Source: Takakia lepidozioides (Eukaryota; Plantae; Bryophyta). Taken from it: a stretch of DNA of 64,000 nt. Location of the stretch: assembly GCA_030704615.1 (NCBI GenBank), contig CM060732.1, forward strand, positions 68,882,001 through 68,946,000. Direction: 5' to 3'. Numbering within the stretch: position 1 is the stretch's first letter; each line of letters opens with the position of its first letter. Shown here piece after piece: positions 1 through 64,000 of this stretch. Below the pieces are notes generated by a model. It ran no database searches, was not told the origin of the DNA, and saw only the letters and a list, made by a program, of their open reading frames with translations. Both the position numbers and the translations under genes were made by a program.

Positions 1-28
1 CCACCCAACAAAAAGAGATGGAAAAACA

Positions 29-430
29 GTGCGCCGTGTTGCTTCGGGTGCAGATCACGAATGCAAGATGGAATCGGCTAGAATTTTGCAGGCTACGGTG
101 ACTCGTATCACCGAAGTCCCTTCCCCGGGGTATGGACGGATTTACACAGTGCTGTCAATTGGCTCAGTTCTTCATGCCAAAGAATATCAAGTTACCATTG
201 GGAATTTCCCATCGTGCACTTGTCCGGATTTTGTAACGATGCGTGAGGGCGCTCTCGGCATGAGAGGGAAGTGGGTCCCCTGCAAGCATCAATATTACAT
301 ATACCTTGTAATTATGTGTTGCGACGGTAAGAGAGACCAATTCATTCACCAAGCCACACTAGGCTACGGAGAAGTCATCACCCTTCTGCAGCGGGACACC
401 TCGCGTAGAGCTCCGCCAACTTCTCTTTGA
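29..430 (+). mobile_element. C-terminal SWIM zinc-finger portion of a MULE-type transposase (5' part lies outside the window)
   Basis: ORF contains the CxC...CxH SWIM pattern 'FPSCTCPDF...WVPCKHQYYIY'. It resembles the SWIM segment at 37440-37700 ('YPACNCEDF...YVPCKHLYYIF'). Confidence 0.75.
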
Positions 431-839
431 ACACATACGAGCCATGCCCGCTTCCCATGCTGGTTTCCAGGTTGCCGTGTGAAGACTTTTCATTTTATGA
501 CAAACATATACATTTCGTTCACTTGTGAGGGCAAATGCACTTGCGATTCATTGTAAGCGTCTCTCTGTGAATTGAAATAAACTGTGTCAATCATTCTGAG
601 CTCAAATCTGCCATGTTTACATATTCCTCTTTTTTGGCACGCATTGCAGACATGGTGCATGGTGGCCTCCTTTGTTTTGTCCACGGTAATAGGCCCTCTT
701 CCTGCAATCCTCGCCTATAGGACCTGCTTCTCCAGCAGATTCATGCCGCTCACGCTTCCCTGAAGCGTGAGCTCAGCTCACGCTTCAAAGCTTGAACGTG
801 AGCTCAGCTCCCAGGCTCACGGGGCTGGGCTCACGCCGT

Positions 840-1850
840 AGCTACGCTGGGTTGATAGCCACCTCCGGTTTCTTCTTTGCACTTGATGATGCTCCTGAGG
901 CATTCAACTTTTCCATGAGGTCTAGAGGCAACATGCTTCCAAGCAGGTCTCGGTGGTGCGAAACAGCGGCAGACGACAACGTTCCCGCGACCATCTCTCA
1001 TCCCTGCTCTCTCAAGACCTGGTTCTCCACTCGCAGCGCTTCCTCCCAAGCCCAGCTGACTTCCTCGTCCTCCCCCCCTTATATTGAAGGTTGCTCTTCG
1101 GTCGCCTCCGGAATCACTTCAAGGCCTTCCTCTCCAAACTGTGGTTGCAGAATCGGGTTTTGCCCTTTGTCCTCATCTCCGACAGAGGTTTATTCTCCCA
1201 TTCTAAGTTCTTGTCTCGCCTTCCTCATCCTCTCCTTAGCGCGTGCCCTTGGCTTGTTTGATGTGAAATAAAATGTTCTTCGACGCTTTCTTCTCTCTCG
1301 GGATGGGGTCACTGTCTCTGCAGAATCCAGGGTTGCAAGGAGAAGAAGGAGAAGAAGGAAGAAAGGGCACTACGGGAGGTTCACCGCAAGGCCATCCACG
1401 CCAAGATGATCGCTCGAAACGACCTATGCGCCACATGCACATTCCACATGCATGGCGAACACGTGTCCATCTAACCGTTATGAATATCTCCGGAAATCAT
1501 TTGTTTCTCATCCACCGAAATTCGTTCGGGTCCACCTCTCATCCGAAAAAGTTCATTATTGGGTAATAGCTTTTGGGATGTTTCAGAGGAATGTGCAGTT
1601 GGTACACTTGTACAGCAGTGCAGGTGCCGTTAACATTGAATGGAAATGGGCACCTCATCTGGACTCTCTGACATGATAGCCAAATGGCGGCTCTGTCAGT
1701 CAAACTTGCGGAATTCGTTGTCCAATGCACTGGTGGGGCACCTGTGAAAAAACAGTTGGATTCTTTGATTAGGGCTGACATTGTCCACTCCGCATTTGGG
1801 CACTCTGTGACCATTCACTTGGTTCGCATGGGGACACATTTCTTTGATGT
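840..1850 (-). pseudogene. Degraded ORF of unknown function, convergent with the SWIM ORF; probable transposon accessory gene
   Basis: Same-frame ORF pieces 1539-1814 and 1236-1442 are separated by stops. An acidic coding-like stretch continues to ~840 in another frame. Confidence 0.3.
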
Positions 1851-1979
1851 GCCGAACCGCGTTAGGAGACCTGCATGCGGGAGCGACACCTGCAATTGTG
1901 TGTAAGGACGTCTTCTATACAACCAAAAAACTCCGCTCTAGTACAACCTGCAATCAGAAGCAACATTGGACTGTGAACT

Positions 1980-3895
1980 GTGCGCTTTGAAGCAACATTG
2001 ACAGATGGCCTCCCAGGCCATGGGCTTGACGCGGACTTCTTCAGTGAGGACCACCCTGTGCCATTTTCTTACGAGGTGGAAGATGACGGTTTTGCGGTGG
2101 TGCATGAACACGTGCTCGCAACGCAGTTTCGGTTGGAAAATAGAACTCTATTCCTTGAGAGGGAAGTGTACGATGCCAATGGAAAACTGCTTATGTACGC
2201 GTTCCAGAAACCTTCGCATACTGCATCAACCACACAATGGAGAGTGCCTCCAGGCAGATACAGGGTGCTCAGTGCTCCTCGGAGACAATCTGCAGGATCG
2301 TTCCTTACTCCTGGCACGGCATCATCAGTGGCCCAGGAGAAAACACCCGTGGTTGTCAAGAAGGAGTCAAGTACCGTTAACACTGTAGTTGAGTTTTCGG
2401 ACTCATCCTCCGATGACGCCTGTGAAATACCGCCCGTGGATCAGCCATGTCCAGATCAGGAAGCAGATGTGGAGGAGATCACCAGTGTCATTCATAAACT
2501 GAAAGCCATGGGTGGGATGGCAGGATTCAAGAGTGAGTTGAGGGGGATTGACTGGAGCACTTTCAATGTTCAGAGTGTGGCATTCTTGCCGGAATCTTTT
2601 GATGATAATATTGTTTTCGAGCTGCATCCTCCGGGTCGCGCGGGGGGCATTTCCAGTCTCATGGAAGGAATGGACAAAAAACACGATGGGCACCCTTGGT
2701 GCCGCACAAAAACCTCCAATATTCACAACCATGACAACCTCATATTCAGACGAACAGTCTATAATGGGCACCTGAAATGCGAGAACATAAAATGCAGACA
2801 CTTCGCACTGTCAGGTGTGCAAAACCAAAACGAATGGGATGGTGTCACTGAGAATCCATTCAAGCCTGGGGTGACACCACCATACAGTAACACTTTTGTG
2901 TGCAAGTTTTGTAGGGTACCACCTTGCTGCCTTGCATTGTGTGGCGCCAGAATGTACTATGTGGTGCATCAATTCAAAACCCTGACTAGAGCCTGTGTCC
3001 ATTTCGATTTTCACAACCACCTTGTATCCGAGGGGATTACAGGGAGAGCGTTGAGACAGTCTTGCGTCTGATAAAGCAAGAGTTGGATACCAATCCAACT
3101 GGAACCGCATCTGCAATTGCCATGGGGGCGAGCAAGTCCTTTATGGAAAGCCGTATTCTGTGTGCATCGGATTCGGTTGGAAGAAAACTGGAGGGACCAG
3201 CTTTGGACATTGTTATGGACCATTTCTCCACTTTGACTTCTCCAAACATTAGGAATCAGATGAACGCTTTAAGAATGGGCTCTGGGAGCCGAGGTTATAT
3301 GGACAATATTATGGATTTGAAGAAAAGGAGCATGTATGACTACATCCAAGACAACGTTTTCCCGGGACAAAGAGCCAGGAAAGTATTCATGTTCAAAATG
3401 TCCACAAAAGGTGAGGGCAGTGGAGTCAGCTTGGTTAAACGTATGCAGAAGGGTGGCGATCTTGGCAACTACTTCCTTATGTTCGATCACGTCAAGAGGG
3501 TTAAAGACTGGACCACAATGACATGTCATGTTTACGATCCTGTGTACCAGCGTGTCATGACAATTGCAGTGTGTGACATGCAGTCAGAGGACACAGATTC
3601 ACAGCAGCTCGTGTGGGAAGCTCTCATTCGTGTTATGGCCTCCAATGGTCTCCCATCTCCCAATTTTGTTGGTTTCATGGCCGACAGTGCTCAAACTAAC
3701 TTCAACGTTGTCCGCATTGTGTTCGGGACGGGAGATCCAAAAGTGCCAATGCCTGGAAGAGAACGTACGTGTCTTTTCCATTGGACACAATCCCTGGACA
3801 AACACACAAAGGAAGACATCAAGCCAGATATGCAGAATATGCATCGTCAATTGTGCAAACAATACAAAGACGCCAAAACTATGGGGGAAGCGAAT
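1980..3895 (+). mobile_element. Mutator-like (MULE) transposase pseudogene with N-terminal GCM/WRKY-like zinc DNA-binding domain; frameshifted near 3040-3070 and truncated at ~3895
   Basis: First ORF has 'DGHPWCRTKTSN...GHLKCENIKC...CKFC...CGARMYYV...HNHLVSEG' (GCM-like). Second ORF has the MULE core 'FLMFDHVKRV...DMQSED...FMADSAQ...CLFHWTQS' (D..D..CxxH). Confidence 0.8.
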
Positions 3896-6438
3896 ACAGA
3901 ATCCAGAGCTAGATGGACATGTGGCACGGATTGTGTGGCCTAGATGTGGTAATCCCTGTTAACGGGACATGTGGCAGGGATGTGTGGCCTAGATGCGCAT
4001 GAACTCCTCTTGTGGGTCCTAGGCAATGCTATGTCCTACATTTTGTAAGTAATTTTCTCAAGTTTAGAAAGTTTTGGTCATTTATCATATATACATATAT
4101 TTATATTTTCTTACACAGACCTCAGAGGCAACGCATTTCATCCATCCATCCATGTTTGTCTCTAGGGAACAAGGAACCTATGTCTCTAGGGAACAGGGAA
4201 CCAAAAAGACAACTCCGTACTCAGATTGCAGTTTCGTACTCGTATTGGATGATAAGGTACTCCACAGCTAGATGGTATACTGGGGGAATCGTGATCCAAT
4301 GATTTCTTTTTTCTTTTTTTTTCCTGTTTTTTCATCCAAGGAAACCCCAGCGCAGTCTTGAGGGGGGAAATTCACCTCCTTTCTGATCCATAGAGGCCAC
4401 CCCAGCCCGAAGGCAGCACAGGGGTTCGAACCCCAGACCCACAGGCCAACACATAGTACATAATTCGACATAAATGAATGATTTCTGTGTCTGGATGAGT
4501 CCAATGGTCATCAGATATCGTCCATCCGCTGCAACCATGTGAAATTGGTATGTACAAACTTTCCTGGCAAGTACAGTACTTGCTACTTACCAGAATTTGG
4601 ATGATATCCAGGACATGAATGAGAAATAACTGTTCTCCACCACCGACCATCCACAGCAACTACTGCGATCCTCTTAGTTCCCTTGGTTCCGGGAGATGAA
4701 TGAAATAGCGACCGGAAGATTCCGGTCATTCATGTAAGTACGATACCGGAGTGCCAGTGGTCCGAAACGAATCGATGACGTGGCAGGCAAGAAGCGCTTG
4801 CATGGTTGTGTTGCCACATGCCAACTTTGGCTTTAAAGTAATTTTCCTTCCTCGTAATTAATTAACTTATTAAATTATTGAAAAGTTGGATTTTGTTTGG
4901 CGGCACGCGCTTTTTCGTGCCTTTACATAAAAAGCCCTATTTCCCGTATTATACAATCCGCCGAGTCGACGCGTGTGGCCCCTTGACTGTCACTTTTATT
5001 AGATATTTGTTTTAGTTTTCGCTGACTCTAAATTAATTAAATACAGCCTTTAAATGTTATAATAGCAACTCGAAATGCTCGTGCTGTTTTATGCCAGTCG
5101 CAGGAACAGAGAACAGAGCCATATTTGATTCAGTAGGAATATATGGTTCCAGAGGAATATTCTGTATATTTGGATGTGGTTGTCAGGGAGCATGAGATAT
5201 TAATGTGGGAAGGCAGAGGAGGGCACCCTTCTTTATCTCAATCTATCATTTCATGCGCCATCGCATTAATCAAAGTAGGTACGTCCTGTGACCATTTCAG
5301 ACTTTATTATTATTATTATTATGCTATTTTTTTCTTGACCATAATATATTGTCTCAAATTAATTAATTAATTACGGACCTTGAGAAAAGAACAATGAAAA
5401 TTTTATTTGATTTTATTAGCTGGATGCTTGAGGACGACGCTTGTTTCCAAGATACTTCGCTCCCCTTTGTTTCCAAGATGCGATGTATGTTGACACGCTC
5501 CCATTGACTGAGTATGGAAATGTGTACGACCATACAAGTGGGAAAATAAAAGTGGAGATGTGGATCGTAACGTATGTAGTTGCGATGGCAGGTTTCGGAA
5601 ATAGTCTTGTCCTCAACGGTTTATCGGAGCATGAATTAAGTCATCAACTGACCTTCAAAAGCGAACCATAGCAAGTTGAGCTTAGTACGTTAGTACGAGA
5701 TGGTCTACAATTAAAAGGTAAAAACAAATACCCTTTCCCTTAAAAAATAAAAGGAAAAGGAAAAGGAAGATATTCAAGATTCCGTCACAGCGATAGATGA
5801 TCCTTGAAAAAGATTTAAATAAGGCAGCATAAATGCCGCGTGAAGATGATGGAACCGTCGTGATTCTCGGTCTTTTATGACATGCAGCATTTTATTTTTA
5901 AAAAAGTCCCTTTGACTCACCAATTTCGGAGGCAGATCATGCGAGTGCGGAGGATCATACGACAGAATCTGGGATGGGGAAGACTCTTGTCTGGAATCCG
6001 ACTCGATTTGTGGCTCAGAACCGGCTTGCCGTGTGAAGACGGAGGAAGATTCCATGGACGAATGCGGCTTGAGAGCTATGGAAGCAAGGGCCCAAGTTCC
6101 GAGAAGGTGCGGGTGGTGGGGACGATGATGGAGGGGGGTGTGGTGGTCACATGGCGTGTGCGCAGACGGCAGGGATGAGGCAAGGAATTAGCAGCGGATT
6201 AATTAGGACTAAGTGCGGTGGGATGGGGCTAATGTTCAGGCTTTTGAAGAGCACTCATCGTCCCCATCTGTTTCTTAGGATATCCTGCTTCTGTGGTCTA
6301 GCTCGCACGTTCCCCGCTGTGCAACGCCGTACTCTGCTGTGGCGGCCTTGCTTTGTTTGGAGAAGGCAGGATTGCTAGGAGGAAGGAGTACGCAGAAAGC
6401 TGGAGGAAGCTGAAGGGAAGGCAGGCCGGGGGGCCAAG

Positions 6439-8156
6439 ATGAGGGTGCAGTGTGATGTGTGCGAGCGTAGTATGGCCACAGTGATGTGCTGTGCGGATGA
6501 AGCAGCCCTGTGTACAGAGTGCGATACTAGAGTACACGCTGCCAATAAGTTAGCCAACAAGCATCAACGCATTTCCCTTCTCGGCACCTCTGACGCTCCG
6601 CGCTGTGATATTTGCCAGGTTTGTTCCGAAGTTTTTTGTGGATGATGCCGGATGTGGTGTCTGGGGAGTGCAATTGGGAGGATAGGCCGCTGTGCTGGTG
6701 GAGTGCAGAAAGGAAGTAGCTTGGAATTTCTCTGCGTGCGTTAGGGAGGTGAAGACGAACGCAAACTGCTTATTCTCTCTGCCCGGCATGTTTTCCTGCT
6801 GGTTTGTGTAGAGCCAAGGGCGCACTTGTGGTCGGCAATGTCTCGTTGCATTGTTCGGCCTCAGCATGTGCGTTACTCGGTTCTGTGCTGTACGGGGCTT
6901 GGACCAGTATGGTGTTGTCTCGTGCTCTTACATGTGTTGCGGTGTTAAAGAATGGCTGTACTGTGAAAGGCTGCTGCGATCTTCCCCGTGTAAAATTGGC
7001 TTCTCATGTAACTTGCACTGCGTTCTCATGCTATGTTGTAGCTTTTGGCTGACAGGCTCTTGTGTTTGAAACATGTGCAGGAGAAGACGGCCTTCTTTTT
7101 CTGCTTGGAAGACCGTGCCCTGCTTTGCCGGGATTGTGATGTTTCCATCCATACAGTCAACACTCTCTCCTCCAACCATCAGCGGTTTTTGTTAACAGGG
7201 CTTAGAGTATCCTTGGATGCCATCAGCGGACAAGATGTGGCAGAAGCCGCTCCAGAAGAAGCCCCCCGATTTACTCCCGCGCCCAAATTATATCCATCTG
7301 TTGCCCCCCCTACCAAAGCGAGTCCAGTTGCCAGTGCGAAACCTGAGCCCGTTCCTACATTTAAACCCCCTGTCTCTACCCCTTACGGTTCTGCTCCGTT
7401 GGGAAGAACGCTAGGAAGTCTGGGTGCGAAGGTGACAGGGATGACCTCTATCAACTTAGGACAGCAGAAGGGTTCTGGATTGACGAGAAAACCCACTATT
7501 ACAGAGTTTCTCACGGAGTCGATCCCTAGCTGGCGAGTGGACGAGTTACTGAATCTTCCAGACTTGGCTGATGGTTACAACATTGGTGACATCGGATCAT
7601 CCAAGGTACTCTCAGTCATGTTCGTTTAATCGTTGACTTCGTTACCTATGGTTCGCTAGATCCTGTAGGTGGTCCCCGTTGTGAAATGGCAGTCCTCATC
7701 AACGCCTTTCGTCTATTGTTGCCTTGTGTTCGTGATGGGAGGGAGTTGTCTCCCTCACGCAATTTATCTCTGTTTTTATCCGTCTAGTATGTGTGGTATA
7801 TGGCAAATTCATTAGTAGCAATATGATTTGGTTCTGATCATGTGTCTTGGGTATGGTTGCAGGCGGAGCTTCAAAACCTTGGAGACTTTGACTGGACTGC
7901 AGATCTCAGCTTGTTTGAGGAACAAATGTATGCTGAGTCACTTCATGAAGTCCCACAGTTGCCTTCTCCACCAACTGCCTCTGGCCTGTCCCGCTCTGCG
8001 AGGGTTGGTGGGGTTGGGAAGGGAAAAGCAAAGCAGGATATGGCCCTTGTTCCAGAGTTTGATGACTCGTTTGTTGTCCCTGATCTTGGTCTTCAGTCAT
8101 CACCTATTTCATCTTCACCTATGGCAAAGCGGAGAAGAGCTTTCTATGAGTACTAG
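6439..8156 (+). CDS. BBX: Double B-box zinc-finger protein, structural group IV (STO/BBX24/BBX21-22-like); join(6439..6618,7081..7605,7863..8156), ~332 aa
   Basis: B-box1 'QCDVCE...VMCCADEAALCTECDTRVHAANKLANKHQR' and B-box2 'CDICQ|EKTAFFFCLEDRALLCRDCD...HQRFLLTG'. C-terminal VP motif 'FVVPDLG' and basic NLS 'KRRR'. GT-AG introns keep the frame. Confidence 0.93.
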
Positions 8157-10496
8157 TGTTGTATAGATGTCCTTTGTACTGAAGGTAAGTTCTTCAATCA
8201 ATCCCCTAAACCTTACTCTCCCTCATCGAAAGCTCTGTGTTCATCCCTTTCTGTCCATCTATGCTTTTTCTTGCCAACCAGAATATTAGGTGGCCAAAGT
8301 CCCAGGAAGAGGCAAACCGTTGCAATTCCTGTATTCTCCACATATGTGAGAAATTTCCTGCGATCCTCTTCTGAGCCATGTAAGGTGCACACAGTCAGTT
8401 ACTAAGTCGTCAAAGAAGAGAGGGGGTAAGTCAGCAGTGGCCCTCAGAACTTGTAAGGAACCAGGTGGCTGGATTGTGGCCTACAATATAGCCAAAGGAA
8501 TGAGGCTGGAATCTGTGAGACAGACCTATGATGTTACTTGCATGTATCTCCCAACAAGTAGGAGAGCGTGCCTTTGTCATCAGAAGTACAGTGTTCTCAG
8601 GCTTGGGTGGACAATGTGTAAGCAATCCTTTCTCTTGGACGTTTAGCCAATTCTTGCCACAAGAGGTTCAGCTCCTTGGCAGTACATACGCACTTCTATG
8701 TCAAGGTGTGCCAGTCTGGACATACAGTTCCTCGAAGAGAAGCTGTTCTTGAGAGTGCTTAGCTTGTTTTGGCGTCTGAACTCGAACTATGAATGGCATG
8801 GGTGGAGTTTGGGAGCATGGTTGAGTATGTTGATGACTCCTCTTGTTCCCATAGGTCTATGTTGATGCTGTGGGTATTCAGTGTAATGCACCGTTGAGAA
8901 AAGTGAGCCATAAAGATGAGGTGTACCTCTGCTTTAAGATGTTGTGGAGGATTGTTTCACTAAGCATTGCCTTACTTTGTTTTCTTGGGCTTTTTGTAAC
9001 CGTATGTGTTTCCTGGCTTGGAATTTATGCATTTCTGCTTTTCTATGAATGCTTTGGATGCTTACATCGAGTAGGAATGATTCCTGAGATGTGTCTGATT
9101 CCATCTCTCAGGGAGAGGACACCTTGGAGTGACTGAGGATCTATTTACCTACATTCTGACCTTCATGAAGTAATTTGAAGCATGTGAGTACAAATGCATA
9201 GTGACCACAATTATGTGTGATTGATCAACAGGTGCAAACAGGAGTGAGCTCTTAAGGTTGTGGCCTGGTCTGGGGATGGGTTGTCCAGTGCCACGCCGTG
9301 TCTTTGCTTTGTCATGTCTGCCAGTGTCTGCGAGTATAGGTAGCAGCAAGAAAGAAAGCATCTGAAAACAAGTCCGAAATGGGTGAAGACCTAAATTGGT
9401 GTAGTCAGAATCATCTTTTGTCAAGGTAGGTTCATACTGCCGGGTATATTAACAAGTATGACATCTCATCTCATGGATTGTCTAAACATGGTAGGGTGCA
9501 GCAGAAACTTACAATCAAAGAACAGTTACTATGATTGAGGTCACAACATCCTGACAGGGAGTAAAAGATGTCCAAGTATGCCTGAGATGTTGGGAAAGTT
9601 AAGGAATCTACTCCTATCCGAGTGGAGTACAACAAAACTGACCTGAAGAAGCCACATGTAAGATGAGCTTGAGCGAAAGTGCTGAGGCAAGTGTAGCTCT
9701 TGGCACCAGTGCATGCCAACTTTTGTAGACTGTCAGGCTGAAAAAATTAGCTGGTCCGAAAGTTCCTTCTCTTGGGTGTCAACTCTGTCTAACATGATTC
9801 CAGGGAAGTTATGGCCGCTGTGTCATTGATGGCGAAGGGTTATCGTGCAGAGTTCAAACAGTACTGCAAGTGCAGTTTGCCAGACCCAGTCTGGTTGATG
9901 TGTACACAACAAACTCATCAAAGACATGCAGGAAAAGGCCAAGGAGTTGTGCCTTCCCTTTGAGATCATGCCTTTGTGTGGAGGTACACCTCTGCAGTTG
10001 TTGTGTTTCTATGTCACTCATGTCTGCAATATGTACTCTTTGCAGAAGGTTGGCCCAACCCAAATCTATAGACCAAAGAGAATATTTTTAAAAAATATTA
10101 AATAGCATATATCACGAGGGGATAAAACGAAATCCTTACAGAAAGTAAAATCTGGCAAAAGCCAGCTGTCTATATTTATTTATATGTTTGATCCAAAGGG
10201 AAACTTGAAACTGTAAATCATATTGAGAAGTCGCGGAAAAAATAACCATGACTAAAGCCATGACATGCCTACATCAAATGATAAGAATCAGTCAAAAGGC
10301 AAGCTTTAAATGACAGCAAAGATGATAGTAGAAGCACAGAATAAATAAGGGGCCCAGGTTTGAAAGGGGGTGTGGGGATTAGAGATTGGTCCAGGAATAA
10401 ACTAGGGCCCACATGAAACGGAAAAGTCGTATTAAGGATATAAGAAAGGATAAAAGAAGGCACTGAGATGTCCCCAAAATTGTGCCCAAAATTGTG

Positions 10497-10635
10497 CACC
10501 CCATGCCAAAGACATTAATACATGGATGGTGCGGCATTGGGACCAGCCTTAGGCTTGGAGAGAAGCACCCATGCCAGGGACATTAATACATGGATGGTGC
10601 GACAGTGGGAACAAGAGCCCTAGGCTTGGAGAAGT
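10497..10635. repeat. ~70-bp direct duplication inside an LTR-like repeat
   Basis: 'cacccatgcca...gacattaatacatggatggtgcg...taggcttggagaag' occurs twice. Confidence 0.7.
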
Positions 10636-10724
10636 GTACATGACCCAGGCAACCTTTTAGAAGGGTCCCACTGCTAGGCAGGCTTCTAGAAGGTCCCACC
10701 CCCCCCCCTTGAGGGTATATAAAG

Positions 10725-10931
10725 TAAAGTAAAGTATGCTGCCTATATAAAGTAAAGTAAAGTATGCTGCCTCCAGAAGGGAGCGTAACTTATGGTGTCA
10801 CTGACCCCCAAGGGCTACTGCCTTCCAACAGGAAGGTGGACACTTCATGACACACCAGACGGTGGTTTGAACCCACAACCACATCCAACGTGGTATGTGC
10901 CCATTACCAATGGGCTACATGCTTGTTGTCC
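10725..10931 (-). mobile_element. Full-length tRNA-derived SINE (family A) with 13-bp TSD
   Basis: Minus strand has A-box-like 'TAGCCCATTGGTAA', B-box 'GGTTCAAACC' and a (CTTTA)n tail. Flanked by AGGGTATATAAAG at 10712-10724 and 10932-10944. The body recurs at ~28430, ~31745 and ~49500. Confidence 0.8.
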
Positions 10932-11401
10932 AGGGTATATAAAGAGAGTCAAGGGCTCTCTTCCCCTCTCACTTATTAGTCACTGGTACCTAGGGGGCTC
11001 TGCACACGCAGGGCCCAAAAAAAACACAAACCATGACATATTAAATTAATAGAAGTAGAGGGTGTGATGAATAAGGGGACTGATATGCACGTTTTTGAGA
11101 GAACAACTACCGCAAAGTGAGAAGGTAAGGGAATTGAGTTTAAGAGCTTAAACGAGAGCTTAACTAGAAAGCATTAAGGACAGGTAACAAAAGGGAAGCT
11201 GAAAAGCCTAGCCAGACCCAAAGTAGCTTTTGAACTATGACTACTCAGAAAGCGAGGAAGGTTCTTAAAAATCAAGTGTGCTTTGACCTTTGAGTCTTTG
11301 TTCTTTCTATGTTCTTTCCATGTCAAAAATAATTATCAGCATTGTTGTAGTTAGGAGAAGCCCATGGGCTAGATCCCAATTGTAGAGGGTTGTTGGGACC
11401 G

Positions 11402-11520
11402 GCGTCTCTTCCTTTTCGTCTCTCTTCCTTTAGCTGTGAATCTGCAGAGCACGGGTGCGGGTCTCTTCCTTTTCGTCTCTCTTTGTTTAGCTGTGAATCT
11501 GCACAGCACGGGTGCGGGAC
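11402..11520. repeat. Tandem duplication, ~59-bp unit x2
   Basis: 'gtctcttccttttcgtctctct...tttagctgtgaatctgca.agcacgggtgcggg' is repeated. Confidence 0.8.
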
Positions 11521-12935
11521 GGAGGCTGTAGAGATCTAGGAGCAAATGATGCAAGAATGCCATGGACGAGGTGGCACCTACACCTATGCACAGCAAATCG
11601 TCTGCCACTTTCTTAACCCAAAATCTTGGGGAACAAGATGATCAGACTTGATGAGGTTATGATAAGGTACAAGGGCAAGTATCGTGCCATTTGGCAGAAC
11701 ATGCCCGAAAAACCTTCAGAAGATACCCCTCCAGACCGTAATTATCTTTACCATCATCTTCGACATCACTACACAAAAGCAACGTGGGCCAACCAGATTA
11801 CCATTCAACACATCGGATGTGGGGGTAGGTTGACATCAGCCACAATCCTGAAGTAAGCCGAAGATCCACTAGTTCACTGATCCGCCTGAACCAGACCTAC
11901 GTGAAATCTTGAGCAATTAGAAGTGCATTGCTGTGCACCCAATTTTCCCCACCTTGCAATCCTTCTAGCAAGGACCAAAACTAAACAATTGAAACTTTCC
12001 CTCAAAATAGACTGGACAGTCATGCACGTGTTACATCCCGCAGTAAGGGATTGATGTAGAGGTTGAGGGGCTAGAATGTACTAAAACAAGCGACCGAACT
12101 AGATAGTTCACCACAATTGTGGTGAGATCCAGTTGTGGATCTATATTTGGCGCATCTTCCTGCAACTTAGGCACAGCATGATATTTGGCACAAAGCCTGG
12201 CTGACCATTTGAGCATGCTTACCAGGACAGTATCACCCATTGTCCTCAGCTGGATACATTCCTTCCTTCCTTGGGCAACAAAGGAAAATGATTGCATCCC
12301 AAGTTTTCCTTGCAAGTGCTTGTGTAGATTGGAACTCACGGAAAGTTGGAGAATGACTCTCAAAGAAGGTTGTGGGGAGGGATGTAGAGAGGAGGTGAGA
12401 ATGAAACCGGAGTGCTGGGTATTCCCTGACCTTGACAACAACGAGCGTGTTGCAGATCTTCTCCACTCCCTTTTTGTCGAAAACACACATGCCCAAATAC
12501 TTTAAGCAGCTGTTTGCTTCCTAATAGCTGCCGACCGATTTCCATGTGTCTCCAAAATCCAAACGACTTGTGCAAAGTGGTCCAGATGCAAAGTAGAGCA
12601 GAAACAGGGATCTGTTGATTGATCCTCCAAAATGTGGATTGATACATATTCTAGAACTTATGAAATTTCCAATGGTGACTATATTACTTACCTTTCAAGT
12701 GAATTTACAGTAAACTACAAAAGTGTAGTGCTCAATCACCTGTTGGCTGAGGCTCTGAGATTTTCGTTGCAGGTGCAAGATCCATCTCGACGTGGCACAA
12801 GGAGTACAACCACCTTGAGCTATGATTTGAAAATCACAGACTCCTGTCTGAACAGGGTGTGCAAGGAGGTAGGCATCCTCACAAATTTTGCGCCCTTTGC
12901 GAAGAGATGAGTGATGAACAATCAACCCACAATTC

Positions 12936-14633
12936 TTAATGGTTCCAACTATCCTGCCCTCTAAGGTACCAATAACTTGACAGATGCTCTGACGCATACG
13001 TCATAAACACAACCAAAATCAGGCCACCAGCAATCATTGACCCCACCCGAGCAAAGATAGCCGTGGCCCCCAAGAGGAAGGGAAGAGCAGGAATAGCAAC
13101 AGCCAAGCTCACCATGACCACTCCATACAGTGATGTCACGATGTCCCATACAACTGAATGCCTTATGTGCCCTTTTGAAGAGCTGTATTCAACCGAAGGC
13201 TCAGGCGAGCTTGACGCAGATATGGCTGCGGATCTTCCAAATGAATAGACAGCATCCAAAAACTTGCCGAAGAGCAACACGAAGATGAAAAACGTCCACT
13301 CGTATGTCAAAACCATACCTGTCCATGGCATCACCTGCCGAGGAATAAGGAGGACTGCGGTTCCCAGAGAGAGAAAAACAGTGAGGAAGCAGACACACAC
13401 CGAAAGACTCCCCAGATACCTGGGTATTCTACATGTGGTGGTGGCCACTCCTCCGATTCCATTTGGACATCCCTGGTGATTGCAACTATTAGGGATGGAG
13501 GTACTTATGGTGGAATACTTGGGTAGGCTTCCCCCGGGCTTGTATTTGTACCACAGCTGCCGTGCGCCTACGCAGACCGACCCACCGCACAAAAGACCCC
13601 ACAAATCTTTTTGGATTTGGAGAAGCAAACTCCGCTTCCAGAATGCGAGGATGAGAAAGGGGAGAAAAAAAAGTGTTCTCACCACCAGACGCTTGTGGGA
13701 ATCCAGGCCCTGTCCTGTTCCAGGCAACACTTCCTCCAAAGTCACCCTTACATCCTGCCAGATGATTACAGGTTTCAGCAACCAAGCCGTCCACCAGTCC
13801 CAGGGCTTCAATGGCCCAAGTGTGTAGTGTACGACTCGGAGCTCGCTAGCATCAACCATCCACTTGTTGGCCAGCACATATAGACCTACATCAGCGTTGT
13901 AGAGTGTGGAAAGCCTCTCCATTTTAGGAGCAGGCCTGGCTTTTCGAGCCTCTGAAGAAAGCTCGGGATTGAACAGTTCGGCATTTGGAAACTCTGGGTA
14001 GTACGAATTCAGAAATCCTTGGTCCCCACCTGTGTAGGAATAAGTCGTCTTGATTTTCGACAGCATGTCCTCAAAAAGAGCCTTAGAAGGCTCGACGACC
14101 ATAACCCCCGAGTTAAGCCTCTCCGAATGCTTCAAATTCGCACAAAATCCCTGGCATTCGAAAAGTTCCTCGATGCTCCGCACAACAATAGTATCAGCAT
14201 CCAAGTATACCACCTTCTTGTATTCAGTCATGTTGAAAATCCTCAACTTTGTGTACACCCCCCAGAATCGCGCGGGCCTTTTCTGATTCGGATTGGCCAG
14301 CAGCTCAATGCGCTCAACAATCCACCCATCAGCTTCAAGGAGCTCGATCCCACTCGCTGACACCCCATCCGAAACTAACGCTACCATATCCTTCGTCACC
14401 CCAGTGTTGCGGATGGACTTGCCCAACACCCGTACACCAAGTAGGAACTCATCCCCGTACAGCAGCGTTGCGTAGGCTTCAGAACTACGATCCTTGCGCA
14501 ACTCCCATTTCCACTGTTGTCTAGTGCGATTCCCTTGTCCCCCCACCGGCCCGCCCCTTTCTGCCCTGCAAACGAGAGGACTTACAAGAATCCATACGCA
14601 GAAACCCAAAAGCAAAACATCTCTGGGCTTCAT
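12936..14633 (-). CDS. IPUT1: Inositol phosphorylceramide glucuronosyltransferase (GT8 family, IPUT1/PGSIP6 orthologue), single exon, 565 aa
   Basis: Uninterrupted ORF with ATG at 14633. N-terminal signal/TM, 'EAYATLLYGDEFLLGVRVLGKSI', DxD 'VYLDADT', 'SYTGGDQGFLNSY', 'HYTLGPLKPWDWW', and several C-terminal TM helices. Confidence 0.9.
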   Translation of the reverse strand: MKPRDVLLLGFCVWILVSPLVCRAERGGPVGGQGNRTRQQWKWELRKDRSSEAYATLLYGDEFLLGVRVLGKSIRNTGVTKDMVALVSDGVSASGIELLEADGWIVERIELLANPNQKRPARFWGVYTKLRIFNMTEYKKVVYLDADTIVVRSIEELFECQGFCANLKHSERLNSGVMVVEPSKALFEDMLSKIKTTYSYTGGDQGFLNSYYPEFPNAELFNPELSSEARKARPAPKMERLSTLYNADVGLYVLANKWMVDASELRVVHYTLGPLKPWDWWTAWLLKPVIIWQDVRVTLEEVLPGTGQGLDSHKRLVVRTLFFLPFLILAFWKRSLLLQIQKDLWGLLCGGSVCVGARQLWYKYKPGGSLPKYSTISTSIPNSCNHQGCPNGIGGVATTTCRIPRYLGSLSVCVCFLTVFLSLGTAVLLIPRQVMPWTGMVLTYEWTFFIFVLLFGKFLDAVYSFGRSAAISASSSPEPSVEYSSSKGHIRHSVVWDIVTSLYGVVMVSLAVAIPALPFLLGATAIFARVGSMIAGGLILVVFMTYASEHLSSYWYLRGQDSWNH

Positions 14634-15950
14634 CTCCTCCCTCACCAAGACCACCTCCCAGATCAACAACCCAACTTCAAGATGCTCTTCCCTCCCTCTA
14701 ATTCACGACCATCACTTCCAACACTTAGATTACCGTCACAAGACCGCTTCTCAACTTCCTCCTCCAGTCTCTCTCCCCCTCCGTCGTCACCAGTTTTCCT
14801 AGTGAGTGGAAGTTTACAATTTGTCATGTACACCTCCTGACATGAAAACTGGGCCCACACTTCCAAAAGGAGACCGTTCTCTCCATGAAATTTCCCATTT
14901 TGTACTAACACTGTATCTATTCTCAGGGCTCCGCACCCTTTTTCCAAAAACAAAAAAAAGTGTATCTATATTGCAGTTAGGGCACTTTCATTCCCCTTAT
15001 CACTGCAACCTAATCAATGAGGGAGTCACTGCCCAGAAATTGCACACATGTTTGTGGCTATGTTTTGGTTTTTGAGGAAGGGGTTCATCATCTTTATCAT
15101 CTTCATCACCTATACCACAGCTCTGGACTTCCACTTTTTTGTGGCAAATGGTGTTTTGATTACACCAGGCCTCACACACATGATGCTTCATCTAATCTAG
15201 AATCAGTGCAATATCTATTCTCGTTGCCTGTATGGGAAGGTTTTGACTTTAGACCCAAGGTCTTCCGAGTTCCTTGCTTGCAAACATTGGGGGGTCCAAC
15301 CACTGGATGAAACAGCCTAGCACAGACCGCTGGTCCCAGGACAGACAGACAAAACAATGAACTAAACAAAACTTGATCGCTGTGGAGGATTGATCAAGAG
15401 CCTAGAATATGCTTCAGCACCCAACCTCCCTTATGACTGTTTACAGTTGCTGTCCTTGGCTTTCAAAGTCAACAATGAAAGTACACTTGCATGCCATGCA
15501 AAATGCAGAGTGAAATGGGAGTTGCCCCTTTCGTGCGACATTCACAGCTTATGTGGACTGGCAAACCAGAGCAAAAAAAGTGGAATACCCAAGAAGAGAA
15601 ATCATCACATGCATAGTGAAACCTCTTCCCTGACAATGAGAAACACTCAAAAAGCAAGAATAATAAGGCACAATGAGGTACTTCAATATGGTTCCAATAC
15701 TCCGGCATGGCAGAATACCCATTATGGGTTCTCAACCCTATGAAAAAGTGCTCCTCCTGACGTGTTGCACTTTGCTGAACAAACGAAATTTTACTTTGCT
15801 ATCTGATGTGATGTGAGGTAACGTATTTCACAGCAGCTAGGGGGGCATTAGCACGCCAAACTGTCCATGGCAATCACTGAAAAGCGCGACATGACTGCAA
15901 ACGACCTGTAACTTCACAGTTACATGTTTTTTGATGGTGAGTACCCACAA

Positions 15951-18900
15951 TCAAGAGGTCTTACAGAGGCTCGCATCGCTCTGGCAACCTTCATATTCCC
16001 GCAATGAAGGCCGACCCAATTCTCCTACTTCAAAGCATGCACATCGTGTTCCAGAAGGCCCTTTGCGGGGCACCTCGGCAACCCTTTCAACTAAGCGAGG
16101 GTAGCCTGAGTCACACCATACCTGAGTCACACCACACCAATCCACTCAGTACATGGAATGGAAACAAAAGACCTGACCAAATGAGACATCCATACAGAGG
16201 TCCGTATTCCTGATCTAACATGAACGTAGCCACAAGGCAGGAGGCTATGGAAACAAACTAGGCTTTGGAAAACAAAGTCACACAAGACCATGGGGACTCT
16301 ATCAGGGGATACATTCAACAGTTGATCTTGTCATCCATATCATCCCAGATTACTTCTAGCCAGGCATGCAGAGAACACAAGATTTTTGGACTATCTGACC
16401 AAAATTACTGAGCTTGACTCCGTGGCATGCACTCAAGAAATGCGATGTACAATTACAAAAACATTTCAAAAAAGGGTACCTCTCCGCCTTTGTCTTCAGA
16501 CCAACGTGAATTGCAGTTCGGGAATCGTTCTTCATCAGCCTTCTGCTGCTTTACGAACTCAGCTGCCTGCACTCTCTTCTTCTCCACTCCTTGCAGCTCC
16601 TTTCTCGGTTTTCCCTCCTCGTCATAGAAGGTCCCAATCAACTTACCTACATAGCTGTTCAACACCAATCTCTCAACCTATAAAACTCATGGCAAAGTAG
16701 TGACCTTCTCAGGCAAACCGAAAACATTGTTTACATGCAGGCCCTTCATGCTCCCTTTAAAAAGGTTACGCTTCAACATCCACCCTATTTCTTGCACTCA
16801 CTTGCACACAACTCGGAACACATCATGTAGGAATAGGGGAGCTCTCAAAGGTCACTGGTTTGGCCAAGGTTATCAAAAACAATGTCTACAAAAATATGCC
16901 GACACATTGTTTTCAAAGGTAAGTGATCTTGATTTCTGAGTTTCATGCTGGACCATATCAGAAATAGCAAATCACCCTGACCCAGAGGGTATATGTTCTT
17001 ACCATAACATATTACCCGGACCCGGAGGGTACGTCTAAAATGATATACCCACACAACACCGGACCATTCCCACCTTCATGCTGATTACTCTCGTTTGGAC
17101 AAAAATCATCCTCTCCTCCTCCATCCAAAAGTACTTCTTCCATCCATCCAACTTATAAGCTTACCACACTGTGACTACACTTCAAATTTGTGCAGGGAGC
17201 ATGTTCGAAGAACTTACAGGTAATTCTTGACATAGAAGATGCGCCAATCATCAATGCTCTTGACCTGAAATAATCCAACAAAGTATTGATAAATCTTTTC
17301 TAGTCTCCAGGCGAGGGCAGTTATCTTTGCTTTGGCTATTCCTAAGAGTAACTTCAGACTTTCCATGGTGAGACACACAGAGAAAGAAGCTAACCTGGGA
17401 TGCCGAAAGCCCCTTCAAAGAATCGGTTAGACCATCCCCTGCAGAACTAAGAATTAACCCACAACGGCTTTAGTCATCGAAGTGCCTAGTGCCAATCTTT
17501 TTATCAAAACACACTGGCACCTTGGAACAACAAGCTAGAATCAAAAGCATCCAACAGATGGTCCAGTGGTTAGTGCACAAGGCCACATAGGCACAAGGTA
17601 CAAGGCTGTGGGTTCAAAGCCACATAAGTGTATGTTGGATGTCACCCATTATACAACTATAAATGGGGGGTCGGTTGGTCAACCGGGACAAGGCCATTGG
17701 GAGGTTTGGGCAACCATGTTGCCCCAGCTACGGCTGTTAGAAGGCATCGGTATACGCTTGCTTTTGGCAGGTGTCAACACTTCACCTTTTTTTAAAATAC
17801 GTTTTAGCTAGAATCAAAGATCTTTTCCATGCACAGTTTGACGCTAGGACTAGAGGATACTTACTAAACATCAAATTGTCCAACGTATCCGAATCACACC
17901 TCTATGTCCTAGCAGTTGTGGAAGAGACAGCACATTTAGGATTACTGCCACACAATTGGGAAGGATGAATCCTTTCATCCTCATTTCCCTCATTCTTTGT
18001 CAGCTGATCCTTTCACCAAGCAGGACTCATGAGTTATGGCTGGTGAACCATCAGAAATGAACATGTGTAATCAACCAAATCGTATAGTTTGTGACCTGTG
18101 AAGTTCCCAGAGACAAATGCGCGTGATGCATCCCTGCACGAAGAGAGTGAACACAGGTTCTGGTGAGAAATTTACCCTCTCTATAAACTCTACTGTCATG
18201 GCTGGAATACATGCAAGCAGATGCATACAGCTATAGACCCTTGTCAGAAAGAGAGAAAGTAATAAGCCATAGTGTTGCACTACTGACCCCCCCCATGCCC
18301 AGTTTGGAGGGAGCAGAAAGGACAACCCAGCCATCTGTCTCCTCTTGACACTACCCCACATGTCAGACCTGTCCTCTTGTGACCGCCCACTATATTGTGC
18401 CCATTCCTACTGCACTGCCTACTCCCCACAGACTATTGCTGAACAAACCAAGTTGTGGATTTTAAGACTCAGAAAGTGCATCACAAGGGCCAAAATACTG
18501 GAGCTACCAGAAATGTGCATATCACACCTAACCAGGGTGATTTGATATAAGTTCCCAGGAGGTTCCCAGGCCCCCATTGAAAATTGACAATGGCAATGGG
18601 AGGCCCAGATGGTACAAAGAGGGTGAGAGTAATATATACTTGTTAACCATTCACTACCAACATTGACTGAAATGTACCCATGGGATACTAACCCAGTTGT
18701 GGGTTTCAGCACCAATTAGGTGGGACTCAACTCGAACTGGCCATAGCACTCAGGCACAGCAGAGGACAATCCAGCTATAAAGAAATGAGTATGCTGTATG
18801 TATGCACCGCACTGAGGTATGTGCAATGTTCTGGACATGCTTCAACATAAAGGCCAGAGAGGGAGAGTCAAAAAACGGAGAAATTTATAACCTCCGCCAT

Positions 18901-20660
18901 AGGCAGAGAGGCTATGGGATAGAGGAAAAGTATCCCGGTATCCTGGAGGTTCCTGAACCCAAATAAAGGTCAGGAGTCTTGTATGGGCAGTATTTTGCAC
19001 CCCAACTCTACCTTCAGAGCCTTCTTTTCCATGTTCAGCTGATGACATCCAGTTAAAAAGGGAAGGGTGGGGAGAAGAAGATAGGGGAGGGAAGGGCTGA
19101 TTCAGGGAACACACCGTCCAGCAAAATGGCTGTACCCACCTCCAGGCCCATAATATGTACGGCCCTTGCTCACATCAAAAACACTCCTGGCCTTGCCCCC
19201 ACATGCACAGAGTCAACCCAAACCCCCAAGTCACTCATCTTCAAGCTGTTTCTTAACTTCATCAGGTACATATATGGGCAGTGGTTCAGATACAGGAGTC
19301 CTACCTACCTCCAAGCCAATTGCCAGTCTCACAATAAGACAGATTTTATTTAAATAAAATCCCTACAGTTACAATCACAACACTGAAATAACAGGGATCT
19401 TTAGGATGGCAGCTGTGTATGGTTCCCATACCAGTGTGTTCAAGTGGGTTCTTCAGCAAAGGATATTCTTCTGAAAATTGGCTTTGGTTTTCAAGGTACA
19501 TCAAGTTTCTTTGAACAGAGAAGTTAGAGACTGTACCCCAGGATGCTCAAAAGGATTGGAAGCTTTCCATCGGAGCCGTTGTATCTGGCTAGGTCTTCCT
19601 TTGTCCACAATCTCTGTTGACAAAAGACCACAGGAAAAATCCATTCAAGGTCCAGATTATGAATCTGAAGAATGTCCACCTCAATTTGGTCTACGAATCT
19701 CAGGGCTTTTTACAAAAGGAGAGATGTGTACAGGGGTTCCTTTGTCTTTCAGTCTGAGTTCCAGTGCATCAGAGCAAGAATAGAAACATTCATTGCGGGG
19801 TGACAAACTGGAGTACAAATGCAGCCAGCAAATTTGAGTTCAAACCTTTTTCCTACTAAGAGAACACAATATCCATATAAGTATCGAGATATCTACATAC
19901 TTAAAAAAGAAAGGTACCCAAAAAAGAAGACAAATAAGTGAAAATTATACGCATTGAGAGAGACTGATTTCCTCTTCTTAGAAGGTGGAGGGCATATGCT
20001 GGGCACACTGCATAGATGTGCAATGTGCCACATCTGATTCTAGACGAAGAGACCTGACATGAAAGTGCAATTAGACTACATAAAGCCATGCTGAGATTGG
20101 AGTTCCTATTGCACATGTGCATGTGTGAACTTTTTTTGGAAGGTTTAAATTCACGCCTCGATCACTAGCTTTCTGTATCGAGGGAGAGATTGACAAAGGG
20201 AAGAGAGGTAGAGCATGGGGAGTCCCATCGTACTTGTTCCTGTAATTGTTCGACTTCTCACATCAATAGATTAACGAGGCATTTGGGCACAGCTAGTCTC
20301 GTTTTGAAATGCATGGAGAAAGGAAAGAATGAGGAGTGTGACTTACAATTCAGAAAATACAACTCAAAATTCTGTTCAGGTAATTGAGAAACGTACAGGC
20401 TTCATGGGAGCAGGAGAGGCAATGTAGATGATAACTGAAGCAATCACGACCGCCATGACAATTCCCCCGCATGAGGTCCTCAATTTGCGCCATGCCCCAC
20501 CCTCCTTCTCAGTCACCTCAAACTGTGGACTATCGGTGTTCTGTGTGGGTGGAGTTGGAGGCTGTAAACGAGCATTTGGTCGGATCCGTAAGTTAGGGGT
20601 AGAACCGACCCCACCCGAAGATCCACCTGAACTCTCTACGACATCTTCAGCGCCTGTCAT
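15951..20660 (-). CDS. MAPR4: Membrane-associated progesterone-binding protein 4 / neuferricin-like cytochrome b5 heme/steroid-binding protein; complement(join(15951..16121,16480..16654,17218..17264,17395..17438,18096..18133,19115..19186,19537..19613,20397..20660)), 295 aa
   Basis: Eight GT-AG exons splice in frame. They give a TM helix, 'LWTKEDLARYNGSDGKLPILLSILGSVFDVSKGRTYYGPGGGYSHFAGRDASRAFVSGNFTGDGLTD...YVGKLIG' and the Cys-rich tail 'FPNCNSRWS...VWC...RCACF...YEGC'. Confidence 0.92.
17546..17805 (+). mobile_element. tRNA-derived SINE in a MAPR4 intron, with 13-bp TSD
   Basis: A-box 'TGGTCCAGTGGTTAG', B-box 'GGTTCAAAGCC', acceptor-stem-like pair CATCCAACA/TGTTGGATG and 3' 'TTCACCTTTTTTT'. 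AGCTAGAATCAAA is duplicated at 17533-17545 and 17806-17818. Confidence 0.8.
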
Positions 20661-20837
20661 GACGTTTGATGAGCTTCAAGAACTGTTTGCCTAAGCCCTT
20701 TCGATCATTGTGAGAGCTGTAGTGCTGTAGATCACCACGCTTCAGCCATCACAACACAGAAAAGGCGCAGGGAGATCTGTTCCCTCGCATCTGCAAATCT
20801 TCTTCAACGAACAGCTTAACCCTGAATCGGTCCTTGT

Positions 20838-21062
20838 CCGTTGCAACGATTTCGTTACCCGTAGTTAACGGAGCCACGGATTCACACGTGTGTTCTGTCC
20901 GTCTGTTATCAGTGGAAAATATGCCTCTGACAGAAATGAGTGAACCGACGATACAGTGACGAGACTTTGCATAGTCCATCCATGCAGCGGTGGGGTAAGA
21001 GATGAGTAACTGTCTCCGCTCGTTTCGTTTCCATCCATTTCAACGGCTCTTTCTGATTTGAA
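20838..21062 (+). promoter_or_regulatory. Cluster of MSA (MYB3R) cores plus a CHR-like element in the shared promoter of MAPR4 and the D-box gene
   Basis: CCGTT at 20838, AACGG at 20867, TTCAACGGCT (core 21042) and TTTGAA at 21057. Confidence 0.6.
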
Positions 21063-21312
21063 AGTGTGGCGTCTTCCCCGCTCGAGCTACAAAGGGAGTG
21101 CGTGACCCCAGTCTTCTCATTCTTGCTCGCTTTCTTTGTGTTTCTTTGCGTGCCTGTGCGTCTGACTCCTCTAAGTATTCTTTGTTCTCTCAGCGTTCTT
21201 TCTGTAAGGCAGTTGTTTGTTTGCCCTTGTGTCATATCGGGTTGTGAAACAGTTTGATTATTTGCTGTATTTTCCCTGCCGTCTCTCGGCTTTTACATTG
21301 CGTTGTGGAAAC

Positions 21313-23479
21313 ATGGAGACGAGGAGAATCACACGCAGACAGGCTCAGCAGCTCGGTGTGACTCCGACTAAAGAACGTAAGCACTCACCTCTCCCAGAAA
21401 ACTGCGCTCCTGTTTGTGCGTTGTTTTTCCTCAACTCGCTCTTCCCTGAGGGAATGTACAATAGTGATCAATAGTACTGTTGTTTGTTCACTTTCTTATG
21501 TGGGTAAGATGTGGAGGGTACCTATGAAGCTTTTCACTTTCCATCAACTATGTAGGCTGAATGACCTTCCTCTTTGCTGCGTCTCCGTGTGTGAAAATGT
21601 GTTTTGTTGGCCCTGCTCCTGAACTCGGATTTTGTTGGATTTCCTCAGTCCTACCAACTAGTTCAAGGAAGACCAGTGCAAGAAAAGGTACTCGCAAAGC
21701 ATTGGCAGACAGGACAAACGATTCTCCCGTCTCGGGGTTGGCGCCAGCTATGGCTAAATCTGGGGGTCGATCCGGCTATATGTTTGAGACACCATGCTCG
21801 AAGTTGCGTCCACTCACTGAGGGTTCACCTGGGACTCCTGGGGAAGATGTCCTCCGCTCACAGGTAACATTATTTAAACAGGGATTTGTGGGATTTGTTT
21901 GCTTTTTATGTTGCTTTGCTTCAGCATCGCGCGAGAGGTCTTTCTGAGACACCTACAGCATTTAGCACATTGCCTGGAAACCCATTTCAACAATCTTATC
22001 ATTGCTTGTGGCTCATATGACAGGTGCAATCCCTGCTTGAGAAGATTGGTTCAGACGAGCCTAGGGGTGTGGGCATGCGTACTCTCCTGGGACTGGTAGC
22101 GCCTACACCTACCAATACCCCTGCCAGCGGTACCCACACAGTGTCATCCGCAACCTCGAGCCCCAGCGCCTTTACACCACAGCTCCAAAACGCTCTTTCA
22201 TTCATTGAGGAGTCTCCGGCTGTTTGCCATCAGCCAGATGTACCCAGTGCAGGTAATAGCACAGGCACGACGATGGAAATTCCGAGCGAATCGGGCCCTT
22301 CTGCGACCGCTGAAGTGGATGAGTCAGCAGAAGCTAACCTTGAATCGGAAGAGGGGTGCTTTTTGCCACTCGACATGCAGATTCTGTATCTTTTAGGGAA
22401 GTCATCAGTGCAAGGAGAAGATGACGAAGATTCCATTGCGGAAGAAGGTGCTCTTGATTTGAATGTCCTAAAGCATATTGAGGTACAATCTCAGTAGACC
22501 AATTACCGATGATATGCGGTCATCCTTGTTTTCTGCTTCCGATGACATTTAAATCCATTGCTATACTGTTCCAGAACTCCCGGGCATCCTTTTTGTCATC
22601 TAACAAAGCTGCTGTTTAATTTCTGCAGGCAGTCTGCAAGGAGGACAATGAAGCACACAACTCATCTACTGTGGTTCCAGATTCGTCGCCCCAAAGTGGT
22701 CTGACTACTATGTCACCTTACTCACCTTCTGAGAACCGAACTGAGTGGGTGAGCATAAATGTGGAAGATGGAATCTGTCACGGTGATTTGGACGATGGTA
22801 TTTCAGATGGGATTTCGGAGTGCTCTGTTGTTGTCAATGTTAGCTCACCAGGAGCAGACCGCGACGAAGCCTCATCCCACCCTGTACCGGACAAGCCCAT
22901 CTGCAATGTCCAGACGGACATTCCCTCCCTGTGGCAGCAGCGGGGTTCCCCTGTGAAAGCTTCGGATAAGGAAGAGATGGTATCTAATGACTATGAAGAC
23001 TATGAGGGAGATGAGGAGGAAGGTGGGGAGTACGAGGGAGGACAGTTTGATGAAGATTGTGATGAGCTATGCAGGGGCATCAGCCACATCTCAATGACAG
23101 AGAGAGACGTTGTCGGACTTCCGGCATATGCTGGTCGCCACATTCGTTTCAACTATAACAGTGATGACGAGATCGAGGACGAAGAGGTGATTTGCGGGGG
23201 CTCCCAGGTGAAGGCTGAAGGTAATGTCAGCAGTCTTTCAGCTTATCAATAGAAATGCACATGGTGCCTTCGTCTCGATTCCTCCTTCACCAGCGCTGTA
23301 CATCTCGTGCTTCTTTTTCGCTGTTTTCAGAATAGTTTGGAGGTAGGTGAAAGCTGATGAGTTGAAGGTCGTACACTGCAGGTGAAATGAATCCTGATAT
23401 TCTCCGTCTCAGAGGGTTACCGACTCCCAAAGGAAAGCATCTGCGCTTTAAGGAGGATGTCAGTAGCCCTTCAGCCTAA
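21313..23479 (+). CDS. Uncharacterised acidic, disordered protein with D-box, S/TP sites and two G[KR]HxRF motifs (resembles the Arabidopsis AT5G66230/AT3G51230-type family); join(21313..21376,21649..21863,22024..22482,22629..23220,23382..23479), ~475 aa
   Basis: GT-AG exons join in frame. Conserved-looking blocks: 'METRRITRRQ', 'RKALADRTNDSPVSGL', 'GEDVLRSQVQSLLEKI', 'LVAPTPTNTP', 'GLPAYAGRHIRFNYNSDDE', 'LRLRGLPTPKGKHLRF'. Confidence 0.82.
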
Positions 23480-24618
23480 GGATTTGTGACATGGCTTATG
23501 TGGGATTTGCAACTCTTCATGGCACAAGCTCAGTGCTCGCTGAGCTGGGACATGCCAATTTTCCTTTGTGTCAGGTGATAGCTATTTGGGAGTGTACGTC
23601 TGTACTGTGCACTAAATGCTCTGGTGTTTACTTCCAGATTATGTCACCCAAATTTTTGATTTGATAAACGTTCATCATTTGCTGTGTTCATTATCTTCCT
23701 ACGCTTACCACTAAAACCCTGTCTATCAATTGCAGAACTTTCCAAGTACATTGCACAGTGAGACTGTGATTGTACTTTCCAGTGAATTATGTAGAAGTAA
23801 CATGTGAAAATTGCCAGAGTTGCATCTGTTACTATCAATAGCTACATACCTTAAATCTCCTGCCCTCCGGCAGGAAGAGCGTGCAGCCAACGCTTTTTGA
23901 GTGTGATAGTGAAGATGCACAACATGGTGTTGTGCACATACACAAGGATAGCTTGCAGCCATGGACCCAAATTTGAGTGATTTTGTCATACGTTACTTGC
24001 CAGTGAATGAAGCCTTGCTTATGAATCCAATCATGAATACAATTGATTTGGAAAAGGCATGTTTGATAATATGGGGGGGCGGACGCGTAAAAATCTGGGA
24101 TTACAGGCTCCCTTAATTGGATCAAAGTATGTTGAGACTATAAAGTCTCCAATCTATGTACAATCCATACTTTCATGCCCATGAAGGGCCTGCACTATTA
24201 GGTCAAACACAGTTTTTCTGGTCCTGCAAGGGTCCATTGTTATTATTATGGATACGGAGGTTTATTTTCTTGCTGTGGGGAGGGTGATGGAAGAGGGGAA
24301 GCAAGCTGTACATCTGTTGCTGGAGGAAAACCTTGGTGGGGTGGTTTGATCCTAAAAGTTGAATGCCCCCAGTGTAATTGTTATGGCTTGGTGGATCCTG
24401 GCTAATTCTACAAAGCAGCAGATTTGTTTCATTGTCATGATTTGTCTCAAATGTCATGATTTTTTCCAATTGTTCTCCTTTACGTGTAGAAAATCTATGC
24501 AAGTGTGAGTAGATTTCATAATGGGTCTGAAGGCCAGAGTATGCAGAAAATTCTACCTCTGTGTCTCCTCATAATTACACAAGGTAAACAATGTCGTATA
24601 TGAGTAATAGTACATGCT

Positions 24619-27600
24619 TCATCTCAAAATTTTCTCTTCACTCTTCCAGTCATCACCCACTGTCTTTGTCCAAACTTTTAGCACCTCTCTTGGAGTTGTT
24701 TTACCCTGTAGGCATTAAATTGCTCGCCTCCTAAAGAGTTGCTCCATCCACCTCTAATATGTATGAGGCAGCTAGCAGTTATTGCTTTCCTGCTTAGAGG
24801 AATCAGACACATTTTGCAGCTGTTGCAGCACTGCTCTGAGCTGACCTTGGAGATTCTGCCTCTGGTCCTCGCTATCTAGGAACCGTTGGTGCACTGCAGC
24901 CATTTGAAGGCTCTGTACTTCAGACACAGCTCCCATGTCCTGCACCTGTATTGCACAGTAAGGTTACAGATTGTTGGATTGTCTTATGAAAATAGATATT
25001 CATCACATTGTTTTTGCATTTTGGGTCTCCTCATCATACAAGTGCCAATTGTGGGCAAGGTGGTGGCAATGCGGAGGGCTGACTCCAGTGAATACCTGCT
25101 TTGCATAGTATTCTGCACGCCTCTCTGCCTTATTCCTGAGCCGCAAAGCATATTGCAGTTGCGCCTGAGTAACATCATGAAGTTTTATTGCGGATCGCAC
25201 GTGCCCTTCCATTTCCATCAACCTGGCCCTGGTCTCCATTAATAATTTTTCCATGTCATCTTTACTTCGAGACAAACTTGTAGATGTGGCTTCAAACTGC
25301 TTCAACCTCTGAACGGCCGCTGCCAGCATTGTATCTCTCCCCAACCTCTCCGGCAATGTCCCTTCCATGTCCTTGTTGCTGTCAACCAGGCCTAGAGTTG
25401 TGGCCAGCTGCTTCTCTATATCATTCAGCTCCTCCACCTCCTTTGGATTCATGCTCGCAGTTTGCAACAGCTTGCATTCCAATTTTAGTTCACCCCCATC
25501 CTGTGTGTCCTCCTTGACTTCAATCACATTAGTCCCTTCCATGTCCAACTCCTCAGTGGCATCTTTCTTTTGCGATTCTGTGTCTAATTCTCCACTGTGA
25601 GAAGATATATCCTTCTCATTCTCTTCTTTCTCCTGTCACCAAGCAAAATGAGTGCAATTCCATCCCCTCCCATGATTGAATTTAATTGTGCAAGCCAGTG
25701 GTCCTCTGGACAGTGACAACCAAAGGTGTGACTGATCTTCTGAGAAGGGGCATACCGGTAGATAAATTCAGATTGCAGTATAATTAATGTCAAAGGCCAA
25801 CCACAAGGGTAATACATGCACTTTGTGCAAAAGATAAGGCTACAACATGTAACAAAATTTTAATGGCACCAGAATGCACCCGCACTTGAGTCACTCCTCG
25901 TAGGACATGGAAAATCAATAGAACTGTTACGGTTGGACCTTGGTTCTGTCGGCAGCAAGCCTGTCTGCCAAGGTGCGCAGAAGTTTGCATGGCGGACTTG
26001 AGCCATCGTCGGCATACATGCTTGATGAAGTGGACTTAAATGTGCTCGTTGTCTCCAATGTGGGATCTACTCCTTGTTTTGGTTCAGTTGAACCCAGCAA
26101 CATCACATACACCTAGTCATGCATGTCACAATCCCTCTGTGTCAAATACATTATCTGTCTCCATGAGTGTATTTCTATGTTGGAACCATGTGACAGAATG
26201 ATTCTGCCTCAACCCAGTGCAAACCAAGGTGGTGACTTAAAAAAGAATCAAAGATTTCTTGGCCTCTCTTAGGGAGTGTAAGTGTGTTTCTTTCCATTAG
26301 AAAAGGAATAAGAGAAAACTAAAGAGGTGAAACCCTTCCCAACAGGGGGAAGTAGCCAAAAGTGAAGTGGTTCTTATCTACAACAGCTTTGGCCAGAGTC
26401 CTCTCTCTCTCTCTATAACCAGTCCCATGCAGCACATAATATGAAAGAGGTGGAACAAGATGAAAATAAACAGCACAATAATCGGAGTTTACCTCGTTGC
26501 ATGGACATTTGGGACAATAACCTCCAAAAGCTACAAGAAAACTCCTCCCTTTGCTCTGCACTTCGACTGAACTGAGGGCCTATGACCCAAACGAAATTTT
26601 TGAGTCAGACATGTAGAGATGTCCCTTGACTCACCCTCTACGTCTAACTTAGCACAGTCATCCTTTCAATAGAAAAAAATGAACAAACATCTTTACCCTC
26701 AAAGTGAAGAGCTAAGACTTCAAAGTCGATACAGTTCCTGCTTTTCACTTGGAAAATGAGTTGGACAATAAATCAGGTGGATTCTCCTAGAAAGGTGGTG
26801 AGCAGCTCCTTTCTTCAAGAAGGGACAAGATGCAGAAGACAACATACATCATTAGCTGGTGGAGAGCCGGGCTTGACTTTGGAAACCATGGTCCACTCCA
26901 GTGTGTCCAGGTCTAAAGACACAGTATCTGGTGTTTTCGCAGCAGTTGAAGCACCTGTGGCATATTAGGGAGAAGCCCACTCTGAGATAGGTTTGTAAAT
27001 CAATCAAGTGAAAACATGCCCTATGGAAAAGACAGACCACACACCAGTGTTTCCATATTTGCCGCCGATAATGTACCATTTTGTGCCAGCAACAACTGCT
27101 GCATGCCCTGCTCGTGGCAAAGGAATGATCCCTTTTGTCTTCTCGCGTGTCCAAACCATCTGCAAGACATGGGCTGCAGCACCAGCTTACGAGATGTCTT
27201 CCACCAAATAATCCCTCACACAATGAGCCTCAAGAACAAAATTGTCATATCAAAGAACTGATTGCAGTCTGGACTAGTTAACTGGCTCTAAACCCTTTAT
27301 ATAGGACAGCTTCCACATGCACAATAGACTGGTGAGATGCTGGCTATGGATAAAGTTAGCGGAGATGCGGCACAGTCTATCTCACATCCATGCTTATGAT
27401 CTGATGCAAATGAGAATCAATGTCCTGTCTTGAAGGTTAATATTTTCTGACGCCACTCACACTCTGGAAATCCAAGCGATACAGATCATTGAAGTATGTT
27501 GTGCGTGATCTTCCTCCGAAAACGTAGAGATATCGGCGGCCATAGCATGTTGTATTGTGATCTCTCCGTGCTGGGGGTCGTGTACCCCTGATCAAACCAA

Positions 27601-30600
27601 GCCAATGAAAGACCGTCAACTTCAGTGGGGAGGTTACTCTGGGGTGATTCTCTGGGTTTGACTGGCATATCCTTGAGATGAATGTACATTGGACTAGTAT
27701 GAACATGGAATGGAAATGGAAATGGTATGTCTGTACAAATGTTGCCAGTACATATATCCAGGGTGCTGCAAATGGTTTTCCGGCACTGCACTACAGGATA
27801 AATCTCACGCTACTATTCCTGAACCCATTCAGAGGACAACCCTTTGTCCCTGTATGGTACTGTCCCCACTTCCAGCTCGCCACGCATATTCCGTAATGCA
27901 GAAAGAGGAAGATTCATGTTAGCAGCACAAAATGAAAAAAGGCCAACAGGGGGAGTCTAGGAAGAAACTGTGTACATTGTATTCTTCAAAGGCAGCCAGT
28001 GCTGTTGTTTGAGGTCCAGGATATGGAGATCATTGAGCATGCGACTCTTGTCGTCCTCACCTCCAAACATGACGAGCATTGACCCACATTGCACAGTGCT
28101 CTGTCCTGTGCGCGCAACCTGCCCAATGCCAATTGTTGAGTTAGTGTCTGGTGTGTGTCAACCTGTCATCTCACAATCATATGCTTCTATACATGGATTT
28201 TTGGCAAAAAAAATTACCGGGGTCTCTCCACGAGGAATGATTGGAGACCAAGTATGGAGTTCCAAGTTGAAAGCATAAACTGCACCCCCATCCCAGTGTC
28301 CACAAATTCTGTCAGAGCTCTTGAGTTTAATGTTCCAACACTTAAAAACCAACAACTCATGTAGAAGGCTACCTTAATTGATTCACACAGAAACGCCTAT
28401 GAAGAGAGAGGAAGACTCTTGCCGATGCAAGCATAACTTAGGGTGTCACTTCATCCCGAAGGGCTACTGCATTTCGTTTGGAAGGTGGACACTTGTGAAT
28501 ATGAAGATTAGGCACTAGTCATGAGCTACTGCCAACGAGAATGCAAGCAAAAACAGCCTTGTATTATCATTCATGCAGGTCTGAAGGAAACAATGTGTTC
28601 AATCCAGACAGAATATGATGCACATAAAAAGACATCAGATCAGATACCTGTGACTCTAGGGGATGGGGGGTCGATTTGGCCCCCTACCACTAGTAAGCAC
28701 TTGTCCCAAACGGCCTGCACAACAGACGTTCAAAAAGGCTTCATCATACACCAACCTTGCTGTCCTCACATCTCTGAGACAAACCAGCAAACAGGAACTA
28801 TAGTGAAAATAAACCGTCCGTCTTTGGGCTATGAATGACTCTACCATAGTCTCAAGTGTCCCACATACATACCACACTGTGACCAACTGAGGGAGGTCCA
28901 TGAGGCAAGAGCTGATTCTTGCAACCAGGTGTGCCAGGTGGGGTAGAACACCCCACAGTCACCCATACCATCTTCTCGATATGCAGCATCTGTATAGAAA
29001 CGAATCACCCTTAGCTCTTGGTGGTGTGCTGGTACTCTATCAATCTCGCAAGCATCAAAAGTTGCAAGCATCAAAAGTTCACATTACATATCAGCTTATG
29101 CAGCATCTGTGTAGAATAAGTTAGCACTTGGTTGTATTCTAGTACTCACAAGCAGAGTGTCAAAATACATACATGGAATGCAAGAACATGGAAATTTTTG
29201 GCATCAAGTTCTTGCTATCTGGGCACAAAGTCACTAAGTCCAAAACTTATACAAAGGGCTCCTGTCATGCTTGCAAATAACCTTCCCGAATTGTTCCTGC
29301 AAAGGTAGTTTTGCTATGTGGATTAACGCTACATGGTGAATAAGTCAGCCTTTAGCACTTGGTGGTGTTCCAGTACTCAAACAATCTCATAAGCACAATG
29401 TCAAGACTTCACATTATATAACATGGAATTTAAGCACAAGGAGATTTATTGGCATCAAGTTCTTGCTATCTGGGCACAAAGTCAATAAGCAAAATTGACC
29501 GAAACTTACACGAAGGGCCAATATCCTTCTTGAATTATCCCTGCTTAGGTGGGTCTGCTATATGGGTTAATGCAAATCTGTGTATGTGTGGTGGAAGAGA
29601 GGAGACATTGTTCGTTCTGTAAGATCTGCAATTACGATCGCCTTGTTTCATTAAGTTAATAAAGCTTTTTTGATGTCACTGGTGAGGAATTGGTATGGTG
29701 ACTAGCAGCTTTGGAAAGAGAAACTCTGTGGTGGCAATGGCAGGGCACCCAAAACTTCTTCAGTTTCTTGACAAGGCAGCTAGATTTCTTCTGGGGCATT
29801 AAGGAAGGGATTCTTGTCAGAAATGTACCTGTACGTCATCCAACTTGCTCTGTCCTGAATTGCCTCCCATTACAAACATTTTGCACCCTAGGGCCATTGC
29901 TGCATGCTGCAGGCCAGTGAGACCAGGCTTTTCAAATCAATGCTCATCCCTTGTTGGACATTGTTCTAGACCCAATTTTATTTCAACTAGTGTAGAGATA
30001 AAAAGCTGTACTGAACTACAATGTGCATAGATAGATACCCACTGGAAACACAGGACCAACACACAAGAGAAGTACAAATTAGGCATGAACCTTGGAACGA
30101 GCAGCTGGTTTTGGGCCCTTAAGAAGAAGTCTGTACCACTGACGAATCTCCGACACCTCCTCCAATGACTCCACTGCCTCTGTAGTCGTCTGATCCTCCT
30201 CATCGCTCTTAATTACTTCTTCCTGTACAACCAAAAACCATAAGGAGTGCTTGACATCTTCTATCAGCTGTCATGAAATCTCTCACTCCCCATTGCACAC
30301 ACACAAATGCACGTGCGAATATGTAGTAGCAGTAACAGAAAGAAAAACTGAAATGCGAGGTCGGAGACCACCGAGACAATGTCAGGCATATTGATGGGCT
30401 GGCTTTGGGTCCATACTCCACACGCTTGGAACAAATCTTGTATCTTTCTAGGCTTGCCTCTATTCAGACTCACCCGATTATCTCTTTGATTATTTGTCTT
30501 TGAATAAAGTTTGCCTATCGCAAAAGTCTAGTAGCTGCCATCCAGAAGAAATACAAGCTTGTAGGATATAAGTGTATGAGAATGAGAAGGTACCTAGCAT

Positions 30601-30823
30601 TTAAAAACTTCTGAGGCTAATTTAAGTGCATTACCGTATCTGAGAATTAGGATGGTACTAGCATACGGTTAAGGACCTGTCAGATTTTTATGAGAGAATA
30701 AAGTCATAAACACTTTCCAACGGCCAATTAAGAGAGAAAAGGGGTGGAGAGAGCGAGACCCACGCCTAGAGTACTGCTGTGCATCCGTTTCGAGAGCTGC
30801 TGAAGTTCAGTTGGTCTCCACAT
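24619..30823 (-). CDS. Kelch beta-propeller protein with C-terminal coiled coil (ACBP4/5-like, lacking a visible ACB domain), ~16 exons; first and last exons uncertain
   Basis: Spliced exons give Kelch blades 'PAARSKHAAMALGCKMFVMGG..KLDDVQ', 'PPSVGHSV..LLVVGG', 'ARTGQSTV..LVMFGGED..MLNDLHILDL', 'PPARRDH..YLYVFGG..YFNDLYRLDF', 'PRAGHAAV..WYIIGG' and 'FLVAFGGY'. Coiled-coil exon at ~25090-25576. Confidence 0.8.
28430..28500 (-). mobile_element. SINE family A fragment (intronic)
   Basis: 'aacttagggtgtcacttc...gggctactgc...ggaaggtggacactt' matches 10787-10846. Confidence 0.65.
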
Positions 30824-31059
30824 CGCTTGATCACCAAAACCAATTGAGGAATCGAGGAAAAGAGTTTCAGAGAGGAATTGATGGAATTGCTTTCAAGTCG
30901 ACTGATTTGAGCAGCTCTAAGACTTGCCTAGACGCTCGATCTGTTCGGTATTCTGCCTTTTGAGCCTTTCTCTTTTAAACTTCTCTCCTGTTTGTGTTGG
31001 ATTATGCAATTTCCTTTGGATGGAGGAGGAGACATGCAGGTTGCTCTGGATGCAACATG

Positions 31060-31660
31060 CATGTAATAGAAGCAAGACGTGGGTTATATAACTTATAGAG
31101 AGAAGGGTCAAGACTCAACACACTCTGCTTCAGGATTGTGGCTTTCCATCTCGAAACTTCCATACAACATTGTTGTCATGACAAGTCATTGGGTTGCCAA
31201 AATGTCCGGCCCGGGCTTTGGGGGTTGGAAGAATGCTCTGAACCTGGTCATGTAATAGGAAGCAAACCAAGACAAACCAAGACGTGGGTTTTATATAGAC
31301 AGCAGGGTCAAGACTCAACACACTCTGCTTCAGGATTGTGGCTGTCCATCTCGAAACTTCCATACAACATTGTTGGCATGACAAGTCCACATTGGGTTGC
31401 CAAAATGTCCGGCCCGGGCTTTGGGGGTTGGAAGAATGCTCTGAACCTGGTCATGTAATAGGAAGCAAACCAAGACAAACCAAGACGTGGGTTTTATATA
31501 GACAGCAGGGTCAAGACTCAACACACTCTGCTTCAGGATTGTGGCTGTCCATCTCGAAACTTCCATACAACATTGTTGGCATGACAAGTCCACATTGGGT
31601 TGCCAAAATGTCCGGCCCGGGCTTTGGGGGTTGGAAGAATGCTCTGAACCTGGTCATGTG
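31060..31660. repeat. Tandem array, ~200-203-bp unit x ~3
   Basis: 'agggtcaagactcaacacactctgcttcagg' at 31104, 31304 and 31507; units are nearly identical. Confidence 0.9.
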
Positions 31661-31741
31661 GTAATTATCTTAATTTAAGACGCGTCCGAAGTCAGCGACA
31701 ATTTTGGTGTCTCCTGGAATTAATTGAAATATATGCCACAT

Positions 31742-31840
31742 AAATTATGGTGTCGCTTGACCTCGCCGGGCTACTGCTTTCGGGTGGGAAGGTGGACACT
31801 GGACACCTTTGTGACACCAATCTGTGGATTGAACCAGTGT
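31742..31840 (-). mobile_element. SINE family A fragment
   Basis: 'ttatggtgtcgcttgac...gggctactgc...ggaaggtggacact...gtggattgaacc'. Confidence 0.65.
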
Positions 31841-33292
31841 TGGACCAGTATCATAAACATTTCATACCCTGGTAAAGTCGGTGAAGAGGCTTCATACCTG
31901 CAGGTAATGGTATGTACCAGTCTGGTATGTCCATTGTTTCTGTTTGGCCTGGTATGGTATGGTATCAGTATTGCAAATTTCAATCTTATAGTGGGGGTGT
32001 ATTAATCAATACAGCTCCATGGTAGAAATTGTCCATGGCAGGTATAATTTGGACAGATTCTTTTTCTTTTTCTTTTTCTTTTTTTAAAGCTGAATGCCTC
32101 ACTTCAGCTGCTGAAGTTCACCACTTCAGCCGCTGAGTGCCTTTACTTATAATAACAAGTAGGTACATAGATGGTAAGGAAAAAAATAACCTTGCAAGTG
32201 CCATAGAGGTTGAGCCTAAGCAGATTTTTGAATAGCATATTGATACTTGGGGTGCAAGCGACGGCGGAAGACAGAGTACTGGTATCAACAAAGTTGCATT
32301 CCTTGCGATACCAGGTTGGTCTGGTAGGAGCCCACGTATTAGTGTTTTACTATATTGCCCCCAATATGTTCTGCCCGGGGTACTACTGCCAGTTGTTTAT
32401 ACCCGCCCGGTCTGGTACCCTGCTGCGATACCCTTACCTGTGCTGATCCCCGCCTCGCCCCCATATACTAGTCCAACACTAGATTGAACCCGAAACCACG
32501 TTGGAGGTGGTTGTAGCCCATATTCCCGGTGGGCTACAACTAGTTTGTCTCATGTGCTAGAAGTGCTGAAAAACACACACACACACACATATATATATGG
32601 TGACGCCTTCCGACTGTTGCGGCTTTTGTTTGTCTTGTGTTGCATCGTGGCAGGGTAAATAAGCACCCCCAATCGTTCCGAAAATAATACGGTCCAGTAT
32701 GTAGTAGGATGTGGAGCAACAAAATTTTCTTTGAATGGATGTAGATGCTATTGTCTGTGTATGAGATAGATAATTTCCAAAAGGTGGATGTAGATTTTAT
32801 TGTCATTGGATGAGTTTTAGATGGATGAACTTTGTAACATGCATTGATAAACAAGACAGGGACAGGGACATCATCACAGGTAGACAAAGGTTGTCATGTA
32901 CCGGTTTACGAAACCGTCCTGTCCTCCAAGGTCATGGTCAAATAAGCACCCCTAATTGCTGCAAAACTAAAATCCGACAAATATACACCCCAATCCTCTC
33001 AAAAATAAAATAATGGGCCAAACTAAAGTGGCGCTTGCATCTAGCCTAGGACACACACGGCAATTGCATGCAAGCCGTACTATACAGGGCTATGGCATGT
33101 TGTGTCGACAAAGCTATTGCACGTTGAGGAAAGATGGCTATTGCATGTTTAGGCCACTTTGGCTATATAGGTATGGAAGTAACAGGAAGAGGTGAGCGGT
33201 AGTTTGGCGAGACAATTTGGCGAAAATCTCTCTGGAACTGGTAGAAGGTCCACGTTAGTTTGGCGAGAGAGTCTAATCGTGGAATGTGTGAC

Positions 33293-33945
33293 ATGGAGAG
33301 TATGCCGATAGCTGGTATAACGTTGGTGAAGCGTAGAGGTCGTCCAAAGAAGGAACCTAGAGCAGACAAGAAATGGCAAATTGTATTTGAGCTATTGTAC
33401 ACAATTGGACTTGGAGGACAGGATGTCGATCTTGGTTTGTTCGAACATTTGCATAAGTTCATTCGAGAGAAGTGTATGGCAGGATTTTCTACGATTGAAA
33501 GAGGTGGGAGCGTGTCTCATTTGCATTTCAAATGCTCATCAGGTTGTTAGCAACAAATGTTATACATGCAAACAAACTAATCAAATTCTATTTGGGTTGG
33601 GACAAATGTCCGCCAACCGGCCACATAGTTATGTGTAAAAAAAACTCAGACAAGATCGTCTGCATGCTTAGAAAAGAATGTTAGGTTACTGTTTAAAATA
33701 TTTTGGTCAACCTCATTTTCAATTCTTTTTGTGAAAATGTAACTACAGAAGAAATGGAAGTCTAGGGAAATGAGTTGTATGTTTTATATGGCGGTGGAGA
33801 GCTCAAGAATCGTGTTTGTCTTACACCAACAAATGTTTTTGAAATAGCGTTCATTTATCACATATACGCACAACCTTGAAAGTGCGTGACAAGCTCCTTT
33901 ATCGGTTGTTTGCTATCAATGTTAAAATCCGGCAAATTTTATGCA
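33293..33945 (+). mobile_element. Replitron HUH endonuclease (Rep) pseudogene, frameshifted
   Basis: Reading across frameshifts: 'ERGGSVSHLHF/Q...LGW...MCK..L...LH..RMLGYCLK.FGQPHF...YVLYG..ELKNRVCLTPTNVF...MLKSGKFY'. HUH motif at 33518-33526, candidate catalytic Tyr at 33687. No helicase nearby. Confidence 0.8.
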
Positions 33946-35129
33946 TTTGGAGCCATGTTTTACGTAAATCGTCATGAAATCCAGTTAGTACTTCTAAGTG
34001 TGTTGGATGCCCCCAATATGGGGCATTTTATAATTCTATCCGGGTTAAAAACGATAAAATACCAGCGTTAGATTCCTCACCATCATTAGATGAACGGTCA
34101 TAGGCATTTCCACTCTAAAGGCTCTTTGAATGTATAGTCCACCAAGATCTAGCCCAATAGTAACAAGCACATACCAACTCAAAAGTGCACTAGAAGAGAA
34201 ACCGGCTTTTTCCACGGCTTTTTCCACGCTTTTTGCTGTGGAATCAGCCGCAATCCACACCTGTCGTGGGTGTAAGAAACGACTAGTGCTTTCAGACACC
34301 CCGTGGACGGCCTGGCTCTCGGGTGGCCCTGTGGAAAAGTCCACGGGTGGCTGAATCCACAGGTGGCTTTTTTCACGGGCGACGTGTGCTTTGGCGAACA
34401 CCGCCACGTGGATCCTAGACGTACAAAGGGTGTGGACTTGTCCACACTTATGGGAAAATTATGCGACAGCCTGTCACCATGGCTTGACGACATCTGGGCA
34501 ACGGTACGGGCACCACATGTATTTTTGTCAGGGCAACACGTGGCGTATTTTGGAGCAACTCTTAGTGTGGGTGTGGAGTATTTTACTGCCTATACTCTAG
34601 GTCATTCCACATAACTGTGGAGAAGACCATAGCGGGTGTGAAATATACTACGGCCTACGTTGTAGGACATTCCACATAAATGTGGAGGATACCACAGTTC
34701 ACCATAGGTTGCTTGTGGTCAGTATCACGATCTAAAGACACCTAAACACAATTCCAAAGCATCACTGCAACAACCTGCTCATGACATGAAGAACTGACTA
34801 AGCATGGCCAGAACAACAGATAGAATGAGTAGATGCAACGCTAATTCATAATTACATTGCCCAAATACACTTCAATCTGACATCAAAGAGTCTGAGTCTG
34901 AGTCTGAGTCTGAGATCAAAGATCTGAGTCTGAGTCCGAGGCAGTGGCCAGGCTGCGCAATGCAGCCCAACACAGAGGTTCAACCTAAAGCTCCAAAAAA
35001 CGACATTTGTTTGTTTTCCAAGTTCCTGCATAAGATGCACCAACCAACATTGCATTGTGAGACACTCACTATACTCCAAAGCTACCAGGGAAGATCACTG
35101 AGCAACTTGCCAAGGTGGAAACACCTGAG

Positions 35130-36260
35130 TCCAGACCCACACTATATCCCTGCTCCTTCAGCTATCCATGCCTCTGCACAAATCAAGCATACATCCTTGC
35201 CTTGCTACTAGTAGCTGACGATGACAGCCTAGATTTGTTATAGGAAACACCCAACTCAACTTATCACAACCTATGCTCAATTGCATCTGCTACTCTCTAT
35301 AATCCAACAAACATTCATTTTCTTGCCTTTATTGACTGGGGTCAGAAAAGTATTCATTCCACAGCTTGTCCTCGTCTCTGTTATATGTTTCTGGATACTT
35401 TCCTGTTGTCACATCGGCAGTATCATGTCAAAGTCACTCCAAACTAGATTCACTCAACCAGCTAACTTGCAGAATTCAACATGAAAAGTTAGGGCCGATT
35501 CTAATAAGAGGGAAAAACAAGGTGAAATGTGCTGAAAAATATGCTTTCATTAGCAGTGCCTCATTATATCAATTGTGTCGTTGCTGCTAGTTGACCATCT
35601 ACCCATGCAAGTTTCTGGTAGCTATTGATCCACAGGGAATCACAGGTAATGTGGAGCTTGAAATCTGGCCCTCTTAGATGAATCTGGACCCACACTCTAT
35701 CCCTGCTCCTTCAGTTATCCATGCCTCTGCACAAATCATGCATTCACCCTTTCCGTGCTGCTAGCAACTGACAATGAAAGCCTAGAATTGTTCTAGGAAA
35801 CACCCAACTCGACTTATCACACTAGTTCATATGCTCAATTGCATTTGCTACTCTCTGTAGTCCAACAGGCATTTACCTTTTGCCTCGATTGTCCCACCAT
35901 TGACTGGGGTCAGAAAAGTATTCATTCCACAGCTCCTGGTCTCCTTGTCTCTGTTACCTATGTCTGGATACTTTCCTGTTGTCACATTGGCAATATCAGT
36001 CAGTCACTCCAAACTATCAAAGGTTCACTCAACCAGCTAACTTGCAGAATTCAACATGAAAATTCAGGGCGATTATGATAAGAGGGAAAAACAGGGTGAA
36101 ATATGTTGAAGAAGGTGCCTTCATTAGCAGTGCCTGAATTTATCAATTGTGTTGATGCTGCTATAGCTTCCAGTTGACCATCTACCCATGCAGGTTGCTA
36201 GTAGCTATTGATTCACAGGGAATCATAAGTAATCTTGTGCCTGAAATCTGGCCACACTCT
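35130..36260. repeat. Diverged tandem duplication, ~560-bp unit x2
   Basis: 'gacccacact.tatccctgctccttcag.tatccatgcctctgcacaaatca' at ~35133 and ~35688; parallel 'MHLLLS...' ORFs at 35281 and 35839. Confidence 0.8.
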
Positions 36261-36678
36261 ATCCCTTCGCTTCTTTTTCCCCACACATATGCAGCCATCA
36301 CAACCTCCAAACTGTCGGTGGTACCCATTGCCCATTATTTGCTCATAGGTATCCAAAGCCTCCATCCTGTGACCCTGCTGGGCATATCCTGCGATCATCA
36401 CGTTCCATGATATCACATCTTGTGTAGCCATTTATAAAAGTCCACGAGGGTATTGTTCAGAATCACATCTGGTACAATTCCAGCTTTGGCGATGTCACCA
36501 TGCACCTCTTTGCCCTTTTCCAGGGCTGCTAGGCTTGCATAAGCATTGCAAACGCACACAAAACGTGATGTGGTTGCAAATCACCCTTTCCCCCATCAAT
36601 TGCTCATACGTCTCCAAGGCCTCCATCTCGTGCCCCTGCTGTGCATACCCTGCAAGCATCGTGTTCCACGACACCACA

Positions 36679-37700
36679 CAACCTCGGGGCGCAACGATGT
36701 TGCGTCCCACGCCTCCTCCCAGCAAGACTCGTACCCCCTCTCCTGCAGCATCCATAGAATCGCTGCCAGACTCGGGACAACATGCCAAAGATGAGCATGC
36801 TGCTCCTATTATCGTTACCCAATACATCATTCCAATCGTGGAGCGAGATGTGTCGGCCTCGCAGTGGAGAATTGCACGGACCCGTCCGTCATTTCGTGGC
36901 AAATGTTGTGCTGTTCATGTCGACACCAACCAAAGATGCAATGAGATGATTCGGAGGAGCCCGTAGGGCGGTGTGCCTGCCCCTTGCTTCACAGGGAGAT
37001 TTGTGTGCGCAAAGTTTGTGGAGGCCACACTGAAGTAGTTTTGGTTCTACAGGCATGACATCATGTCATGTGTGTTCGGCAAGCCCAAGTATGGTGTACA
37101 AGGCATGCCTGAACCACCAGCAGTCTGGCCTGTGGCAACTGGTACAGATCTTACCCTGGAGGAGGCAGACGCTCTAGGAAGTGCAAGGTTTTGACTGGTG
37201 GAGAGGACAAACGTTCCACAAAATCCAATTCCCAGTCGTCATCCTCCTCCCACAAGAAGCTCTTCACCCTGCATACCAGTGGGTGACCCCGCAGCTTGGC
37301 CCACCCATCGGTGGGGGAAACTGAAAAGACGGCGGCCACCAACAAAGGCGAACGATACCAGGATGGCCAACGCTCTTGCAATGCCCTGCATAGTGCAAGG
37401 TTGCAGGGATGTTCCTCACCCCGGGATGGGGCGCATATTTCAGTTGTCAACAGCCGGGTCTGCTACACGCAGTGTCGTGTATGCAATCACGGTTTCTCAG
37501 TACCCAGCTTGCAACTGTGAGGACTTCCTTGTTATGGAATCGAAGAATGCAGCATACGTCCCTTGCAAACACCTTTATTACATTTTTTCTGAAGCGCATG
37601 AGTTGCATATCCGCAGTGGATGTCTTCATCCATGCTCCAACACTGAGCTTCAACGAGCTGCACAAGGCCCTACGGCAGGATACAGGTCGGACTGCTTGAC
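36679..37700 (+). mobile_element. C-terminal part of a MULE-type transposase with SWIM finger (degenerate)
   Basis: 'WRIAR...KCCA...FWFY...WPVATGTDLTLEE' with in-frame stops, followed by SWIM 'YPACNCEDF...PCKHLYYIF'. Confidence 0.7.
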
Positions 37701-38383
37701 ATTCCACATTCGGGAAGGAGAAAGTGGCAATTATATTACATTCATCTTCTTGCACCCTATTTTTTTGTGAGGAATTATACACTTGGTGGTGCCGCACCGC
37801 CATGGCTCCAGGTGCATTTCGGTGCCGCAATACATGAGAATGTGGTTTTTGGCTGTGAATGGCATGGGCATGTTTTTTTTATTTTGGTTATGTCTATAAA
37901 TGGATCGAGGAAAGCATACATTGTGTGGAGATACACGGGCATTGTGGCCTATTTCAGCGCCGTTAATGGTCTATATACTGCATAGTGCTTCCTTGTTACT
38001 GCTCTTCATTCAATTTGTGGTGATTTCGCAGCCCATCCTGGCGTTTTCGTCCACCTTTACGAGAAGACTCCGATTTGCTATCAATACATTGTCAGTGTTC
38101 TGCAAATGTGATGCCTTTATAAGATTGCTAGTTCTGTGTCCCAGTGGGAAGGGTCCTACTGCACATTCCAGCATTTGCATACTGCACCTTGTGCACACAG
38201 CAATCCATACGACAAAGGACACGTCCCAGCATACTGGCAGTGAATTGCAAAAAACCTTAACATAAGATTATCCAAGCATGTATATTCCCCATATGGCACA
38301 GAGAAGCTACTTGATTTCTGAAGCAAAATGTATGTGCCATGAGTGTCGGCGAGTCGAAACATGTCTACTCTAGCATGCAAGAC

Positions 38384-38935
38384 CTATGGTCCCCTCGCCC
38401 AAGAAGAAAGAACTCGAACTAGCCTCTCAAGGACCTCCTGAGTGACTGGATGCCGATATTTGAACAAAATGTCAGCGGTTTCTGTCGCCCGGTTGAAACT
38501 AACGAGCAGGTCGTGTTTATTGATAGCGCCCCCTTTGTAGAAGGACATTTTCACAGTGGGCCATGTGTTCCCCTCCTCCTCATCCTCATAACTGAAGAGA
38601 ATGTCCCCACTTTCCGAGCCAGTCTGTCCACGCGTGAAGTTTTCACCTATGCACTCATCATACGTCCACTCGCAACAGTTCCAGCGATACAGCAACGCTG
38701 TGCATGATCTGTTCGGCTCCCACTCAAGCGGAAAGTCTAGGTCCATGATGCGTAGGAACCACATGCTCCCCAGCCGGGGTCCAAGAGAATCGTGCAATCC
38801 TGGAAGAAACTCCATTGCTCTCAGCTGGACAAGTCGAGGATCGTCCCTATAAACATCTAGGAAGACAATGATGTCGTCTGCTTTCGGGACAATGACTCTC
38901 GTCTGGCGTCGATAGATGTGATTCAGGCACGACAT
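38384..38935 (-). CDS. Hypothetical 183-aa protein, probable transposon accessory ORF
   Basis: Intact ORF with ATG at 38935 and globular-looking composition; convergent with the SWIM ORF. Confidence 0.4.
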   Translation of the reverse strand: MSCLNHIYRRQTRVIVPKADDIIVFLDVYRDDPRLVQLRAMEFLPGLHDSLGPRLGSMWFLRIMDLDFPLEWEPNRSCTALLYRWNCCEWTYDECIGENFTRGQTGSESGDILFSYEDEEEGNTWPTVKMSFYKGGAINKHDLLVSFNRATETADILFKYRHPVTQEVLERLVRVLSSWARGP

Positions 38936-39159
38936 GGCCTCACGACACAGCAAGAACACAGAGCAGGGAGGAGATGGGCACAGCAGAGAAGAGTGAAGAG
39001 CAAAATGAGAGCGAGGCCGGCGGAAGAGGGATATATCATTGTTGCACTGCCAATGTCGTATGCGGAAGAACTTCTATTTCCTCCGACATGTGTGCTTTTA
39101 TTAGACAAATCCGCACCAGTTTCAGGACAGTTTGCAAAACTCCCTCACCGTAAGGCGGG

Positions 39160-39600
39160 TATTTGCTCTCCGGAGCCCAATTTCGCGCGTCGTTATTGAT
39201 TGCACTCCCCAGCCTTCAACCGGGTATTTGGTTTCCGGACCCCAATTTCGGCGCCGTTTTCGGCTGCACTCCGGTGGCTTCAGCCGAGTATTTGGTTTTC
39301 GGGGCCCAATTTCGGCGTCGTTATTGGCTGCACTCCGAAGGCTTCAGCCGGGTATTTGGTTGGCGGAGCCCAATTTCGGCACCGTTATTGGCTTCACTCC
39401 CGAGCCTTCAGCCCGGCTATTTCTTTTCCTCTGCCCAATTACGACACCGTTATACCCAACCATCCTGCACTTCTGCAACAGTACTACCCACGGTTATAGG
39501 TCGTCATTGCGTTTTCGGAGTCTGCAAACCCGGATCCTAATTCCGCTTGCGTCCCTTCGTCTTGGGTAATTTCGGTGCCGTTATTGCCCATAATTCAGTT
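39160..39600. repeat. GC-rich tandem repeat, ~64-bp unit x 5-6 (probable TE subterminal array)
   Basis: 'cccaatttcggc.ccgtt.ttggctgcactcc..ggcttcagccgggtatttggtt' at ~39176, 39241, 39305, 39369 and 39434. Confidence 0.85.
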
Positions 39601-39874
39601 TTTCTATGACCTGGCCTAGCGGTCCATGAGCTTGGGCTCCAAGTCATGAGCGGACACTGGTACTTATGAGCGGAGTGCTTCGAGCATGAGCGCGGAAATC
39701 TTCGAAAACCTTCTCTTCTTATACTACTTTCGATTATTTTATAGTTTTGGGCCCGAAAAAAATCTGCCGAAATTCGAAGTGTGTTACTTGGCGGCTCATG
39801 GGTGAGCCATGCCCGCTCATGAGCTCATGGAATAGCAACCCCCGGAGCAGACTCTCAGGGGTGCCACATAGGAC

Positions 39875-40887
39875 TTGGTGGATAATCACCTTATGCAAGT
39901 GTGGTTAGCACAAGAGCCGGTAGAAGGCAAAGCACCAAGGAAGCTCACCCAGGGAGAGATGAATGATCTCAGATTGCAGGTGCAGAACATTGCCACAACT
40001 ACTATAGACAATGTCTATAGTATAATAGAGGAGTTACAGGATGATGTGGAAGGCCTGCAAACTCAAGTGGATGACCTGAGTTCAAATATTGACAAGAGAG
40101 TCTTTGTTCCTAAGGAGCAGCTGGTGGCTACTTATTTGCATGCCAGGACTCTGATTTTTCAGTCTTCTCGCAGGAGGTGCAAGAGTTGCCAGTGGTAGAA
40201 GGGCCAGTGGTGGCAATATCACAGCTTCCACAGCAGGTGGCTGTGCAAGTGGCTGACCCTATTGATACTATGGCAAAGCCACAGCCTGAGGTTTGGGGGG
40301 ATGCTGCTTTTCACCCACCTAGGACTCCTGCTGCACTGGAGTACAATCGGGCAATGATTATGCCCTTCAACCAAATTCCCATTGTGATGGATTTGGCTTG
40401 GAATGAATTTAGTCCTCCGCAGTTGTTGACACATTATTACCAGATCATGCGCATTTGGTTGCCAGTGGCAACTCGGACTAAGGTTCTTCCGAACAATCGA
40501 CCCATTGAGGATCATCACTTTGCAAGGTACTGGTCTGAGGCAGGCACCATGCTGAAGGAATTAATTGTCTTCCAGGTTGTACATGGGTATATCTATACCA
40601 TGACCAAGGAGGTATCTAGTATTGTCATGGGCTGTGGATTATACTATGCTGCTTGTTTCATGGCACGTTATCACATTGAGCAGCAGAAGATGCAATCACG
40701 ATTTCTGAGTTATTCCAGTGGGGATCATTGGGTCTTACCTTCAGTGTCACCTCATATGTATCTGTATGATGCGAAAGTCATGATGCAGAAGGATTCCCAA
40801 CTTCGTTCATGGTTTAATTTGGATTGGAACAACTTGACAACAGAGAAATTGGGCCCTGATGATATTTTCTATAAGGGACATGAAGTA
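39875..40887 (+). pseudogene. Frameshifted ORF of unknown function (N-terminal coiled coil plus globular region), antisense to the adjacent RNase H fragment
   Basis: Overlapping ORFs 39875-40198 and 40177-~40887 with protein-like composition. Confidence 0.45.
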
Positions 40888-41236
40888 TCATCCTGGCACC
40901 ATCTCCTCGTCTGTCTCACCATGCCAACGAGCTCCTGTATCATCATGTTCGCTCGTGCATGGATTACGACTCAACCCATCTGCATCCTGATTGACTATAC
41001 TGGCTCGATGCACCACCTGGAACTCGTACTCTTGAAGCATAAGTGCCCACCGTGCAAGCTTCCCTGTAAGTTTGTCTGACTCCATCAACCGCTTCAATGG
41101 TTGGTGATCCGTGATAAGGGTGAAGAGATTGTCATAGAGGTAGCATCTAAAATGTGCCACTATCCATACTGCAGCTAGACACTCCCCTTCATATGAACTA
41201 TACTTCGCCTCAGCATCATTGTTCGAGCGACCGCAC
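40888..41236 (-). mobile_element. Ty3/gypsy RNase H fragment
   Basis: 'RSNNDAEAKYSSYEGECLAAVW...FRCYLY..FTLITDHQPL...GKLARWALMLQEYEFQVVHR...NQDADGLSR'. Confidence 0.92.
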
Positions 41237-41689
41237 TCCACGACACCACATCTCGTTCAGCCATGGAAACTCCCTTCGCATCCTTAATGCCCACATTTGG
41301 CATACATGTCCACCAGGGGAGTGTTCAGAATGACATCTGGAACAATTCCAGCTTTGACAATGTCACCATGGACCTCTTTCCCCTTTTCCAGAGCTCGCAG
41401 GCTTGGACACGCATTGCATCCTGCCAACATTAAATTCCACGTCATCAAAGATCGTTGAGGCATTATGTTGAACACTTGATGAGCATCAATGATGCTCCCG
41501 CACATAACATACAGGTTGACAAAGGTGTTGAGTAGAAAAACATTTGGCGTGAATCCAATTTGGATAATGTGAGTGTGCAAGGACTTCAACTTGAGAGTTT
41601 CTAATCGGTTTGATGCTATGAATCCATGGGGTAACTGTCCCCCCTTTGCAGAACGGTTGGCCGTCACAAGCTACCTAGACGACAAACAA

Positions 41690-42900
41690 TTCACATGCAA
41701 AGGGCTGGCTTGCAGCTAGCCACTTTCAACTTCTTAGGGTTGACCAACCAAAGGAAACAACTCGAAGTGGGACAAGTTCTTCGGACTAATGATATTCATA
41801 TCTATTCTGGGCAGAAACATGGGAAACGTCGGATAAACTGGTTGGAGATGTCAATGGTTATAAATGGGCAGGTAAGATGTGTACTCTCAAGGCAGCCTCT
41901 GCCAAATGCAGTAAAAAAGGGGCTGGATTCTTTGTCCGTGATTTCTTGTTTGACAATTGTGAAATTATCAACAAGGGTTTGAGGTACGAGCATAGTATCT
42001 GGCTAAAACTGAATCTGAAGGGCGGCTTGAGTACAAAGGGCCTCTTTGTGGGTTGTGTTTACATGCCCACAGAGGGGACCCTTAGTGCTGACGCAGACAA
42101 AGCCTTCGAAGATGTAAAACTGGACTGTGCTTCGTTCCTTGCCAAAGGTCAGGTGGTGCTATTGGGTGACTTCAATGCCCGGGTGGGCAAAGGGCTCCAT
42201 CAGGACGATATCACTGGGCCTTCTGGTGAGGACGAGCTGAATTCTAATGGTAGACGGTTAATTAACTGTCTGGAAGAGCTTCATCTTTTGACCTTGAATA
42301 ACAGGACAAGCGGTGACCAAGTGCAGTGGACTCGTGAGAAATCCCAAACTGGGGAACGTTCCATTGTGGACTATGTCATAATGGACAAAAATTTGTTCCC
42401 CCAGTGTGCCAATGTGTTGATCGACAGAACTGATATTGGTACCTCTGACCACTTCCTGGTTTGGACTGAGATCAAATGGTGTTTTCCCAACACCGGAGTG
42501 AAAGAGATTCTCAAGGACCTGGACCTGGATCCGCAAGTCTTGACCCTGCTGGATAAATTCGACTTAGAGGCTGTAGTGTCCAAAGCCATGTCTGTTGCCA
42601 TGAGATTGTCTGATGAAAATGAAGTTAGGCAGAAAACTTCCCTGAACTTGTTTCCAGTCAATGACATGGGGGAGGACATCATGGATGACCTCAAGGGTCC
42701 ACCCACTCTTGGCACTAGACTGAAATTTAAACTCAGGGCAGGAAGCCTACCTTTGAACATCAAACAGAAGCAGAGAGGAAAGGGAGAGTGCACTTCCCAT
42801 TGTGTGGGCAATCTGAAGACAGTATTCATTTTCTGATACACTGTCCGGGGTTCTCTCATTGATAATAGGTGTACGTTGAAGGTTGCAATGACCAAAAGTG
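41690..42900 (+). mobile_element. Non-LTR retrotransposon (LINE) ORF2 remnant: APE endonuclease joined directly to the C-terminal Cys/His region (RT deleted)
   Basis: 'LATFN..GL', 'VGCVYMP', 'LLGDFNARVG', 'NSNGRRL', 'RSIVDYV', 'SDHFLV', then 'KFKLRAG..PLN....C..C..EDSIHFLIHCP'. A 158-bp copy of 42312-42469 sits at 43033-43190. Confidence 0.85.
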
Positions 42901-44119
42901 CTTCTAATAGAGTCCCACATCAATTCAATCTCAAAGAAGTTTGTCCCTTGACTGGCTGGAGAGCGGTCTTAGACATTGGTGATTCAATGGGGCGCTCTGG
43001 GAAGACAACCAAGGGCAAGGACTTCAACTGTAGGTGACCAAGTGCAGTGGACTCGTGAGAAATCCCAAACTGGGGAACGTTCCATTGTGGACTATATCAT
43101 AATGGACAAAAATTTGTTCCCCTAGTGTGCCAATGTGTTGATCGACAGAACTGATATTGGTACCTCTGACCACTTCCTGGTTTGGACTGACTCAAAAGAG
43201 AACCTCTTGTGTGTGCCTACTTGTGTCTGTAGTCAGGTAACGACGGATTGGTCAGTGAGAACCACCACGGTGCAGCTGAGCACGGCCTGCTAAGACCAAG
43301 CTGACTCTCCCAAGAACCTTATAAACATATGGAAGAATACCAAATCAGGTACTAACAGGAGGCAAGAGCCCGCAATAGCAGGATGGAAAAAATTCTTCAC
43401 ATCGTACCTTAAGAAAACGCCACACCTTGCGATTGCAGTTGTCCCACCATTGTCAATCTTCTAAAAACTCATGTCAGGTCTGCTCAGTGCTGCAAATTCA
43501 GGGCCGACTCTGATGAGAAGGCAAGACAGGCTGAAATAGGTCAAAGAAGAAGGTGCCCTCACCACATTGTTCTTGACCTTGTGTCATGACCCATGGAGGA
43601 TTTGCCCTCCCATCAACCCAAAAGGATCGCTTCAGTGTGCTGTTGGTGTCTGTAGTCAGGTAATGTCGGATTGGTCTTTGAGAAACCACCACAAAATGGC
43701 ATGCTAAGACCAAGCTCACTCTCCCCTAAACCTTGTAAACATCAGGAAGAATACCATGCCCTGTGGAGAGGAGGGGAGAGGAGAGGAGGGAAAAGAGAAA
43801 GCCCGCGGAAGGGAAGGCGAACACGGGAGAGGAGTGGAGAGGAGATAAGAGGAGGAGAGGGAAAAGAGAAAGCCGCGGGAGGGAAGGGGAGAAAGATCGC
43901 GGATAGAAAAAAAAAAAAAAAAAAAAAAAAAAAACAAACAAAAGGATGATCCCGCGGTGCATCGCGGCCTAAACACCACTCTTACCACTACACTACCCCT
44001 TAAAACTCAACAACCCCCTCCTGTAAAATTATATTTAAGGTGTTTTAAACCCCCATCTGTATGTATAATGTTGTACATGGGGGGGTGTAAAATACCCCCT
44101 CCTGTGCACGCACGTGGCT

Positions 44120-47100
44120 GGTACATTTAATGAGGAGTGCACCCCCCAGGATCTGCCATGGTGTTTGCACCCCATGATCCTATGCTCGCCCCCACTCGCT
44201 GCCTCCACCGTCCCAGTTGGCAGAGATGGCGCAATATCCAATGGAAGTGCAGAAGTAGCTACCAATGCTTGCAATCTCTATTGCTCAGCCATGCACAAGC
44301 CAATGACCCATGTCAAGCAATTGAGATCCATTGCCTGACCCAACACCTGGCGTCGTTATGCCTCTGACAGAGCTGGCACAGCTATAGTGCCCGTGGTAAA
44401 TCCCATTGTCCGTTCTCGCTCATCCGCATTGGGCTCCACCAATTGCTGTAGTACACTGTTCCAAATCAACCCAGGACCATTGTCTCGAAAAGCATGAGAT
44501 GATGGAAAGCTCATGAGTGTAAGCAAGGCTGCACATGGTTGCCCCACTCGATTTACCACTGCTAGAGGTGAACGGTCATCATGTCGCACCCTCTATGGTT
44601 GCCTCCCTTGGTCAAAAATGCCCTCAACTATGAGATTGGGTGGCTGTTGAATGGAATCGTATGCTCTCTTGAGCAGCTCTGGTGGTGCAAGATTGGTCCA
44701 CCACAATCGAGGTCGATGCACTCGTGATCCCACCGCTGCTGCATCCAATAGTACCGCCGATCCAATCCAAGACCGCACCTGATGCACACTGGCCATAACC
44801 CTGGCCCGAGAGTCCCCCACAAGAGGAACATTCTCAAAGATATAGGCTAGAGGTTGCACTTGCCTCGTCTGCAAGTCACGCAACACTCTCAACATCTCCC
44901 AAAACAAATGCGATCGTGCATCATGCAAGCCATTCCCATGACCTGCGGGAGAATGTCATTGGCAAGGCCATCCAGCTATCACCAAGTCAATGGCACTATG
45001 CCGGTCCAAATCATCCGCCCCTAGCAAGGTAATGTTTGCTGACAAGGCCTTTTGATACCCTTGAATTGCTGAGAGAGGCAATAACTCAGGATACCGATGT
45101 GTGAGCAAGGCGATGTGGCGCATAAAAATACGCCGGGCTATCTCATCCTTCTCCACATACAAGTACTTGCGTACTTTAATCCCTGCTTGCAACACTCCTG
45201 CAAGCCCAGTGCTCATGCCTCCAAACAAGTCTAACAAACAAATCCCTGAGTCAGGTGGTTGCCAGGTAATGGGCATTGTGTCCAAAAGAGCTAACTGAGG
45301 AGGTCCCGGTGATGTCACTGAACTCCCCTCACTCACCAATGGATAGGCCTCCTGTCATGCTTTGTGCACACACTCGCCTGCTACTCGATGCAAATTCCCA
45401 ACTGTACCCCACAGTGGAATATAAACAGGCACATGAGGAAGCAAATCAGCCTTGTATGCCAATTGTTTGTCCTCATCAGGTGGTGGCCTATCATCTGCAT
45501 GACTATTTCCCTCCAAGAGCTCACCACCCCAAGCCACCACCCTTGAGAATGCAGCCAATGTAGGCATCATGTTCCTATGATCCATCGCTACATTCCCAAT
45601 AAACCGCACTGGGAGCAGTGCACGTCGGGCATCTCTTGACTGCCACTCCGGCCTGTACAATGCCGTTTCCTCCCAAAAATCCAAAGTAAATCCCATGGGG
45701 TACAACACAGCCCCACCAACAAACACATCATAGGACATCGCGTCCGTAACAATGGCTTTAGCTCTCATGACTGAGCCGTCCGTAGGATGATCCGGCTGCA
45801 ATCGAATGATGAGTTCATGGCGTGTAATCCCTCGCGCCTTCTCTGAACCACCCAAAGATGTTTGAATTTGGAAATGGCAAGGCTCCAAATCCGCCTCTGT
45901 AAGGCCCAAGCCTGCAATTGCTGCTCTCCCCAACATCAATGGCTGTGCTCCTGAGTCCAACAAGACCCGCAGTGGCCTATACCTCCTCCCGGTTGGGCAA
46001 CCCAATTGAAACACTACATCCTGATTGTCCACCAGGATTACCCCAGGAGTCACCATGCTGCGCTCAATGGCTGGCCTAGCTGACAACTCCTACAACCTTG
46101 CAGTTACCGCTTGCCATGGCGCAGCTATGGCTGACTTTACCATCAATCCAAAGCATCCATAGACTGCACCTTATCTGTTATCTCCGCATATAGTGCCGAT
46201 GCATCACCACTCTCACAGAGTCTAGCTGCTAGTCTGAGCACAGCAGCTGGCCGAATCCTCAGCATTGCAATGGTCATTGCAGAAAATAATGGAGGTTGGC
46301 AAACTGCCGTGGCCGCCCCCAACAATGTACTAGCTACACCTTGCTTTGCAGCACCACCCACTGGCATTTACCGAGCCACACCAACTCTCCCCAATGACAC
46401 TCGTGGCTCTACCTCTGACACACTTGGGCGAGCGGGTGCCATTGATGGCGTAGGTGGCACTGTCTCAGCCAATGTAAAGGACTGTGGAAGCCTTGTCTGA
46501 CGACTTATTTCCCCCCTTTGTGGATCAAAATCCACATCCGCTCCTCTTGGCTCAGGAGCACGCGTTGCTGCTCGAGTGACAGCAGCAGCAGAGTCTAATA
46601 CATGCAATGGCCCTGCAAGTGCGGCTCCACACATGAAGCCCATACCAATCTGATCTTCCCTAGGCATAGGAGGTTGTGCAAGTGGGGCTTGAATCTCAAG
46701 CCTTGGAGTTGGCGCAACATGAGTAGTGGCCATGGCAGAAAGACATTACTCTAGCTGGGCAAGTTTATCCACCATGCCTTGGTTATGATCTTGATCCTGA
46801 CCCTGTGCTCCTTGGTTTTGGTTACAACCTCCACCCCGACCTCTGCCTCCTCTACCTCTCTGGACTACATTGCCTCGTCCTCGGCCACCATTGTTCCCTT
46901 AGAACTGGCCTGGCTGTAGCTCAGGATGCAAGCCATAATAATGGGCCTCCTCATGCCCATACTTTCAACAATGCCCACACTGTAGTTGTGTAGGCTGTGC
47001 CTGTGCCGGCCCTTTGTCTCTCTCCGGGCAATCCTTCTTGACATGAGGTCCTCCACAATCCCAACAATCACACCTGACTGTTGTTGGCCTGAGAATGAAG

Positions 47101-48170
47101 GAAAAGACCTCTGCATTTGAGATCCTCTCTGTCTTTCCCTCGGCTTCACCTGAGCCCCCTTGCTGCCTTGAACACGTTGGGATAGTGGTTGTTGTTGGCT
47201 AGGAGCCCCACTTCATTGTGTCTCCTTGCCAAACCCCACCATAACCACTCGCTCCTCCACCATATTGAGCTCTATCCACTCTACCAGCAAAAATACATTT
47301 GCTAAGGTGGGTTGATCCACTTGCAGGAGAGTTGCATCCCGCACCCTTTTCCTCAGCTCCTTGTCCAGGATCCCATACCAGAACTGGACTGCCTGAGCTT
47401 CTGTAATCCCTTGGGTTACGTTTATCAAGCGCCTCATGCGAGTGTAAGTCTCCCTAAAACTCTCAGTAGACCTTTGTTGGAACTCTTGCAAGCTCCGCAA
47501 CTTCTCTGTCCTTATCCCTTGGTAGTTTCTCCTGGCTTCAACTCCTCGAAGAACTCCACAACTGGGTTAAAGGCAGGCACGGGTGTTGGTGCTGCAGCAG
47601 GAACTTGAGTGGATTTCCCAGCTCCTGAACCATTTGTCCCAATACTAGTGCTTGCAGTTGGAGATGTTTGTGTAGCTGTTGGTGTCGCCGCTGCCCTTGT
47701 GCCTCTAGTGAGAGAGACATAGTTAGGTGACCATTACTCTCGCCACTCCTCAATATCTACCGCATGACCCCGCCTAAATTCATGGTAATCATCCATGGGT
47801 GGCCCTTCAAGGTGCTGGAATAGCCCCTTCCACACCATAAAGGGCGTAAACAGTTGTGGATTGCGGATTTGTTACAAATCACACCAACTGTCAAACTCTT
47901 GTATGAAGTCATCAAGTTCGATGGTGCCCACAGCTCCATAGTACCTACGTGGCCCCTTGGTAGCTCCATACATCTCCTCCATTGTGTCCCACAACAATGG
48001 CACGGAAATGACTTGCACCCTCAGCGAGAATCCTCCTGACTCCAAGTCTGAACCTTCTTCAGAAGACACTGAAGGTGAAGGTGGCCTAAACCGCACACCT
48101 CGTCTTGTGTACCCACTAGTATCGCTGGTGCTCGTACCGGCACTCCCCTCAGCAACTGGTGGCACCTCCG
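44120..48170 (-). mobile_element. Degenerate Ty3/gypsy LTR retrotransposon internal region: gag (CA, zinc knuckles) - aspartic protease - C5 DNA methyltransferase; truncated before RT
   Basis: Gag 'IELDDFIQEFDSWC', 'FQQRSTESFRETYTRMRRL...AVQFWYG'; knuckle 'CWDCGGPHVKKDC' at ~47020-47065; protease 'VLLDSGAQ'; DNMT motifs follow in the same frame. Confidence 0.85.
44300..45246 (-). pseudogene. Cytosine-5 DNA methyltransferase domain within the retrotransposon pol frame (in-frame stops)
   Basis: Motif I 'LLDLFGGMSTG', II 'YLYVEKD', IV 'VIAGWPCQ', VI 'YIFENV', VIII 'HRPRLWWTN', IX 'ERERTMGF', X 'RRQVLGQAMD'. Confidence 0.92.
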
Positions 48171-49489
48171 TGATGAAAACTCACAACCCAACCAGTTGTC
48201 AACCTGTCTCTAATCCCCACTTTCCACAAGGTAACCGGGTAGAGAATCTGTTGCGGCTACTGGTTCAAGCAAGAATAATAGGTTTCTAACGTAGACCTGT
48301 ACCTGCACCTGCATCCACAGCAAGCACTCCTATGACCCAGCCTCACTATAGAAGAAACACTGGTGGTCTTGCTGGTCATCACTCCAGCCTCACCACCGAC
48401 AACATACTCTAGGATTGGCCGGTGATCAAATCCAGACCAACCTCATATGAAAACAAGCGCCCACACAAAGCTAACATGGCGCACAGTCAAGCATGCAGGT
48501 GTGGAGGGGATCCAAACACAAGAAAATCAAGACAGCAACTCCCCCACACCAAAAACACTCCACAGTGTCGCTCCTGCAAGGACACCCCAGCCCAAACCCG
48601 GACTGACTCTTGCCTCCACCTACGGAAAGGTTTTGGCCTACAGAGATGGTGAAAGACTATGGAGAAGAAAAACTAAAGCAATTCCTAACCCAAGAATGCT
48701 CATCCCACCACTCTCCCTCCTGTCTCTATCCATTCGCTTGTATGGCCGTGGCAAGTATCCTTCAAATATCCCTCAATCAATCCTTCAAGAGCTCTTTAAC
48801 ATTGTCCACCAAAGCTCCTCGAAGGGTCCTCTAATACTCCTCCAAGGACCCCAAAGATCCTCCAAACAATCCTCCAAGGACCCCAAAGATCCTCAAACAC
48901 TCCTCCAAGGGCCCTCAAATATCTTCCAAACAATCCTCCAAAGGCCCTTAAATTTCACTAAGTCCTTTCAATGTTGATACCTTAACATAGGTATAGTCTG
49001 AGGTTGCTAGGGTCTTTTATGTTGATGATACCTTTATAGAGGTATAGTCTGAAAATGAGGGTTCTGTTTGGTATACTAACAGAGATATAGTCTGAGCTGA
49101 TTAGGGTCCACATATGGTGATACCTCAACAGAGGTATAGTTCATGCAGCCTAGAAGCAATTGTACCTGTACTCCATGCCGGGTCTTGGTGCAGATTATGA
49201 GTGCACTTTGAGGATCAAAGACTGACATACACCCTAGGTAGAAACCGAAGTGATTCCCAATATCCGGCAAGTTAACCAAGTATTGATCCGGGATGTAAGG
49301 ATTGAAATTATTCTGAGCCCATCTCTTACCATTTCGGTTTCCCATTTTGGAGGACTAGGGGAAGATGTTCACATTGAACCCTTCTCTATGAGGATCAAAC
49401 AATAGAGCTTGAGCAGCTGCCTCCTTCGTTTCAAACACAATTTCCAAAAGATGGATGGACCTTGTAAATAAAAAGCTTATTAAAAAAAA

Positions 49490-49645
49490 AGGTGAACGTT
49501 ACCAAAGCAAGGCAAGCGTAACTTATGGTGTAGTTTAGCTCAAAGGGCTACTACTGCCTTTATGACACCCACAACCGTTGTGGTTTGAACCCACAACCAT
49601 TAGTGAGACGTGCTTGTGCCTCTAAACACTCCCGGGCTAAACGTG
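49490..49645 (-). mobile_element. SINE family A copy
   Basis: Minus strand: 'TAGCCCGGGAGTGTTTAG'...'GGTTCAAACC'...'caccataagttacgcttgc...ttcacctttttttt'. Confidence 0.7.
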
Positions 49646-49661
49646 GGTTGTGCATTACAGG

Positions 49662-49905
49662 TTAGCAGTCCGTCCGTCCTGTCCTCATCTTCCGTCCGCA
49701 GGCCGTCCGTCCCAGTTTGACAGCCCGTCCGTCCCGTCCCCATTTAGCAGTCCGTCCGTCCTGTCCTCGTCTTCCGTCCGCAGGCTGTCCGTCCCAATTT
49801 GACAGTCCGTCCGGCCCGTCCACATTTAGCAGTCCGTCCGTCCTGTCCTCGTCTTCCGTCCACAGGCCGTCCGTCCCACTTTGACAGTCCGTCCGTCCCG
49901 TCCCC
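49662..49905. repeat. Minisatellite, 82-bp unit x3, built from (CGTC)n
   Basis: 'ttagcagtccgtccgtcctgtcctc' at 49662, 49744 and 49826. Confidence 0.9.
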
Positions 49906-51072
49906 AAGGTCACGGGTTTTGCAACCGGAGGGGGTTTACCGTTCGAGGGAGCGCGTGACGGCCTCCGTCGCAGCTCCCTCGGATTCACAGCCTTTGGAGC
50001 GTTCGCAGTGTAATATTCTCTCTCACTGTCTCTGTTTTTGCTATAAATGTTCTAAGTAGGCGCTGAAAGAAGGATCCAGGAGCAATAGATCAAGAGATTC
50101 TCCAGAGAAATTGAGACGGCAGAGAAAGAAGAAAGATAGGACGAGAGAGTAGAGAGCTGGACTGCATCAGAACCTCAGATTGTCAGTCGGATGAAGAGAA
50201 GGTTGACGGGTAGTTAGGAGCTTCTGGGTAGACCTGGAGGTAAGTTTGAATCGTGGGGGTATGAACGAATGGAGGAGCGTGTGGGACGCAGAGGCAAATA
50301 AATCATTTGTAGGTGAATCCTTGTAGGCACTGGACTGATGACATTCTACTCCTAGCACGACTCTTAGACACCCTGAGGACGGATTAGACAGCAAACTCCC
50401 TTCACTGGAAACCGACCTGGAAGGCAGGCAGACATCTGCGAATTTGTCCTCTGTTCACGCTTCTCGTGTAAACTGCTCCCCCTTCTGGTTTGGTCTCCTT
50501 TTTGTATTTGTTACATTCTCTGTGGTTTATCGGCATTATGTTTGGAGACATGATTTGGTGGGAGCATTTTTTTTCCCAGCTTGTAATACTCATGACAGGC
50601 TTTTTGACTCACGCCATAATGTAATTTTTTCAGTCGCTGCAGGGGTGCTCTTACTCCCGAAAAGGTGATGCTAGACATCATGGGCAAGTCGAAGGGGAAA
50701 AACTATTGAGGTCTGATTGCAATTCTTCTCATTTTGCGACTCTTTTTGTGTTGTAGAATCCTACTTATGGATATTGGGCTATTTTTGTGGGTTACATGCA
50801 GAGCAAGGGATGGGTGTTCCTTAGCTTTCCCTTGTTAAGGGGTTCTGAACTGTAGACTGTGGTTGTGGTACAAGCTCCTGCAAAGCCTGAAAAGACGTCA
50901 GGCGCTTTTCGGATCCAAGGACCCACTTGTGAAGCTTGTAATAATGAAGAATAGCTTGAAATTCCCCAACTCCAGAATGTATGCTGTCAATACTGCTTTG
51001 GCTCTCTTACGTCCGAGTTGGTGGTCTTTCCTAGTGACAGTTCCGCCTATAGAAGCAATCGTTGAGTTCCAA

Positions 51073-54000
51073 ATGGCTTGTGCGTTGTGCACTCGCATCT
51101 GCTATGACACTCATGGAGATCGTGACCAAGCTAAGGTCCAACAATTTCTAGGAGCTCCATCTTTCTTCAAGCTGGTTGCCGACAAAAAAATACACACCAA
51201 CGGCTTCTTTCTGGTAATACCTTGCCCCAGCCTCTACCAATCTTTGAATTGGCTGAGATTTTAACTTGTGACGATATACCATTCTTTGTTGGAGACAAAT
51301 CCTGAGAAAGAAGAGAGAAAGAAAAAAAGAAAGATCTTTATTATTTCCACAGAGCTTCATACCATTCAGAGAGCCCAGAGAAAATGGAAGATAGACGGGA
51401 ACTGAATGAGAAAGGAATAGAGAAAAACTTACCCAAGGCCCAACGGCCCATAGGACAAAATCAGAGAGGAAAGCTCAAAGAGCTTATGGGACAAAGGGAG
51501 AGCATAATACAGTGTCATACAACATTCTCTCAGGAAGTGTCAAATGATTCTTAACGGATATGGTCTTTCACAAGTAAACATTCTAGCAGGATTGCAAGGT
51601 GTAGAGACAATCATAGTCCCCCATTGACTATAGACTATGGGCTTGTTGGGGCTCTAACAGACCTGTAGCACACCGGAGGTCCTAAACATTTGTGTTTGAG
51701 TATGCTGTTAAGTATATCTTGTAAGTAGATTCTGGGTTTGTCACAGCGGATCCCTCCTAGGTTCATGGAGGCCTACGGCTACAGGATTAAAGATACAGTT
51801 TCCCTGAGAGGGCCAACTGGCTATGTTTGCGAGCTTCGTCTGGGATATGACAAAGGATTGGGCTTCAGGGCAGGTTTTGGGGAATTTTTGGCCTACCATA
51901 GCATCGAGACAGGAGATCACATTCTTTTCACACTCATTGCAAACTCACAGTTTGCTGTCAAAGTGTACGGCAAGTTTGGTTGTGAGAAAGTTATCCCTCC
52001 AGTGACTAATCCTAACAACCACAGGGGGAGGGTCTACATAGATTCTAAGCCTAGCATGGAGGCCGTCATACCTTCCCCACACAATGATCATGACGGCCTC
52101 CTTGCTAGGCCCAGCATCTACACACCGAGCAATGTTCTTCATACTAGCTCTCTGTTTCCCAGACCGCACACCAATCACCAGTCTGGGAAACAGAGTGTTA
52201 ATCTGAAGAACATTGCTTCATGCATGAAAGTCCTGAGGAAGAGAGGTCATGCTGCCAAGCTAGGGCAGAACCTCAAGCACAGGAGGGAAGAAGAGGGCGA
52301 CGAGCACCTGCTGAGACTGGAAGATGAGGGCATGATCAAAGCTGGACATGGAAACGTCTGGGTTGGGAGAAAGGGAGACGATAAAGGGAAAAGAGGCTTT
52401 TCAATGCTAGAACAATCCTCGTCGCCATTACCTATCTCAAAAATGGCAAGGAAGGGCGTGATCTCACAGCAAGCTGGAGAGCATGACAACCTGGAAATGC
52501 GAGAGGGAGGACTGAACTATGTATTCCCACAGGTGCAGCCAAAGAGGGCTGAAGCTGACCCAGAAGCTCTGGCTCGTCATACTGAGCAGGATTCACTGAC
52601 CCCACAGCGATTTGCAAACCCTGAAAGGTGTTTGAGTCCAGAATCCAAGAGACGAAGTGCTGAGATAGAGGACCTCATTGACATTGGAGCTGATTTTGGG
52701 AGTAGCAGAGGATTGAGGCAACCTGAGCACGATTCTGAGGTCAGCCTAGAAGTTGATGAAAATCAAACTGTCATTAATTCATTAATTCTGTCAAATCCAC
52801 CATTATCCTATGTGCTGCATGTTTCTTGGCAACCAAGTTAGCAGTGCTGCTGGAGGTGTTCTCCTTAAGCAGATTTTAAATATAGTGTACATAAGCAAAA
52901 CTTGCCAACAAAGGCTCTGATTACCAGTACCAAGACCCCGAGTGCCAGAATTCCAACTTTATTTACAATATTTGATTAGAGTGTAGATGTATTCAGTCAT
53001 CAAATAGTTCTCATAGACCATGGCTGGTGCTCTCAAACAGGTTCCTGGAGTTCTGCTGCCAGCATCAAGGACAGAAGTGTCTCCAAAGGTTCCAGCAGGT
53101 AACAGGGTGAAGGCTCTTGAGGCCGCACGTGCACATACGACCAGTAACCCAAGTGTTATTCTCATCATGACCAAGACTTACACCAGCGGCTTCCTGGTGA
53201 GTAAATAATCTTTTGTACAAGTAGAACAGGGAGCAGAGCAACTACACCTGAATTATGTACAACACAGGTCCCAGTGCTCAAGTGACCCTCATTAGTAACT
53301 GACAAAACACCTGGGCTGCATTTTGATATGGTCAGTGCATGAGACATGAATGTGGCAAGAACTGAGAGCCTTATACTGAATTGAGTGGGTGGGAGTTGCC
53401 AGCTGGACCATGCATAAGTATGCATGCCACAAATTCCCTGACCATTAGGCATTTGGTTCAGGCTTGACGAAATTCAAAAGTTTATCCTTGTTATCACATT
53501 ACAGTCCCATTTCACCACAACATGATGAATGGAAGTTGTGACTCAATCGTAATAGATGATGTAAAAGAAGTAACCCATGCTGATCCAAAATACTTTTCAA
53601 AATCTACTGCTAACTTGTGTGGCATGTTGGGCCTCTTGCTTTTTAGCACTTTCCAGCAGCTTTTGCGAAAAAATGGTTCCCCCAAGCAAACACAGAATTA
53701 CTGCTGGTGGACACTGCTGGCAAGCATTGGCCTGTGATTTGGTATCCAAATCATTCGCATACGCGTCTAAATGTTGGGTGGAGGCAGTTTTCTCAAGCAC
53801 AGAACCTCAAAGAAGGCGATGTTTGTGTTTTTGAGCTGAGAAATCCAATCAGGATCACATTTGTGGTTCACATCTTCAGAGTGGTTAATTCTGCCTGTAT
53901 TGGGAATGAAGGCCATAGCCATGAGCAGGCAGTTATTGGCAGGGTACGGCTTGAGGGATACTGCAGTGGGAACTGTGGAAATGGTATAGTGCAATCAACT

Positions 54001-56964
54001 AATATACTTGATGAGAAGGACTCTAGACTCTCAGGGAAGAGTTCGAATGTTGACAAGTGGACCAAGCCCAGTACCTCCAAGAAGGATGCCAGCATTTCTC
54101 CGGAGCATGCAGCAGGAGTGGCCAGCAAGAGTGGGAGGTCTTGCAACCCCGGAGAGGATGTGTGTAGATCGATAGCACCAAACTCTCCAATTAAGTCCAT
54201 AACGGCAGCCCAGTTCTATGCAGGCCAGAGAGGCATGGTGGTTAATGTTTTGGCAGCGGAAGAAAAGAGCCAAGAGGAAAGTAAAGGTGATAGCGCGGAA
54301 GGTATGGATCCATCATGGATTATCATGCTTGTCAATATAATTAGATTTTTGATTGGGAATGGACAAGTTTGAGTTCTCTCTCTTTCATGTGCAGAAAGAG
54401 GACCAGCTTTGGTGCAACAGCAAGGAACTGCAGCTAGTGAGAGGAAAAGGAGATTTCACAAGATTTCTCAAGGGCGTCAGTCCACAAATAGTATGAGGCA
54501 GAAAGCCCTGGATGCTGCAAATGCACTTCAGACAAGCAACCCACACATTGCACTTGTCATGAAACCCTCACATGTCGGCGCTGGGTTTTCTGTTGTAAGT
54601 GGAATACTCCTGGCGTTCTGCGGTGTTGTGAAGAGATACAATAGTGAAGAGATGGTGGGGAGAGGGTTGTAAATTATAGGTAAAGAGATGAGAAATTGGG
54701 GTGACTAGCATTTCTAATGATCCAAGTTAGTGGGATGTTTTGTATGAAACGTTGCTCTAGGAAGGGTCAATGTCCTTCGCTTCGACCCTCCAGAGAGCTG
54801 CCAGTGAAGGAACTGTGAACTATGTATTGCTAACAGGTTTCATGGTCACTGTGGGGCTATGAATTTGCAGCAACTAACCCTTGATGAGGCTCCTGAACCT
54901 ATTGACCTTCTCAGGAACTTCGTTGCCAGAGTAGTAACTAGTAACACTGAAGTTGGTGTGTTTTTGCAGTTTTTGCCAGGGACATTTATGACTCCAGACA
55001 AGAGCATGAATGTGACCCTGGTGGACTCTTCAGGCAAATCGTGGTCAGCCAGATGGGTAGTGACCGCAGTAGGGAAGCGTTTGAGTGCAGGGTGGAGGAG
55101 GTTTGCGAAGGACCATTTCCTTCAAGCAGGCGATGTTTGTGTTTTTGAGATGATTGATTTAAGAAACCTAATAATCTTCGTTCATGTTTTCCGGGTTTGG
55201 AAAGATGGAATTTGTGATGGCAACCAAACAGTGAGTGAATATGGCCGGGCAACCAAAAGAAGAGGGAAGCTTCCGCAGAGTCTGGCATTCAGGTCTCATA
55301 GAGGCCCTGTAACAGAGGCAGAAAGGATGAGCGCAGAGCAGGCTGCACGTGCACTCGAGATTCAGAATCCAAGTTTTAGAGTCACGTTGCGAAAGTCAGC
55401 TGTGGAGTGTCATTTTTTTGTTGTGAGTTGCTCTTACTCCTGAGTTCCTCTTTTTGACTTTGTTTCTTTACAAGGAATGCTTGATGCTATGTGGAAGCAC
55501 ACACATATACCCAGGACTGTTTCTTGTAAGCATACTGGCAAACAGAGAGGTATTGGCTGCCTGGCCCTAGGCCCATGGACAGCAAATGGGGCAGGGGCAG
55601 GGCATGGAGGGAGGGAGGGAGAGAATAGCATTCAGGCTATCACCATACAGAATTGGGACCCATCTTGTCCATTCATGTGATTCAGCTGTCCTTAAAGAAG
55701 CATTCGTTTGATCCAAAGTACCTAGATGTGTACCCAAGGCAGGTCAGAATTTTGGGCACTACTGGAGACATGGACAAGGAAAGGGAAAATGAGAGAAAAT
55801 TCCTGGAGAGAAATTGTGTACTTTGCATAACATGGAGTTTTCTGACTTCCATTGCAGTCAATACCGATGGTATTTGCAAATCAATGGCTACCCCGCAGGC
55901 GTGTGAGGGTCTCTCTCGCAGACTCTACTGGCCAGTCATGGACTGCCACCTGGGCTGGGCAATACAAGAGAGGACGTACCTTGAGAGGCGGCTGGAAGAA
56001 ATTTGCCTCCCATCACTGCCTGGAGGAGGGGGATGTCTGTGTGTTTGAGCTCATCAACCCTAAAAAGCTGGCCTTCTTGGTTCATATTTTCCCAGTTGAA
56101 AACCGGAATACTACGACGGAATCTCCCTTGCAGGGCATCGCTTCAGGGCAGCTGCTTTCCAGGATACAACTCAGGGACAGTGCCCAGGAAGGTCAAGAAC
56201 CGAAAGCCAAACCACATCCATGTGCCCCGCTTTCAAGGAAGAATCATGGAAGAGGGGACTCGCCTACACCAGCTATAGAAGGGAATAGAGGTGTACAAGA
56301 CATGACTATATCCAGGCCTGGAAGACACGCGAGAAAGATTTCCAGGAAAGCCATTTACTTGGCGATTCGGAAATCATTGGCCACCACTCACCGACAGAGC
56401 AAGACTGCACTAGTGCATACAACTGCCCCAGCAGTGGAAGCTAGGAACACTAACGCAAGATTCCCGGGCCAAGAAATGTCCTCTAAACTTTCATCCAAAA
56501 ATGACTCCTCTGTCTCTCACAGGGACAGTGCACAGATCGAGAAACATTCTCCACCTTCCTATGGGATAATCCTCACTGTGGATCCAGCCATGGAGTGCAC
56601 TGAGATGAATGCAGGATCCCCGCAACAAGAATTATTGGCTAAGCAGGAAGAAAGTGCATCATTGTCCAAAAGAGTTCAGAGAATTAAAACAGCAGTGGAG
56701 ACTAGTGAGGCTGATACGAGGACCCTGATGCCCTTTCACCACGGGCGAGTTTCCCCCAAACATCATCCAACCCCCTCTGAAAAGGACAGCGTAGAGATGG
56801 AGAAAGGTTTTTCACCTTCCTTAGTTCGGGTGCCTAAAATTGAGCCAGCCATGGAGTGTAATGAGAAACATGTGAGACCCCTGGGACCGGATTTATCCAC
56901 TCAAGTGGAAGTTGGCATGTCTGTCGGTTACATGCCCTCCGGCAGACAGATCCCTGGGTTCTGA
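51073..56964 (+). CDS. REM-family multi-B3 protein with four B3 domains; probable join(51073..51213,51747..52739,53017..53196,53647..54301,54395..54594,54970..55422,55858..56964)
   Basis: Four B3 units: 'PSFFKL|RIPPRF..GFGEF..IETGDHILFTL', 'GWRQFSQAQNLKEGDVCVFEL', 'GWRRFAKDHFLQAGDVCVFEM', 'GWKKFASHHCLEEGDVCVFEL'. GT-AG junctions are in frame; the 3' end is uncertain. Confidence 0.85.
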
Positions 56965-57884
56965 AATGTCCTCTCACCTCAAGCAATCTACGTTCTGCAC
57001 AAAGATCAAGAAGGAATCTACAGCTTCCCCTGTCATGTCCGAGAATGGAACAGCCATGGAGTCCAGTGAGATTAATCTCAGGCCCCTGGGGCGATAATCG
57101 ACCTCTCAGCTTGAACAATCTGCTTGTGGAAGAGTGCATAAAACCACAGGTATGCACTGGAACAGCAGAGGATAGCTGTGTGTATATAAGCAGGGCAGGA
57201 GAGACTTTGCAAGATCCATTGTGGGAGGCTCGTGTAAGGTCCTTCGTAAAAACCTGGCTGAAAATTCCTTGACTCCTTCCTGTCTGGAAAACCAATGTGG
57301 CAGATTGCATGTTTTTACCCCAGGAATATTATGTTCCAGTTTTTGCCCTGATCATTGGCATAATTGGCCTCATTCTGGCACTTCCTGCCCCCCTGTGATC
57401 CCAGCCTGGGGCCATGATTCTCAAATCTGAGAAAACACTTGTGCAGGAACTTTACCTCTTACAGATAATGAACAAAATCATGCAATGGTAGATCCATTCT
57501 TTTGTATCTAACTGGCTAACAGCACCTAAAAATACAATTCGCGAAACTGTTTTCCCAAAGAACTGCTTCACACAACTTCTCATACTTTTTGAAATGAATC
57601 TGTAGCTGCATTTGTTGGGCAGCTCCAAAGTACTTACTAAACAATAATAACAAATCTTCCCAACCCCCTCTTTCCTGGGTTTCACTATTAAAGGCCAAAG
57701 AATCCAAGTGGGTTGTAAGCTGTAGTGGGTAGCGTGATGGTAAAGTGATAGCATTGCAGGCGGTGGGGTTCTCGGTTTGATTCTTGATGGGAGGTTCTTG
57801 TAGTGTAACCCAGGTATCTCATGTAACTCTGGATATCCCATTTTATACTTAGCCAAACTTGGACTTAGTCAAATTTCGAGACCA

Positions 57885-58075
57885 AGTGTGAGTTACACTC
57901 CATTCAGGGTAATCCCGAGTGGAGTTACGCACCTCGTCGTGTAACCCAATGTAACCCCAATTGGAGTGTAACACTCCATTCAGTGTAACCCGGAGTGGAG
58001 TTATGCACCTCGTAGTGTAACCGAATGTAACCCCGAGTGGAGTTATGCACCTCGTCGCGTAACCCAATGTAACCA
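57885..58075. repeat. Short tandem/palindromic repeat array (GTAACCC / GGAGTTA motifs), likely TE-derived
   Basis: 'ccgagtggagtta.gcacctcgt.g.gtaaccc' occurs three times. Confidence 0.7.
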
Positions 58076-58179
58076 TGACTGCACTCCTTCAGATCCATGT
58101 CACTCTCAAGAGAGGGTGGGGAAGATTTGACATGCCCAAAACCAGTGTACCAGGTTGCACGTGTGCATTAAGTTCTTAC

Positions 58180-58362
58180 TTGGTAGGCCAGTGGTTGGGT
58201 GTTTGTGCCTTGCCTGTGCATAACCTAGGTGATCCTGGGTTCAATCCTTCCACATGTGCCTTCAGACCCTCCATTGGGCCCTAGATGGCCTGTGTGTTGA
58301 GCATTAGGCTTTGTAAATTCACTGGACGTTAAGAAAATTTATCTTTATCTTATCTTTATCTT
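58180..58362 (+). mobile_element. tRNA-derived SINE family B
   Basis: A-box 'TAGGCCAGTGG', B-box 'GGTTCAATCC', (TTTATC)n tail; second copy at 59690. Confidence 0.72.
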
Positions 58363-58447
58363 CCACCTGATAGAGGGTAATTTTTAGTTTTAACTGCATT
58401 TGAACTTAGGGCTCAAATCCTTTGAGCCCCAAATTTCGCACAGTTTG

Positions 58448-58614
58448 TGCTGCCACATGGAGCGTCTACAACCGTTGAAACGGGGACATTTGGACAGATC
58501 TGCAAGCTTTTCTCCAAGAGAAAGGGAGAAAGTGGGCCGTTGACCTATAACCAAGCCTTGCAGACTGTCCAAATGTCCCCGTTTCAACGGCTGTAGACGC
58601 TCCATGTGGCAGCA
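58448..58614. repeat. Near-perfect inverted repeat (~58-bp arms, ~50-nt spacer)
   Basis: 'tgctgccacatggagcgtctacaaccgttgaaacggggacatttggacag' pairs with 'ctgtccaaatgtccccgtttcaacggctgtagacgctccatgtggcagca'. Confidence 0.9.
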
Positions 58615-59689
58615 AAGAAACCCAGCCTCCTCTCCCATCCCTCCACGTTACCCTTTCACATGCAACATACCATCCAATCAGCTGTGTGTTAAGTGCTCTC
58701 ACACGTGTGGGAAGATCCAACGTGCTAAAATCCCTTTTATGTACTTCCTAATTATTGACAAATCTCACGGCCCATTTGCCAGGCCTGCAGGGATTAAATG
58801 AGCCAGTACCCCAAATTTAACAAGGGAGGGTACCATTATTTAATACGTGCACTCTCTCATTGGCCTATTGTTTTTGGCTCCTGGCTGGCCTATCAGGAAG
58901 ATCAATTGGTGACTTTGTGCCATGTGATCTCGAACCGGTGGCTAACTTGTCAAGAATGTTTGATGAGTTTTATGCGAACTCAACTCATGTAGTGTTCTGT
59001 TTGTGGGAGCGACAAGGGAGGTAATTTTTTCTAAGTAACAACGACACTGCGTATTGCAAAGCCTAGCACAACTGTGTCACATGGATACAATCCATCGACA
59101 AATATGTCTAATCTTGTCCAAGATCAGCAACTCTCCTCAAAGCCTCATGTGCCGGTGCAAGTCTGCTTAAATCAAGTCTGCGTAAATGGAGGTGCATGCC
59201 ACGGATACTAGGCGGGTCTGCGAAACCTAAATGAGAGTTCCCTCCTTGCGCTAGTAGGGGGGTAGGGTTTCTAGAAATCGATACGCAAGATCATCTGGAT
59301 CTAACGAACCCAAATGGCATGTGGACCTTTTCCTGTGCGACAGTTGTACAGGCGACGTCCTCATTGCAGCGACATGATGGCATTAGGGAGGGCAGTAATG
59401 CGAAACAGAGCCATATTTTAACCCATAATTCCTTTGTAAATTTCGTGAGGCCAATTTCTGGATTGAAAAGTGGCGAAATTTCGCGCGCATAAAAAAAACG
59501 CTGCTCATGAGTCAAGCAAAATTTGGACCCAATATTTAATCCAATGTCGCGTGTGAGAGAGTACTAACCAACAATGAAACCATAGCACAAAGGGCAAGGC
59601 GGCAGGATTTTGAGCCCCACACCACGGGGTGACACAGTGTGCACAGTCTTGTTTTTGTTGCCTTCCTGGGTTCAAACCTCACTACAAAT

Positions 59690-59845
59690 AGGTAGCCCGG
59701 TGGTTGGGTATTTGTCCCTTGCCTGTGCATAACCTGGGTGATCCTATGTTCAATCCTTCAACATGTGCCTTCAACCGTCCATCGGCACCTTCATGGGCTG
59801 TGTGTTGAGCAGTAGGCTTGGTAAACTCCTTGGACGTTGAACAAA
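59690..59845 (+). mobile_element. tRNA-derived SINE family B, second copy
   Basis: 'gtagcccggtggttggg...cttgcctgtgcataacct.ggtgatcct..gttcaatcc...ggacgtt'. Confidence 0.7.
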
Positions 59846-60549
59846 AGTAACCTGCCAAGGAAGTATAAGTATAAATTGTTGGGTGTGGTTATAATCTTCT
59901 CCCCCTTCCCATGAGCGGTGTCCCATGAGCCTTGTGCTCACCGCCTCGTGGCAAAGCTTACTTTGAAAGAGCTTATTTTCGCCTCACGATAATTAAGAGG
60001 CCTGATTTGCGAGCGGCGGGGTGTTTCCCTTTTTTTGTTGGCTCTCTCTTGTATAGAGAGACTTTGCAGTTACATGTTGAAGTCAATGGAGAAAATGTGG
60101 TGAAAGGACCTTACACCGTGTCAAGGCGCTCATTGGTGTGTTGTGCTGAGTCATGCTCCCTAGTCTTACCTTCCTCTTATGTTGTGCCAAAGCAAAGCAA
60201 GAGAGGCCGTTTGAGGCTTGTTTTAAGAACATGGAGATGTATGAAAGAGCTGAACCATGGTTGTGTGTAAGTAACTGTGGCTAACAGGTAGCTAACTGGG
60301 GGCAGACTATAAACCCAAATTATAAATGAGGTCACTCTCATCACAGGAAAAAGCTGGCTGGAGGAGAGAGACAGAAAGAGTATAATACACTAAAATACAA
60401 ACATGGTTAATTGAATATTGTACCGCTCTGCCGCCACCTCCGTTTCATCCATCGTCGGGGGCTGCTCAACGGAGGTATATGTCTCTCGAACTACTCTGGT
60501 CTGCCTCGTCTTCCTCCCACTGCGCTCTCTCTCGACTTGTGGCTCCCGT

Positions 60550-60800
60550 TTCTCTCTCAGGTGTGCATGCAAACCTTGTCTTTTGATTTTGGTCCCTGAT
60601 GCTGTTGATGTAGAGGAATTGCAGGTCCTTGTGTGTCGTATGTTTAGTTTTGGAAATGTGCTTTTCAAATAGCTCTGTTTCTACAGATTTCTCTCTCAGG
60701 TGTGCATGCAAACCTTGTCTTTTGATTCTGGTCCCTGACCCTGTTGATGTAGAGGAATTGCAGGTCCTTGTGTGTCTTACTGATTTAGTTTTGGGAATGT
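60550..60800. repeat. Tandem duplication, ~139-bp unit x2
   Basis: 'tctctctcaggtgtgcatgcaaaccttgtcttttgatt' at ~60551 and ~60690. Confidence 0.85.
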
Positions 60801-60927
60801 GCATTTCACACAGCTCTCATTCTACATTAAACCCAAGAATCTGTAGAAGTTGGAAGTGCAGTTTTCTGTTTGAGATGGCTGCTTTGAAAAATGTTGTGTA
60901 AACTGTAACAATGGCAGTGATCTGGAA

Positions 60928-61933
60928 ATGGACTTACCTCAGCCACCCCCTACTTTTCTGAAATCAATGATCAAGAGCAATCTACCTGCTATGGCCAGCT
61001 GCTGGATGGTATGGTGTCTAAACCCCCCGTACTTATTTGAACTTTATTTGAACTTTCTTTCCGTTCTTTTGGTTTGCTGTAGTTCTTCTGCATCCCATGG
61101 CCTCAGAGCTGCTTGTTGCAGATATCCTGCAGCATTAATCAAAGGTGATGGCTGAGAGCTCCTTGTTGCAGGTTATCCCTGCAGCATTTGTGCAGGCTTT
61201 TGGCAATGAGATTGGTCTCACTGCCACACTGCACGGGCATAGCGGCCAGATCTGGGAAGTAGGAATTGGCCGCCCCAACTGTGTAGCCTTTAGAGGTGGT
61301 TGGCGAGGATTTGCTGCTGATAACGACCTCGAGATGGGAGACACACTCATGTTCACCCTTGTTGGAAAGTCCGAGTTCTCTGTTCAGGTTTTTGACATCA
61401 AAACTGGAGTACAGAAAGTCAGCGCCCTCACAGCAGTAAACACCGGAGTCTATGGTCTTCAAGCCTCCTCAATGCTGCAAGGGGAGACGCTGAGGGAGAG
61501 AGACACTGAAGACACTCCACCTCTCCATTCAGGCCTCAAATGGGTCCGCACTCGACACAACATCCCTCTTTCTGATTGTGACCAGTATGTTCGGGAGACT
61601 TCTCCCATCCAAAAACAAAATTCAAATGCGGAAAGTTCTTCAAAGGAGAAAACCCACACAGACCCTTCCACAGCCACGTTGACACCTCCAATGGTTGAAG
61701 ACATTGTGGAGGAGGAGGAGGAGGAGGAAGAGGACAATGAGGGGATATACTACAGAGTCGTTTCTATTGAGGAGAAACGGGTGAAGAATGAGGAGAAACA
61801 GTTCCTAACAAAACTCGAGCCGCCAGTCTTACACAGGCATTTGGAGGGACGCCTAACACAGCAGGGGATGCTTTGGTGGGTACCTAAGAGTGCCTTCACT
61901 CCAACTTACTCATGTTGTTATCTCAATGAGTGA
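60928..61933 (+). CDS. REM-type single-B3 protein with acidic tract and chromodomain-like C-terminus; join(60928..61008,61172..61933), ~280 aa
   Basis: 'PPTFLKSM|VIPAAFV...GQIWEV...FRGGWRGFAADNDLEMGDTLMFTLVGKSEFSVQVFD', then poly-E and 'YYRVVSIEEKRV..KQFLTK...WWVP'. Confidence 0.8.
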
Positions 61934-61979
61934 CCACCTTCAAACCCCTGCGGAGTGGAAGGAGTAAAGCAAGCACACT

Positions 61980-62560
61980 TTCACGGAAATGTGTCAGGGT
62001 CAGGCTCTCTGGATCTTAGGCAGGAAGAACTGACCTTCATGACCTTCATAGACAAAGCTGACTTGGAGGCTGAAGTGTCTATGGCCATGTCAGAAGTACG
62101 AAGCTCCTTCCTTGAACTTGTTTCCAGTTTGTGACATTGGTGAGGACATTAAGGATGATCTGAAGGGCCTACCCATCCTCGTCACTAGACTGAAATTTTA
62201 AGTCGGGGCAGGGACTCTTCCTTTGAACAAAAAACAGATGCAGAAATGAGTCAATGCCTGCTGTGCTGGCGGCTTGAAGACAATATCCATTTTCTGATAC
62301 ACTGTCGGGGTAATCTCATAGAGAGTGACCCTCTTCATGACCATCAAGAACATAGTCACTGCACCTCTGTTCACCAACTTCCAAAATCTCCAGGCTGAGC
62401 CTAAAGCCCTGCCCTTGTTGGGGTGAAACTGCTGGGCAGCTCACACACAGCAGATTGATGCTTATGTGACGGGCTTTCTAGAGGAAATCTGGGAAGCCCA
62501 AACTGATTGTTTATGTCAAGGTATGTCCCACTACTCGACGGGGCCCCTCAGAAATAGTGT
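61980..62560 (+). mobile_element. LINE 3' fragment, same family as 42500-42900
   Basis: 'gatgatctgaagggcctacccatcctcgtcactagactgaaatt' matches 'gatgacctcaagggtccacccactcttggcactagactgaaatt'; both also share 'cattttctgatacactgtc'. Confidence 0.8.
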
Positions 62561-64000
62561 CTGTTCCCTCTTGTTCCGCCCAAACTGGGCGTGGGTTCTA
62601 TGGCCACAAGGCTACAGTAAACGATTTATGAGTAAATTTTCTATTGCTTTCTAACAGTTACCTGTGAACTGCTTTCCACCACATCCTAGATATGTCTCAC
62701 TGTCTCACCACACCTTTGATTTAGTCGGATGCACTCCACTGTACAGAAAAGACAGACTATAATTGTCCTTCACACAGTTTCCAGAGCTGATTAGCCATTG
62801 AGACAACCAGAGTGAGGGTCCATCTCCAGATTGTCCTGAAAATCTTCTCCCTGTCCAATATGCATGATTCAAAAGCATGCAGATTTATATACAGCATTAC
62901 TATCAGCAGTGTTGATACACTATTTTGTGACAACTTGAGGGATAGGAAAATTCCCCAAGGCTGCCTAACTAGCTAGCTTTAGCGTTAGTCAATATCTGAA
63001 TAAAAACCAAATGTACCAAACAGGAGGTGAAGGCAAGGCGCAAGTAATATCCACCCCCGTATTGGTACTAACTTGGAGCCATGGGTAGAGATGGGATAGA
63101 GGTAGCAAACACTCTTTCAAAACTAAATTTTTTTGTAAGGCTGGTTGGTTTCCTAGGCATGGCAGCCACCATTGTGTCAGCAGAAAAACAACATCTGTCA
63201 ATGTAGAGCCTGGTAACTCAACTCACATCTTACAGGTAACCAAAGACTAAATGATAGCCACATCCAAGGTAAAGCAGAGCATGGAGATGAAAACAAAGGC
63301 ATCAGCACAAAACAACAACCGACTATAAACAACAGAAGGAAAGCGATCCAGAAAGAAGGGTCAATCCAAGAGGGCACGGCCATCAACTATTATCTTATAT
63401 AGCAGTGACCAGCTGTTATAACTCCCCTACTGACTTCAGCAGTTTCGAGCAGAGTGTGCAGATGTACTTAGTTTTTGTGTCAACTCAGCCAAGACATAGT
63501 GCACTCAACTCATAGACAACAGTAGACATGAAGAGAGAGAAAAGAGAGAAAGGAACAGAACCTAACTAAGAAGAAACACGAAAGAGATCACCAGCCTCTA
63601 TCCCATCATCATCCAGAAGTACAGAAAACAGTCCAATTTTGGGAGGGGATTTGCTGCCTCTATCCCATCTCTACCCTGTATCTCCAAGTCAGTACCAGTA
63701 CTGGGTGGGGTGTTGCTACTTCAACTCCTATTGAGTAATTTGATTTGCTTTTCTAAAACCTAACAAATGATGAAGCCAGCTGATTATGCAGCCCACTCGG
63801 GGACGGGAAGTTCCCTCAAGGTGTCCCTCAATTGGTTCTAGAAGATCATTGGTGCTATTTGTGGTTATTCTAGAACCAAGGGTGCCCATCCTAAGAGCAA
63901 ATCCTCATGCCAACAAGGATCTTCTCAAACTGCTATTCTGATGGATGCAGGTTAACTTCCATGACTTGTATCTCATCCACTGAGCATACTCAAATGCAGC

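Follow-up and report, generated by a model that had tools for sequence, protein, structure and literature searches.

A decayed Ty3/gypsy-type retrotransposon with a DNMT3-like methyltransferase in Takakia lepidozioides and its relatives in bryophytes

The C5-methyltransferase (MTase) found in the analysed stretch of Takakia lepidozioides DNA (64,000 nucleotides, hereafter the window) lies in a dead, doubly truncated Ty3/gypsy-type element, which as a relic is ordinary. Its relatives almost certainly form a family of Ty3/gypsy-type retrotransposons with the plan gag-PR-DNMT, stop, RT-RH-INT-PHD. Active members likely package the DNMT in their particle, where it would methylate the element's own cDNA before insertion. 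The kind is already known (KnitGypsy-Dnmt3, 2018); added here are a conserved stop behind the DNMT in a readthrough context, and, from full-length copies, split repeats, an internal junction that is palindromic, and target duplications of 4 bp. The stop, split repeats and target duplication are known from the relatives and are absent in the window copy itself.

The copy in the window

Three-frame translation and tblastn of homologues placed gag, protease and a complete C5-methyltransferase in succession on the minus strand, to which all features below belong; the gag, zinc knuckles, protease and MTase motifs claimed by the initial annotation were all located. The gag region (47,000-48,180) is broken by frameshifts and stops: up to the protease the frame runs -2, -1, -3 and then -2, which makes three changes. 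It is 57-58% identical to residues 1-298 of Marchantia P0003 (tblastn, split over two frames), and its Retrotrans_gag match is weak and under the cut-off. Two zinc knuckles are seen in the translation (46,940-47,066): a good one, CWDCGGPHVKKDC, at 47,066-47,028 and a degenerate second from 46,979. The aspartic protease (approximately 45,590-46,089; Asp_protease_2, E 0.012) has the active site LLDSGA at 45,963-45,946, which is common to the homologues.

The DNMT3-like MTase domain (44,281-45,240) is in the protease frame and contains motifs I to X unpermuted. In translation these are motif I DLFGGMSTG (45,231-45,205), II YLYVE (45,165), IV GWPCQ (44,973-44,959), VI FENV (44,838), VIII HRPRLWW (44,718), IX ERERTMGF (44,421) and X GQAMD (44,340). 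Four stops interrupt the PR-MTase frame (45,357, 44,958, 44,595 and 44,358), three of them internal to the MTase, and a further one follows just past it at 44,280; the five ORF starts named earlier (46,086, 45,339, 44,928, 44,589 and 44,274) do share this one frame. With stops read as X, the domain scores 47 bits against Pfam PF00145 (cut-off 22) and shares 67% identity with Marchantia Mp_4g09160 (E 3e-143), and is therefore not a chance match. CpG depletion is not diagnostic, since the values of the window copy (0.42) and of four relatives (0.28-0.70) lie inside the range across the window (0.18-0.84).

Behind the DNMT only a short tail is left (44,128-44,280), the element being broken off ahead of the conserved stop and RT. 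Similarity to homologues (P0003/P0005 alignment) stops at 44,128, and contig depth falls in the bin 43,840-44,173. No RT or integrase was found at this DNMT by tblastn of homologues, self-comparison of the window gave no terminal repeat pair around the element, and the copy showed neither a terminal repeat nor a B/A junction nor a primer site; GACA-nn-TGTC occurs once, at 33,601, a distant match that was taken as chance. The missing RT, integrase and terminal repeats were not mentioned in the initial annotation. At the other side, contig depth marks a multi-copy 5' non-coding region (48,181-49,140): summed depth is high to 49,145 and about 1000-fold lower past there, and other contigs diverge beyond 49,140, where the region is cut off. 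By its position it is probably the leader and part of the 5' repeat of the MTase element. One run guessed to be RNA yielded contigs of relatives only, which has no bearing on expression.

An isolated RNase H fragment (40,894-41,244; Pfam RT_RNaseH, E 7.7e-21) lies 2.9 kb downstream of the element. Its best matches are L004 (79%), P0150 (73%) and P0006 (71%), with at most 57% for the RH-DNMT-INT type, and by this similarity it is assigned to the DNMT-carrying retrotransposon family; it may be part of the same insertion or of a second copy.

Family distribution and architecture

Named homologues of the window MTase are found in Marchantia, Riccia, Calypogeia and Sphagnum, including the Marchantia polymorpha copies Mp_4g09160, Mp_8g17980 and Mp_6g11220; none of the named protein matches is from Klebsormidium. 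Named chlorophyte proteins have a second architecture, in which a related DNMT lies between RH and INT. Of the earlier suggestion of a streptophyte lineage that reached the bryophytes, the presence in several bryophyte genera is borne out; the wider family extends beyond streptophytes, as chlorophyte proteins carry the related DNMT.

The loci surveyed were the best 80 of 277 confirmed, and related loci share the plan given above. Of the 53 loci whose downstream DNA extends to 1.2 kb or more, 47 have RT no farther than 3 kb behind the DNMT; of the 26 with 4 kb or more, all 26 have integrase no farther than 5 kb behind it. Neither these nor the other locus counts below are independent, because a single subfamily supplies most of the loci and several insertions are represented twice. 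The initial annotation had staked its reading on such linkage to RT and integrase, and its view of the MTase as a polyprotein domain after PR is borne out by relatives that join the MTase to RT, RH and INT. As for its place where RT would follow, the DNMT does come after PR; it closes the first ORF, and RT stands behind a conserved in-frame stop. The relatives have gag, PR and RT-RH-INT in the order of Ty3/gypsy elements, and the window copy retains gag, PR and the detached RH. Matches to rve and H2C2 (Pfam) identify a DDE integrase in the relatives. The open frames of L020 comprise 1369 and 1047 codons and those of L081 at least 1162 and 1047 codons, with one TAG between them in each case.

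Outside eukaryotes, none of the 31 pattern matches in viral contigs was related to the family, and among ten listed of 471 matches, phage methylases were only 23-27% identical to its DNMT. Just one of 14 pattern matches in prokaryote genomes was related: L081, found complete on a contig of 9.3 kb in a cyanobacterial MAG, which we read as eukaryotic contamination. Its overlapping ends were not counted as evidence of a DNA circle, since an assembler yields such ends from collapsed repeats.

Type, fold and selection of the DNMT domain

The family DNMT ranks DNMT3A first by profile (100 bits), followed by DRM2-type enzymes (50-59), M.HhaI (41) and DNMT2 (32); there is no DNMT1, MET1 or CMT entry among the 57 family-profile matches. 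The structure predicted for the DNMT of an intact homologue has a pLDDT of 97, and all 29 matches listed for this model are DNMT3A, B or C (best TM 0.74). By profile and predicted fold the domain is classed as DNMT3-like. Of the initial description as DNMT3- or bacterial-like and not MET1/CMT/DRM, the DNMT3 part stands and the bacterial part is weaker (100 vs 41 bits).

Host MET1, CMT and DRM enzymes are marked by BAH or chromodomain companions, or by permuted motifs (DRM). The family DNMT is intronless and lies within a polyprotein; its motifs are ordered I-X, the host-type profiles score lower or nil, and no BAH or chromodomain was found in the family proteins (Pfam). Among 42 PR-DNMT-type proteins, the ENV-type motif is present in 41 and HRxR in 39, and the strict G[WFY]PC pattern in just 29, some of the gene models in the set being gapped. 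The domain is under purifying selection: dN/dS is 0.10-0.12 among L020, L022 and L038 (L020/L038 0.12, dS 0.26; L020/L022 0.11) and 0.6-1.0 among decayed sister copies.

Split repeats and target duplications

Four distinct full-length insertions of relatives have the repeat layout A-coding-PPT-B-A-B, and three of these four show 4-bp target duplications and TGTC...GACA ends. The B/A junction is GACA-nn-TGTC or a decayed form of it at all seven loci holding the junction, and it reads so again in L020, L022 and L081. No tRNA-type primer site (TGG...) was found after repeat A in the five loci inspected. With a DDE integrase, TG...CA termini and target-site duplication the relatives agree with Ty3/gypsy elements; the usual arrangement of a single LTR at either end is absent, so that a Gypsy protein set is combined with non-canonical repeats. 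DIRS/PAT elements have a tyrosine recombinase and lack integrase and target duplication; membership there was rejected, as DDE integrase and duplications are present and the ORFs of L020 gave no recombinase match. A DDE integrase in an element with split repeats, an internal junction palindrome and target duplications suggests that integration proceeds through an unusual intermediate.

The stop codon between DNMT and RT

Of 50 loci, 49 have an in-frame stop at the same place after the DNMT (TAG in 34, TAA in 15), and in 45 loci CAR-YY follows directly; the background for such a context is 289 of 35,521 stop triplets. Outside the Sphagnum-like subfamily there are five loci (L004, L020, L022, L038 and L081), and every one of them has TAG-CAR-YYA; the Sphagnum-like context is CAA-CCC, then ATG, one base off the TMV consensus. 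No strong RNA structure was found 3' of the stop in five loci (z -2.0 to +0.5), and the more distant PR-DNMT-RT relatives P0171, P0340 and P0364 are without the stop. UAG-CAR-YYA is described as the TMV-type readthrough consensus of plant RNA viruses (PMC3159437, PMC2754532). The likeness is that an identical hexamer follows the UAG dividing an upstream product from the polymerase; the difference is that readthrough has been shown in the viruses, whereas the family offers a sequence match.

On this context, the Pol of the family is probably made by stop-codon readthrough. Reinitiation at a nearby ATG, or translation from a spliced or shorter RNA, is considered unlikely. Most Sphagnum-like loci do have an ATG two codons past the stop, and Marchantia gene models splice DNMT to RT by prediction or end after the DNMT; however, the five loci outside that subfamily lack such an ATG and preserve CAR-YYA exactly despite diverged flanking protein, and 39 of 50 loci have RT in frame with the DNMT, which argues against both routes.

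Proposed mechanism and alternative readings

In active members, occasional readthrough of UAG-CAR-YY would supply RT-RH-INT-PHD; readthrough being rare, protease and DNMT would be made at the level of Gag, in excess over RT and integrase. The protease would free the DNMT within the particle, where new cDNA would be the sole DNA. The cDNA may pass via a circular or end-joined form, whose palindromic GACA-nn-TGTC junction the integrase would open to give A-coding-B-A-B, and the methyl mark may aid the copy, e.g. by resembling host chromatin or shielding it from nuclease. Motifs and modelled fold incline us, with some reserve, towards a DNMT that is catalytically active on its own cDNA. Only tentatively do we suggest a broader reading: an old green-lineage clade of integrase retrotransposons would replicate in a manner different from that of normal LTR elements, possibly combining a leaky-stop DNMT3 at Gag stoichiometry, in-particle cDNA methylation and a self-encoded palindromic end-to-end junction cut by a DDE integrase; its presence in Marchantia and Sphagnum would have escaped notice because split repeats are missed by LTR finders.

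The same element could use its DNMT elsewhere than on particle cDNA: its target might be host chromatin or integrated copies inside the nucleus, or the element's RNA, or the domain might serve Gag as a non-catalytic component that binds DNA or is structural. Fused to Gag ahead of the stop, the DNMT is probably abundant, like structural proteins, which would suit such a role; moreover, no methylation was obtained in yeast with the Gypsy DNMT of Klebsormidium, a result its authors call inconclusive, and de Mendoza et al. themselves name methylation of RNA and a benefit to the host among the options (PMC5890265). We hold this rather improbable, as catalytic motifs are retained in most members, the predicted fold is that of a complete DNMT3-type domain and, for the RNA option, the DNMT2 (RNA) profile scores far lower. 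A one-off capture of a host methyltransferase (MET1, CMT, DRM or host DNMT3), or a host pseudogene beside a gag remnant, would explain a window copy without RT behind its DNMT, and the placement of DNMT3 ahead of host types is a ranking by similarity. It is nevertheless highly improbable, being already contradicted by the DNMT-RT/INT linkage in relatives. There are 226 clusters (50% identity) matching the family at E < 1e-30, the long members examined all being retroelement-like; PR-DNMT-type elements form a clade (support 0.99) both in the DNMT tree and in an RT tree of family members only; and the domain has no introns and, unlike DRM, no permutation.

The question of why a retrotransposon keeps an enzyme that normally silences it dates from 2018 and has persisted because its known hosts lend themselves poorly to genetics; the Marchantia polymorpha copies and the intact natural elements L020 and L081 open it to experiment. 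In annotations of bryophytes and algae, the number of DNMT genes is also inflated by this family.

Comparison with known DNMT-bearing elements

Plant Ty3/gypsy elements of REXdb share PR-RT-RH-INT, the polypurine tract and TG/CA ends with the present family, whose 4-bp duplication is within their known range (PMC6317226); the family differs in having no terminal LTR pair, and the relevant text of Neumann et al. 2019 (PMC6317226) mentions no methyltransferase, PHD or Marchantia. REXdb elements were collected by LTR-FINDER (PMC6317226), which requires a terminal LTR pair and would probably miss the split-repeat layout. EpiLTRs/DAM-LTRs (Fernandez-Moreno et al., bioRxiv 10.64898/2026.05.21.726589) are likewise of LTR class with methyltransferases and a chromatin reader, but their DNMT is a DNMT4-sister accompanied by an adenine methylase and a chromodomain; it is stated there to be distinct from streptophyte Gypsy-DNMT3, and that text mentions neither bryophytes, Marchantia and Sphagnum included, nor land plants.

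SymbioDIRS-Dnmt3 and SymbioLINE-Dnmt of Symbiodinium are also retrotransposons bearing a C5 MTase, the former with split repeats and de novo CG methylation in yeast; two dinoflagellate retrotransposon DNMT3s gave CG methylation there (de Mendoza et al. 2018, PMC5890265). They have a tyrosine recombinase or are LINEs, whereas the present family combines a DDE integrase with TG...CA ends and target duplications.

The closest known system is KnitGypsy-Dnmt3 of Klebsormidium nitens, a Gypsy with a DNMT3-related domain (de Mendoza et al. 2018, PMC5890265). Our searches gave no literature report of this Gypsy-DNMT3 kind from land plants, and descriptions of it from algae only. The family has its traits: an intronless, unpermuted domain, split repeats (in the relatives) and purifying selection. 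Both have the Gypsy domain set with an unrearranged DNMT3-related polyprotein domain, a DNMT under purifying selection, and DIRS-like repeats (Fig. 4 legend), defined for DIRS in that paper as A-coding-B-A-B; the likeness is to the published description. The passages on KnitGypsy-Dnmt3 do not mention a post-DNMT stop, a junction palindrome, 4-bp duplications or a PHD finger, and the present family differs in its presence in land plants and in its second architecture in chlorophytes.

State of the window copy

Translation and alignment to homologues confirm what the initial annotation had read on the minus strand at about 48,180-44,130: gag, decayed but with zinc knuckles, followed by a protease and a complete C5 methyltransferase (MTase) domain. 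The frame it described as common to protease and MTase and broken by stops is also recovered, with stops at 45,357, 44,958, 44,595 and 44,358; the alignment adds three frame changes within gag. With stops read as X, the MTase passes on Pfam PF00145 (47 bits). Homology to relatives runs out near 44,128, beyond which lie unrelated DNA, an opposite-strand LINE fragment and an RNase H (RH) piece (41,244-40,894) whose best matches are members of the same DNMT-bearing family. No repeat pair around the element was found by self-comparison of the window, and the copy is cut at both ends. In run X1 the summed contig depth is 7e4 to 6e5 over 44,174-49,183 versus 56-93 over 49,518-50,500 (contigs from four runs were covered; depth does not equal copy number). 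The high-depth edge is at 49,140, past which other contigs diverge in sequence. The 44,174-49,183 region clearly exists as a repeat in many copies in the host genome, and the window copy is a real, dead member of a genuine DNMT3-bearing Gypsy family.

The LINE-like fragment between the DNMT and the RH piece (41,793-43,935, plus strand; endonuclease domain PF14529, E 3e-08) carries two copies of a 158-bp segment (42,312-42,469 and 43,033-43,190), with a poly(A) stretch near 43,905-43,935. A PPR-like fragment (41,287-41,670, minus strand) has high summed depth, is highly repeated in the genome and has a second copy at 36,434-36,550; it may have been carried as a PPR piece within a mobile element. 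Further ORFs in the window, four with B3 domains plus a B-box and a GT8, agree with a plant host. The B3-domain run (51,729-61,930, plus strand; five Pfam matches at 51.7, 53.6, 54.8, 55.8 and 61.1 kb) resembles REM-type genes. At 1-3,940 (plus strand) an ORF resembling a SWIM zinc finger, together with two long ORFs that match nothing in Pfam, perhaps represents a MULE-type transposon region. Short tandem arrays are found at 30,987-31,659 (203-bp unit), 39,153-39,453 (64 bp) and 49,662-49,906 (82 bp).

Enzyme type and selection

The intact domain of the metagenome locus L020 has DNMT3A, DNMT3C and DNMT3B as its top matches (35 bits). The family profile scores 100 bits for DNMT3A, 50-59 for DRM2-type, 41 for M.HhaI and 32 for DNMT2, with no DNMT1-type entry among its 57 matches. 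Concerning the earlier description of MTase motifs VIII and X as DNMT3/bacterial-like, the first half stands and the bacterial half is the weaker match. An AlphaFold model of the domain, built from 89 sequences, has a pLDDT of 97, and DNMT3 occupies all 29 Foldseek rows listed (TM up to 0.74). DNMT dN/dS is 0.10-0.12 among L020, L022 and L038, 0.6-1.0 among decayed sister copies, and 0.05-0.15 between the window copy and its relatives, where dS is near or at saturation.

Distribution of relatives

The MTase family was matched by 26 of 4138 candidate proteins of 1057-3015 aa, including nine named Marchantia polymorpha models (56-67% identity) and one from Sphagnum fallax, and by 151 of 8000 shorter proteins; Calypogeia fissa, Sphagnum troendelagicum, Marchantia paleacea and Riccia sorocarpa are named among the 120 listed shorter matches. 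The 50%-representative library gave 226 matches below 1e-30 (150 listed). A profile search matched 157 of 7985 proteins, and the 120 listed include Monoraphidium neglectum, Scenedesmus sp. and Chrzof1 (presumably the genome code of Chromochloris zofingiensis), all three with the DNMT between RH and integrase (INT). P0025, P0174, P0315 and about 120 other proteins make up a sizeable sister group, associated with chlorophytes, that has RT-RH-DNMT-INT-PHD in a single ORF; no description of this group was found in the available text of the literature on such elements. The whole locus L081 and the protein P0046 are placed in cyanobacterial genome bins and annotated as bacterial methyltransferases, which is likely eukaryotic contamination.

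Architecture and trees

The loci analysed were the best 80 of 277 confirmed metagenome stretches, and their domain order is gag-PR-DNMT-RT-RH-INT-PHD. The initial annotation had proposed linkage of MTase homologues to RT and INT as a test, and the relatives are so linked: among 53 loci with enough downstream sequence, 47 have RT less than 3 kb past the DNMT, and an integrase follows in all 26 that extend for at least 4 kb, counts that are not independent since some loci are duplicates and 31 of 74 have at least 80% identity to a Sphagnum protein. Of the six loci without RT there, three do have INT or PHD behind the DNMT. L020 and L081 each keep an intact Pol frame and a long frame for gag-PR-DNMT.

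The DNMT tree (117 domains, FastTree, midpoint root) left out short domains (below 270 aa) and those whose architecture is unknown, apart from five retained manually. It sets proteins with the DNMT behind the protease (PR-DNMT type) apart from the RH-DNMT-INT type (support 0.997), and the window copy clusters with Marchantia, Calypogeia and Sphagnum (1.0). Paired RT and DNMT trees of 51 elements, for which 41 of 120 RH-DNMT-INT-type proteins were sampled, both recover the PR-DNMT type as a clade (0.99); in the RT tree this clade sits within the RH-DNMT-INT type. The patristic distances correlate at 0.55. The trees suggest that the DNMT domain may have relocated once, the root not being independent.

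Repeats and target sites

The longer loci (31 of 80) were compared with themselves. The split layout A (about 340 bp)-coding-B (113 bp)-A-B is found in L037, L042, L047, L062 and L075, and part of it in L050 and L060; L042 and L047, with flanks in common, were counted once. Full-length relatives end in TGTC...GACA, and three of four distinct insertions have a 4-bp target duplication (TCTC, CATA, AAGG); in the fourth the 5' end is eroded. All 8 loci inspected have a purine run ahead of B. Where the internal B|A junction is present (7 loci), it always reads GACA-nn-TGTC, intact or decayed, and the divergent L020, L022 and L081 repeat it as GACA-G(C/T)-TGTC. Upstream of a 5' A, no B was found. 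End joining would give two tandem B-A units, so the layout would agree with integration through cleavage of a single B|A junction.

A conserved stop after the DNMT

Translation from DNMT to RT in 50 loci places a stop at a constant position between them; RT shares the DNMT frame in 39, and the remainder have indels. The stop is TAG or TAA in 49 of 50 loci, followed by CAR-YY in 45 and TAA-YY in 4, a pattern picked after inspection of the translations; as background, CAR-YY follows 289 of 35,521 stop triplets in the loci. All five loci outside the Sphagnum-like subfamily have exactly TAG-CAR-YYA, the TMV readthrough consensus according to the available text of PMC3159437 and PMC2754532. Against a readthrough reading count the CAA-CCC-ATG context of the Sphagnum-like subfamily, the lack of strong RNA structure downstream of the stop in the loci folded, and a single continuous frame without the stop in three distant relatives.

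Comparison with known systems

The available text of de Mendoza et al. 2018 (PMC5890265) describes KnitGypsy-Dnmt3, a Klebsormidium nitens Gypsy element whose repeats are DIRS-like, and regards it as acquired in the K. nitens lineage; it has 0 mentions of Marchantia. Both PMC12344493 and a 2026 preprint (bioRxiv 10.64898/2026.05.21.726589) cite that paper as 'streptophytes', naming no land plant in the parts available, and those of PMC6317226 and PMC9033089 do not mention a retrotransposon DNMT domain. For bryophytes, the literature search, which took in neither subscription journals nor figures nor bioRxiv supplements, found no report of DNMT-bearing elements; bryophytes could be present in the supplement trees. 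What is new relative to the literature text available is the hosts (land plants and chlorophytes), the occurrence of the DNMT at two positions, the stop of readthrough type, and the anatomy of the junctions and target sites. Judged from sequence, the family of the window copy would work like KnitGypsy-Dnmt3, to which it is likened by three features rather than by tree, namely an unpermuted DNMT3 domain, split repeats and purifying selection, and it has all three.
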